A stretch of 30,000 nucleotides of DNA from NCBI RefSeq assembly GCF_000710775.1, contig NZ_JOJP01000001.1, positions 295,083 to 325,082 of the forward strand, in the 5' to 3' direction. Below the pieces are notes generated by a model. It searched no databases, was not told the origin of the DNA, and worked only from the letters and a program-made list of their open reading frames with translations. This document shows, piece by piece, positions 1 to 30,000 of the stretch. Position numbers and translations under genes: made by a program. Position 1 is the stretch's first letter; each line of letters starts with the position of its first letter. Source of the stretch: Endozoicomonas elysicola. GTDB taxonomy: Bacteria > Pseudomonadota > Gammaproteobacteria > Pseudomonadales > Endozoicomonadaceae.

Positions 1-177
1 AATCATGGATGATTAACTGCCGGCACGCATAAACTCAAATTATTATAAACAACCATGAGTATAAGAAATATTTTTCTCCACACTCCCTGATGAGTTTTGA
101 ACAGAAAGCACTCAATAAAAAACACAAAAACACTTTCTTGAAATTGGAGTCTGCAGCGCAGAAAGGATGGTAACGAG

Positions 178-1359
178 ATGCCTAAGGCCTGGCAGCTAAC
201 AAAAAGAACAGGTAGCTTTATTGCACTGTCACTCATACTGACGGGTTGCAAGGAAGAGATAGCCCAGCCCTCTGTTCAGTCCGTATCAGCCCAGAACAAA
301 TCGGTTCAGAACCAAAGTGGACAGACTGATAAAGCTCTGCCGAAAGTCTCATTACAAACAATGGTGGAAACGCAAACTGTACCGACCATTCGCACCGTCG
401 GGGAAATACAGTCAGCCGTACAAGTCGATATGTCGGTCAACTTCTCTGCTCCCGTTTCTCGTATTGCGGTAACAGAGGGTCAGAGAGTCAAACGCAACCA
501 GCTATTACTGGAACTGGATGCCACCAAACTACAACTTCACCTCAATGCTGCAAAACAGGCACTGCAAAAAGCCGAAAGTCGTTTGGCTGAAGCGGCTAAC
601 AACCTGCAACGCAGGGAGGTGTTGGCCAATCAGAATAATCTATCCCAAGAGGCACTCGACAGTGCCCACTATGAACACCAGCGCAGCCAGGCTGAAGTGG
701 CTGAAGCAAGGGCAAATGTAAGCCTGGCGCAACGGGAACTATCAGACACTCGTCTTTTAAGCCCGGTTGATGGCATCGTTAATAAGCAGCTTGTAGAAGC
801 AGGAGAAAGTGTTCAGCCTGGACAAAAACTGCTGATATTACAGGCGACAGAAACGCTTGAAGTACAAACATTTGTCAGTGACCACAATGTTAACTCTCTT
901 GCTCCAGGCAGCCGTGCTGAAGTTTCTATTAATAAAGGCTGGAAGGAACGCAGTTATCAGGCGGAGATCTTATCCGTTGGTGCTGCCGCAGACTCACGGA
1001 CGGGTAACTTTGAGATACGGCTACTGCTGAACCAGCCTGATACCTATATTCGTCCTGGCATGACCGCCCGAATTTCAATGGAAGGCCTTCCTCTGAACGG
1101 TATTCTGCTGTTACCAGAAAGCGCTCTGACCGATCAGCAAAATCAGCGCGTCGTTTTTGTCTACAACGACTTAACCGGCAAGGTTGAGCAACGGCATCCT
1201 GCCTTGAAAGTGGGGCTGGGAGATCAGCTCATTATTATGTCTGGCTTAGTGGCTGGGGAGCAGGTTGTTGTTGGTGGCGTTAAACATCTGGTTGAAGGCA
1301 CTGAGGTGGGTGTAGCTGACAGAGCCAATAATGAAATATCGCAGCTATCTGTCCAGTAG
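178..1359 (+). CDS. RND efflux periplasmic adaptor subunit (membrane-fusion protein, HlyD/AcrA family), lipoprotein
   Basis: 393-aa ORF. The N-terminal signal peptide ends in the lipobox LILTG/C. A coiled-coil-like stretch (LQLHLNAAKQALQKAESRLAEAANNLQRRE... AEVAEARANVSLAQRELSDT) is flanked by beta-rich segments, as is typical of MFPs. AAGGA lies upstream of the ATG. The gene ends 31 bp before the RND permease on the same strand. Confidence 0.85.
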   Translation: MPKAWQLTKRTGSFIALSLILTGCKEEIAQPSVQSVSAQNKSVQNQSGQTDKALPKVSLQTMVETQTVPTIRTVGEIQSAVQVDMSVNFSAPVSRIAVTEGQRVKRNQLLLELDATKLQLHLNAAKQALQKAESRLAEAANNLQRREVLANQNNLSQEALDSAHYEHQRSQAEVAEARANVSLAQRELSDTRLLSPVDGIVNKQLVEAGESVQPGQKLLILQATETLEVQTFVSDHNVNSLAPGSRAEVSINKGWKERSYQAEILSVGAAADSRTGNFEIRLLLNQPDTYIRPGMTARISMEGLPLNGILLLPESALTDQQNQRVVFVYNDLTGKVEQRHPALKVGLGDQLIIMSGLVAGEQVVVGGVKHLVEGTEVGVADRANNEISQLSVQ

Positions 1360-1390
1360 AACGAAATAAAAGAATAATGAGTTCGTCACT

Positions 1391-4300
1391 ATGAAGTCAC
1401 TTCTACCGTTTTTTATTGCACGCCCTAAAATCGTCAACCTACTGGTCGGCTGTGTGTTCCTTGCAGGGTTTCTTTTACTGGATGGCTTGCGGTACGAATA
1501 CAACCCCCGGGTTGATATGGGTACCGTCAACATCACCACAACCCGCCTCGGGAGTGGCCCTGAAGAAATTGAACGGTCCATTACCATGCCCATTGAAGAA
1601 GAGCTGCTAAAGGTTGAGGGCATCGAAAAGATATTCTCCAGCTCCATGGATGGCATGTCGGTCATTACCGCACGGCTGGATATCAATTACCATGATAAAA
1701 CCCTTCTGCTGTCTGATATTCAGAAAGCGGTTGATCGTGCCTATACCCGTCTTCCCCAGGATTTGCTGGACAAACCCCTCATAGAAGAACAGTCCACCCA
1801 GAAGACACCGGTTATAGAGATCCACCTTGTAGGTAATGTCAGTGAAGAGATACTGCGTGCCTCTGCACGAAAAGTAGCTGAAGGCCTTCGTGAGGTAGAG
1901 GGAGTTTCTGGGGAGCATCGCATTGGCTATCGACGCAGTGAGGTGAAAGTATTCCTTTCTCCTGAAAAATTGACTCAGCTGGGTATTTCTATCGATGAGG
2001 TACGCAAGGCTATTGTTTCACGTAATGTGAGAGACTCAGGAGGCTCTCTGTCCAGCTTTAATGCTGAAAAGAAAGTCATTTCAGTTGGCCAGTTCCAACA
2101 GCCTAAAGATATTGAATCCGTGATTATCCGAGCTTATGAACCCGGTAATGTTGTACGCGTCAGCGATGTTGCCAGTGTCATAAGTGGTTACGGTGACTGG
2201 GAGGTTGAGAGTCGTACCGATGGCCGCCGGTCTATCATCCTGCAGGTTCATAAAAAACCGACATCCGATGAACTTCATACCGCCAGTAATGTACGAAATT
2301 ATATCGAGCGGATGCGCGCACAAATGCCTGCTGGCATTGAGCTGATTGATGTAAACGACATTTCACGTTTGACGATACAAATGCTCGATGTCCTGGTAAG
2401 CAATGCAGCCCTTGGTCTGGCGCTGGTGTTGGTGATTCTTTATGTAACACTGTCACCTCGTCTCGCATTCTGGGTGGCAATGGGACTACCCTTCTCGATC
2501 ATTCTGACCTTTCTTACCATTGATGCACTGGGTATCAGTGTCAACGCCATCAACCTGGTTGCCATCATTTTGATGCTGGGAATTCTGGTAGATGATGCAG
2601 TGGTGGTTGGAGAGTCTGTTCAATATCAGCGGGAGCTGGGTTTATCCGGGCCTGAAGCAGCAATAAAGGGAACTCAATCTGTTGCTAAACCGGTAATGTT
2701 CGCGGTACTGACCACAATTCTGGCATTTGTGCCCATGCTGGCCATGGGTGGGCGGGACGGTGCATTTATGAAGGACTTTCCTATCGCCGTTCTGATTGTT
2801 CTCACCGTATCGCTATTTGAATCTCAATATATTTTGCCCACGCACCTGGCTCATAAAAGTGGCAGCATCGAGCAGAAACAGAGTCGCTTTCTCAGCCGCT
2901 GGTCATCAATCTATGAAAAGGTCATTTCAACACTGATCCGGCACAGCAGGAAAAGTACGCTGGCTTTTATCGTGGTATTTATCGGTGTAATGGCTTTTGG
3001 TGCATCCACCATTAATTTTCAGCTCTATCCAGCAGTGGATATTGATAATGTCAATGTCAAAATTGAACTGCCAGCAGGCTCCCGTATGACCGATACACGG
3101 GAAGTAGTATCTGCACTGGAAACGCGGGCAAGGGAGCTGATTCCTGCTTCTGACCTGCTGAATATCACCTCTCAAATTGGTCATCACGATACTGATTTTT
3201 ATGGAGCCACAGAGGGTCGCAGTGAGTCCTGGGCCTTGATGATTGTGCAGTTAAAACCGCTCAGCCAGCGTACGGTAAAAACTCACGAGATGGTTGAACT
3301 GCTTCGTACTGAGCTGAAAAAAGTATCACCGGTTACCCATTTGGTAGTCGAGCCTCAAACCGATATCCCTGTGACAGACAAGCCAATACAGGTTGAGTTC
3401 ATCAGCAGTGAGGAATCCCGTTTCCCTGCAGCACAGAAGCTGCTGGACTATCTTGAGCAGCACCCAGCAGTGACCGAGTCCTGGTCAAGCTTTAAGCCCG
3501 GCAGGGATGTAGTAGACCTGACGTTTAATTATGAGCTGCTGGCATCCAGAGGCCTGACGGTTCGTGAGATCACCGATGCAGTTCGTGTGGCGATGGATGG
3601 GCTGATTGTTGATGAGTTACAGACGCTGGATGAACGAATCTACTATCGCCTGCAATACCCTCCCAGCCGTGAAAGCCAGCTGTCCACTCTGGAGAATCTG
3701 AGTATCATCAATCATCGAGGAGAACAGATTTTTCTCAATAGCCTTGTGGAATTTAACTGGCGCTCTGGTGAGGCAGATATCAAACACTACCAGGGACGCC
3801 GTACCACAACAGTGTACGCAGAGATGGATACAGCGGTGATGTCTCTGGAACAGTTAAATCAGGACGTCAGTGACTTTATCGCAACTCAAAGCTGGCCACA
3901 GACCCACCCGGACCTCCGTGTATACCAAGGAGGCGCTCTTGTTCAACAGGCCGATTCCCTGGGACGGATGGGGGATGCATTTCTGATCTGTCTGCTGGCA
4001 ATTTTCATTGCCCTCGTGTTGTTATTCAACTCATACAGCCAGCCAGCACTGGTACTGTTATGCCTACCTTTTGGTGTGATGGGTGTGGTTCTGGGCTTTG
4101 GCTTACAGGGTATTGATATGGGCTATGTTGCACTGACCGGAGTACTGGGACTTATGGGTGTACTGGTCAATGACTCGCTGGTTCTACTTCATACGCTCAA
4201 CAATCAGAAAACCGATAGGGCCTCGTTGTTGAGTAATTCAGAAATTGCCGCCGGTGCGGCCATGCGTTTTCGACCTATTGTGATTACCTCACTGACGACA

Positions 4301-4519
4301 GTAGCCGGATTAATTCCAACCGCATACGGAATAGCTGGGACGAATTCTTATATAACACCAATGGTTATGGCGATGGCCTGGGGGGTTGGCTTTGGTATGT
4401 TTGTCACCTTATTGCTCTTACCCTGTCTCTACACAATTGATCGCGATATTAAGGCCTATTTCCATCGCCGATCAGAAGCAAAGAAAGATCTGAGCTGGCA
4501 AAATTCTGAGCAAGTTTAG
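1391..4519 (+). CDS. RND efflux transporter permease (AcrB/AcrD/AcrF superfamily)
   Basis: 1042-aa ORF with an N-terminal TM helix followed by a large periplasmic domain. Hydrophobic bundles lie at roughly aa 330-480 and 860-1020, separated by a second large soluble loop, which is the classic 12-TM RND architecture. It is directly coupled to the adaptor gene upstream. No outer-membrane factor gene is present in the window. Confidence 0.9.
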   Translation: MKSLLPFFIARPKIVNLLVGCVFLAGFLLLDGLRYEYNPRVDMGTVNITTTRLGSGPEEIERSITMPIEEELLKVEGIEKIFSSSMDGMSVITARLDINYHDKTLLLSDIQKAVDRAYTRLPQDLLDKPLIEEQSTQKTPVIEIHLVGNVSEEILRASARKVAEGLREVEGVSGEHRIGYRRSEVKVFLSPEKLTQLGISIDEVRKAIVSRNVRDSGGSLSSFNAEKKVISVGQFQQPKDIESVIIRAYEPGNVVRVSDVASVISGYGDWEVESRTDGRRSIILQVHKKPTSDELHTASNVRNYIERMRAQMPAGIELIDVNDISRLTIQMLDVLVSNAALGLALVLVILYVTLSPRLAFWVAMGLPFSIILTFLTIDALGISVNAINLVAIILMLGILVDDAVVVGESVQYQRELGLSGPEAAIKGTQSVAKPVMFAVLTTILAFVPMLAMGGRDGAFMKDFPIAVLIVLTVSLFESQYILPTHLAHKSGSIEQKQSRFLSRWSSIYEKVISTLIRHSRKSTLAFIVVFIGVMAFGASTINFQLYPAVDIDNVNVKIELPAGSRMTDTREVVSALETRARELIPASDLLNITSQIGHHDTDFYGATEGRSESWALMIVQLKPLSQRTVKTHEMVELLRTELKKVSPVTHLVVEPQTDIPVTDKPIQVEFISSEESRFPAAQKLLDYLEQHPAVTESWSSFKPGRDVVDLTFNYELLASRGLTVREITDAVRVAMDGLIVDELQTLDERIYYRLQYPPSRESQLSTLENLSIINHRGEQIFLNSLVEFNWRSGEADIKHYQGRRTTTVYAEMDTAVMSLEQLNQDVSDFIATQSWPQTHPDLRVYQGGALVQQADSLGRMGDAFLICLLAIFIALVLLFNSYSQPALVLLCLPFGVMGVVLGFGLQGIDMGYVALTGVLGLMGVLVNDSLVLLHTLNNQKTDRASLLSNSEIAAGAAMRFRPIVITSLTTVAGLIPTAYGIAGTNSYITPMVMAMAWGVGFGMFVTLLLLPCLYTIDRDIKAYFHRRSEAKKDLSWQNSEQV

Positions 4520-4561
4520 GTTCTGTATTTTTCTGAAAATTCAGCACCCGAACACAACAGG

Positions 4562-5218
4562 CTAATCTGCCTGAAGCAATAAGCTTGGCAGCGCTTCCAT
4601 ATTCGCAAATCGGGTTACCAGTGGATGATTTACCGGTTCGGAATGTTCATCCCTGCAGTAATGGAAAACAGGGATACCTGCATTGATACCTGCCATCACG
4701 CCAGGTACGGAGTCTTCGACCAGAACGCATTTTCCCAAATTGACGCCCATGCCTTTTGCAGCATAAGCCAGTAATCCAGGGTCTGGCTTCCAACAATTAG
4801 CATCAAATGCACTGAACAGCTTTCCTTCAAATCTTGGCAGTAGCCCGGTCAGCCCCAGAGTATGTTCCATCTTGCTGGCCGGCCCATTGGATGCCACACA
4901 GATGGGCATCTGGATCTTCTCCAACATCAGAGGTACACCATTCACAGGTGTCAGATATTTATCAAACAGTTGTCGCAACTCTTCCCGATACTCTTTCTCA
5001 AGCTCTGCCAAATTAAGAGACAGATGATGATCACCACAGATGGCTGTCAGGATCTCCACCATCTTGCCGCCTTTGTATTTAGTCAGGCACTCTTCCAGCG
5101 TGATTAGAGCACGGTAGCGGGTAAAAACATTGACCAGTCCCTGGTTACACAAAATCTCGCTATCGACGAGTGTTCCATCACAGTCGAAGATTACACACTC
5201 AATGGTTTTTGGGGTCAT
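4562..5218 (-). CDS. HAD-IA family phosphatase, YieH (6-phosphogluconate phosphatase)-like
   Basis: 218 aa. HAD motif I is FDCDGTLVDSE and the late motifs are VASNGP ... WKPDP ... VEDSVPG. The protein is colinear with my recollection of E. coli YieH (FFDCDGTLVDSE, VVSNGP, WKPDP, VDDSVAG). Confidence 0.8.
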   Translation of the reverse strand: MTPKTIECVIFDCDGTLVDSEILCNQGLVNVFTRYRALITLEECLTKYKGGKMVEILTAICGDHHLSLNLAELEKEYREELRQLFDKYLTPVNGVPLMLEKIQMPICVASNGPASKMEHTLGLTGLLPRFEGKLFSAFDANCWKPDPGLLAYAAKGMGVNLGKCVLVEDSVPGVMAGINAGIPVFHYCRDEHSEPVNHPLVTRFANMEALPSLLLQAD

Positions 5219-5253
5219 TTCAAAAGTTTTTTATCTACTGAAGTTACAATAAT

Positions 5254-5280
5254 GCCCATATAGCAGGTGACTATATGGGC
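5254..5280 (-). terminator. Candidate rho-independent terminator ending the cai-fix transcription unit
   Basis: Perfect 10-bp stem GCCCATATAG / CTATATGGGC (5254-5263 and 5271-5280) with a 7-nt loop. It lies 26 bp downstream of the caiE stop. On the minus-strand transcript it is followed by AUUAUUGU, so the U-tract is only moderate. Confidence 0.5.
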
Positions 5281-5305
5281 ACCAAATACGTTGTAACAAG
5301 CTCTA

Positions 5306-5902
5306 TCAGGCTGATATTTTAGGCTTCACGTCAGTGGTACCCATCAGCCGAGGTCGGTTCAACTCCATTTCAACCAATGGCATCACCTCTTTCATGGTTT
5401 TGCCAGAGCGGATGGCCAGGTCCTGATACTCTTTGGTATTCAAACCTTTCCAGTGCATATCCTGATCAGACACCTGACGAACCGGTTTGGCCGGTGAACC
5501 AATCAAAAGCTGTCTTGCTTCACCCTGAAAGCCAGCTTTCACAAAACTCATGGCCGCTACAATGCTCTCTTCCCCGATAACAGCACCGTCCATTACCACC
5601 GAGTTCATGCCAACCAGTGCATTTCGACGGATGACACAACCGTGAAGAATAGCGCCATGGCCGATATGTCCATCACGTTCGACAACCGTGTCCATATCGC
5701 AGTAGCCATGCATTACACAGCCATCCTGAAGGTTGGCACCCTCCTCCAGAATCAAGCGACCATAGTCGCCTCTCAGACTGGCAACAGGGCCAATATAAAC
5801 ACCCGGCCCGACAATCACATCACCAATCAACACCGCGGTTGGATGGACATAGGCAGTAGGGTCTACCACCGGTACCAGTCCTTCAAACTCATAACAGGGC
5901 AT
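5306..5902 (-). CDS. caiE: Carnitine operon protein CaiE (hexapeptide-repeat / gamma-carbonic-anhydrase-like fold)
   Basis: 198 aa. [49 protein letters not shown] ... [17 protein letters not shown] ... NRPRL.GTTDV.PK tracks my recollection of E. coli CaiE nearly residue for residue. An AAGGGAG RBS lies 8 nt upstream of the ATG at 5902. Confidence 0.9.
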
Positions 5903-5919
5903 TTCGATAACTCCCTTAA

Positions 5920-6014
5920 AAAACGCTGCCCGTCACCCGCTGCCCGCTTCCCGTATAAGCGAAGGTTATCCTGGCTTTTACGGACGACGGGCAGCGGGAG
6001 GCGCGTAGCGTTTT
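5920..6014. repeat. Intergenic imperfect-palindromic element, copy A (REP/MITE-like)
   Basis: Lies between the fixX stop and the caiE start. The outer arms are AAAACGCT (5920-5927) / AGCGTTTT (6007-6014). A perfect 11-bp inner stem is CCCGCTGCCCG (5936-5946) / CGGGCAGCGGG (5988-5998). A further CCGTA.AAGC / GCTTTTACGG pairing follows. It shares the CCCGCTGCCCGCTTCCCGTAxAAGC core with copies at 9495-9578 and 22822-22898. Confidence 0.75.
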
Positions 6015-6022
6015 AAAATTAC

Positions 6023-6310
6023 TCAGCCGTAGCGGAACTCAATACCAAAGGTACCCTGTGGGTAGTGCCATTTTTTGATAATGGTGTCACCACAGAGAAT
6101 ACGACAGGTACCACACTCCAGGCAGCCAGCGGAGTCAAAATGGATATTGCCATTTTCGTCACGCTTATAAAGACCAGCAGGGCAGGCAGCTTCCAGCTTG
6201 GCAAATTCTGCCGGATCCGGATTCTCAACCAGTTCGATATGAGGATTGCCTTCATCAACAAAGAATTTGTTAATGCCCAGCTTTACATCAACATTGACCT
6301 TCTCGCTCAT
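6023..6310 (-). CDS. fixX: Ferredoxin-like protein FixX
   Basis: 95 aa. NVDVKLG.NKF.VDE..PHI ... CPAGLYK ... GCLECGTCRI ... P.GTFG.EFRYG matches remembered E. coli FixX. The start overlaps the fixC stop (ATGA at 6307-6310). Confidence 0.9.
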   Translation of the reverse strand: MSEKVNVDVKLGINKFFVDEGNPHIELVENPDPAEFAKLEAACPAGLYKRDENGNIHFDSAGCLECGTCRILCGDTIIKKWHYPQGTFGIEFRYG

Positions 6311-7593
6311 AGCGCAGTCGCTCCCTTGAAGCCATCTTTAATCAGGTTCATGAAACCGGCCTGCTTCAGGTGAGGCATCACAATTTTCCGCAGTGGAGCA
6401 GAAGTGCCGTTCATGGTGTAAAGGTCTTTCATGATGCCGGTCATCATGGTTGGATACTGGTTAAACATTCTTGGGTTATCCAGGAAGCCGGGAACCTTCT
6501 TATAGAGCTGAAGGTCTTTCATCACAAAGCTGTTATCCAGCGTTGTTTTGTAGGAGGCCAGACCCGCTTCACTGAAGTCGCCCGCCTCTTTAGCCTTGAT
6601 GATGGCATTGGCAGCTGCTTCACCGGAGGCAATGGCCAGGTCCATTCCCCGAATGGTAAAGCCAATATTCAGACAGAGACCTGCGGCATCACCGGCAATC
6701 AGAACGCCATCACCCACCATCTTCGGCACCATGTCATAACCACCTTCCGGTACAACGTGGGCAGAATATTCTACGGTCTTACCACCAGCGATCAGCGGCT
6801 TAACGGTTGGATGATTTTTGAAGTCTTCCATCATCTGAGGAATGCTTTTGCTGACCTTGTCAATGTTATGCAGACCAAACACCAGCCCCAGAGAAACGCT
6901 GTCTTCATTGGTGTACAGGAAGCCACCACCCATCTGGCCATCAGAAGGTGAGCCAACAAACAGCCAGGCAGCACCTTCATTATCCATGCAACCAAAACGA
7001 TCATTGATCTGCTGGCGGCTCAGCTCAATGACTTCCTTAACACCCACACCGGTGTTGTGTGCATTTACACCGGTCACCATGCCCAGCTTCTGGCCCAGCA
7101 TGGAGTTCACACCATCGGCAAGAAGCACAACATCGGCTTCCATCTCTTCGCCACCGGCAATAACACCACAGACCTTACCGTCGCGAACAATCAGATCATC
7201 AACATGAACACCCGGAACAATGCTGGCACCTTCAGATTCAGCTTGTTCTGCCAGCCACTGATCAAATTTTGAACGCAGCACAGCATAAGAGCGACTGCCT
7301 GGATCTGCGGCTTCAGGGCTTGCATAGTCAAGCGTCACACTGCTGCTGCCATCCATAAAAGAGACCTTCTCATGGACAATGCAGCGCTCAACAGGAGCTT
7401 CTTCAGCAAAGTTGGGGAAGATTTTCTCGATACTGTGGGCATAAAGGCGACCACCGGTCACATTCTTTGACCCTGGAAAGTTGCCCCGTTCAATAACCAG
7501 TGTTTCCAGACCGGCCTTGGCTAACAGGTACGCACTGATGCAACCGGCAAGTCCTGCCCCGACAATGATTACATCAAATTTATCTTCGGACAT
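6307..7593 (-). CDS. fixC: Electron-transfer-flavoprotein:quinone oxidoreductase-type flavoprotein FixC
   Basis: 428 aa. The N-terminal FAD dinucleotide fold is KFDVIIVGAGLAGC. The length and the position between fixB (plus an insert) and fixX are as in E. coli fixABCX. A GAGGGGA RBS lies upstream of the ATG at 7593. Confidence 0.88.
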   Translation of the reverse strand: MSEDKFDVIIVGAGLAGCISAYLLAKAGLETLVIERGNFPGSKNVTGGRLYAHSIEKIFPNFAEEAPVERCIVHEKVSFMDGSSSVTLDYASPEAADPGSRSYAVLRSKFDQWLAEQAESEGASIVPGVHVDDLIVRDGKVCGVIAGGEEMEADVVLLADGVNSMLGQKLGMVTGVNAHNTGVGVKEVIELSRQQINDRFGCMDNEGAAWLFVGSPSDGQMGGGFLYTNEDSVSLGLVFGLHNIDKVSKSIPQMMEDFKNHPTVKPLIAGGKTVEYSAHVVPEGGYDMVPKMVGDGVLIAGDAAGLCLNIGFTIRGMDLAIASGEAAANAIIKAKEAGDFSEAGLASYKTTLDNSFVMKDLQLYKKVPGFLDNPRMFNQYPTMMTGIMKDLYTMNGTSAPLRKIVMPHLKQAGFMNLIKDGFKGATAL

Positions 7594-7671
7594 GGTGTCC
7601 CCTCACTTCTAACGATATGCACCTGGTAGTGCAATTCCATTTATTGATTAAACTTTTCCGGCCCACGCTGT

Positions 7672-9270
7672 TTATTGGCTTAAAAGAGCGTTATATGGGA
7701 TGGCCCAGTAATAGATAAGAAAGGTGGAAACCAATACCCCGGCAGCCACCATAATCCAGCCGTAGTAGCGACTTCTGACATACTCTGCCGCCACCGTTTC
7801 TGATGCGGGTATCTGGTGAATTTTGTCCTGGTAAGTAATCTCTTCGATGGTCTTGGTCTGGCCTTTTGAGCCCCAGATACCAAGCACGATACTGATGGCT
7901 ACGCCAATAAAGAAAGGATCAAAAAGATTAACCAATGGCACACCGGCCAGCTCTTTAAGCAGCTTAGCGACCATATACCCAAAGAAACCGCCCGCCATGG
8001 CCAGGTAAGCGCCACGTTCTGTCAGCTTCTTACTCCAGACACTGGCAAAAGCAACGTAACCCCAGGATGCCGCGATGATCGTGCTGGCAAACCAGGCAAT
8101 GACACGGATACTGGCCATATCCATACTGGCAATCATCAGTGACAGTAAACTGACCAGCAGCATCATCCCACGGGTGAAGCGCAGTTGTGATTTCTCACTG
8201 GCAAACTTGATATTCAGAATATCGCTGGACAGGCTGAAGCCCACCACCGACAGAAAAGTACATGCTGAAGTAAGACCGGCAGTCAGAATACCCGCGAGCA
8301 GAGCTACACCCACCAGCGGAGGCATTAACTCCATGGCAGCCCAGATCATGACCTTTTCAGGCTGATCCATCGCTGGATTCACAGGAATGACACTGATGGA
8401 CATCAGATAGAGGTAGAGCAGAAAAATTACCGTCAGCAGCGCCATCATCACACTGGAGCGCAGAATCACATGTTCATTTCGCGCCATCAGGTTCCGGCCA
8501 GCCTGCCAGGGGCTGACGGCAACGGTTACCAGCCAGATAATGCCCATGGTGATGCCGTAAAACACCATATCAAACTCGGAGCCACCACGAGGGTTACCGT
8601 GGTAATCCAGCAGTCCCGGTGGCGTTTCTGGATTACGGGCCAGCGTATCAAGCAGATTCTCAAGACCACCTGCGGCTTCAAATACATAAGGCCCGGCAAA
8701 GATCGTGATGCCCAGGAAGAACAGGCACATAACGGTGTCTGTCAATACGCTTCCACGAGCACCGGAATAGAAGGTAAACAGGGTGATGCCGACCCAGGCA
8801 ATCAAAAGACAGGTTATACGACTGTAACCAGTTAATGTTTCCATCAGCAGGCCGGTACCCTGTAGAACACTGATCAGATAAGCGAACAGGGAGGCTACCG
8901 TAATCATGGCAGCCAACCGGCGAATACGAAGGCTGTTAAACCGATTAGAAAAATAGGTAGGCATGGTATTAACCATGGCCCTGCGAATATAGCGACCAAA
9001 AAACAGGCCACCGATCACATACCCTCCGGCACAGAGCGTATTCAGTAAAAGCATGGTGGTAATGTTGCCACCGTAGCTGAAAGCGGTATCCCCCATAAAC
9101 CCATTAGTACTGAGCATGGAGGCAAATAAGGTGCAGGTAATAAATAACGTGGGAGCATTGCGACCGCAGACATAATAATCATCAATGCCTTTAACCTTCA
9201 TTCCGGCGTATGCACCAATCAACACGAATACAACAATGCTGACAAGAACGCCGGCGGCATAAATACTCAT
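7672..9270 (-). CDS. Sodium:solute symporter (SSS) family transporter, substrate unknown
   Basis: 532 aa and almost entirely hydrophobic, with about 13-14 predicted TM segments. The N-terminal region (VFVLIGAYAGMKVKGIDDYYVCGRNAP) resembles the SSS family (PutP/PanF/ActP-like) entry motif. It is embedded between fixB and fixC on the same strand. Confidence 0.7.
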   Translation of the reverse strand: MSIYAAGVLVSIVVFVLIGAYAGMKVKGIDDYYVCGRNAPTLFITCTLFASMLSTNGFMGDTAFSYGGNITTMLLLNTLCAGGYVIGGLFFGRYIRRAMVNTMPTYFSNRFNSLRIRRLAAMITVASLFAYLISVLQGTGLLMETLTGYSRITCLLIAWVGITLFTFYSGARGSVLTDTVMCLFFLGITIFAGPYVFEAAGGLENLLDTLARNPETPPGLLDYHGNPRGGSEFDMVFYGITMGIIWLVTVAVSPWQAGRNLMARNEHVILRSSVMMALLTVIFLLYLYLMSISVIPVNPAMDQPEKVMIWAAMELMPPLVGVALLAGILTAGLTSACTFLSVVGFSLSSDILNIKFASEKSQLRFTRGMMLLVSLLSLMIASMDMASIRVIAWFASTIIAASWGYVAFASVWSKKLTERGAYLAMAGGFFGYMVAKLLKELAGVPLVNLFDPFFIGVAISIVLGIWGSKGQTKTIEEITYQDKIHQIPASETVAAEYVRSRYYGWIMVAAGVLVSTFLIYYWAIPYNALLSQ

Positions 9271-9464
9271 AACCCACTTCCCACAGGTGCGCCCGGTAAT
9301 GCTTCCGGTGCTGTCACAGATGTTTCTTCAATATTGTTACTATCAATGCTTTGCTGATTGTTAGAGTTGTGTCTTTTTTGCTCAAGATATAAGACTCTAT
9401 TCATCAACAGGCCAACACCTGACAGAAAGCTGCCAATAAACAATGAAAAAATGATTTCACCCAT
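9267..9464 (-). CDS. Small single-pass membrane protein translationally coupled to the SSS transporter (hypothetical)
   Basis: 65-aa ORF with one N-terminal TM helix (IIFSLFIGSFLSGVGLLM) and a polar N/Q/S-rich tail. A GGGAGA RBS lies about 9 nt upstream of the ATG at 9464. Its stop overlaps the transporter start (ATGA, 9267-9270). I recognise no family. Confidence 0.5.
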   Translation of the reverse strand: MGEIIFSLFIGSFLSGVGLLMNRVLYLEQKRHNSNNQQSIDSNNIEETSVTAPEALPGAPVGSGL

Positions 9465-9494
9465 GATTGAACGTCTCCCTGCCAGTTATAAGAG

Positions 9495-9578
9495 CGCTTT
9501 CCGCAACCCGCTGGCCGCTTCCCGTAAAAGCATATGTCTTATCTTTTTCGGGGAGCAGGCAGCGGAGACCGGACGGCG
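9495..9578. repeat. Intergenic imperfect-palindromic element, copy B (REP/MITE-like)
   Basis: Lies between the fixB stop and the small ORF start. The sequence is CGCTTTCCGCAACCCGCTGGCCGCTTCCCGTAAAAGCATATGTCTTATCTTTTTCGGGGAGCAGGCAGCGGAGACCGGACGGCG. It is near-identical in its core to copy C. About 19 of 23 positions pair between the arms CCGCTGGCCGCTTCCCGTAAAAG and CTTTTTCGGGGAGCAGGCAGCGG. Confidence 0.75.
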
Positions 9579-9591
9579 AATCAGCTGATGC

Positions 9592-10539
9592 TTATTTCTC
9601 GCCAAACGCAGCAGTCAGTGCTGGCACGATCTTGTAAAGATCGCCAACAATGCCGTAGTCCGCGTATTGGAAGATCGGAGCATTTTTGTCCTTGTTCACT
9701 GCAACAATCACCTGGGCACTGTTGGCAGCAACCATGTGCTGGATCTGTCCGGAAATACCCAGTGCCAGATACAGTTCTGGTTTTGGCATCACACCGGAGA
9801 TACCCACATAACGCTCTTGCTCCAGCCACTTCTCGCTCTCAGCGATTGGACGGGAACAACCCAGCTCAGCATCAATGGCAGCACCCAGGGCTTCAGCCAT
9901 GGCAATGTCTTCTTTCTTGGCAATACCACGGCCGATACTAACGATACGCTTGGCCTTACCCAGGTCTACCTGAGTAGCCTGCTTAGGCTGACGCTCCAGA
10001 CACTTGATGGCTGCTTTTGGTGCAACGAATTCAACGTTGATGGTTTCACCGGTTCTGGCAGCGTCTTCGCTTTCAGGTGCAAATACACCACCACTGACAA
10101 CCATCACGGCAAACGGAGAAGCCACTTTCTCCTGACCGTGGGCGAGACCACCGTAAACCATGCGCTTACCGGTAACACCACCGTCTTCAACGGTCACGTC
10201 ATACGCTTCAGTTACCACACCCGCCTTCAGCTTAACGCCCAGCAGTGAAGCCAGAGCCTTACAGCAGCGAGTGCCTGGCAGCAGAATCAATGCAGAATCG
10301 GCAGCTTCAGAGATGGCCTTGGCCATGGTGTCAGCGTAATCTTCAACAATGCGTGAAGTTTCTCTGGCACCCAGCAGATAAACTTTGTCAGCACCCTGGG
10401 CGTAAGCTTTTGCTACATCACCATCTGTGCCAATAACAAAGGCAGAAACCGTATCACCCAGTTCGCGGGCACCGGCAAGTACTTCTGCCTGACGGGATTC
10501 GACGTCGCTGAAAACCCAAACGTTTGCAATCTTACTCAT
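9592..10539 (-). CDS. fixB: Electron transfer flavoprotein alpha subunit FixB
   Basis: 315 aa. The C-terminal ETF-alpha FAD-binding signature is PELYLALGISGQIQH..G...A..IVAVNKDKNAPIF..ADYGIVGDL. It follows fixA after an 11-bp gap. Confidence 0.9.
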   Translation of the reverse strand: MSKIANVWVFSDVESRQAEVLAGARELGDTVSAFVIGTDGDVAKAYAQGADKVYLLGARETSRIVEDYADTMAKAISEAADSALILLPGTRCCKALASLLGVKLKAGVVTEAYDVTVEDGGVTGKRMVYGGLAHGQEKVASPFAVMVVSGGVFAPESEDAARTGETINVEFVAPKAAIKCLERQPKQATQVDLGKAKRIVSIGRGIAKKEDIAMAEALGAAIDAELGCSRPIAESEKWLEQERYVGISGVMPKPELYLALGISGQIQHMVAANSAQVIVAVNKDKNAPIFQYADYGIVGDLYKIVPALTAAFGEK

Positions 10540-10550
10540 TGGTCAACCTA

Positions 10551-11330
10551 TCAATTCAGAATTTTACGCAGGTGGCTTACCAGCTCAGCGATTTGATCTT
10601 CACCGTCGCCTTCAATCATGACGTTGAGGCGTTCTTTCTGCTTGGGTGCTTTGGTTTCCAGCAATTCAACCGATGCTGCACCCTGCGCCACGCCCAGCGC
10701 TGATGGTGTCATCGTACCTACTGGCTTCTTACCGGCAGCCAGAATGGCCTTCATGCCAGGAATCGCAGGGGTGTTGATGTCTGCAGAAACAGAGATAACG
10801 GCAGGCAGAGTGACTTCCAGCACTTCCACTTCACTTTCCAGTGCACGCTCAACCACCAGTTTGCCGTTGTTCGCGGAAACAATTTTGCTGACGCCGCTCA
10901 GGGTGGCGACATCCAGCAGTGCACCCAGACGGGTACCGACCTGCTGAGCCAGAAGGTCTCCGGAACCGTCACCACACAGGATCAGGTCAAAGCCAATCTC
11001 TCTGGCGGCAGTTGCCATCACTTCGGCCGTCTGCTCTGGAAGCAGATGCGTATAGGCATCATCCATAACCGCAGTCATGGCGTCAGGACCGCGGGACAAG
11101 ATGTCCTTACGGGCCTTGCTGTTTTCCAGTGTCTTGTCACCCACGCTCAGAGCGGTGATGTGGGCTTCACCCACCAGGCCTTTTACTTCAACAGCTGCTT
11201 CAATAGCATTCAGATCAAATGGGCTGATCTTTGGCGTTGCACGGCTAACGTCCAGTGAGCCATCGGCCTGTACAACGATATCCTGCTCTTCAGGTACCAG
11301 TTTGCATCCAACAATAATTTTCATAGTCAT
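10551..11330 (-). CDS. fixA: Electron transfer flavoprotein beta subunit FixA
   Basis: 259 aa. MKIIVGCKLVPEEQDI ... ALSVG ... RKD.LSRGPD ... GFDLILCGDGS.DL.AQQVG ... IEGDGE.QIA is colinear with remembered E. coli FixA. Confidence 0.9.
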   Translation of the reverse strand: MTMKIIVGCKLVPEEQDIVVQADGSLDVSRATPKISPFDLNAIEAAVEVKGLVGEAHITALSVGDKTLENSKARKDILSRGPDAMTAVMDDAYTHLLPEQTAEVMATAAREIGFDLILCGDGSGDLLAQQVGTRLGALLDVATLSGVSKIVSANNGKLVVERALESEVEVLEVTLPAVISVSADINTPAIPGMKAILAAGKKPVGTMTPSALGVAQGAASVELLETKAPKQKERLNVMIEGDGEDQIAELVSHLRKILN

Positions 11331-11418
11331 TCAGCTTTCTACCTAAACTGCCCGGAGCACTCTGCCCCGGACATACTTCAAAACGACCTCTGCTCACCGG
11401 AACAGAGGGTATGCATCT

Positions 11419-12270
11419 TTATTTCCACTCAGCGAGGGCGTAATTCAGATATGCGATTTCTGGATCGTTGGCATCAATCACACGGAAGTGGATGGAGTTG
11501 TCATCCCACTTCCACATCTGGGTCTTGATGGTGCAGCCTGGGTACAGAGACTTGGTAATCCGAGTCTTGAAGCGGGTCAGGCGCTCAGGCTCACCAGGCA
11601 ACAGCGTGTTGATGATGTGACGGCAGGCAAAACCGGCAGTACTTACTGCATGCAGGTTTGGCTTGGGATGGTCAAACTTCTGGGCATATTCCCAGTCAAT
11701 GTGCTGAGGATGGTAGTCACCATTCAAACGGTAAATGATGGCCTGGTTCAGAGGCACCTGTTCCACAACTTCAAAGTCAGGCTCTCTCTCAGGAATCTCA
11801 ACAATATCCGCTGGTGCTTTTGGACCACCGAAGCCACCGTCGTACAGACAGCAATCCCAGCTTTCATTGGTAAACAGCAGGGTGCCATCTTCATCAAAGG
11901 TCTCGCCAATATGCTGAGCCAGACAGCCACGACCTGGACCACGGTCATAAAGACCTTTCAGTAATACTTTGGTGCTGAGTTTGCCAGACAGCTTGGTCAG
12001 CGGCTGATGGAACTGAAGATCAAAGCCCCAGTGGAGGGAACCACCCCACTCAAAACCAAAGTCGATGGTTTTGGTGACTTCGCTGTCCACAATCGGCATG
12101 GCAGCAAACATCGGCAGAATTTTCTGATTCTTTTCGTAAACGTACTCAAGATCAGTCTTGCCATCGGCACCGGCACCACAGCCCAGGCCAAAGATAATCA
12201 GTTCACGGAAGTCATATTCCCGTTCAAAAGGGCCGTATGTTTTGCCCTGCATATCCAGTTTTAAAGCCAT
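11419..12270 (-). CDS. Double-hot-dog (R)-specific enoyl-CoA hydratase-2 / MaoC-like protein, catalytic motif intact
   Basis: 283 aa. It is colinear with the hydratase-2 domain of eukaryotic MFE-2 as I remember it. Shared blocks are GGFGG, LNQA.IYRL.GD..P.HID (here YRLNGDYHPQHID, D185/H190), KP.LH...T.GF..R, and R.K.R....YPG.T..T.MWK....IHF. Codon 185 is GAC at 11716-11718. Confidence 0.8.
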   Translation of the reverse strand: MALKLDMQGKTYGPFEREYDFRELIIFGLGCGAGADGKTDLEYVYEKNQKILPMFAAMPIVDSEVTKTIDFGFEWGGSLHWGFDLQFHQPLTKLSGKLSTKVLLKGLYDRGPGRGCLAQHIGETFDEDGTLLFTNESWDCCLYDGGFGGPKAPADIVEIPEREPDFEVVEQVPLNQAIIYRLNGDYHPQHIDWEYAQKFDHPKPNLHAVSTAGFACRHIINTLLPGEPERLTRFKTRITKSLYPGCTIKTQMWKWDDNSIHFRVIDANDPEIAYLNYALAEWK

Positions 12271-12311
12271 CGTCGTACTCCTGACGAAATTAATTTTTCA
12301 GTCGTTCGCCT

Positions 12312-13163
12312 TTATTGCCACTCAGCCAAGGCAAAATTCAAAAGAATGGTTTCAGGATTGTTGGCATCGACTACACGGAAGCGAACGGACTGGTCAGGCA
12401 TTTCCCAGACCTGAGTGCGCACATCCATTCCCGGATAGCTGACGCCGGTAAAACGAAGTTTGAAACGCTTCATGCGTTCGGGACGACGTCCCATAAACTG
12501 ATTAGTGATGTGTCTGAATGCCAGACCCGCCAGACCGAGGCCCATATAGAAAGGCTTTTCGTAACCAAACTCCTTGGCATATTCCCAGTCAGCGTGCAGG
12601 TGGTGATAGATACCAATCAGACGGAAAACCAGGGCACTGTTCAGGTTCAGGTGGTCATCAAATTCAAAGTCAGGGGCACGATCCGGCATCTCCACGATGT
12701 CCTGTGGTGCTTTAGGCCCACCAAAACCACCGTCGTATAGACAGATATCCCAGTTATCGATGGTCAGCAGTTTGTTGCCATCCTCATCGAAGGTTTCTCC
12801 GGTTTTCTGTGCCAGGCAGCCTCGGCCTTCACCTCGATCGTACAGACCGGTCAGAGTAATATTGGTGGTCAGCTTGCCTGCCTTTTTGACAAAGGGGTGA
12901 TGGAATTTCATATCAATCCCCCAGTGCAGAACACCATCCCAGTTAAAACCGAAATTAATATCCTCGGTTACTTTGTCGGACGCATCGATAGTCGCCAGAA
13001 AGACAGGGTTTACCTTGAGGTCTTTTTCAAATGCCCAGTCCAGGTCGGTTTTACCATCCTGAGCGGCACCACTGCCCACCCCGAAAGCCAGCAGATCATT
13101 CAGGTCATACTGAGTTTCATAGGGTCCATATACCTTACCTACCAGATCTGTATTAATCGTCAT
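12312..13163 (-). CDS. Double-hot-dog MaoC/hydratase-2-like paralogue with degenerate catalytic motif
   Basis: 283 aa. It aligns gaplessly with the downstream paralogue at about 50% identity by eye (25 of the first 50 residues). The hydratase-2 motif position reads FRLIGIYHHLHAD. The catalytic Asp is replaced by Ile185 (ATC at 12609-12611), and the following P.LH block reads PFYMG. Confidence 0.78.
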   Translation of the reverse strand: MTINTDLVGKVYGPYETQYDLNDLLAFGVGSGAAQDGKTDLDWAFEKDLKVNPVFLATIDASDKVTEDINFGFNWDGVLHWGIDMKFHHPFVKKAGKLTTNITLTGLYDRGEGRGCLAQKTGETFDEDGNKLLTIDNWDICLYDGGFGGPKAPQDIVEMPDRAPDFEFDDHLNLNSALVFRLIGIYHHLHADWEYAKEFGYEKPFYMGLGLAGLAFRHITNQFMGRRPERMKRFKLRFTGVSYPGMDVRTQVWEMPDQSVRFRVVDANNPETILLNFALAEWQ

Positions 13164-13279
13164 GGTTTTGCTTCCGCGTCTATCGATATGTTTGTTTTTT
13201 ATTCATCACATGCTGATGACAATCAGCATGCACACCATTCATCAAAAACCCGCATCAGACTTGTTCAACACATTCACTC

Positions 13280-14932
13280 TTAATTCAGTACGGTATCCAC
13301 CCTGATTTCAGCTGTGTGATTCCGGTTAATCAGATAATTCTCAACTTGCTGGAATTCAGATCTGGAAAGCACTTCTTCTTTCAATACATTTTTCTGTACT
13401 TTTCCTGTACAGGTTCTTGGAAACTCTGTTCTGAATTCCACATGGGCTGGCACTTTAAAAGCCGCCATATGGGTTGAACAGAATTCAAGAATTTCTTCAG
13501 TGCTTAATGTTTCACCTTCTTTAAGAATGACAAACGCGTTAACCACTTCGTCATACATTTCATCTGGAATACCGATAACGGCGGCTTCAATAATTTTGGG
13601 ATGGCAGACCAGTGCATTTTCAATTTCAGAGCTGGAAATATTTTCGCCGGAGCGCTTAATCAAATTGACATTACGGTCAACAAAATAGAAATAGCCGTCT
13701 TCATCCATGTAGCCGCTATCACCGGTATAAAGCCAACCATGACTGTCCAGTGCTTTTGCTGTTGCTTCCGGGTTGTTGTAATACTCTTTAAACAGCGTTT
13801 TTCCTGGTTCACCCTTGATGACAATTTCACCGGTGGTATTTGGTGTTGCTTCGTTACCCTGATCATCGACAATTTTGATTTCGTAGCAGAATCCGGGTCT
13901 GCCAATGGATGGCCAGCGACGCTCATAGCCGGGGGTATCACCCAGATTGCCAACGATGGTTTCGGTCATGCCATAAGACGTCAGCAGCCGTACACCAAAG
14001 CGCTCTGAAAACTGATCTTTTTCCAGCTCAGAAAGTGTCAGATAAAACATAACCTCCCGCAGACAGTGGCCCTTCTCCCAGGCTCTCTCTGGCTGCAGCA
14101 TGAGGGTGCGAATCATCAGCGGAATACATTCGGTCACGGTTGCCCGGTAATGGCAGATCTGACTCCAGAAGCGAGATGCACTGTACTTCTCTATCAGGAT
14201 CAGCGTGGCGCCTGAGGCAAACGTTGGCATCGCTGCAGTACATTGAAAATCAATGTGGCAGGCTGGCATGGTGCTCAGGTACCGGTCTTCTGAACGCAGA
14301 GAGCATAACCAGGAGGTATATATTCCGGAAAAGTTAAGGTTGTAGTGCGTAATCACCACACCTTTTGGTCGAGACGTTGTGCCCGACGTAAAAATAATCT
14401 CTACTGGATCACTGCTGTCTAAAGGAACTGTTTTTTCAAGTGTTGTTGATTGCTTTCTTAACAGGGCACCAAAATTCAAAGTACCAGCAGGTTCTTCATC
14501 TTCTTCAATTCGTGTGATCAGGATGTGCTCAAGAGGAATGCCATCCTTCTGGCTGATTTCCTGATAAAGAGAAACAAACTGCTTCTCAACAATGACCGTT
14601 TCTACCTGGCATTTCTTCAGAATATAGCTGGCTTCGTGGTGCAGGGACTGCACATTAATCGGAACGGTAATGGCTCCAATTTTCGCCAGACCAAACCAAC
14701 TCATTAAAAATTCAGGGCTGTTGAATAACTGGGTAGCAACCCGGTCACCCTTTTTAACGCCCAGTTTCAGAAAGAGGTTTGCAGCCTGATTTATCTGATG
14801 ATTAAACTCAGCGTATGAAAGTTCACTGGTTTTACCTGATACATCTTCAAAGACAATGGCTGTATTTTCAGCATACGCTTGAGCCAGCCGATCCCATGTA
14901 TCACGTAAATTTTTATTGCCAACCAAGTCCAA
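13280..14932 (-). CDS. caiC: Crotonobetaine/carnitine-CoA ligase CaiC (ANL adenylating enzyme)
   Basis: 550 aa. FTSGTTSRPKGVVITHYNL, YRATVTECIP.MIRTLM.QP, GVRLLTSYGMTETIVG and GW..TGD.GY.DE.G.FYFVDR match remembered E. coli CaiC. A TTG start at 14932 is supported by the N-terminal alignment MDLVGNKNLR vs MDIIGGQHLR and by a GAGGTG RBS. The protein carries a C-terminal tail of about 30 aa that the remembered E. coli protein lacks. Confidence 0.88.
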   Translation of the reverse strand: MDLVGNKNLRDTWDRLAQAYAENTAIVFEDVSGKTSELSYAEFNHQINQAANLFLKLGVKKGDRVATQLFNSPEFLMSWFGLAKIGAITVPINVQSLHHEASYILKKCQVETVIVEKQFVSLYQEISQKDGIPLEHILITRIEEDEEPAGTLNFGALLRKQSTTLEKTVPLDSSDPVEIIFTSGTTSRPKGVVITHYNLNFSGIYTSWLCSLRSEDRYLSTMPACHIDFQCTAAMPTFASGATLILIEKYSASRFWSQICHYRATVTECIPLMIRTLMLQPERAWEKGHCLREVMFYLTLSELEKDQFSERFGVRLLTSYGMTETIVGNLGDTPGYERRWPSIGRPGFCYEIKIVDDQGNEATPNTTGEIVIKGEPGKTLFKEYYNNPEATAKALDSHGWLYTGDSGYMDEDGYFYFVDRNVNLIKRSGENISSSEIENALVCHPKIIEAAVIGIPDEMYDEVVNAFVILKEGETLSTEEILEFCSTHMAAFKVPAHVEFRTEFPRTCTGKVQKNVLKEEVLSRSEFQQVENYLINRNHTAEIRVDTVLN

Positions 14933-15111
14933 TGTAACACCTCATCGCTGAGCAATTCGCCTGCAAACCCCGGTTATTTATTCAAGGCATTCGGGTAGCT
15001 GCCGGAAAATCAGACGGTCTTTTCCGACAGTTCACCAAAATGCGCTCTTGCCCAGTTCACTCTTTCAAGTTCGGCTTTTAAAAAGCCAGCCAATAATCAA
15101 ACGTTCGTCGT

Positions 15112-16329
15112 TTAATCAGCCAGCTTGACGGCACCGACTTCTGCCAGAGCATGGATCTCCTGATCCGAGTATCCGAGATCACTCAGAATACTTGCGGTGT
15201 CCATACCCCGTGATGGTGTGCTCCGCCAGATCTGTCCTGGGTTTTTGGTAAATTTAGGAACAATGTTTGAACCCTTGCACTTACCACCAGACAGCGTGTC
15301 CCACTCAACAATGTTTTCGCGGGCGATGTACTGTGGGTGGCTTTCCAGTTCAGGAATGGTCAGCACACGGGTCGCAGCGATGGTCATGGACTCCAGCAGC
15401 TCCAGCGTTTCATCGATGGTTTTCTCACCGAAGAATGCATCCAGCTTGTCTTCCAGAATCTGCCCCTGAGAACTATCAGCACGAATACCAGGAATACCTT
15501 CAGGAAACTCGTCAGTGCCCAGAATGTGGGTATGATCCAGAACCTCAAGCAACCTTCGGATCTGTGGACCACCTACCCAGGACATGGTGATACAGCCGTC
15601 ATTACAGCGATAAACGCCACAACCTACCTGAGTTGGATCCTTACCTTTGGTTGTGCGGGGATAGAGCGTGCCGTTATTGAAGTAGTCGATCATGTAATAG
15701 TGGCTGACTCGCAGCAGAGCCTCATACATGGCAACGTCAACACTTTCACCTTCCCCGGTTCTTTTAGCATTGTGAAGTGCCGCCAGGGCGGAACTCAGCA
15801 CCATGAAGCCGCTGATGTAGTCACCAGAGTATGGGAATGCAGGTACTGGCTGATCACCATCACCGTTCTGAACCAGGTAACCACTGAATGCCTGGGCAAT
15901 GTGGTCATAAGAAGGCAGGTTGATGTACTGATCTTCACCGTACTGGCCATAACCTGATAGATGCACAATAACCAGCGACTTGTTGTGTTCCCACAGCAGT
16001 TCATCGGTCATACCACGGCGTTTGAAGGCTGGTCCTTTACTGGACTCGATAAAGATATCGGTGGTTTCCATCAGCTTGAGGAATGCTTTCTTGCCTTCCT
16101 CAGAGAAGATATCGATGGACAGACTGTGCAGATTACGGCGCGCCAGCTCGCGGTAATTTTTCATTACCCGGATGGTATCGGGATATTTGGTGTGCTCGAT
16201 CCAGATAACTTCTGCACCCCATTCCGCCATCATCTGGGCTGGAAATGGGCCAGCAATTTCAAGCGCTGAAAAAACAACCCGGACCCCGTGCAAAGGGCCA
16301 AATTCCGGTGTAGACACCTTGTTGGACAT
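15112..16329 (-). CDS. caiB: L-carnitine/gamma-butyrobetainyl-CoA:CoA transferase CaiB (family III CoA-transferase)
   Basis: 405 aa. FGPL.G.RVVFS..EIAGPF..QM.AEWGAEVIWIE, FLKLMETTDIFIE.SKGPAF.RRG and VPELES.PQY.ARE.I..W....G...KG.NI.PKF..NPGQIWR..PS.GMDTA.IL are essentially colinear with remembered E. coli CaiB. Confidence 0.92.
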   Translation of the reverse strand: MSNKVSTPEFGPLHGVRVVFSALEIAGPFPAQMMAEWGAEVIWIEHTKYPDTIRVMKNYRELARRNLHSLSIDIFSEEGKKAFLKLMETTDIFIESSKGPAFKRRGMTDELLWEHNKSLVIVHLSGYGQYGEDQYINLPSYDHIAQAFSGYLVQNGDGDQPVPAFPYSGDYISGFMVLSSALAALHNAKRTGEGESVDVAMYEALLRVSHYYMIDYFNNGTLYPRTTKGKDPTQVGCGVYRCNDGCITMSWVGGPQIRRLLEVLDHTHILGTDEFPEGIPGIRADSSQGQILEDKLDAFFGEKTIDETLELLESMTIAATRVLTIPELESHPQYIARENIVEWDTLSGGKCKGSNIVPKFTKNPGQIWRSTPSRGMDTASILSDLGYSDQEIHALAEVGAVKLAD

Positions 16330-16417
16330 TATTCATTCCCCCGCTAAGCAATATATTCACCTTCAGAAAGGTAACCCCGCAGGGTCAGCCCTTTCCAAAG
16401 GTTCAGTTAACGACAGA

Positions 16418-17554
16418 TTAACGATACTTTTTCAGTACCTGGCGACCGAGAGTCAGAATCTGCATTTCGTCAGATCCACCGGAAACACGGTCAACCCGCA
16501 GGTCACGCCAGAAACGTCCAACGCGATGTCCAGTGATACCGATACCGCCCAGTACCTGCATGGCAGAGTCCACTACTTCGAAGGCAGCATTGGCACAGAA
16601 GTATTTACACATGGCAGCGTCACCGGAGTTCACAGTGCCGTTGTCGCACTTCCATGCAGTTTCATAAACCATGTTCTTCATGGCGTTCAGTTTGATCGCC
16701 ATGTGAGCAAATTTTTCCTGGATCAGCTGAGTACGACCGATGGCTTCACCAAACTGGATACGCTGGTTTGCATACTTGGCAGCGTCTTCAAAGGCGCACA
16801 GGGCAACACCGTAGTTGGTGCAGGCTACCAGGAAGCGTTCAGCATCAAACTCTTCCTTAACACGGTTGAAGCCGTTGCCTTCAGAGCCAAACATGTCCTT
16901 CTCTTCCAGCTCAACGTTATCGAAAATCACTTCGCAGCAGCTGTCCATGCGCAGACCGATCTTGTCCAGTGGGTTCAGCTTGATGCCAGCCTTGCTCATA
17001 TCCACGAACCACTCGGAGAAGACCGGTGAGTCTGGAGAAGCAGAGTCGCGGGCCATCACCACCAGGTAAGGACAGTGGGAGCTACTGGTGATAAAGCACT
17101 TGTGACCGTTCAGGTAAACTTTGCCATCCTTGCGGGTGTAAGTGGTTTTCAGACTACCTACGTCAGAACCGGCACTTGGCTCAGTAATGGCGGAGTTCCA
17201 CATTTGTTCGCCAGTGCCGCGCAGAGCAAAAATCTTGTCGATCTGTTCCTGGGTACCATGACGCAGCATGGTATTGAAACCAGGCAGCTGATACAGAACG
17301 TAGGTAGGCGCACCGTGACGCCCAAGCTCTTCCCAGATAGCGGTCAGAGTAACCAGACCAGCATCCATACCGTCGTGTTCTTCTGGCAGCAGCATTGTGT
17401 CGATGCCCAGTTCAGCCAGAGCCTTCACCCAGCGCAGTGGGTATTCGTGCTTTTCGTCACATTCAACGAAGTAGGCTTCCCAGTTCTCTCTTTCCATCAG
17501 TTCGCGGACACCCGCAACAAACAGTTCCTGCTCGTCAGATAAATTAAAATCCAT
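16418..17554 (-). CDS. caiA: Crotonobetainyl-CoA reductase CaiA (acyl-CoA dehydrogenase family)
   Basis: 378 aa. [60 protein letters not shown] and [63 protein letters not shown] are a very close match to remembered E. coli CaiA. Confidence 0.93.
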
Positions 17555-17604
17555 GTCTAATACTCTTCTTACTTAATTGACTATTGCTTCACTGAAAAAC
17601 GGAT

Positions 17605-19119
17605 TTACCAGCGATTCTTTTTGGCATCTTTCAGGAATGCCCAGATAACCAGAATATTTACGATGGCCAGTGGCGCGCCCCCTGCGATGATTGCTGTCTG
17701 CAGAGGCTTCAGGCCACCCAGAGCAAGCAGGGTAATACCCAGAATCCCCACCAGTAGAGACCAGCCAAGTCGAATCCACAGTGGTGGTTCGTCGTAACCA
17801 GTCGCTTCCTTACAGGTAGACATGGCCAGGGTGTAAGAACAGGCGTTTACCAAGGTGATCGTGGCCAGGAAACAGAGCACCAGGAAGACACCGATGGTGA
17901 AGGTGCTGAGTGGCAATGTTGCCCAGATTTCGATAATGGCCCGTGGTACATCGTTCTCACTGATGATGGTGCTGATATCCAGCAGTCCCTTGTGCATAAC
18001 CTCAACGGTATAGCTGCCGAGGATGCCCCAGAGTGTCCATGTGGTCAGAGTCAGACCGCCCACCATGCCCAGACAGAGTTCACGTACCGTTCTGCCCTTG
18101 GAGATACGGGCAAGGAAGATGCACATCTGGATGCCGTAAATCATCCACCAGGCCCAGTAGAAGACGGTCCAGTTCTGAGGAAAACCACTCTCACCGATGG
18201 CATCGGTATAGAACAGCATCCTGCCGGCATTCATCAGGAGAACACCAAAGGAGTCGGTGAAGTAATTCAGAATAAAGGTGGTACCACCAACGATCAGAAC
18301 CCAGGCAAGCACAAAGATACTCAGGTAGCTTCTCAGGTCACTGGCGATACGAATGCCTTTCTGAAGACCGAAGGCCACACAGATCGCGTTGAAAACAATA
18401 AGGAAAGAGATAATGGTCGCATCAACTTCCAGGCTACGCTCAATACCAAAAAGATACTCGATACACTCAGTAACCAGTGGTGTCGCCAGACCAAGACTGG
18501 TACCCATCGCCAGAATCAGCGCAACGATGTACAGGTTATCTACGAAGGTTCCAAAAAGGCCGTTACTGTGCTTTTCACCCACCAATGGTTCAATGGTCTT
18601 ACTGGGGCGAATAACATTGACCTTTTTCACATACAGGAAGTAGCCAAAAGCAACACTTAACAGACTGTAGGTTGCCCAGGGTAAAGGTCCCCAGTGGAAG
18701 AGAGAGTAGGCAACACCGTATTCTTTTGCCTGTTGAGAGAAAGGTTCGATACCGAATGGAGGCGTGAGGATATAGTAATAAACTTCAATCGTACCCCAGA
18801 AAAGTACGGCTGCCGACGTACACGAGGCAAACATCATGAAGATCCAGCTGGCAGTACTGAATTCAGGCTCTTCATCACCCAGCTTTTTATTGGCATAAGG
18901 ACCAAAGAGCAGCCAGAAATAGCCGCCCAGCATGATGACCATATACCACTCAAATGCCCAGGCCCATTTGTAGGTCACATATTGAAAGACCTGATTAATC
19001 ACCTGATTAGCGGCATCCAGGTCCCGAACCGTGAAATAAATCAATATGGCAACAATAGCTAACGAAGGTATTGCTATCTTCGTATCTATTCTTATTGCCT
19101 TTTTTGGTTCAGCATCCAT
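17605..19119 (-). CDS. caiT: L-carnitine/gamma-butyrobetaine antiporter CaiT (BCCT family)
   Basis: 504 aa. [74 protein letters not shown] and [28 protein letters not shown] match remembered E. coli CaiT throughout. An AGGGGGA RBS lies about 7 nt before the ATG at 19119. Confidence 0.93.
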
Positions 19120-19900
19120 TCAAACTTCCCCCTATTAAAAGCCTTGAATAACATACTAAAAAGCTAATCTGATTTTTGGGTGTTCAATCTTTTTTCTATA
19201 AATAAATGTTTTCAACGATGGATCAATTGAATACTCAAAAACAGACTCTGAAACAGAAAATGAATAATCTGGAATAAAAATTAATTCAGAATTTTACGAA
19301 TAACTCATCATGAAGAAGACCAGATCTTAAGGTCGCATAGCAGGACAACTGGTCTTTAAATGATCAACAACACATCATAGTAATAAATGTAACTTCTCCC
19401 ATTCATCTTAACCAGGAGATAAAAAATAAGCGCTTCTATGAAGGCAGGCAGAATATAATATACTCACTATTTCCATAATTTGATTTGAAGCAATTATTGG
19501 ATGAATAGTTTTTTCCTTTATCTTTCATTTACTATTCATAAACTTAAAGAGTTTTGAGTATTTTTTAAGCAACACAAAGCGTACGTCACTATTTATTAAA
19601 AAACAGATTAAATATTATTCAGGACAAATATTAATCTACTGATCATCAATTGATCACTGGCCAAAAAAAGCACTAATAAAACAGTCAAACTTATTAACCT
19701 AGATCAATTTCTCAATCATCAACGATAAAATACACCCCAATAGTTTGATGAGAATCATTTATTAACAATCAAAAGCTATTCGACGTGAAAAATACTTATT
19801 TTCCAGAAATAAAATAACATTCCTTATAAAAGTATTGCCGACGATACTCTATCTCTTTTTAACAACCCGATTCTCATTACTAAAATTCACTTTTTAGAAA
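19120..19900 (-). promoter_or_regulatory. Long AT-rich ORF-free upstream region of the cai-fix cluster (promoter/regulatory region, position of promoter not resolved)
   Basis: About 780 bp at roughly 30% GC by eye, against about 50% in the flanks. No ORF of 60 aa or more occurs on either strand. It lies directly upstream of caiT. It contains FNR/CRP-family-like half-matches (TTGATTTGAAGCAA at 19480-19493, TTGATGAGAATCAT at 19745-19758) and three GATCAATT motifs (about 19221, 19648, 19702). Confidence 0.5.
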
Positions 19901-19935
19901 AGCCTTTATAAAAATGACTCGTTTTTATAAAGGCT
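19901..19935 (-). terminator. Candidate rho-independent terminator of the RpiR-family regulator gene
   Basis: Perfect 14-bp inverted repeat AGCCTTTATAAAAA (19901-19914) / TTTTTATAAAGGCT (19922-19935) with the 7-nt loop TGACTCG. It lies 58 nt downstream of the regulator stop. On the minus-strand transcript it is followed by UUUCU. The stem is AT-rich, so stability is moderate. Confidence 0.5.
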
Positions 19936-19993
19936 ATTTGTGACAGGATTCTCATATTGAATTTCTGTATCCAGAAAGATACATAATCAAAAA

Positions 19994-20848
19994 TCAACCG
20001 TTTTCCTGGTCCTCCTGACGGCAAAGTAACCCCATCACCAGACATTGAGCCAAGTGCATAGAGGTACTCAATGAACGCATCCCCATCATTTCCGCTTCTT
20101 TAACCTGAAGCCCGTGGGTAATCACTTCTTTGCAGGGATGGATACTGTGATCGGTCAGAACCAGAGATGGACAATGACGCTCATGGGCAATCTGAATGCA
20201 CTCATTGGTCTCATCGGCATGTGGGTGGTAGCTGACTGCCAGCAGCAGGTCATTCTCAGTCAACCGCTTTAGCTGGTTTTTATGCATGGCACCCACACCA
20301 TCGAGCAAGATAACATCGACATCTGCTCGCATCAGGGCATAGCAAAGGTAATACGCAACCGGAAAGGCACGACGAGCACCGGTTACATAAATAATACGGG
20401 CACTACTCATCAGGCCGAGCGCTTTATCAAAATCTGCAGGAGAAATATCAATCGATAGGTTCTCGATCGCAAGACTCTGCGGCCCAGAAAAAGCATCCAG
20501 CAAATGATGACCTTCTTTAATGGCGCCAGTCATTTCCGAAGCGTGTCGAACCCTCTCACGGTAACCACTGACTTGTCCCTTCAGCTGGCTGCGATATAGC
20601 TGTTGTAGTTCAGAGAAACCGGCAAAGCCAAAAAAGTTGGCAAAACGCACCAGCGTTGAAGGCGACACATCAATCTCACGGGCAATAACCACCAGGTTTT
20701 CCAGTGCAACCGTATTGGGATTCTGAACAAAAAAATCCGCAACCAAACGCAGGCGCTTACTCATTGAGTCGTAGCGATTGATGATGTCACTTTTCAGTTC
20801 TTCAAGTGTTTGAGGTGTTGCTGGCTTCAGCTTGGTATTCATATTCAA
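19994..20848 (-). CDS. RpiR/MurR-family transcriptional regulator (HTH + SIS domain), probable inositol-catabolism regulator (IolR-type)
   Basis: 284 aa. The N-terminal RpiR HTH region is (S)MSKRLRLVADFFVQNPNTVALENLVVIAREIDVSPSTLVRFANFFGFAGFSELQ. The C-terminal SIS-like region is IIYVTGARRAFPVAYYLCYAL. It sits adjacent to the iol operon. RpiR-type IolR repressors are known in proteobacteria. Confidence 0.8.
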   Translation of the reverse strand: MNMNTKLKPATPQTLEELKSDIINRYDSMSKRLRLVADFFVQNPNTVALENLVVIAREIDVSPSTLVRFANFFGFAGFSELQQLYRSQLKGQVSGYRERVRHASEMTGAIKEGHHLLDAFSGPQSLAIENLSIDISPADFDKALGLMSSARIIYVTGARRAFPVAYYLCYALMRADVDVILLDGVGAMHKNQLKRLTENDLLLAVSYHPHADETNECIQIAHERHCPSLVLTDHSIHPCKEVITHGLQVKEAEMMGMRSLSTSMHLAQCLVMGLLCRQEDQENG

Positions 20849-21011
20849 TGACTTGTACTTGGTAATGGATCAAATGTGGATTCAGCCCTGCATATGCTTG
20901 GTAAAGAGCAGCAAAAACAATCCCTGACTCAATCCATCACCTATTTATACTCTCTTCTTTATTTAGACGGTCGCCACGGCAACCGTATTATATACACACT
21001 TGTGTATAAAA

Positions 21012-21854
21012 TTAGCCGCCATTCTTTCCGTAGAACAGCTCCAGTTGATGACGTGCAGCATCTTCAACAGCCAACATCGCTGCAGCCATCAAGACCGGCC
21101 GGTCAAATTCCTCAGGATTAGCGATCATCGTTTCCCGAAGCTTACGGCCAAAAGCCATACGCAGAACTGTGCCAATATTAAATTTGGCGACAGCCCCCTT
21201 ACGCATTCTGGTCAGATCTTCTTCCTTAATGCCACTGGTGCCATGAATAACCAAAGGAGTATCAACCGCATCAGCAATACGCGCCAGGCTGTCATGATCA
21301 ATCGTGGCCGTTGGCTCTTTCAGACGATGGATATTTCCTACGGATACTGCCACGGCATCCACACCGGATTCTCTGGCAAAAGCGGCGGCTTCAAACGGAT
21401 CAGTAGCAATGGTTTTAATGTGTGGGCGAATATCGTCGTAAGGAACGGAACCAATCTCCCCTTCAACAGACACACCACAGGCATGAGCGACGTCAACCAC
21501 CGCACGGGTACGACGGATATTCTCTTCCAGGGGTAACTGAGAACCATCAAACATCACGGAACTGAAACCATGATGAATACCCTTGAAAATAATATCCTCC
21601 TCATACGTATGATCAAGGTGAGCACAGACCGGTACACTGGCTTCTTTCGCCAGAGCACTGATCATCTGGGCAGCACTCGCAACTCCCATAAAGTCCACAA
21701 GGGTTTTATTAGCTGCGAGAATGACCGGTCGGTTCATTTTTTCTGCTGCGTTAACTACTGCTCTGGCATCTTCATAGCCAAAAACATTAAAGCAGGGTAC
21801 AGCATAATCTGATTTTGCTGCGTCCGGCAGCAGGTCCCCAAGGTTCACCAACAT
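21012..21854 (-). CDS. iolJ: Class II fructose-bisphosphate-aldolase-family enzyme, probable 6-phospho-5-dehydro-2-deoxy-D-gluconate aldolase
   Basis: 280 aa. YAVP.FNV...E.A.AV..AAE....PVIL, the metal-binding HLDH, GEIG and VIHG.SG motifs are those of class II aldolases (FbaA/GatY/KbaY/IolJ). The specific assignment rests on its position as the last gene of the iolEDGCB block. Confidence 0.75.
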   Translation of the reverse strand: MLVNLGDLLPDAAKSDYAVPCFNVFGYEDARAVVNAAEKMNRPVILAANKTLVDFMGVASAAQMISALAKEASVPVCAHLDHTYEEDIIFKGIHHGFSSVMFDGSQLPLEENIRRTRAVVDVAHACGVSVEGEIGSVPYDDIRPHIKTIATDPFEAAAFARESGVDAVAVSVGNIHRLKEPTATIDHDSLARIADAVDTPLVIHGTSGIKEEDLTRMRKGAVAKFNIGTVLRMAFGRKLRETMIANPEEFDRPVLMAAAMLAVEDAARHQLELFYGKNGG

Positions 21855-21939
21855 GGTCTTTCCACCTGAATAATGAGAGTGGGAAGTACTGCAGGCTACC
21901 TTACCCCCTACTGCAGTACCCCCAAATTGTCACAGCCAT

Positions 21940-22785
21940 TTACTTGAATTTGGCAATCATGTCTTTGATACCGGGAATGGTGTTCACTTGATCCGCATGA
22001 GCCGGCTCAAAGTACTGAATCAAAGACTTGGAAGTTTCACCAACGATGATGGTGAAGTAATACATCTGATAGCCTGGAGCCGCTACGCTTGGGTGATAGC
22101 CTTTATCGATCGCGATAACGCTGCCGTCTTTCACCATGTAGCAGGGGCCACACTTTTCTTCTTCGGTATAGAGGAACTGGGCGCCAAACCCCTGGGGCGG
22201 ATCAAAACGGAACTGGTAAACTTCTTCGTAACGGGTTTCAATACCTTCACGATCTTCATCGTGTTTGTGAGTCGGAAAACCTGACCAGCCACCCTGACCA
22301 ACAGTAAATAGTTCACTGACCAGTAGACGGCCACGCTTGTCAGCATTAGCCTGCCCGAGAACATGCTTGATCTTGCGATGAGTTTTGGTGTCATCACTAC
22401 CATACTGAACTACCTGAACGTCATCAGGACGAACGGCAAATGGCCTCAGTTTCTCTTCATAGCGTCCACCAGCAATCATGACTTCAGCATGATCACTGAT
22501 GCACTCAATAAGCACTTCACTGTCGATTGGGGCATAAACTGCACTGGGATGACCATCCCAGATACGCTCGCGCTCACCAATATTTTCGAATACTTCACCA
22601 TCAACGGTGATGCGACAGGTACCATTGGCCAGTACGGCCGCAGTTTCATAATTTCCCAAGCGGTAAGTGTGAGTGCCACCCTTTACCAGCTTGACGCTGT
22701 TGAAATAACAAAGTGGGGTTGTATCGTCGTTTTCTGCAATAATCGCTTCGTTGCGATTATCAAAAGGTTCAATATGCTTGCCCAT
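21940..22785 (-). CDS. iolB: 5-deoxy-glucuronate isomerase IolB
   Basis: Cupin-like protein in iol context, including a GYHP.VAAPGY.MYY motif typical of IolB/KduI-like isomerases. I place the start at the internal ATG at 22785 (MGKHIEPF..., 281 aa), preceded by GGGAAAGAG. The 51-codon upstream extension of the tracked ORF runs through the palindromic repeat at 22822-22898 and overlaps the iolC 3' end. Confidence 0.8.
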   Translation of the reverse strand: MGKHIEPFDNRNEAIIAENDDTTPLCYFNSVKLVKGGTHTYRLGNYETAAVLANGTCRITVDGEVFENIGERERIWDGHPSAVYAPIDSEVLIECISDHAEVMIAGGRYEEKLRPFAVRPDDVQVVQYGSDDTKTHRKIKHVLGQANADKRGRLLVSELFTVGQGGWSGFPTHKHDEDREGIETRYEEVYQFRFDPPQGFGAQFLYTEEEKCGPCYMVKDGSVIAIDKGYHPSVAAPGYQMYYFTIIVGETSKSLIQYFEPAHADQVNTIPGIKDMIAKFK

Positions 22786-22821
22786 GTTTAACTCTTTCCC
22801 GGAGTGGTTTTTTAAGCCTTC

Positions 22822-22898
22822 CGCTTCCCGCTGCCCGCTCCCCGTAAAAGCATTTGTCTTGTCTTTTTCGGGTGGCAGGTAGCGGACGGCGGGAAGCG
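22822..22898. repeat. Intergenic imperfect-palindromic element, copy C (REP/MITE-like)
   Basis: Lies between the iolC stop (22901) and the iolB start (22785). The sequence is CGCTTCCCGCTGCCCGCTCCCCGTAAAAGCATTTGTCTTGTCTTTTTCGGGTGGCAGGTAGCGGACGGCGGGAAGCG. The outer 10-bp perfect stem is CGCTTCCCGC (22822-22831) / GCGGGAAGCG (22889-22898). The core is nearly identical to copy B. Confidence 0.8.
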
Positions 22899-22900
22899 TC

Positions 22901-23899
22901 TTAACAACGTTCAGCGATAAATTCAGCCAACTCATCACTGGTTGGCATCGCTTCAGTACAGGTATCCCTTGAGACGTTTATGGCCGCTGCTGCCGACCCC
23001 ATCTTCACCGCTTCTCTGAGGCTCTTGCCACGAATCAGTGCCAGCAACGTGGTTCCTGCATAAGAGTCACCGGAGCCAAATGGCTTTTTCACAGTGACCG
23101 GGAAAATACCCTGCTCAAAACGCTCGCCATCGCGGGTGTACACCTTGGAGCCCAACTCACCCGCCTTAAGCAGAATGATCTGGGTCTCACCCGTCATGAA
23201 ACGCTTCGCAGTAGCATCATCATCACGGTTGTTCGGAGCAATTAGCGCTTCCAGAACATCAAACTCTTCACGGTTACCAATCAAAATATTGGACATGCTG
23301 GCAGCCTGGCGATAGTAGATGGCACTCTCGGCCTCGGACTTCCAGGAATAAGCACGGTAATCCAGATCCAGGGCAACAATCGTTCCGGCTTCTTTCGCCA
23401 GTGTCATAGCATGAAATGCAGCTTCTCTGGATGGACTTCCTGACAGGGCGGTACCGGTCACCAGTAACACCTTGGCACTAGCAATATAATCACGGTCAAT
23501 ATCGTCTGGTGTCAGTGTTAAATCGGCAGGCTGGTTACGATAGAAAACAACGGAGCCACCACTGGCTTTCAACTCACAAATAGCCAGACTTGTTCTTGAT
23601 CCAGAGTCGTCTACCTTTACGCCCCTGAGGTCAACTCCAAATCCTTCCAGGTAATGGCAGACAAACTGTCCAAGAACGTCGTTCGATACACCACTGATCA
23701 GACCAGGGCGACCGCCCTGACGGGCGATCGCAGCACTGATGTTCGCCGGCGAACCGCCGACGAACTTGTTGAAGCCGGTGACATCTTTCATGTCAGTGTC
23801 GGCTTCACGGGCGTAAAGATCGACTCCAGCCCTTCCAAGACTGATAACGTCTAATGGACGATCCTTCAGGGAAGGGTGCTGAAAATCGATTGTTGTCAT
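22901..23899 (-). CDS. iolC: 5-dehydro-2-deoxygluconokinase IolC (PfkB/ribokinase family)
   Basis: PfkB-family motifs are present: GRAGVDLY, FNKFVGGSPANI, and the C-terminal GSGDSYAG ... AAINVS. The ATG at 23899 gives an ATGA overlap with the iolG stop (23896-23899), yielding 332 aa. The tracked ORF instead starts at the GTG at 23911, four codons upstream. Confidence 0.82.
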   Translation of the reverse strand: MTTIDFQHPSLKDRPLDVISLGRAGVDLYAREADTDMKDVTGFNKFVGGSPANISAAIARQGGRPGLISGVSNDVLGQFVCHYLEGFGVDLRGVKVDDSGSRTSLAICELKASGGSVVFYRNQPADLTLTPDDIDRDYIASAKVLLVTGTALSGSPSREAAFHAMTLAKEAGTIVALDLDYRAYSWKSEAESAIYYRQAASMSNILIGNREEFDVLEALIAPNNRDDDATAKRFMTGETQIILLKAGELGSKVYTRDGERFEQGIFPVTVKKPFGSGDSYAGTTLLALIRGKSLREAVKMGSAAAAINVSRDTCTEAMPTSDELAEFIAERC

Positions 23900-25056
23900 A
23901 CGTTCACCCACTGGCTGCCATTATCTGCGGATTCAACGCAACGCTCGATAAAGCGAACGCCTTCAATGCCATCGTCAATGCCAGGGAACCAGATACTGGC
24001 CAGTTCCTGCTGGGCATCGTTGTCAGCAGCGATCATGGCATGACCCATGTTGCGGTAGAGGTTAGCCCAGGAGTCGAACAAGCCTTCAGGGTGGCCACCA
24101 CCGATACGCTCAAATCGTGCAGCGTCGTGCAGGTAGCCCATACCGCGATCCAGCTTGCGGAAAGGCTCACCCAGTGGTGCGTATTCGATCTGGTTTGGAT
24201 GCTCATCCCACCAGCGGATGGTGCCCTTTTCACCAATGACTTCTACTTTGAAGTCGTGGACGTTACCGACGGCTACGGCGGAACACCAAAGAGTACCGAC
24301 CGCACCGTTCTTGTAACGGATCATGACGTGTGCATCGTCTTCCAGCTGACGGCTTTCTACAAAGCTCTTGCGCATGCAGCTCAGGCTGTCCATCTCCATG
24401 CCACTGATCAGATGACCCATCTGCAGACAGTGAGTACCGATATCACCCAGAACATAGGAAGGACCAGAAGCTTCCGGAGTTACACGCCAGGCCAGACCCG
24501 GATCGTTCTTTTCAACTTCTTCCGCGTGGTAGCCGTGAGCAAACTGCATGTGAACGATACGAACCTTACCGATATCACCACGCTTAACCATTTCACGGGC
24601 CTGGGCAATGGTTGGGTAACCGGTGTAGCCATACATCACGCCGAATACACGATTGTGCTTCAGGGCAATTTCTTTCAGTTCTTCGGATTCAGCCGCTGTA
24701 AACGTCAGTGGCTTTTCACACACAACGTGCATTCCATGCTCAAGCGCCATTTTGGAAATGGCGTAGTGAGTGCTGTTAGGCGTAGCGATGGTGACGGCCT
24801 GAATACCATCTTCACGCTTGCTTTCCACTTCGATCATCTGCTTGTAATCGTCATAGCAACGATCAGCATCCAGCCCCAGCTCTTCAACACCAAAGGCACG
24901 GCCACGCTCAGGGTTTACGTCGAAAGCGCCAGCAACCAGTTTAAAGTTACGGTCACGCTGGGCTGCATCACGGTGGATATAACCGATCTGGCTGCCCTTG
25001 CCACCACCAATCTGCCCCCAGCGCAGTGGCTGCTTCAGGTTATCAGTGCGAATCAT
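23896..25056 (-). CDS. iolG: Gfo/Idh/MocA-family NAD(P)-dependent oxidoreductase, probable inositol 2-dehydrogenase
   Basis: 386 aa. The N-terminal Rossmann region is RWGQIGGGKGSQIGYIHRDAA, and EKP (VVCEKPLT) is the family catalytic motif. It sits between iolD and iolC. Family confidence is high. Substrate (myo- vs scyllo-inositol or an inosose) is inferred from context only. Confidence 0.7.
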   Translation of the reverse strand: MIRTDNLKQPLRWGQIGGGKGSQIGYIHRDAAQRDRNFKLVAGAFDVNPERGRAFGVEELGLDADRCYDDYKQMIEVESKREDGIQAVTIATPNSTHYAISKMALEHGMHVVCEKPLTFTAAESEELKEIALKHNRVFGVMYGYTGYPTIAQAREMVKRGDIGKVRIVHMQFAHGYHAEEVEKNDPGLAWRVTPEASGPSYVLGDIGTHCLQMGHLISGMEMDSLSCMRKSFVESRQLEDDAHVMIRYKNGAVGTLWCSAVAVGNVHDFKVEVIGEKGTIRWWDEHPNQIEYAPLGEPFRKLDRGMGYLHDAARFERIGGGHPEGLFDSWANLYRNMGHAMIAADNDAQQELASIWFPGIDDGIEGVRFIERCVESADNGSQWVNV

Positions 25057-25171
25057 GGTCTTACTCTCAAATGGTCTTAAAAATGTTTTGAATTAATTTT
25101 TTTCTGGTTCGGGCAGGCTTCCCCACCTGCCCGTTATCCATAACGTATTGATTCAGCTTTCTATTGGGTGA

Positions 25172-27025
25172 TCAGACGCCGGGGCGCTGGTACATGCGCT
25201 TTTCTTCCCAGTCAGCAACCGCTTTGGCAGTACGATCATCACGGGTAACTTTTGGCAGACCCACTTCCCACCAGCAGTCACACTTGGACCAGGCGTTCGG
25301 ATCGATGTCCACAACAATGGCAGTGGTTCGGTCAGCGGCCTTGGCTTTAGCGAACGCTTCATCAAACTCATGCATGCCACTGATCTTGATCGCCAGAGCA
25401 CCCTGAGCTTCTGCATGCTTGGCAAAGTCAACACGGGCCAGTTCACCCGTTACTTCACGACGGCAGTCTTTCAGAAGGTTATTGAAGGATTCGTTACCGG
25501 TGTTGTTCTGCAGTTTGTTGATAACGGCAAAGCCTGCGTTATCACACACCACCACAATCATCTTGTGACCGGTCAGGACAGAACTGTAGATATCGGAGTT
25601 CATCAGCATGTAAGAGCCGTCACCCACCAGAACCACCACATCGTTGTCTGGATTGGCAATCTTGGCACCCCAGCCACCGGCAATTTCATAACCCATACAG
25701 GAGTAGCCAAATTCGATATCGAACTTGCCAAGCTGCTTGCTCTGCCAGTTCATGGCCAGTTCTGCAGGCAGACCACCCGCAGCTGTCAGAACGGTGTCGC
25801 CTTCTTCGGTCAGGCGGTTAACAGCACCAACAACCTGGGCGTAAGAAGCCATATCTCCTTCAACCGGTGTAATACGTTTGGTGACCAGAGCCTTCCACTC
25901 GTTGGTCACTTCCACACCCTTGGCAGTCCACTCTTCAGAGAAGCGAACGCCCTGAAGCTGTTCGCTCAGCTTTGGCAGTGTGTCGCGGGCATCGCCAATC
26001 ACAGGGACGGAGCGGTGCTTGATCGCATCAAAGTGCGCTACGTTAATGCTGACAATTTTCAGCCCTTCATCGCGGAATACGGACCAGGAACCGGTGGTGA
26101 AGTCCTGCAGACGGGTACCAACAGCCAGCACCAGATCAGCATGGCCAGCCATGTAGTTGGCGGAGTCAGAACCGGTAACCCCAATCGGACCGCAGTTCAG
26201 CGGGTTGTCCTGAAGCATGGTGGCTCGGCCAGCAATGGTTTCTACCACTGGAATGTTGTGGGTTTCAGCAAACGCTTTCAGTTCTTCAGACGCTTCTGAG
26301 TAGTGAATACCACCACCGCTGATGATCAGCGGACGCTTGGCGTTGCGGAGCAGTTCAGCGGCTTCTGCCACCATGCAGGCTTCTGGTTGTGGACGACGAA
26401 TTCTGTGTAATTTCTCTTCAAAGAAGCATTCTGGGAAGTCAAAGGTATGACCCCAGACATCCTGTGGAACACCCAGGAAAGCAGGACCACAGCTGGCTGG
26501 GTCGAGCATGGTATCAACCGCATGAGGCAGAGAATGAATCAGCTGCTCAGGGTGAGTGATACGGTCCCAGTAACGGGTAACAGCCTTGAACGCATCGTTG
26601 GTGCTGATGGTTGGGTTGTGAAAATGTTCGGTCTGCTGCAATACAGGGTCAGGCAGACGACTGGCATAGGTATCGCCAGAGATCATCAGCAGCGGCAGAC
26701 GGTTGGCATGAGCAACACCTGCAGCGGTAATCATGTTGGCAGCACCAGGACCAATGGATGTGGTCGCAACACCAATACGCTGACGCTTATTTGCCTTGGC
26801 ATAGGCAACGGCAGCCATGGCCATGGACTGCTCGTTCTGACCACGCCAGGTTGGAATCTTGTCTTCTATATTTTTTAACTGCTGAGAAAAGCAGGTAACG
26901 TTGCCATGACCAAAAATACCAAAGCAGGTACCAAAGAGTTGCTCAACCTTGCCGTCCACCTCAATTTTCTGGGCAACCAGGTATTTGGCCAGTGCTTCTG
27001 CGGTTGTTAGACGAATGCGTTTCAT
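25172..27025 (-). CDS. iolD: 3D-(3,5/4)-trihydroxycyclohexane-1,2-dione acylhydrolase IolD (ThDP-dependent)
   Basis: ThDP-enzyme architecture is present (N-terminal Pyr domain GHGNV ... GPGA.NM, C-terminal GDGSY.M motif VLVGDGSYMLMNS). The length and context fit IolD. I set the start at the internal ATG at 27025 (MKRIRLTTAEALAKYLV..., 617 aa). The 33-codon upstream extension is basic and low-complexity and crosses the iolE-iolD spacer. Confidence 0.85.
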   Translation of the reverse strand: MKRIRLTTAEALAKYLVAQKIEVDGKVEQLFGTCFGIFGHGNVTCFSQQLKNIEDKIPTWRGQNEQSMAMAAVAYAKANKRQRIGVATTSIGPGAANMITAAGVAHANRLPLLMISGDTYASRLPDPVLQQTEHFHNPTISTNDAFKAVTRYWDRITHPEQLIHSLPHAVDTMLDPASCGPAFLGVPQDVWGHTFDFPECFFEEKLHRIRRPQPEACMVAEAAELLRNAKRPLIISGGGIHYSEASEELKAFAETHNIPVVETIAGRATMLQDNPLNCGPIGVTGSDSANYMAGHADLVLAVGTRLQDFTTGSWSVFRDEGLKIVSINVAHFDAIKHRSVPVIGDARDTLPKLSEQLQGVRFSEEWTAKGVEVTNEWKALVTKRITPVEGDMASYAQVVGAVNRLTEEGDTVLTAAGGLPAELAMNWQSKQLGKFDIEFGYSCMGYEIAGGWGAKIANPDNDVVVLVGDGSYMLMNSDIYSSVLTGHKMIVVVCDNAGFAVINKLQNNTGNESFNNLLKDCRREVTGELARVDFAKHAEAQGALAIKISGMHEFDEAFAKAKAADRTTAIVVDIDPNAWSKCDCWWEVGLPKVTRDDRTAKAVADWEEKRMYQRPGV

Positions 27026-27149
27026 GCTGACGGAACTCGTTAATAATTTCCCGGAATGTTTCAACTGACGATTCCCGTAAAACCCCCTCTTCGTCCGGTT
27101 GCCCGGAACAGGCAGGGGGAACACCCCGGGAAACAGTCAGTGCCTGGAC

Positions 27150-28040
27150 TTACAGTCCTGCTTTAGCCACGTAGGCAGTCAGATTCTTGTAAGCCATGTC
27201 TGCATAAGTCTGTGGGTGAGCAACCGCAGGATCCTGCTCAGCTTCAACCACCAGCCAGCCTTCGTAGTCGAAGTTTTTCAGGGCAGCGAAGATTTCATCC
27301 CAGTTCAGGTCACCATCACCAGGAACAGTGAATACGCCGTTCAGAACCGCTTTCAGGAATGGAAGGTCTTTTTCACGAGCGTCTTTCATTACATCCAGAC
27401 GAACGTCTTTGGTGTGGAAGTGAACAATACGCTCACCAACCAGACGGATGATTTCAGCAGCATTACCACCGCCGTATGTGGCGTGGGCAGTATCAAATGT
27501 CAGGCCAACAGATGGCCCGGTGTACTGCATGAACATTTCAAAGTCACGTGGCGTTTCAAAAACAGTACCTACATGGTGATGGAATGCCAGACGAATACCG
27601 TGCTCTTTCAGGTAATCAGCAAACTGGGTTACTTTGGCACCATACTCTTTCCACTCTTCGTCAGTCAGCACTACGCGAGTAGAAAGTGGTTTTTCAATAT
27701 CACCATGAACCGTGTTGCTGACTTCACCGGCAACCATAACTTTACAGCCGCAGCCTTTCATCAGGGCCAGGTGACTCTGAACCGCATCAATCTCTTCTTC
27801 TACAGAGCGATGGCACAGTTCCAGGCTGTACCAGCCGGAGGCCAGAACCAGACCATTTTCTTCCAGTTTTGGTTTCAGCTCATCGGTAGTGCGTGGATAC
27901 TTGACTCCCATTTCAGAACCTTTAAAACCAGCCTGGTGCATACCTGCCAGACAGGTTTCCAGAGCAATCTCACCGCCCAGACTAGGCATATCATCGTTGC
28001 TCCAGGTCAAAGGACTGATTGCCAGTTGTACCTTGCTCAT
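27150..28040 (-). CDS. iolE: Inosose (2-keto-myo-inositol) dehydratase IolE (xylose-isomerase-like TIM barrel)
   Basis: 296 aa. The N-terminal ISPLTWSNDDMPSLGGEIALETCL is the characteristic IolE opening. It is the first gene of the minus-strand iol operon and faces the divergent transporter. Confidence 0.85.
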   Translation of the reverse strand: MSKVQLAISPLTWSNDDMPSLGGEIALETCLAGMHQAGFKGSEMGVKYPRTTDELKPKLEENGLVLASGWYSLELCHRSVEEEIDAVQSHLALMKGCGCKVMVAGEVSNTVHGDIEKPLSTRVVLTDEEWKEYGAKVTQFADYLKEHGIRLAFHHHVGTVFETPRDFEMFMQYTGPSVGLTFDTAHATYGGGNAAEIIRLVGERIVHFHTKDVRLDVMKDAREKDLPFLKAVLNGVFTVPGDGDLNWDEIFAALKNFDYEGWLVVEAEQDPAVAHPQTYADMAYKNLTAYVAKAGL

Positions 28041-28155
28041 TGTTACGACTCCTAAGGTTTGGTATGAAGGGAAGCCCTTCTGATTTTCTTCAAATAGTTC
28101 GTCACGGCGTTGGCCCTATCTAACAAAAAAAATGAATTTCCAGTCAATAAGCTTT

Positions 28156-28171
28156 TGGAAAATATTTTCCA
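28156..28171. promoter_or_regulatory. Perfect 16-bp palindrome TGGAAAATATTTTCCA (GGAA-N6-TTCC), candidate IolR operator in the iolE/iolT divergent region
   Basis: Read directly at 28156-28171, and the reverse complement is identical. It lies 116 bp upstream of the iolE start and 15 bp before a TTGACA hexamer (28186-28191). As I recall, GGAA-N6-TTCC is the motif reported for the RpiR-type IolR of Sinorhizobium meliloti. Confidence 0.45.
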
Positions 28172-28505
28172 GTTCTCCACTTTTTTTGACAAGCATCAAC
28201 GTTTTAAATAACAAAAAAACTCATCCTTTCACCATCTCGAAACAGTCACGGCGCAAAAATGCCCGGAAATAATCACACTGTTTCTTTTTTAATCATCAAG
28301 TGTCGTTTATAGACAACTTCCAGCATCGGTTTGTTAATGGCTGTAAGGATGAGAAAAAGGAAAGGTGGATCCGGGTTAGCAGTCAGCCAGACAGGGTAGC
28401 TCCACCAATCGACTGGTCGACTGGCTTTATCTACCCGGGGGAAGAGCATCTCTTATCTGAGTGCTTCTGGCTGGCCTTTCATAAAAGAATGGTCAGGGAA
28501 TCATT

Positions 28506-29936
28506 GTGAAATCGAGTCAAACCCACGATATCCAATATGTAATCCGTATCTGTATGGTGTCAGCACTGGGAGGATTGCTATTCGGCTACGACACTGCTGT
28601 TATCTCCGGAGCCATTGGCCCTTTACAGGAGTACTTTTCGCTTACTCCCGCCATGACTGGCTGGGCAGTATCTAACGTCGTTGTTGGCTGCATTATTGGC
28701 AGTTATTTTGCCGGCAAGCTCAGTTACTCCACTGGCCGTAAAAATGCCCTTCTTATTGCTGCCGTTCTTTTCTTTATTTCTGCATTGGGTTCTGCTGCAG
28801 CCTCTAACTTCACATGGTTCGTTATCTATAGGATGATCGGTGGTCTGGCCGTGGGTATCGCATCGGTTATATCACCAATGTATATGTCCGAAGTGGCACC
28901 AAAAAACTACCGTGGTCGTACAGTAAGCATGCATCAACAGTCTGCTGTCATTGGCCAGACGGTGGTTTTCTTTGTCAACTTCCTGATTGCCCGCGGTGCA
29001 TCTGAGCTGTGGCTGGTCGATATGGGCTGGCGCTACATGCTGGGCTCCGAAATTATTCCGGCATTGATGTTTGGTGGCCTTTTGTTTTTGATTCCTGAGT
29101 CCCCCCGCTGGTGTGTACTTCGTGGCCGGGATAACCAGGCACTGGAAATTCTCACCCGTATTTCCAACCCGACACATGCTCAACGTACACTGGCAGATAT
29201 CAAAGCATCCATGAAAGATACTGGTACGAGCGGTGGCGTCAGTATTCTCAAATCCGGCCTGATGCCCATTGTTATCATCGGTATCATGATCGCCAGTATG
29301 CAGCAGATCATTGGTATCAACGTAATCATGTACTACACACCGGAAATTCTTAAGCCTATTGCCGGTGGTACCGAAATGGCACTGCTGCAAACCATCGTTA
29401 TCGGTGTGGTATTCATTGCCGGTAACTCTCTGGGCATGTACCTGATTGATAAAGTAGGCCGCCTGCCTCTACTGAAAGCCGGCTCTATTGGCTGTCTGAT
29501 CGGTATGCTGATGGCCAGCTGGGGAATTTTCAACCAGTCAACAGGTTATACCGCACTGTTCGGCCTGATCATTTATGTTGTGTCCTTTGCCGTCAGCTGG
29601 GGTTGCTGCTGCTGGACACTGATCTCGGAAATCTTCCCCAACCGAATTCGTTCACAGGCAATGGCCATTGCCGTTGCAGCCCAGTGGACTACCGGTTTTG
29701 TCGTCACCCAGGCGTTCCCGATGATTAACAGCAATGCCTGGTTGCAGGAACAGTTCAACGGCGCCTTCAGTTTCTGGGTATTCAGTCTGTTCTGTGTCTT
29801 CGCTTACTGGTTTGTTCAACGTTACGTACCAGAAACCAAAGGCGTCAGTCTGGAGCGTATGGAAGAGCATTTCATGTCACGCTATGGCAAGCAAAAACAG
29901 TCCACTGCCAATGCAAATCTTGCCCAAACCAGTTAA
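28506..29936 (+). CDS. MFS sugar-porter-family transporter, probable myo-inositol:H+ symporter (IolT-like)
   Basis: 476 aa. The sugar-porter signatures are GGLLFGYDTAVISGA, the GRK-type loop (STGRKNAL), PESPRW, and the C-terminal PETKG(VSLE). A GTG start at 28506 has AGGGAA 6 nt upstream. It is divergent from the iol operon. Confidence 0.8.
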   Translation: MKSSQTHDIQYVIRICMVSALGGLLFGYDTAVISGAIGPLQEYFSLTPAMTGWAVSNVVVGCIIGSYFAGKLSYSTGRKNALLIAAVLFFISALGSAAASNFTWFVIYRMIGGLAVGIASVISPMYMSEVAPKNYRGRTVSMHQQSAVIGQTVVFFVNFLIARGASELWLVDMGWRYMLGSEIIPALMFGGLLFLIPESPRWCVLRGRDNQALEILTRISNPTHAQRTLADIKASMKDTGTSGGVSILKSGLMPIVIIGIMIASMQQIIGINVIMYYTPEILKPIAGGTEMALLQTIVIGVVFIAGNSLGMYLIDKVGRLPLLKAGSIGCLIGMLMASWGIFNQSTGYTALFGLIIYVVSFAVSWGCCCWTLISEIFPNRIRSQAMAIAVAAQWTTGFVVTQAFPMINSNAWLQEQFNGAFSFWVFSLFCVFAYWFVQRYVPETKGVSLERMEEHFMSRYGKQKQSTANANLAQTS

Positions 29937-29967
29937 CCACCGGCCTAACTCCCTCTTAATATCACTT

Positions 29968-29993
29968 GTGGCTCCTGCATAGGAGCCACTTTC
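29968..29993 (+). terminator. Candidate rho-independent terminator after the MFS transporter
   Basis: The stem is GTGGCTCCT (29968-29976) / AGGAGCCAC (29981-29989) with the loop GCAT, followed by TTTCAG. It lies 32 nt after the stop codon. Confidence 0.6.
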
Positions 29994-30000
29994 AGTCTGG

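Follow-up and report, generated by a model that had tools for sequence, protein, structure and literature searches.

A one-strand cai/fix gene cluster of Endozoicomonas elysicola with two MaoC-family genes in the place of caiD

The 30,000-nucleotide stretch of the Endozoicomonas elysicola genome analysed here (NZ_JOJP01000001.1:295083-325082, hereafter the window) carries a cai/fix-type gene cluster, which by its gene content would serve the use of carnitine as an anaerobic electron acceptor. The place held by CaiD in E. coli is occupied by two hot-dog proteins, here called MaoC1 and MaoC2, and as judged from sequence and gene context MaoC2 is most likely the carnitinyl-CoA dehydratase. The caiB, caiC and MaoC1 genes form a cassette that was swapped in relative to E. 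cretensis and E. atrinae, and MaoC1 appears to be the novelty of the cluster.

Gene content of the cluster

An ORF check of the window confirmed the one-strand cluster of the preliminary description, with 13 genes on the minus strand between positions 5306 and 19119, spacers of -4 to 179 bp and the fix genes embedded between MaoC2 and caiE (Table 1). The genes may be co-transcribed, but there are strong hairpins between some of them.

Table 1. Features of the cluster with predicted products; genes are listed in their order from caiT to caiE
Feature	Position	Strand	Basis
caiT, BCCT-family L-carnitine/gamma-butyrobetaine antiporter, 504 aa	17605..19119	-	NCBIfam NF002887, Pfam BCCT
caiA, crotonobetainyl-CoA reductase, 378 aa	16418..17554	-	NCBIfam NF002885
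caiB, carnitine CoA-transferase, CaiB2 clade, 405 aa	15112..16329	-	NCBIfam NF002914
caiC, carnitine/crotonobetaine-CoA ligase, 550 aa	13280..14932	-	NCBIfam NF005947
MaoC1, double hot-dog hydratase-2-like, 283 aa, without catalytic Asp	12312..13163	-	Pfam MaoC_dehydratas
MaoC2, double hot-dog hydratase-2 family, 283 aa	11419..12270	-	Pfam MaoC_dehydratas and MFE-2_hydrat-2_N
fixA, electron-transfer flavoprotein beta-type subunit, 259 aa	10551..11330	-	NCBIfam NF002888
fixB, electron-transfer flavoprotein alpha-type subunit, 315 aa	9592..10539	-	NCBIfam NF002889, best match
Small single-TM protein, 65 aa	9267..9464	-	Conserved N-terminal helix
Sodium:solute symporter (SSS) family transporter, 532 aa	7672..9270	-	Pfam SSF
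fixC, ETF-quinone-oxidoreductase-like flavoprotein, 428 aa	6307..7593	-	NCBIfam NF007542
fixX, ferredoxin-like protein, 95 aa	6023..6310	-	NCBIfam NF011993, best match
caiE, hexapeptide-repeat protein of carnitine operon, 198 aa	5306..5902	-	NCBIfam NF010150
Swapped cassette caiB-caiC-MaoC1	12275..16420	-	Identity drop against E. cretensis/E. atrinae
AT-rich spacer upstream of caiT, 874 bp, ~30% GC	19120..19993	-	Composition profile and sequence
Hairpin downstream of caiE, 13-bp stem, 7-nt loop	5251..5283	-	Folding

The Cai proteins all exceed the curated cut-offs of their NCBIfam equivalog models, namely CaiT (835.7 bits against a cut-off of 541, with a further match to Pfam BCCT), CaiA (738.5 against 540), CaiB (599.8 against 413, with the catalytic Asp169 kept), CaiC (848.3 against 651, with residues 1-518 aligned to model positions 1-518) and CaiE (388 against 305). 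CaiC has a TTG start and a C-terminal extension of about 30 aa. FixA (359.1 bits against 219) and FixC (622.6 against 610) likewise pass the cut-offs of subfamily models, and the best matches of FixB (401 bits, below 549; Pfam ETF and ETF_alpha) and FixX (132.9 bits, below 166) are to the corresponding models. Identity to E. coli K-12 is 81% for CaiA, 76% for CaiE, 70% for CaiT, 60% for FixC, 59% for CaiB, 58% for FixX and 56% each for CaiC, FixA and FixB, and at 56-81% the earlier wording that these proteins are very close to the enterobacterial ones was too strong.

The likeness to E. coli thus lies in orthologue-grade CaiT, CaiA, CaiB, CaiC, CaiE, FixA and FixC, the best matches of FixB and FixX, the caiT-A-B-C order and the presumed CoA-level chemistry. 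The window differs in having cai and fix genes on one strand where E. coli has divergent operons that share a control region, in adding two MaoC genes, an SSS transporter and a small ORF, in placing caiE at the far end, and in lacking CaiD and CaiF. For CaiD, tblastn of the window with the E. coli protein gave no match (E >= 8), the best E of a CaiD profile HMM over the full set of 237 six-frame segments was 1.6, and the genes of the annotated layout contain no match to Pfam ECH. For CaiF, the best E values in the window were 0.13 in tblastn and 0.96 in phmmer against the same 237 segments, and none of the loci L001-L087 has a CaiF match. The absence of both genes from the window, as initially proposed, is borne out by these searches, with nothing significant in tblastn (E > 0.1).

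Two MaoC proteins and the dehydration step

The genes first described as encoding two hot-dog proteins do both encode MaoC double hot-dogs, which are 54% identical, but the two are not equivalent. MaoC2 matches Pfam MaoC_dehydratas (PF01575, 46.9 bits) and MFE-2_hydrat-2_N (PF22622, 34.9 bits) above the cut-off of 27, and its G-D-Y-H-P-Q-H motif is intact, with Asp185 and His190 aligned to the catalytic dyad motif of human MFE-2 hydratase 2 (PDB 1S9C). The MaoC2 family profile aligns to this structure through the G-D-x-x-P-x-H motif (E = 1e-42), and an AF2 model of MaoC2 (pLDDT 73) gives a TM score of 0.77 to it. MaoC2 therefore shares the fold and the Asp/His motif of MFE-2 hydratase 2 (1S9C, 1PN2) and other double hot-dog MaoC hydratases, but identity is only about 28%, the family carries H in place of the N of the hydratase-2 motif G-D-x-N-P-x-H and has D-W-E-Y behind its His, and, unlike for MFE-2 hydratase 2, the cai gene context implies a quaternary-ammonium substrate for the MaoC proteins of the window.

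MaoC1 matches PF01575 at 40.5 bits against the same cut-off, with PF22622 below it at 22.3 bits. Its motif reads G-I-Y-H-H-L-H, and in all MaoC1 copies the His is kept and the catalytic Asp is lost, with Ile in its place in the window and Asn or Cys in the three further lineages. The type is rare, with only four clusters among 5.8 billion proteins, and it is under strong purifying selection (dN/dS 0.034 against TARA relatives). It occurs alongside the CaiB2 form of CaiB recurrently, in four lineages. The loss of the Asp, the purifying selection and the constant company of CaiB2 suggest that this rare paralogue serves either as a partner that determines specificity or as a second enzyme by which a related substrate would enter the pathway. 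A rival reading takes MaoC1 for a non-catalytic protein that would assemble with MaoC2 into a hetero-oligomer and tune its substrate binding. In mycobacteria, catalytically inert HadA and HadC pair with HadB, and the window resembles this arrangement in having a motif-bearing hot-dog gene beside a paralogue without a catalytic residue; Had subunits, however, are single hot-dogs that act on acyl-ACP, and MaoC1 and MaoC2 are double hot-dogs. Besides the conserved loss of Asp with retention of His and the purifying selection, the presence of MaoC2 in the same neighbourhood in every genome with MaoC1 speaks for such a partnership. Both proteins, however, already contain their own non-catalytic N-terminal half, MaoC1 adjoins CaiB2 and not MaoC2 in three of the four lineages, and the Ferrimonas MaoC1 belongs to a cluster of its own next to the MaoC2-bearing one. 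We regard a non-catalytic partner role as a tentative possibility, less likely than not.

The MaoC2 family is tight, and genomes of representative species from several phyla contain 159 sites with it. All 80 surveyed loci of 20 kb have their MaoC2 homologue within a cai/fix cluster, with caiC (62 loci), caiD (15), MaoC1 (1) or a contig end (2) immediately upstream; caiD is missing within 10 kb in 65 of the 80, and the fix genes are co-directional with MaoC2 in 58 of 71. This MaoC-bearing, mostly co-directional layout is found in Desulfovibrionales, Campylobacterales, Sutterella, Bacillota and many Actinomycetes, and the window, with the order caiC-MaoC1-MaoC2-fixA, with caiA, caiB and fixABCX and without caiD, belongs to it. 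The layout is real but not peculiar to Endozoicomonas. Enterobacillus tribolii has a divergent, E. coli-like fixXCBA<>caiTABC-MaoC2 arrangement with MaoC2 exactly in the caiD slot. Among the best 120 database hits, CaiD is conserved to at least 81% identity, and those with a named source all belong to Enterobacterales, Shewanella or Ferrimonas. The CaiD-containing layout of E. coli appears to be a minority, derived form, and the reading of the Endozoicomonas cluster as a rearranged and re-equipped enterobacterial pathway does not hold, given the spread of the MaoC-bearing layout across several phyla.

A cluster of this kind has also been published. The Scoary2 study (Genome Biol 2024; PMC11007987) describes a caiABC...fixABCX cluster of P. 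freudenreichii without caiD or caiT, suggests an 'enoyl-CoA hydratase' as the filler of the caiD gap, and links cluster integrity to the loss of carnitine and acylcarnitines, an association rather than a hydratase knockout; carnitine builds up in a strain whose fixABC genes are separated from the rest (PMC11007987). For E. coli, the same study summarises as established both that FixAB takes part in carnitine reduction and which reactions CaiA, CaiB, CaiC and CaiD carry out. The P. freudenreichii locus reads caiABC-MaoC2-MFS-...-fixABCX on one strand, the same core as in the window, and its hydratase belongs to the same MaoC family (59% identical to the MaoC2 of the window, with the motif G-D-Y-H-P-Q-H). 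The architecture had thus been described, although the preliminary description knew of no account of it. It differs in having no CaiT, CaiE, SSS transporter or MaoC1, a CaiB of a different clade, and as extras two MFS transporters, an alpha/beta-hydrolase and a metallo-beta-lactamase-fold gene. The occurrence of the same core without caiD, with a hydratase proposed as the stand-in, is what makes MaoC2 the most likely carnitinyl-CoA dehydratase.

A scheme for carnitine reduction in which MaoC2 replaces CaiD, and MaoC1 acts as partner or second enzyme, is as a whole moderately probable. CaiT would exchange carnitine for gamma-butyrobetaine, CaiC would make the first betainyl-CoA and so prime the cycle, and CaiB would move CoA from the product to the incoming substrate. 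MaoC2, as a hydratase-2-type enzyme with Asp185 and His190, would convert carnitinyl-CoA to crotonobetainyl-CoA as a non-orthologous replacement of the crotonase CaiD, and CaiA would reduce the crotonobetainyl-CoA with electrons delivered via FixABCX.

The stereochemistry of the dehydration step offers another reading. Hydratase-2 enzymes of the MFE-2/PhaJ family, whose fold and motif MaoC2 shares, are normally specific for D-(3R)-hydroxyacyl substrates, and by our reasoning from CIP priorities this configuration corresponds spatially to D-carnitine and not to L-carnitine. MaoC2 could thus act on D-carnitinyl-CoA or another enoyl-betainyl-CoA and, together with a crotonase, form an epimerase or racemase, as hydratase 1 and hydratase 2 do for 3-hydroxyacyl-CoA in peroxisomes; the L-carnitine step of Endozoicomonas would then use a crotonase encoded elsewhere. 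The 15 Shewanella and Ferrimonas loci are consistent with this, since in each of them an E. coli-like caiD (83-89% identical) immediately precedes an intact MaoC2, which indicates that the two are not simply interchangeable there. These caiTABC-caiD-MaoC2-caiE operons contain a MaoC2 of the same family (73-77% identical), downstream in the cai operon, and keep CaiD and a divergent, E. coli-like layout with fixAB divergent, neither of which the window has. The 65 loci from several phyla without a nearby caiD and the Enterobacillus MaoC2 in the caiD slot argue for L-carnitinyl-CoA dehydration by MaoC2 itself, and D-carnitine is not known to be abundant as a natural substrate. P. freudenreichii, moreover, lacks a caiD homologue and nevertheless depletes carnitine (PMC11007987). 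An opposite-enantiomer role of MaoC2 is accordingly judged unlikely.

The swapped cassette

The cassette spans 4.1 kb with caiB at its 5' end and has recombination breakpoints at both ends. Outside it, identity to E. cretensis and E. atrinae is mostly 85-100%; inside it, the sequences are about 55-77% identical or unalignable, and MaoC1 is not present in these two species. Against TARA relatives, the cassette has a dS of 0.43-0.63, compared with 1.3-1.7 for MaoC2 and fixBCX. In a neighbour-joining tree, the CaiB of the window groups with CaiB copies next to MaoC1-type genes in Ferrimonas and Campylobacterales, apart from the CaiB of E. cretensis and E. atrinae. The Ferrimonas pair of CaiB2 and MaoC1 comes with separate MFS and BCCT transporters and with an additional CaiA.

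The hot-dog hydratase rather than CaiD may be the original and most widespread carnitinyl-CoA dehydratase in the anaerobic respiration of carnitine, either with a stereochemistry inverted relative to its fold or making the D-isomer and forming an epimerase with CaiD in those genomes that have both, and CaiB2-MaoC1, here with caiC, may at the same time be a horizontally exchanged cassette whose Asp-less hydratase homologue lets a second host-derived betaine, or else the opposite enantiomer of carnitine, enter the pathway; this combined reading is rather unlikely to hold in full. It is improbable that the CaiB2, CaiC and MaoC1 version has been retargeted to another hydroxy-betaine or sulfonium acid of marine hosts, with MaoC1 and CaiB2 as an entry module and CaiA/FixABCX reducing the enoyl-CoA, for although the swap replaces exactly the three proteins that would handle the substrate before or at dehydration and leaves caiT, caiA and fix at about 85-100% identity to E. 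cretensis and E. atrinae, and although CaiB2 is a separate clade and the Ferrimonas pair is separately equipped, CaiB reaches 600 bits on the carnitine CoA-transferase equivalog (cut-off 413), CaiT and CaiA are orthologue-grade, MaoC2 is retained beside MaoC1, and none of the results indicates a candidate substrate.

Transporter, spacers and control region

The SSS transporter matches Pfam SSF at 101 bits and falls under every NCBIfam cut-off, the nearest specific model being PanF (79.9 against 328 bits). In Desulfovibrionaceae the SSS gene occupies the same slot between fixB and fixC, and in Campylobacterales it lies beside panD and panB. The 65-aa ORF, which has no Pfam match, overlaps the start of the SSS gene by 4 bp with its stop, and its N-terminal hydrophobic helix (MGEI[IL]FS.FIG...) is conserved: in Endozoicomonas, Desulfovibrionaceae and Campylobacterales, sequence encoding it immediately precedes each homologous SSS gene. 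This small single-TM protein is likely an accessory subunit of the transporter, and in the carnitine-reduction scheme the two would import a substrate or a cofactor precursor.

The hairpin downstream of caiE was put forward as the only convincing terminator-like structure. It is real (-27.1 kcal/mol, z = -4.4), lacks a U-rich tail and is missing from the terminator-scan output, but it is not the sole candidate: the fixX-caiE spacer, with U6 behind it, folds more strongly (-59.7 kcal/mol, z = -5.7), and strong folding is also seen in the caiA-caiB (z = -4.9) and MaoC2-fixA (z = -3.6) spacers. The AT-rich spacer upstream of caiT is presumed to be the promoter and control region; FNR- and CRP-like sites in the region upstream of caiT are not more frequent than expected by chance. 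A further hairpin at 19898-19938 resembles a terminator and would belong to the RpiR gene upstream.

Gene content, control region and flanks

By gene content and order, the cai/fix cluster of the window can be placed among the widespread MaoC-type cai/fix clusters, and it is set apart as a variant by a recombined cassette in which a MaoC1 without the Asp is paired with a distinct CaiB, by an SSS transporter gene accompanied by a mini-protein gene, and by the retention of caiT and caiE. The ORF map and curated family models agree on 13 consecutive co-directional genes, as the preliminary description had proposed, with intergenic spacers of -4 to 179 bp. CaiT, CaiA, CaiB, CaiC and CaiE score above the cut-offs of NCBIfam equivalog models and FixA and FixC above those of the NCBIfam FixA and FixC subfamily models, while FixB and FixX give clear best model matches that lie under cut-off. 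The remaining four ORFs encode two 283-aa MaoC-domain proteins, an SSF-family transporter and a 65-aa product. The Cai and Fix proteins, which can be regarded as orthologues of those of E. coli, had been called very close to the enterobacterial ones; this was overstated, as identities to E. coli K-12 are 81% for CaiA, 76% for CaiE, 70% for CaiT, 60% for FixC, 59% for CaiB, 58% for FixX and 56% each for CaiC, FixA and FixB. A variant of the E. coli cluster itself is ruled out, with zero matches in a whole-cluster megablast against E. coli genomes. The claimed absence of CaiD and CaiF from the window is upheld by tblastn (E > 0.1) and by searches of all 237 six-frame window segments with CaiF (phmmer) and a CaiD profile HMM built on 16 CaiD sequences (best E > 0.9).

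Upstream of caiT lies a spacer of 874 bp and 30% GC that presumably contains the promoter. Matches resembling FNR and CRP sites, counted over the window with this spacer included, are no commoner than in shuffled sequence. The hairpin 3′ of caiE, earlier considered the sole convincing terminator-like structure, is present with no U-tail and is followed by a HAD phosphatase gene on the same strand, and stronger structures lie inside the cluster, including a fixX-caiE palindrome of -59.7 kcal/mol followed by U6. A related palindrome separates fixB from the small ORF, and further hairpins occupy the caiA-caiB and MaoC2-fixA spacers. A GC-rich palindromic REP-like repeat of about 90 nt has three intergenic copies, two inside the cluster (fixX-caiE and fixB-small ORF) and a third between iolC and iolB. 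As the spacers at the REP sites are much shorter in related Tara metagenome contigs (13 bp vs 120 and 61 bp vs 127), the repeats look like lineage-specific insertions, and a role of the two internal copies as conserved regulatory signals or terminators is disfavoured, mobile palindromes being likelier given their absence from the Tara spacers. Rfam gave no family at gathering thresholds, either for the repeats or for the upstream spacer.

The flanks are unrelated to cai/fix. The myo-inositol catabolism cluster directly upstream encodes an RpiR-type regulator, a class II aldolase, IolB, IolC, a Gfo/Idh/MocA dehydrogenase, an IolD-like TPP enzyme and an IolE-like TIM-barrel protein. The RpiR gene was considered as a cai regulator and rejected, since it is part of the inositol cluster and has its own terminal hairpin; the Tara relatives have a different gene as upstream neighbour. 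One REP-like copy falls inside the first 45 codons of iolB as listed, so the true start is probably further downstream.

Coordinates of features in the window and, where a locus is named, in compared loci
Feature	Coordinates	Strand	Remark
RND efflux pair	178-4519	plus	membrane-fusion protein and 1042-aa permease
YieH-like HAD phosphatase gene	4562-5218	minus	directly downstream of caiE
Promoter-like match	5270-5299		overlaps the caiE hairpin
cai/fix cluster	5306-19119	minus	13 genes
REP-like repeat, copies	5919-6014, 9490-9566, 22810-22886		intergenic
MaoC2	11419-12270	minus	283 aa
MaoC1	12312-13163	minus	283 aa
Myo-inositol cluster	19994-28040	minus	upstream of cai region
RpiR gene	19994-20848	minus	inositol cluster
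iolB listed start	22938	minus	GTG
MFS sugar transporter gene	28506-29936	plus	divergent, inositol region
Insertions, Endozoicomonas MAG (L009)	5398-6790, 7470-9070		each with ~8 bp overlapping flank
Abhydrolase_3 gene, Tara contigs (L001-L004)	2585-3595		
Abhydrolase_3 gene, P. freudenreichii (L090)	5229-5813		
Abhydrolase_3 gene, Campylobacterales (L091)	14056-15021		
panD, panB, GTP cyclohydrolase II (riboflavin) genes region, Campylobacterales (L091)	12727-13110, 15034-15600		
Same region, Campylobacterales (L092)	16151-16534, 17206-18015		
Two carnitine-type sets, Ferrimonas kyonanensis KE384364.1 (L005/L006 and L017)	~82.8-119.7 kb		adjacent

Distribution and prior reports of MaoC-type clusters

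MaoC2 relatives were sought in one genome for each GTDB species, which gave 159 sites, and the best 80, whose products are 59-100% identical to the window MaoC2, were annotated by tblastn with the window proteins and E. coli CaiD and CaiF as queries. These loci come from Endozoicomonas, Desulfovibrionaceae, Geopsychrobacteraceae, Shewanella, Ferrimonas, Campylobacterales, Sutterella, many Bacillota and many Actinomycetes. The upstream neighbour of MaoC2 is caiC at 62 of the 80, caiD at 15 and MaoC1 at one, and two loci begin at a contig end. Both caiA and caiB are present at 73 loci and fixA at 69, and the fix genes run in the direction of MaoC2 at 58 of the 71 loci with fix matches. There is no caiD within 10 kb at 65 of the 80 loci, and no CaiF at any. 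From these counts among the best 80 of 159, the one-strand form lacking CaiD and CaiF appears to be the common form of the MaoC-type cluster and no peculiarity of Endozoicomonas; the layout stands as first described, its interpretation only in part. The motif G-D-x-H-P-Q-H is kept in all MaoC2 homologues of the 80 loci, and the SSS gene between fixB and fixC also occurs in Desulfovibrionaceae. The arrangement in Enterobacillus tribolii (Enterobacterales), fixXCBA<>caiTABC-MaoC2, has the same layout as E. coli with MaoC2 occupying the caiD slot. Among plasmids, a MaoC2 homologue was found on one only, from Curtobacterium, which argues that the family is not plasmid-spread.

Full-text literature searches yielded no relevant report joining MaoC or hot-dog proteins with crotonobetainyl-CoA, caiD or carnitine, and the Endozoicomonas papers found mention carnitine for BCCT transporters or DddD only. 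A "CAI module" on a Psychrobacter plasmid comprises caiA and caiB only. The layout, previously thought undescribed, has already been noted once, without biochemical characterisation: the closest prior report, the Scoary2 paper, describes a Propionibacterium freudenreichii cluster with caiABC and fixABCX and without caiD or caiT, and suggests an "enoyl-CoA hydratase" of the cluster as the substitute (PMC11007987), and caiABC and fixABCX are also listed for propionibacteria (PMC7650540). Carnitine and acylcarnitines are depleted in yoghurt by P. freudenreichii strains with an intact cluster, and carnitine accumulates with a strain in which fixABC is split off (PMC11007987); this species is the only in vivo link of a MaoC-type cluster to carnitine. 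Its locus carries, on one strand, genes for an MFS protein and an alpha/beta-hydrolase, caiA, caiB, caiC, MaoC2, a second MFS gene, a metallo-beta-lactamase-fold gene and fixABCX. The P. freudenreichii hydratase (P0230) is 59% identical to the window MaoC2 with the same motif, and the published "enoyl-CoA hydratase" accordingly belongs to the MaoC2 family.

In the gut, trimethylamine and TMAO have as their precursor the gamma-butyrobetaine formed when bacteria reduce carnitine. Marker sets now in use for this step, such as the gammaBMGC database, are built on caiTABCDE including CaiD (PMC11857547). MaoC-type clusters without CaiD are found in human- or animal-associated Actinomyces, Schaalia, Trueperella, Varibaculum, Sutterella, Bacillus and Propionibacterium and in animal symbionts such as Endozoicomonas, and those of actinomycetes have neither a CaiD nor a CaiT homologue within 10 kb. 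CaiD-dependent screens are therefore expected to miss such clusters, which bears on the detection of gamma-butyrobetaine producers.

MaoC2, CaiD and the dehydration step

By orthology with E. coli, the pathway would work on CoA esters and turn carnitine or crotonobetaine into gamma-butyrobetaine, CaiA being fed by FixABCX. The most economical assignment of the dehydration step would be to MaoC2, based on its operon position, its distribution complementary to that of CaiD (65 of 80 loci), the Enterobacillus layout and the P. freudenreichii phenotype. MaoC2 has an intact hydratase-2 signature (G-D-Y-H-P-Q-H), in which Asp185 and His190 line up with the G-D-x-N-P-x-H motif in the hydratase 2 domain of human MFE-2 (profile vs PDB 1S9C, E = 1e-42), and its AlphaFold model (pLDDT 73) matches 1S9C with a TM of 0.77. 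If MaoC2 is the dehydratase, the cluster would offer a clean case of non-orthologous enzyme displacement and a stereochemical puzzle for the hot-dog fold, and would suggest that Endozoicomonas can respire host carnitine in low-oxygen host tissue. Hydratase-2 enzymes normally act on the D-(3R)-hydroxyacyl configuration. L-carnitine is (R) by CIP rules, where CH2N outranks CH2COO, and by our reasoning is spatially of the L-(3S) type, so a hot-dog-fold L-carnitinyl-CoA dehydratase would need an inverted binding mode.

Caution also comes from Shewanella and Ferrimonas, in which CaiD coexists with MaoC2, so that the two enzymes may be functionally non-identical. All 15 caiD-positive loci among the 80 belong to these genera, with the order caiTABC-caiD-MaoC2-caiE and fixAB divergent, and their CaiD is 83-89% identical to that of E. 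coli. A further caution is that a crotonase encoded outside the window might handle dehydration in Endozoicomonas. When E. coli CaiD was used as a database query, each of the 120 best 90%-identity clusters listed had an identity of at least 81%, and the named ones among them come from Enterobacterales, Shewanella and Ferrimonas only; that none is named from Endozoicomonas is weak evidence for the absence of CaiD there.

True CaiD is unusually conserved; CaiC from the same Shewanella and Ferrimonas operons reaches no more than 53-64% identity to the E. coli protein, and this difference suggests recent horizontal spread of caiD. In a CaiB tree, CaiB from caiD-bearing clusters forms one tight clade nested among CaiB of MaoC2-only clusters. 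On the simplest reading of this tree and of the CaiD matches, CaiD was added recently, has a narrow distribution and displaced MaoC2 in most Enterobacterales, with Shewanella and Ferrimonas representing a two-enzyme state.

The two hot-dog genes are two different things. MaoC1 is 54% identical to MaoC2 with Ile replacing the Asp at the catalytic position, and the only relatives found, from Ferrimonas and two Campylobacterales, carry Asn or Cys at that site. A decaying duplicate is ruled out by a dN/dS of 0.034 against the Tara relatives, and MaoC1 might set specificity as a partner without catalysis of its own, or might itself act on a second substrate.

The SSS transporter is always paired with a conserved single-TM mini-protein (MGEI[IL]FS.FIG...) and scores far under the NCBIfam PanF cut-off. 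In Campylobacterales the SSS gene adjoins panD, panB and riboflavin genes, and the transporter may on this account take up either the pathway substrate or the precursor of a cofactor, for example pantothenate; the neighbourhood hints that the pathway comes together with a supply of precursors for CoA and FAD, and that the importer could be of a pantothenate rather than a carnitine type. An Abhydrolase_3 (BD-FAE) alpha/beta-hydrolase accompanies several MaoC-type clusters and is missing from the window. The P. freudenreichii alpha/beta-hydrolase gene has a statistical tie to acylcarnitine depletion, from which this protein may be an acylcarnitine esterase.

The caiB-caiC-MaoC1 cassette and related loci

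The closest of the compared loci is that of a complete-chromosome Endozoicomonas MAG (NZ_OZ239981.1), at about 97% nucleotide identity. E. cretensis and E. atrinae WP70 share about 96-97% over the caiE-MaoC2 stretch and about 92% over caiA and the part upstream of it; the segment between does not share this similarity. In a sliding-window comparison with these two species, identity is mostly 85-100% up to ~16420 (caiA end) and again from a breakpoint at ~12275, just upstream of MaoC2, with about 55-77% or unalignable sequence between them. In both species an ordinary caiB-caiC pair stands without MaoC1, while caiB-caiC-MaoC1 is present in the window, the MAG and the Tara contigs. The Tara contigs have the same 13-gene order, at about 83% over caiT-fixB and 75% over SSS-fixX.

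The window CaiB clusters in the CaiB tree not with that of the sister species but with extra CaiB copies of Ferrimonas (L005) and the two Campylobacterales (L043/L091 and L055/L092), which lie directly upstream of MaoC1-type genes; catalytic Asp169 is kept throughout. This CaiB type (CaiB2) and MaoC1 thus form a co-inherited module, which replaced the resident CaiB here and was added alongside it elsewhere. Relative to Tara contigs L001 and L003, dS is 0.43-0.63 for caiB, caiC and MaoC1, 0.84 for caiA and 1.3-1.7 for MaoC2, fixB, fixC and fixX; the lower values inside the cassette are consistent with its more recent exchange, and the unevenness of dS along the cluster points to different histories of cluster parts within Endozoicomonas. 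As closely related Endozoicomonas differ in that segment only, the MaoC1/CaiB2 cassette is a natural experiment.

Ferrimonas kyonanensis carries two adjacent carnitine-type sets, the first being caiE-MaoC2-caiD-caiCBAT divergent from fixABCX. Directly after it follow an MFS gene, CaiB2, MaoC1, a second BCCT transporter, an ABC-F protein and a second CaiA, and this second set has the appearance of a pathway duplicate serving a second substrate.

The MAG locus has two insertions, a 1.6-kb element encoding an IS66-family transposase in the caiC-MaoC1 spacer and a 1.39-kb element inside caiC with a 426-aa ORF without Pfam match. The cai cluster is probably inactivated in this genome, echoing the transposase-driven decay reported for P. 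freudenreichii.

Follow-up and report, generated by a model that had tools for sequence, protein, structure and literature searches.

A hydratase-2-type hot-dog protein as candidate substitute for CaiD in the carnitine gene cluster of Endozoicomonas elysicola, and its paralogue without the catalytic aspartate

The carnitine gene cluster of Endozoicomonas elysicola carries two double hot-dog paralogues of the hydratase-2 (MaoC) type, which we call MaoC_up and MaoC_dn, and no crotonase. The joint explanation that we favor, and consider fairly probable, is that MaoC_dn is the enzyme of carnitinyl-CoA dehydration and that MaoC_up, which lacks the catalytic Asp, is a non-catalytic or specificity-modifying partner. 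To CaiD with its crotonase fold MaoC_dn is related by analogy and not by descent. While fold, conservation of residues, linkage of genes, phyletic distribution and selective constraint are demonstrated, the substrate, the stereochemical course and a physical association of the two proteins are inferred. By comparative genomics a replacement of CaiD by MaoC_dn is well supported. The idea is not wholly new and is already in print for the orthologue of P. freudenreichii (PMC11007987).

The window, i.e. the whole stretch of 30,000 nucleotides that was analysed, contains the following features, given in the direction of transcription.

17605 to 19119, minus strand: caiT, L-carnitine/gamma-butyrobetaine antiporter (BCCT); NCBIfam equivalog NF002887, 836 bits (cutoff 541); 70% identity with E. 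coli CaiT
16418 to 17554, minus strand: caiA, crotonobetainyl-CoA reductase (acyl-CoA dehydrogenase family); equivalog NF002885, 738 bits (cutoff 540); 81% identity with E. coli CaiA
15112 to 16329, minus strand: caiB, carnitine CoA-transferase (family III); equivalog NF002914, 600 bits (cutoff 413); only 59% identity with E. coli CaiB
13280 to 14932, minus strand: caiC, crotonobetaine/carnitine-CoA ligase; equivalog NF005947, 848 bits (cutoff 651)
12312 to 13163, minus strand: MaoC_up, double hot-dog hydratase-2 paralogue without the catalytic Asp; PF01575 match
12594 to 12614, minus strand: degenerate hydratase-2 motif of MaoC_up, GIYHHLH, with Ile at the Asp position (from the translation)
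11419 to 12270, minus strand: MaoC_dn, double hot-dog protein homologous to hydratase 2 that retains both catalytic residues; candidate (de)hydratase of carnitinyl-CoA/crotonobetainyl-CoA; PF01575 and PF22622 matches
11701 to 11721, minus strand: catalytic motif of MaoC_dn, GDYHPQH, with Asp185 and His190 (from the translation and the alignment with 1s9c)
11387 to 11408, minus strand: terminator-like hairpin between MaoC_dn and fixA, 9-bp stem (5 GC pairs) with a T-rich tail behind it; a consensus match only
10551 to 11330, minus strand: fixA (ETF beta-type subunit); NF002888, 359 bits (cutoff 219)
9592 to 10539, minus strand: fixB (ETF alpha-type subunit); PF00766 and PF01012 matches; NF002889 with 401 bits, below the cutoff of 549
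7672 to 9270, minus strand: sodium:solute symporter (SSS), inserted between fixB and fixC; PF00474 match
6307 to 7593, minus strand: fixC (ETF-quinone oxidoreductase-like flavoprotein); NF007542, 623 bits (cutoff 610)
6023 to 6310, minus strand: fixX (ferredoxin-like); weak PF05187 match; 58% identity with E. coli FixX
5306 to 5902, minus strand: caiE-like hexapeptide-repeat protein; PF00132 match; 75% identity with E. coli CaiE

Orthologues of CaiT, CaiA, CaiB, CaiC and FixABCX were thus found at one locus. The gene order is caiT-A-B-C-MaoC_up-MaoC_dn, compared to caiT-A-B-C-D-E in E. coli. The NCBIfam models of CaiT, CaiA, CaiB and CaiC are equivalogs and those of FixA and FixC are subfamily models; all six were passed. 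The same search yielded no model for MaoC_dn or MaoC_up. With a CaiA so close to the E. coli enzyme and scores above the equivalog cutoffs for caiT, caiA, caiB and caiC, the pathway should have crotonobetainyl-CoA as its enoyl substrate. The cluster is one of CoA-dependent respiration from carnitine via crotonobetaine to gamma-butyrobetaine with CaiT and the SSS transporter, CaiC, CaiB, CaiA, FixABCX and CaiE. Orthologues of the SSS symporter (60-67% identity) were seen in cai clusters of Desulfovibrionales and Campylobacterales and also in two crotonase-type clusters, L093 and L095. An enterobacterial-type CaiF activator was not detectable in the window, neither as an ORF nor by tblastn, and the regulation of the cluster must therefore differ from the enterobacterial type. 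An Rfam scan of the whole window gave no matches.

The initial annotation had stated that the cluster is devoid of CaiD, and this was confirmed for all frames of the 30-kb window: there was no ECH_1 match among the ORFs, and for E. coli CaiD and two further crotonase queries tblastn returned chance matches only. Hence the relation of MaoC_dn to CaiD is one of analogy and not of family membership. What the MaoC pair has in common with CaiD of E. coli and Proteus is the operon place after caiC, the pathway partners and the presumed reaction; the fold is different, a double hot dog versus a crotonase.

Two proteins of 283 aa apiece are encoded on the minus strand between caiC and fixA, precisely as described initially. 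They share 54% of their residues with 0 gaps, and at the DNA level identity is 62.7% with saturated synonymous sites (dS about 1.5), in agreement with the claimed identity of about 50%, gapless colinearity and DNA divergence. The hydratase-2 domain of human MFE-2 (1s9c) aligned with either copy over nearly the full length with E-values of 7e-33 for MaoC_dn and 1e-22 for MaoC_up, so that the asserted likeness to MFE-2 held as well; identity with MFE-2 is 27-29%. Of the three sequence blocks said to be common to the pair, GGFGGPKAP is present in both copies, while LNQA.IYRL.GD..P.HID and YPG.T..T.MWK are restricted to MaoC_dn. PF01575 (MaoC_dehydratas), one of the Pfam models suggested with the initial annotation, was matched by both, whereas PF22622 (MFE-2_hydrat-2_N) was passed by MaoC_dn but not by MaoC_up with 22.3 bits versus a cutoff of 27. 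AlphaFold (AF2) models superposed on 1s9c with a TM score of 0.80 for MaoC_dn and of 0.90 (rmsd 2.0 Å) for MaoC_up, the latter model having a pLDDT of 89. With the hydratase 2 of MFE-2 (1s9c, 1pn2) and the bacterial MaoC-type R-hydratase 3khp the proteins have the full-length double hot dog in common (TM 0.80-0.91), and both copies show the double hot-dog fold of the superfamily, in which the N-terminal hot dog is non-catalytic and the C-terminal one catalytic. In public annotations such proteins appear as MaoC/PaaZ proteins or as bile-acid enoyl-CoA hydratases.

The hydratase-2 motif is [YF]-x(1,2)-[LVIG]-[STGC]-G-D-x-N-P-[LIV]-H. MaoC_dn reads YRLNGDYHPQH, i.e. Asp and His are present, while Asn is changed to His and [LIV] to Gln. 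Asp185 and His190 are the equivalents of Asp510 and His515 of human MFE-2 in the alignment with 1s9c. In alignments of 25 and 28 sequences E46, which corresponds to human E366, did not vary. Among 102 sequences of the MaoC_dn clade D185 and H190 were conserved to 100% and H207 to 99%, and dN/dS of MaoC_dn was 0.015-0.05. On the other hand, MaoC_dn belongs to a compact subfamily with a signature of its own, GDYHPQHIDW, compared to GDxNPLHxDP in hydratase 2. The HxDW signature is missing from all more distant hydratase-2 relatives. In addition, most subfamily members have Ala for the oxyanion-hole Gly of 'LHG', further acidic and aromatic residues are invariant, and the proteins are free-standing bacterial ones locked to cai genes. 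The exchanges of the motif Asn for His and of the oxyanion-hole Gly for Ala imply that the chemistry may differ from that of a textbook hydratase 2. Clustered at the 50% identity level, 1.84 billion representatives include roughly a single cluster of this family.

We propose that MaoC_dn would supply the dehydration step, carnitinyl-CoA to crotonobetainyl-CoA and back, as a hydratase-2-type enzyme. In the C-terminal hot dog, Asp185 and His190 of the central helix would serve as the acid/base pair acting on the C3-OH and C2-H. The pocket may be fitted to a trimethylammonium substrate by the subfamily residues His187 (for the motif Asn), Trp193 (for Pro) and Tyr195, and also by the new acidic residues Asp139 and Glu170.

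Gene linkage was analysed with 80 genome loci from at least six phyla that contain a MaoC_dn-type gene. CaiC was present in 77 of these and the remaining three were cut by contig ends. In 61 loci the MaoC_dn orthologue immediately followed CaiC and in another 15 it followed CaiD (76/80 taken together); the median caiC-MaoC gap was 23 bp. The CaiD-type position directly downstream of caiC in a caiTABC operon is thus occupied by a MaoC gene in the window and in 61/80 related loci. CaiD-less cai/fix clusters with MaoC directly after caiC were found in Desulfovibrionales, Bacillota, Actinomycetota, Sutterella, Campylobacterales and Dormibacterota, and a third clade from Coriobacteriales showed the same linkage to caiC. 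A plasmid search yielded only one subfamily member, in Curtobacterium. The public annotations and the identity of 27-29% with MFE-2 would suit a reading in which both genes encode ordinary R-specific enoyl-CoA hydratases, serve fatty-acid or PHA metabolism and neighbor the cai genes by chance. Yet the linkage to caiC holds in 77 of 80 loci from six phyla, the active-site signature is private to the subfamily, and beta-oxidation genes were not found near the pair within the window. The linkage data already effectively refute such a chance neighborhood, and we assign it hardly any probability.

The phyletic pattern of the two folds is largely complementary. MaoC occurred without CaiD in 65 of the 80 loci, and E. 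coli-type clusters have CaiD and no MaoC. A metagenome scan with a CaiA profile, in which 80 loci were kept, mostly E. coli-type operons, gave the crotonase-type clusters L093 and L095 and one further MaoC-type cluster, L094. L093 and L095 contain a 42%-identical crotonase and no MaoC, while their other content is like that of the window including the SSS transporter. However, the initial reading of a replacement is not supported in the strict form of two alternative folds. In 15 operons from Shewanella and Ferrimonas a CaiD that is 83-89% E. coli-like adjoins the MaoC gene, and both are under strong purifying selection with a median dN/dS of 0.017 for CaiD and 0.031 for MaoC. Because both are constrained, the folds are not strictly alternative, which argues that CaiD and MaoC are not fully isofunctional. 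The pair as such, for which a check of co-occurrence with caiABC in the absence of caiD had been proposed initially, was present in six genomes.

Dehydration by a crotonase encoded elsewhere, either CaiD or a generic enoyl-CoA hydratase, would relegate the MaoC proteins to accessory functions, e.g. removal of a side product or conversion of another betaine CoA ester. The coexistence of CaiD and MaoC in Shewanella would be in line with this, as would a generic ECH_1 gene 4 kb off the cluster in the Coriobacteriales locus L090; moreover, the CaiD search covered 30 kb of the genome. Against it stand the tight placement of MaoC after caiC, which is the place of caiD in E. coli, the lack of MaoC in the clusters that have a crotonase in cis (L093, L095), and the report that P. 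freudenreichii isolates have no caiD homologue (PMC11007987). We therefore regard a crotonase in trans as improbable.

In P. freudenreichii an 'enoyl-CoA hydratase' encoded between caiABC and fixABCX has been proposed to fill the CaiD gap (Roder et al., Genome Biol 2024, PMC11007987). The cluster, which has neither caiD nor caiT, was associated with acylcarnitine depletion and putative formation of gamma-butyrobetaine, and a hydrolase was statistically linked to acylcarnitine depletion (PMC11007987). The orthologue, P0351 (WP_044635905.1), is in the 90% cluster of P0072 and is about 59% identical with MaoC_dn. It has the same motif and the same place after caiC; unlike the window, this cluster has one copy only, an esterase, and transporters of the MFS type where the window has CaiT. 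An Abhydrolase_3 esterase homologous to the P. freudenreichii hydrolase was found in 53 of the 80 loci. Fold, stereochemistry and an Asp-less paralogue are not discussed in the text of that report, and the word 'MaoC' is absent (PMC11007987). Our literature search on MaoC or hot-dog proteins with cai genes or crotonobetainyl-CoA produced nothing direct; only this Scoary2 paper touches the point. Together, the complementary phyletic pattern and the metabolomic association in P. freudenreichii lend indirect support to an L-carnitinyl-CoA/crotonobetainyl-CoA activity of MaoC_dn. In summary, the proposed replacement of CaiD by a hot-dog enzyme is supported for MaoC_dn by the CaiD-less clusters, the complete conservation of Asp and His, the pattern of L093 and L095 and P. 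freudenreichii, but not for MaoC_up.

The stereochemistry of the reaction was left out of account in the initial annotation. To our knowledge, all characterised hydratase-2/MaoC enzymes yield the D-(3R)-hydroxyacyl geometry. By the CIP rules L-carnitine is R, since CH2N+ takes priority over CH2CO; its geometry is nonetheless L-(3S-like). The proposed reaction therefore requires the opposite face of the double bond; canonical hydratase-2 stereochemistry at MaoC_dn would generate D-carnitinyl-CoA, not L-carnitinyl-CoA, and a preference opposite to that of CaiD would be expected. Natural acylcarnitines are L, which argues for L-carnitine as the substrate. In principle, MaoC_dn might be D-specific, interconvert crotonobetainyl-CoA and D-carnitinyl-CoA, and be no substitute of CaiD at all. 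Where CaiD is present too, as in Shewanella, the two hydratases would jointly act as a carnitine 'racemase', and CaiD-less clusters would reduce crotonobetaine only. 3-Hydroxyacyl-CoA epimerase activity does arise from hydratases 1 and 2, and the maintenance of both genes in the 15 Shewanella/Ferrimonas operons would be explained along with the D-(3R)-specificity of every characterised hot-dog hydratase. Yet D-carnitine is not known as a natural product, and the 65 clusters without CaiD would have no use for a D-specific enzyme, although MaoC is strictly conserved there (dN/dS about 0.03). Furthermore, crotonase-only and MaoC-only clusters of otherwise identical content point to an equivalence of the two folds. 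Carnitine racemase activity has been described for E. coli and Pseudomonas (PMC2131755), which would fit a D-specific MaoC; on the other hand, CaiD-less clusters often possess an acylcarnitine-type esterase, which would release L-carnitine (PMC11007987). On balance D-specificity seems unlikely, and we keep to L-carnitinyl-CoA as the presumptive substrate of MaoC_dn.

MaoC_up differs from hydratase 2 in that the Asp is wholly missing: it reads LNSALVFRLIGIYHHLHAD and thus has no catalytic Asp of the hydratase-2 motif. Within FRLIGIYHHLH the Asp is replaced by Ile; in orthologues the position is N (Ferrimonas) or C (Campylobacterales). Further changes are Y180F, Q189L, H207M and S210G/A, and Trp193 is lost in strain AB1. 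His190, Glu46 and His187 are kept. The clade is rare and monophyletic (bootstrap 100/100). MaoC_up has a dN/dS of 0.036-0.049, a constraint equal to that of MaoC_dn. The closest relatives, E. cretensis and E. atrinae, have no MaoC_up. Thus, the initial statement that both copies are maintained does not hold universally for MaoC_up. Since the catalytic Asp and several polar active-site residues are gone, 'two hydratases' are unlikely, and judging from its sequence MaoC_up is probably a non-catalytic or chemically altered paralogue. In our proposal it would be an old paralogue that kept the fold and most of the ligand-binding signature of the subfamily while losing the catalytic Asp and neighboring polar residues. 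Hydration by the canonical mechanism would most likely be absent, and the protein may act as a non-catalytic or specificity-modifying partner, e.g. in a heterodimer with MaoC_dn. Such a heteromer is putative and suggested by co-location, as all six genomes with MaoC_up have a dn-type copy at the same locus.

Non-catalytic hot-dog partners are known from heteromeric MaoC-type hydratases, i.e. HadA and HadC with HadB of M. tuberculosis, and ChsH1 with ChsH2. Like these, MaoC_up no longer has the full catalytic dyad, its gene adjoins that of a catalytic paralogue, and it combines a preserved fold with purifying selection. However, HadA, HadC and ChsH1 each comprise one hot dog and imitate a double hot dog by pairing, whereas MaoC_up and MaoC_dn each are double already.

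Alternatively, MaoC_up may be an active enzyme with altered chemistry instead of a dead partner. It could carry out a base-only beta-elimination from a CoA ester in which the leaving group does not have to be protonated, for example the O-acyl group in acylcarnitinyl-CoA or the onium group in either DMSP-CoA or beta-alanine-betainyl-CoA, or it could be a dehydratase with another acid such as His187. The strong constraint, the retained His190, Glu46 and His187, and the exchange of polar side chains near the water site for F, L, M, I or Y would agree with this. In Ferrimonas MaoC_up is part of an apparent second complete set (MFS, second CaiB, MaoC_up, second BCCT transporter, second CaiA), in Campylobacterales it directly follows an extra CaiB 3', and the independent Asn variant P0110 forms a stand-alone pair of CoA-transferase and MaoC. 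The Ferrimonas set and the P0110 pair hint at an activity of MaoC_up-type proteins of their own. Yet the variable Asp position and the lost Trp193 look like relaxation of the catalytic site and not like a new conserved mechanism, and the Endozoicomonas locus has one CaiA and one CaiB only, so that a separate pathway is not evident. A role in place of the acylcarnitine esterase by elimination of the acyl group was rejected, since it predicts mutual exclusion and L002 and L036 carry both genes. All in all, an active MaoC_up is not likely, and we prefer a non-catalytic or specificity-modifying partner of MaoC_dn.

CaiB of the window keeps the equivalent of the catalytic Asp169, and its type differs from that of CaiB in the relatives without MaoC_up (L001, L003). 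A first NJ tree placed it in a clade with the MaoC_up-linked extra CaiB of Ferrimonas and Campylobacterales, but this grouping was lost with more sequences. In the enlarged tree it groups with CaiB of MaoC_dn-only clusters, e.g. from Enterobacillus. A strict CaiB2-MaoC_up module was therefore dropped for the window.

As a tentative generalization, the GDYHPQHIDW subfamily may be a hot-dog dehydratase of L-carnitinyl-CoA with a stereochemical outcome opposite to that of every characterised hydratase-2/MaoC/FabZ-type enzyme. For many Actinomycetota, Bacillota, Desulfovibrionales, Sutterella and marine symbionts it might be the actual enzyme of carnitine dehydration, and the Asp-less paralogue might tune the system, either as a conserved pseudo-hydratase or as a new eliminase of the base-only kind. 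If true, this would be a clean analogous gene displacement between crotonase and hot-dog fold with a charged substrate and a stereochemical puzzle. MaoC_up would add to the conserved double hot-dog proteins that are probably non-catalytic.

The gammaBMGC catalogue defines gamma-butyrobetaine producers by a complete caiTABCDE set (PMC11857547). If MaoC_dn is a carnitinyl-CoA dehydratase, catalogues of this kind would miss many carriers, among them Actinomyces/Schaalia, Trueperella, Arcanobacterium, Propionibacterium, Sutterella, Bacillus-like Bacillota and Desulfovibrionales. Humans or animals are the habitat of several such carriers, and this would bear on the axis from carnitine via gamma-butyrobetaine to TMA/TMAO. 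The enzyme might also be of use as an alternative hydratase for the biotechnological production of carnitine from crotonobetaine. For the symbiosis, the cluster suggests that carnitine of the host is respired by Endozoicomonas.

The cai and fix genes of the window form a minus-strand run in which the products of caiT, caiA, caiB and caiC all exceeded the NCBIfam equivalog cutoffs, CaiA being 81% identical to its E. coli counterpart. The features are:

17605-19119, minus strand: caiT
16418-17554, minus strand: caiA
15112-16329, minus strand: caiB
13280-14932, minus strand: caiC
12312-13163, minus strand: MaoC_up, the upstream MaoC copy, 283 aa
11419-12270, minus strand: MaoC_dn, the downstream MaoC copy, 283 aa
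11387-11408: terminator-like hairpin just past the MaoC_dn stop codon and ahead of fixA
Rest of the run, minus strand: fixA, fixB, a sodium:solute symporter gene, fixC, fixX, a caiE-like gene and a HAD hydrolase gene

The hairpin may act to separate transcription of the cai genes from that of the fix genes, or to attenuate it. No crotonase was encoded in any frame of the 30-kb window, and no CaiF was found in it. The symporter gene (7672-9270) is interposed between fixB and fixC. Desulfovibrionales, Campylobacterales and two metagenome contigs, L093 and L095, have orthologues of it (59-67% identity) in their cai clusters, and it may provide a second uptake route besides CaiT. A GC-rich, imperfect, REP/MITE-like palindrome of ~85 bp is present in two copies (9495-9566 and 22821-22898); several further copies are present in the locus of E. 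atrinae, and the element had no match in Rfam. The cluster is flanked, at 19994-29936 and 178-4519, by a myo-inositol catabolism cluster (RpiR-type regulator, class II aldolase, IolB-, IolC-, IolG-, IolD- and IolE-like genes, sugar transporter) and an RND efflux pair (membrane-fusion protein and AcrB-like pump), both of which are unrelated to the MaoC finding.

The initial annotation had described two gaplessly colinear MaoC paralogues that had diverged in DNA. Indeed, the proteins were 54% identical with zero gaps, while DNA identity was 62.7% and synonymous sites were saturated. Both copies aligned near end to end with the hydratase-2 domain of human MFE-2, as had been claimed, and both predicted structures were double hot dogs that superposed on this domain (1s9c) with TM scores of 0.80 for MaoC_dn and 0.90 for MaoC_up. 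The Pfam domain PF01575 was detected in both, PF22622 above cutoff in MaoC_dn only. Of the sequence blocks said to be shared, GGFGGPKAP was present in both copies, but the YPG..MWK block and that with the catalytic residues were confined to MaoC_dn. The observation is real with the exception of the shared-motif claim.

The MaoC_dn motif GDYHPQH aligned with human SGDWNPLH, and equivalents of human Asp510, His515 and Glu366 (Glu46) were present. MaoC_dn belongs to a tight subfamily of more than 100 90%-identity clusters at 56-92% identity to it. A further clade followed at 47-52%, beyond which there was a sharp fall to generic hydratase-2 proteins at ~37% or less; the whole group corresponds to about one cluster at the 50% identity level among 1.84 billion representatives. 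Its private signature is GDYHPQHIDW where generic hydratase-2 has GDxNPLHxDP, 'LHA' substitutes for 'LHG', and Asp139, Glu170, Tyr195, Arg217-His218, Arg233 and Lys235 are invariant. The acidic and aromatic additions beside the catalytic His would fit a trimethylammonium ligand. Members are frequently named '3-alpha,7-alpha,12-alpha-trihydroxy-5-beta-cholest-24-enoyl-CoA hydratase' in public databases, a bile-acid term taken over from MFE-2 similarity that is almost certainly wrong for these bacteria.

The genomic context was analysed in 80 genome loci encoding the subfamily, annotated against the proteins of the window and of E. coli. CaiC was found in 77 loci, the remaining three being cut by contig ends. 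MaoC directly followed caiC in 61 loci with a median gap of 23 bp, caiD in 15 and a MaoC_up-type paralogue in one; CaiD was absent from 65 of the 80. The carriers comprised Endozoicomonas, Desulfovibrionales, Geopsychrobacteraceae, Shewanella, Ferrimonas, many Bacillota, Sutterella, Campylobacterales, one Dormibacterota MAG and many Actinomycetota (Cellulomonas relatives, Propionibacteriales, Actinomyces/Schaalia, Trueperella, Arcanobacterium), and a Coriobacteriales clade had the identical layout. A metagenome scan with a CaiA profile yielded chiefly E. coli-type caiTABCDE operons without MaoC, and also L093 and L095, which resemble the window including the SSS transporter. Their order, a third type of cluster layout, is fixA-fixB-crotonase-SSS-caiT-caiA-caiB-caiC-fixC-fixX: no MaoC gene is present, caiC is directly followed by fixC, and a crotonase 42% identical to CaiD lies between fixB and the transporter. 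A hydratase of one or the other fold was encoded in every complete cluster examined, which is the pattern expected for an analogous replacement.

A pan-genome association study of Propionibacterium freudenreichii reported that isolates with a complete MFS-hydrolase-caiABC-...-fixABCX cluster alter the carnitine chemistry of yogurt: acylcarnitines were depleted, while carnitine and putative gamma-butyrobetaine went up (Roder et al., Genome Biol 2024, PMC11007987). The authors stated that caiD and caiT are missing from the cluster and proposed its 'enoyl-CoA hydratase' as the protein that would fill the CaiD gap; the fold and stereochemistry of its hydratase are not discussed there (PMC11007987). 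We found this hydratase (P0351, WP_044635905.1), encoded immediately after caiC, to be a member of the subfamily. Given this precedent, the core of the replacement hypothesis is not new. The proposal of the initial annotation is well supported for MaoC_dn, if partly anticipated in the literature, and incomplete for MaoC_up.

A simple replacement is complicated by the operons of Shewanella and Ferrimonas (L008-L020, L023, L037), where all 15 read caiT-A-B-C-caiD-MaoC(-caiE) with a CaiD 83-89% identical to that of E. coli. Both hydratase genes were under strong purifying selection (median dN/dS of 0.017 for caiD and 0.031 for MaoC), akin to caiA, caiB and caiC. The long-term keeping of both argues that CaiD and MaoC are partly non-overlapping in function in these genera. 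CaiB in these loci was E. coli-like (81-85%), in CaiD-less clusters 70% or less identical; the type of CaiB seems to track that of the hydratase.

The second complication is stereochemical. Water addition by hydratase-2 enzymes leads to an alcohol of D-(3R) geometry. The R label of L-carnitine arises only because CH2N+ outranks CH2CO; spatially the molecule belongs to the L-(3S) series as made by crotonases. The subfamily would thus either use the other face of crotonobetainyl-CoA, for which we know of no precedent in the hot-dog fold, or handle D-carnitinyl-CoA. In E. cretensis, E. atrinae and an Endozoicomonas MAG chromosome (L001-L003, ~17000-18175) an Abhydrolase_3 esterase, 57% identical to that of an Enterobacillus cluster, is located between caiE and the HAD gene; in the window these genes are only ~100 bp apart (5204-5305), with no esterase gene between them. 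Homologues of this esterase, homologous also to that of the P. freudenreichii cluster, were encoded within 10 kb in 53 of the 80 related loci, which links clusters of this type with L-carnitine and its natural acyl esters. Because the subfamily is conserved in CaiD-less, esterase-bearing clusters, presentation of the other face, i.e. L-carnitinyl-CoA, appears more likely than the use of D-carnitinyl-CoA.

MaoC_up has the motif GIYHHLH. At the position of the catalytic Asp, the window and two further Endozoicomonas genomes have Ile, Ferrimonas has Asn and two Campylobacterales have Cys. Residues at least 90% conserved in the MaoC_dn clade were systematically changed (Y180F, Q189L, L206Y/H, H207M, S210G/A, S78V/I), and the subfamily-wide Glu46, His187, His190, Tyr195, Arg217-His218, Arg233 and Lys235 were kept. 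The MaoC_up type of Endozoicomonas sp. ex Bugula neritina AB1 (L174, 8123-8971), 88% identical to that of the window, reads HADVEY and has lost the subfamily-defining Trp193. The clade was monophyletic in 100/100 NJ bootstraps, and its branching point close to the base of the cai-linked subfamily fits an old duplication. It is rare, with at least four 90%-identity clusters among 5.8 billion proteins, a lower bound because the AB1 sequence was missed by the word-indexed protein search. The dN/dS of 0.036 versus the MAG and 0.049 versus AB1 was the same as that of MaoC_dn, and the structural model was confident (pLDDT 89); MaoC_up is not decaying.

All six genomes carrying MaoC_up had a MaoC_dn-type copy in the same locus. 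We favor the view that MaoC_up would be a non-catalytic or specificity-modifying partner, for which HadA/HadC and ChsH1 are models. An altered, base-only chemistry is possible, as a second set of pathway genes surrounds the MaoC_up-type copy of Ferrimonas and an independent Asn variant, P0110, forms a stand-alone CoA-transferase-MaoC pair. The latter is located by LuxR-type regulators, and neither caiA nor caiC is encoded within 10 kb of it. P0110 (L085-L087) and P0099 represent independent losses of the Asp in other branches of the subfamily (motifs GN.. and GS..). The Ferrimonas set (L082-L084) extends the fixABCX operon and lies at a distance of ~16 kb from the main cai operon. It encodes an MFS transporter, another CaiB, the MaoC without the Asp, an additional BCCT transporter and, farther along, another dehydrogenase of the CaiA type (74% identity to E. 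coli CaiA). These genes may form a pathway that runs in parallel and acts on a related substrate.

The loci nearest to the window were those of E. cretensis, E. atrinae and the MAG, with 95-97% DNA identity in the flanks. Compared with window 12276-16400, E. cretensis and E. atrinae lack MaoC_up between caiA and MaoC_dn, and their caiB-caiC pair is another one, 62-70% identical in protein, set between flanks of ~92-97% identity. The caiB-caiC-MaoC_up segment thus behaves as an exchanged cassette and looks like one swapped by recombination. MaoC_up is not present throughout the lineage. The duplication had been annotated as old with both copies maintained; an old origin fits the near-basal branching, and MaoC_up is under constraint, yet has no counterpart in these two species. 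The two-MaoC layout is common to the MAG chromosome (L002) and AB1. In L002 (5398-6790 and 7470-9070) a 1.4-kb insertion splits caiC, and an IS66-family transposase is located between caiC and MaoC_up.

The interest of the finding lies in the stereochemical question and in the Asp-less paralogue, and its consequence in how carnitine-reducing bacteria get recognised in microbiome data.

Follow-up and report, generated by a model that had tools for sequence, protein, structure and literature searches.

Why should a carnitine operon that has no CaiD carry two hot-dog proteins, one of which has lost the catalytic Asp of its family? The question is raised by a 30,000 nt stretch of the Endozoicomonas elysicola genome (hereafter, the window), in which the genes run in the order caiT-caiA-caiB-caiC-U-D / fixA-fixB-SSS-fixC-fixX-caiE, a complete carnitine operon minus CaiD, with all features described here on the minus strand. 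The caiT-to-D unit comprises genes for the antiporter CaiT for L-carnitine/gamma-butyrobetaine (17605..19119; NF002887, 835.7 bits), the crotonobetainyl-CoA reductase/dehydrogenase CaiA (16418..17554; NF002885, 738.5 bits), an L-carnitine CoA-transferase that trees assign to a CaiB2 type (15112..16329; NCBIfam NF002914, 599.8 bits) and whose motif retains the catalytic Asp (E. coli Asp169), and the crotonobetaine/carnitine-CoA ligase CaiC (13280..14932; NF005947, 848 bits). The unit ends with the two hot-dog genes, U (12312..13163) and D (11419..12270), ahead of a terminator-like hairpin in the D/fixA gap (11387..11408). Beyond it lie the electron-transfer flavoprotein genes fixA (10551-11330) and fixB (9592-10539), a sodium:solute symporter gene (SSS, 7672..9270) that is conserved in this operon type, fixC (6307-7593), fixX (about 6026-6310) and caiE (5306-5902). 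CaiT, CaiA, CaiB, CaiC and CaiE scored above the cut-offs of NCBIfam equivalog models and FixC above that of a subfamily model, while FixA and FixB were recognized by Pfam and FixX by tblastn (58% to E. coli). The window thus shares CaiT, CaiA, CaiB, CaiC, CaiE and FixABCX with the E. coli caiTABCDE/fixABCX system, from which it differs in having two hot-dogs, one of them Asp-less, in place of CaiD, as well as the SSS gene in the fix part. A tblastn search of the whole window with the crotonase-fold E. coli CaiD gave no match at E <= 1e-10, and a collection of E. coli genomes gave no match, indicating that this is not an enterobacterial cai operon. In most of the cai operons examined outside Enterobacteriaceae, CaiD is absent and a hot-dog protein is found instead.

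U is encoded by an intact ORF of 283 aa with no break in frame and is 54% identical, gap-free, to the equally long D, which begins 41 nt downstream behind a good Shine-Dalgarno sequence. It matches Pfam PF01575 at 40.5 bits (cut-off 27) and PF22622 at 22.3 bits, under the cut-off of that model; its AlphaFold2 model (pLDDT 94.8) superposes in Foldseek on human MFE-2 (1s9c) with a TM score of 0.91, in keeping with a hot-dog fold with a MaoC domain. The original prediction held that U, in contrast to D, has lost the Asp of the hydratase-2 motif [YF]-x-[LVI]-[STGC]-G-D-x-N-P-[LIV]-H, and HMMER alignments to hydratase-2 enzymes of known structure (human MFE-2 1s9c, Phytophthora 3kh8 and M. tuberculosis 3khp) bear this out. 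In these, 'rliGIyhhlH' of U faces 'rlsGDwnplH', placing Ile185 (ATC, 12609..12611) in the column of human catalytic Asp510 (a number counted along chain 1s9c), whereas D aligns as 'rlnGDyhpqH', with Asp185 (GAC, 11716..11718) and His190 both present. The catalytic-dyad histidine, five residues past the Asp position, is still present in U (His190, 12594..12596) and aligns with human catalytic His515; Gly208 aligns with the oxyanion-hole Gly and Glu46 with human Glu366. Also as predicted, the family block KP[IN]LH[AG] is changed to KPFYMG in U (residues 203-208, 12540..12557). The close structural fit makes the column assignment independent of a weak alignment; neither PhaJ nor HadB was among the PDB matches of a phmmer search with U's C-terminal half, so structures of the MFE-2 type and of bacterial MaoC proteins are what the assignment is based on. 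Compared with the MFE-2 hydratase-2 enzymes (human 1s9c, C. tropicalis 1pn2/1pn4) and MaoC 3khp, U shares the double hot-dog fold, length and motif architecture and keeps the catalytic His, the oxyanion-hole Gly position and the N-terminal Glu; it differs in having Ile for Asp and PFYMG for PILHG, in its low identity (about 24%) and in belonging to a carnitine operon rather than to fatty-acid or bile-acid beta-oxidation.

Could U nonetheless hydrate its substrate? In MaoC enzymes the dyad consists of a His that activates water and an Asp that positions it (PMC11321319). Asp occupies position 185 in each of the 65 full-length Asp-type proteins of the family that were analysed, and in all newly retrieved relatives with a readable motif except one Asp-less protein (P0271); Ile185 is therefore a genuine departure and not ordinary variation. 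His190, for its part, is invariant across three family alignments (A1-A3). That U might still work as a (de)hydratase, by means of another residue or a bound water, is encouraged by the intact fold, by His190, the Gly208 backbone position and Glu46, and by acidic residues that are new in its clade. Those acidic residues are three, none of them in the dyad motif: residue 169 and, within the N-terminal half, Asp63 and Asp68. By pseudo-symmetry, the latter two would sit in the N-terminal pseudo-helix, lining the tail pocket and not the dyad. A substitute conserved acidic residue, for which the dyad motif region of U was searched, was not found there. Furthermore, the examined Asp-type proteins of the family, over 100 in number, have Asp without exception, its replacement differs between Asp-less lineages (Ile here; Asn, Cys, Ser or Met elsewhere) and is never acidic, and Tyr180, Gln189, His207 and Ser210 are lost together around position 185. 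A working hydratase is thus quite improbable, and, as judged from sequence, U is almost certainly not one.

Neither does U look like a gene in decay. Against a relative that is 97-98% identical its dN/dS is 0.036, within the range of neighbouring genes. On this value, and with the frame intact, we reject the pseudogene reading, in agreement with the earlier view. A recent tandem duplication of D is likewise ruled out, as U is closer to the U-type proteins of other orders (62-65% identity) than to D (54%). These proteins form a clade (the U clade) with members in Endozoicomonas, Ferrimonas, Sulfurospirillum and another Campylobacterales genome, i.e., in three bacterial orders, in which position 185 is Ile, Asn or Cys. 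Of the 89 positions conserved in Asp-type proteins, 50 are unchanged in U, including His187, His190, Asp192, Trp193, Glu46 and Gly/Ala208, and 26 residues are fixed specifically in the U clade. A redundant duplicate heading for loss could be read from the rarity of the U-type family, from the closest relative (L001), in which caiC is interrupted by a 1.4-kb insertion and separated from U by an IS66 element, and from the somewhat faster evolution of the U clade, its members being 62-65% identical where the D-type proteins of the same genome pairs are 67-77% identical. However, the selection analysis largely refutes this idea, and the spread over three orders and the clade-specific residues add to making it very improbable. 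The U clade is, rather, rare and old, Asp-less and under purifying selection. A profile search of a library of 1.84 billion representatives found no further Asp-less lineages, at a 50% clustering in which the cai hot-dog family is one representative (P0121) and the next matches are ordinary MFE-2-like hydratases; a metagenome scan with an Asp-less profile gave no new U-type protein among 80 loci, where the readable motifs were all Asp-type (two were unreadable).

The companion protein, D, is presumably the (carnitinyl/crotonobetainyl)-CoA (de)hydratase that stands in for CaiD. About 150 cai-type loci, spread over many phyla, have a D-type gene as their sole hot-dog gene, and Endozoicomonas atrinae and E. 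cretensis carry a D that is 99-100% identical to that of the window (1-3 residues differ) and have no U; D, then, has no need of U. In Propionibacterium freudenreichii, a caiABC-MFS-'enoyl-CoA hydratase'-fixABCX cluster without caiD or caiT was linked to altered carnitine, acylcarnitines and (putative) gamma-butyrobetaine, and the authors of this Scoary2 study proposed that the hydratase makes up for the absence of CaiD (PMC11007987). Two Propionibacteriaceae loci (L064, L067) have a D-type hot-dog in that hydratase position, a likeness to the P. freudenreichii protein that is positional only; the cluster is described with one hydratase gene and no Asp-less copy. The D family is widespread and uncharacterised: the curated NCBI models hold no name for the cai-operon hot-dog protein, a literature search for it found one passing remark, and searches on MaoC with carnitine, caiA or butyrobetaine, and on Slackia, found no paper on U- or D-type proteins.

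The independence of D bears directly on the proposal that U and D form an obligate heteromer on the model of HadAB/HadBC. The likeness that inspired it is real: as in HadAB/HadBC/HadBD of mycolic acid FAS-II and ChsH1-ChsH2 of cholesterol side-chain degradation, one paralogue has the full dyad and the other is dyad-deficient, and in the window their genes are adjacent. In the Had and ChsH systems, however, each chain is a single hot-dog (or a hot-dog plus an extra domain) that must pair to build one site, whereas U and D are each double, having an N-terminal half, which is non-catalytic, as well as a C-terminal half, so that complementary halves of one site are not seen; moreover, ChsH2 lost the His and U the Asp. 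Catalytic and non-catalytic genes do not consistently co-occur here either, for the Had/ChsH catalytic subunit is not found alone, while D usually is, and the conserved neighbour of the Asp-less copies is a CaiB-type transferase instead of D. The obligate heteromer of the original prediction is not supported by these findings; its other suggestion, a neofunctionalised copy, is compatible with all of them.

A looser arrangement is somewhat less likely than the one that we favour: U as a catalytically silent, facultative partner of D in a heterodimer with one active site, tuning substrate range, stability or regulation. Besides the Had and ChsH precedents, the 41-nt spacing and the good Shine-Dalgarno sequence before D agree with it, every U-clade genome has a D-type gene in its cai cluster, and a variable residue at the Asp position is what a dead site would be expected to show. 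A tandem order that favours such a heteromer also recurs on a small metagenome contig (L085), where caiC is followed by an Asp-less copy and then by a second hot-dog gene. But a D that is the only hot-dog in so many operons, its near-identical counterparts in the sister Endozoicomonas among them, and two chains that are self-contained double hot-dogs speak against it, and the adjacency of U and D is not conserved: in one genome (L002) they lie about 15 kb apart on opposite strands, and in two others (L003, L004) further genes stand between them.

What is conserved is the association with the transferase. A dedicated CaiB-type CoA-transferase neighbours the Asp-less copy in three of the four U-clade genomes; in L002, L003 and L004 the U-type gene follows 12-116 nt behind a second CaiB copy, with a varying insertion site in the operon. 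In Ferrimonas the second set reads MFS-CaiB2-U-BCCT-ABC-F ATPase-CaiA2, so that the U-type gene fills the slot between transferase and enoyl-CoA reductase. The tree of these second transferases (CaiB2) has the same topology as that of U, and the only CaiB of the window groups with them, in the clade of CaiBs that accompany Asp-less hot-dogs. Comparative genomics ties U more to CaiB2 than to D. The window itself has an Asp-less hot-dog together with a CaiB of the matching clade, a module that is a category defined in this analysis; that U here adjoins D, with caiC lying between U and caiB2, counts against reading the pair as a CaiB2 module. The DNA around them offers a possible history. A divergent segment spanning caiB2-caiC-U (12276..16400) is only 65-73% identical to caiB-caiC of the sister Endozoicomonas, against 92-97% identity in its flanks; U is the extra gene in it, and GC dips to 0.44-0.46 over caiC (13001-15000). 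Such a cassette may have displaced the resident caiB-caiC in this strain and left the resident D in place.

The same pairing is found in a distant setting. In Slackia piriformis (P0271, Asp to Met) and in a second case (P0065, Asp to Asn), the unit consists of LuxR, a CaiB-like transferase and an Asp-less hot-dog, with no other cai or fix gene and no D gene within 10 kb, which further disfavours the silent partner of D; the cluster names examined gave no sign of a D-type gene in S. piriformis either. The Slackia-type transferase branches among Gram-positive CaiBs, away from CaiB2, which argues that the pairing of CaiB with an Asp-less hot-dog arose independently; the case for independent Asp-less lineages is built on identity patterns and on NJ trees, where these lineages are a basal grade of long branches. 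The Asp-less lineages have undergone parallel changes at Tyr180 (to Phe/His), Asp185, Gln189 (to Leu/Val) and Ser210 (to Gly/Ala), as well as at His207 (to Met/Gln/Phe) in all but P0065, and Endozoicomonas and Slackia have converged on PFY[MF]GLG. These parallel substitutions look like directional change rather than random decay.

Taken as a protein that binds but does not react, U might be an acyl-CoA-binding accessory of CaiB2 that holds or protects a betainyl-CoA or sets CaiB2 specificity. Its co-inheritance and adjacency with CaiB2 would suit such a part, as would the variability of residue 185 and the filling of a once-polar site with hydrophobic residues. We nevertheless consider it unlikely: a stand-alone, LuxR-controlled transferase with an inert binder would give no net conversion, the literature offered no earlier case of a family III CoA-transferase with a hot-dog subunit, and no CaiB-hot-dog fusion was seen among the homologues.

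On the comparative sequence evidence, the most likely role for U is that of second component in an accessory module linked to CaiB2. Our preferred explanation, which we put forward tentatively, is that U is an Asp-less hot-dog unable to (de)hydrate that has co-evolved with CaiB2 as a laterally moving accessory module of hot-dog-type carnitine operons. Here, CaiB2 would load CoA onto a carnitine-related betaine, and U, its pocket remodelled from polar to hydrophobic, would bind the resulting thioester and perform a water-free step relying on His190, e.g., a proton shift or an elimination in which the leaving group is better than hydroxide; the product would be handed to CaiA/FixABCX, and CaiB2 would recycle the CoA. 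This scheme mirrors the known two-protein 'carnitine dehydratase' unit of E. coli, CaiB + CaiD, in which by the same logic the CoA-transferase cycles CoA for the (de)hydratase and the reductase; the activities of CaiD and CaiA each require CaiB for CoA cycling (PMC2131755). As to whether U is catalytic, the variable residue 185 fits a dead site and a site that needs no side-chain chemistry equally well, and an elimination that uses the His only would be implausible if the residue acting on the C2 proton in this family is Asp and not His.

A bolder and more doubtful generalization is that a CaiB-type transferase and an Asp-less hot-dog constitute an unrecognised two-component CoA-cycling system that evolved at least twice, in marine Proteobacteria/Campylobacterota and in gut Coriobacteriia (Slackia), with the hot-dog now a water-independent, His-dependent catalyst. 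For its chemistry, a beta-eliminase is one possibility: from the CoA ester of an O-acylcarnitine, DMSP or beta-alanine-betaine it would expel the ester or onium leaving group, and CaiA would receive the enoyl-CoA so formed. If so, 'carnitine respiration' would come to include new host-derived betaines.

The anaerobic conversion of carnitine to gamma-butyrobetaine is the first half of a gut route to trimethylamine/TMAO, and carnitine reduction is a likely route by which animal symbionts such as Endozoicomonas respire host betaines, one whose substrate range an accessory module of CaiB2 and U may widen. Should U prove catalytic, the MaoC fold would gain a new type of reaction; should U prove inert, it would be a clean natural pseudoenzyme recruited to a CoA-transferase or a hydratase. 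Either outcome would help to annotate cai-type loci better in gut and marine metagenomes.

The carnitine operon of Endozoicomonas elysicola carries two adjacent hot-dog genes, one lacking the catalytic Asp of the hydratase-2 motif at position 185 (Asp-less) and one retaining it (Asp-type). The Asp-less gene, U, is an open 283-aa reading frame on the minus strand (12312-13163), and its Asp-bearing paralogue D, also of 283 aa, lies 41 nt downstream (11419-12270); the two proteins align gap-free at 54% identity. In Pfam, each protein matches the MaoC domain as well as the MFE-2 hydratase-2 N-terminal domain (the latter match of U falling under the cut-off), and both are therefore double hot-dogs of the MFE-2 hydratase-2 type. 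HMMER alignments to the solved hydratase-2 structures 1s9c (human MFE-2), 3kh8 and 3khp set 'rliGIyhhlH' of U opposite 'rlsGDwnplH', and D aligns to the motif as 'rlnGDyhpqH'; the codon in question is ATC in U (Ile185, 12609-12611) and GAC in D (Asp185, 11716-11718). With positions counted along the chain, the alignment to 1s9c pairs Ile185 of U with Asp510, His190 with His515, Gly208 with Gly533 and Glu46 with Glu366, in the numbering of the MFE-2 literature. A confident AlphaFold2 model of U (pLDDT 94.8, pTM 0.92; alignment of 62 sequences) superposes on 1s9c with a TM of 0.91. The structure alignments and this superposition confirm the original prediction that Ile185 occupies the catalytic Asp position, the column check against all three structures finding the assignment right, and the change of KP.LH[AG] to KPFYMG in U is likewise borne out. 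In MaoC hydratases, the catalytic dyad combines a His, which activates the water, with an Asp, which holds it in position (PMC11321319).

Among the hot-dog homologues retrieved, the Asp is missing from only a few clusters at 90% identity. Position 185 is Ile in U and P0001 (Endozoicomonas), Asn in P0002 (Ferrimonas kyonanensis) and P0065 (metagenome contigs of 60% GC), Cys in P0003 (Sulfurospirillum) and P0004 (Campylobacterales), Ser in P0052 (a low-GC metagenome contig) and Met in P0271 (Slackia piriformis). In neighbour-joining trees, which here as throughout carry no support values, U/P0001, P0002, P0003 and P0004 form a single clade, and the Asp-less lineages are long branches in a basal grade. 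Across 65 Asp-type proteins, 89 positions show conservation of 93% or more, and 50 of these are intact in all seven Asp-less proteins. Every Asp-less protein has altered Asp185, Tyr180 (to Phe or His), Ser210 (to Gly or Ala) and Gln189 (to Leu or Val), and all except P0065 have replaced His207 with Met, Gln or Phe; His187, His190, Asp192, Trp193, Glu46 and a Gly/Ala at 208 are retained. The polar catalytic centre is made hydrophobic, with the rest of the protein held constant. A search of the Asp-less motif region for a conserved substitute acidic residue found none, and the new acidic residues of the U clade lie at positions 63, 68 and 169 only. U is almost certainly not a hydratase, and residual hydratase activity is very unlikely. 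The near-identical blocks KPFYMGLG of Endozoicomonas U and IPFYFGLG of Slackia P0271 appear, from their sequences, to have converged.

The U clade is rare, old and under selection. The closest relative of the window, an Endozoicomonas MAG (NZ_OZ239981.1, locus L001), shares 96-98% DNA identity over the operon, and between the two U shows 2 amino-acid changes and a dN/dS of 0.036, within the range of the remaining operon genes (0.00 to 0.05). U is thus no pseudogene, as originally predicted, and it is hardly credible that the gene is decaying. We also rejected a recent duplication of D as the origin of U, given that U is nearer to U-type genes from other orders (62-65%) than to D (54%). L001 contains a 1.4-kb insertion (6292-7682) that interrupts caiC and carries a 426-aa ORF without a Pfam match, and an IS66-family transposase between caiC and U (8364-9962); its operon may be inactivated. 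Near the site matching the IS66 insertion, the 116-nt caiC-U gap of the window harbors a perfect 9-bp inverted repeat, CATGCTGAT/ATCAGCATG, with a 4-nt loop (13209-13230).

The surrounding operon encodes caiT (17605-19119), caiA (16418-17554), caiB (15112-16329; the window's only CaiB), caiC (13280-14932), fixC (6307-7593) and caiE (5306-5902), all above NCBIfam curated cut-offs, as well as FixA, FixB and FixX; no NCBIfam model was found for U or D. With E. coli MG1655 CaiD, a crotonase-fold enzyme, as query, no CaiD was found in the window, and U and D occupy the exact place of the E. coli caiD slot. A terminator-like hairpin 3' of D indicates that the caiT-to-D unit ends with U and D. A 532-aa sodium:solute symporter (7672-9270) between fixB and fixC is kept at 56-67% identity, besides CaiT, in cai operons of Desulfovibrionales, Campylobacterota and Endozoicomonas. 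Upstream of caiT, a very AT-rich stretch (19120-19990; GC 0.30 across 19001-20000 vs about 0.50 elsewhere) presumably serves as promoter and regulatory region of the cai genes; the window showed no caiF-like gene. The operon flanks (19994-28040 and 178-4519) hold a cluster for myo-inositol catabolism (iolB, iolC, iolD and iolE with a dehydrogenase, an aldolase and an RpiR-type regulator) and an RND efflux pair.

The family of D is widespread and single-copy. We gathered ~160 loci by protein search, a scan at one genome per species and a metagenome scan, each locus being mapped by tblastn; nearly all carry a single hot-dog gene (Hd) with the motif YRLSGDYHPQHIDWEYA within caiA-caiB-caiC-Hd-fixABCX, in taxa including Shewanella, Ferrimonas, Desulfovibrionales, Bacillota, Actinomycetes, Coriobacteriia and Sutterella. 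CaiD is missing from most of them by tblastn at the loci, and in about 150 CaiD-less cai/fix operons of many phyla (L005-L165) the Asp-bearing type is the only gene resembling a hydratase, an apparent non-orthologous replacement of CaiD by D. In Shewanella and Ferrimonas, a CaiD 83-89% identical to that of E. coli stands side by side with the hot-dog gene (L008-L022, L034, L035, L041; order caiTABCD-Hd-caiE), which suggests that the two differ in role. In CIP terms, L-carnitine is arranged in space like an L-(S)-3-hydroxyacyl group, so that D-carnitinyl-CoA would be the predicted product or substrate of a classical (R)-specific hot-dog hydratase; CaiD and D could jointly form a putative carnitine racemase. 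In Propionibacterium freudenreichii, a caiABC-fixABCX cluster without caiD has been tied to carnitine and acylcarnitine turnover, its authors mentioning an 'enoyl-CoA hydratase' as a possible stand-in for the missing enzyme (PMC11007987); beyond this passing remark, we found no trace of the D-type hot-dog in the literature. Two further side observations concern one cai locus (L088, GC 0.29) in which Asp-type hot-dog and SSS genes each occur twice, and a 443-aa protein (P0322) joining an AMP-binding C-terminal domain to a hot-dog, either a CaiC-Hd fusion or a gene-call merge.

In three genomes, a U-type gene comes after a second copy of CaiB (CaiB2), the pair being inserted at differing operon sites: after D in L004 (12-nt gap), between caiB1 and caiC in L003 (49 nt), and in L002 (116 nt) within a second set, MFS-CaiB2-U-BCCT-ABC-F ATPase-CaiA2. 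The CaiB2 copies retain the catalytic Asp of CaiB and form one neighbour-joining clade with the window's only CaiB, branching in the same order as the U clade. Across caiB-caiC-U (about 12276-16400), the window shares 65-73% DNA identity with its sister Endozoicomonas L006 and L007 vs 92-97% in the flanks, and GC falls to 0.44-0.46 across caiC (13001-15000); judged from this mosaic, it looks like recombination inside the operon swapped the cassette, caiB2-caiC-U replacing the resident caiB-caiC. Campylobacterota clusters with CaiB2-U also carry an Abhydrolase_3 esterase (L004 14056-15021) and TetR regulators (L003 15389-16102; L004 13238-13948). An alpha/beta-hydrolase adjoining the P. freudenreichii cai cluster has been linked to acylcarnitine depletion, which by analogy hints that acylcarnitines may feed the Campylobacterota CaiB2-U pathways.

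A CaiB-like transferase also directly precedes P0271 and P0065, with a divergent LuxR-type regulator upstream and no further cai, fix or hot-dog genes within 10 kb. These transferases group with Gram-positive CaiBs, apart from CaiB2, and the two hot-dogs are 59-63% identical to Gram-positive Asp-type proteins vs 42-48% to the U clade; the pairing of CaiB and an Asp-less hot-dog therefore has at least two separate origins. The three-gene unit (L166-L170 and L082-L084) sits amid housekeeping genes and is common in human-gut metagenomes, its hot-dog occurring in 122 blocks of the collection by index listing. In E. coli, the known unit for dehydrating carnitine consists of a transferase and a hydratase that work in a common CoA cycle (PMC2131755). 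Since a stand-alone transferase and hot-dog operon is sensible only if the hot-dog acts on a CoA ester, we rank first, tentatively, the model in which U would act on the product of CaiB2 by a water-independent step, a chemistry that we infer. That U is instead an inert accessory of CaiB2 seems quite unlikely. The original prediction of a HadAB-like non-catalytic partner of D is weakened, and a facultative silent partnership somewhat unlikely: U and D are adjacent in the window, and a small contig (L085) holds caiC, an Asp-less copy and a second hot-dog copy whose catalytic region is lost at the contig end, but D is not dependent on U (L006, E. cretensis, and L007, E. atrinae, have a D 1-3 residues from that of the window and no U), each chain is already a self-contained double hot-dog, U-D adjacency is unconserved, and no D lies near the Slackia-type pairs.

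Inert hot-dog paralogues are already known in HadA/HadC, ChsH2 and the N-terminal halves of MFE-2 hydratases. New here are a double hot-dog described as fully dyad-less (Asp lost, His190 kept), its home in carnitine operons whose hot-dog family is itself uncharacterised, and the repeated coupling of an Asp-less hot-dog to a CaiB paralogue.
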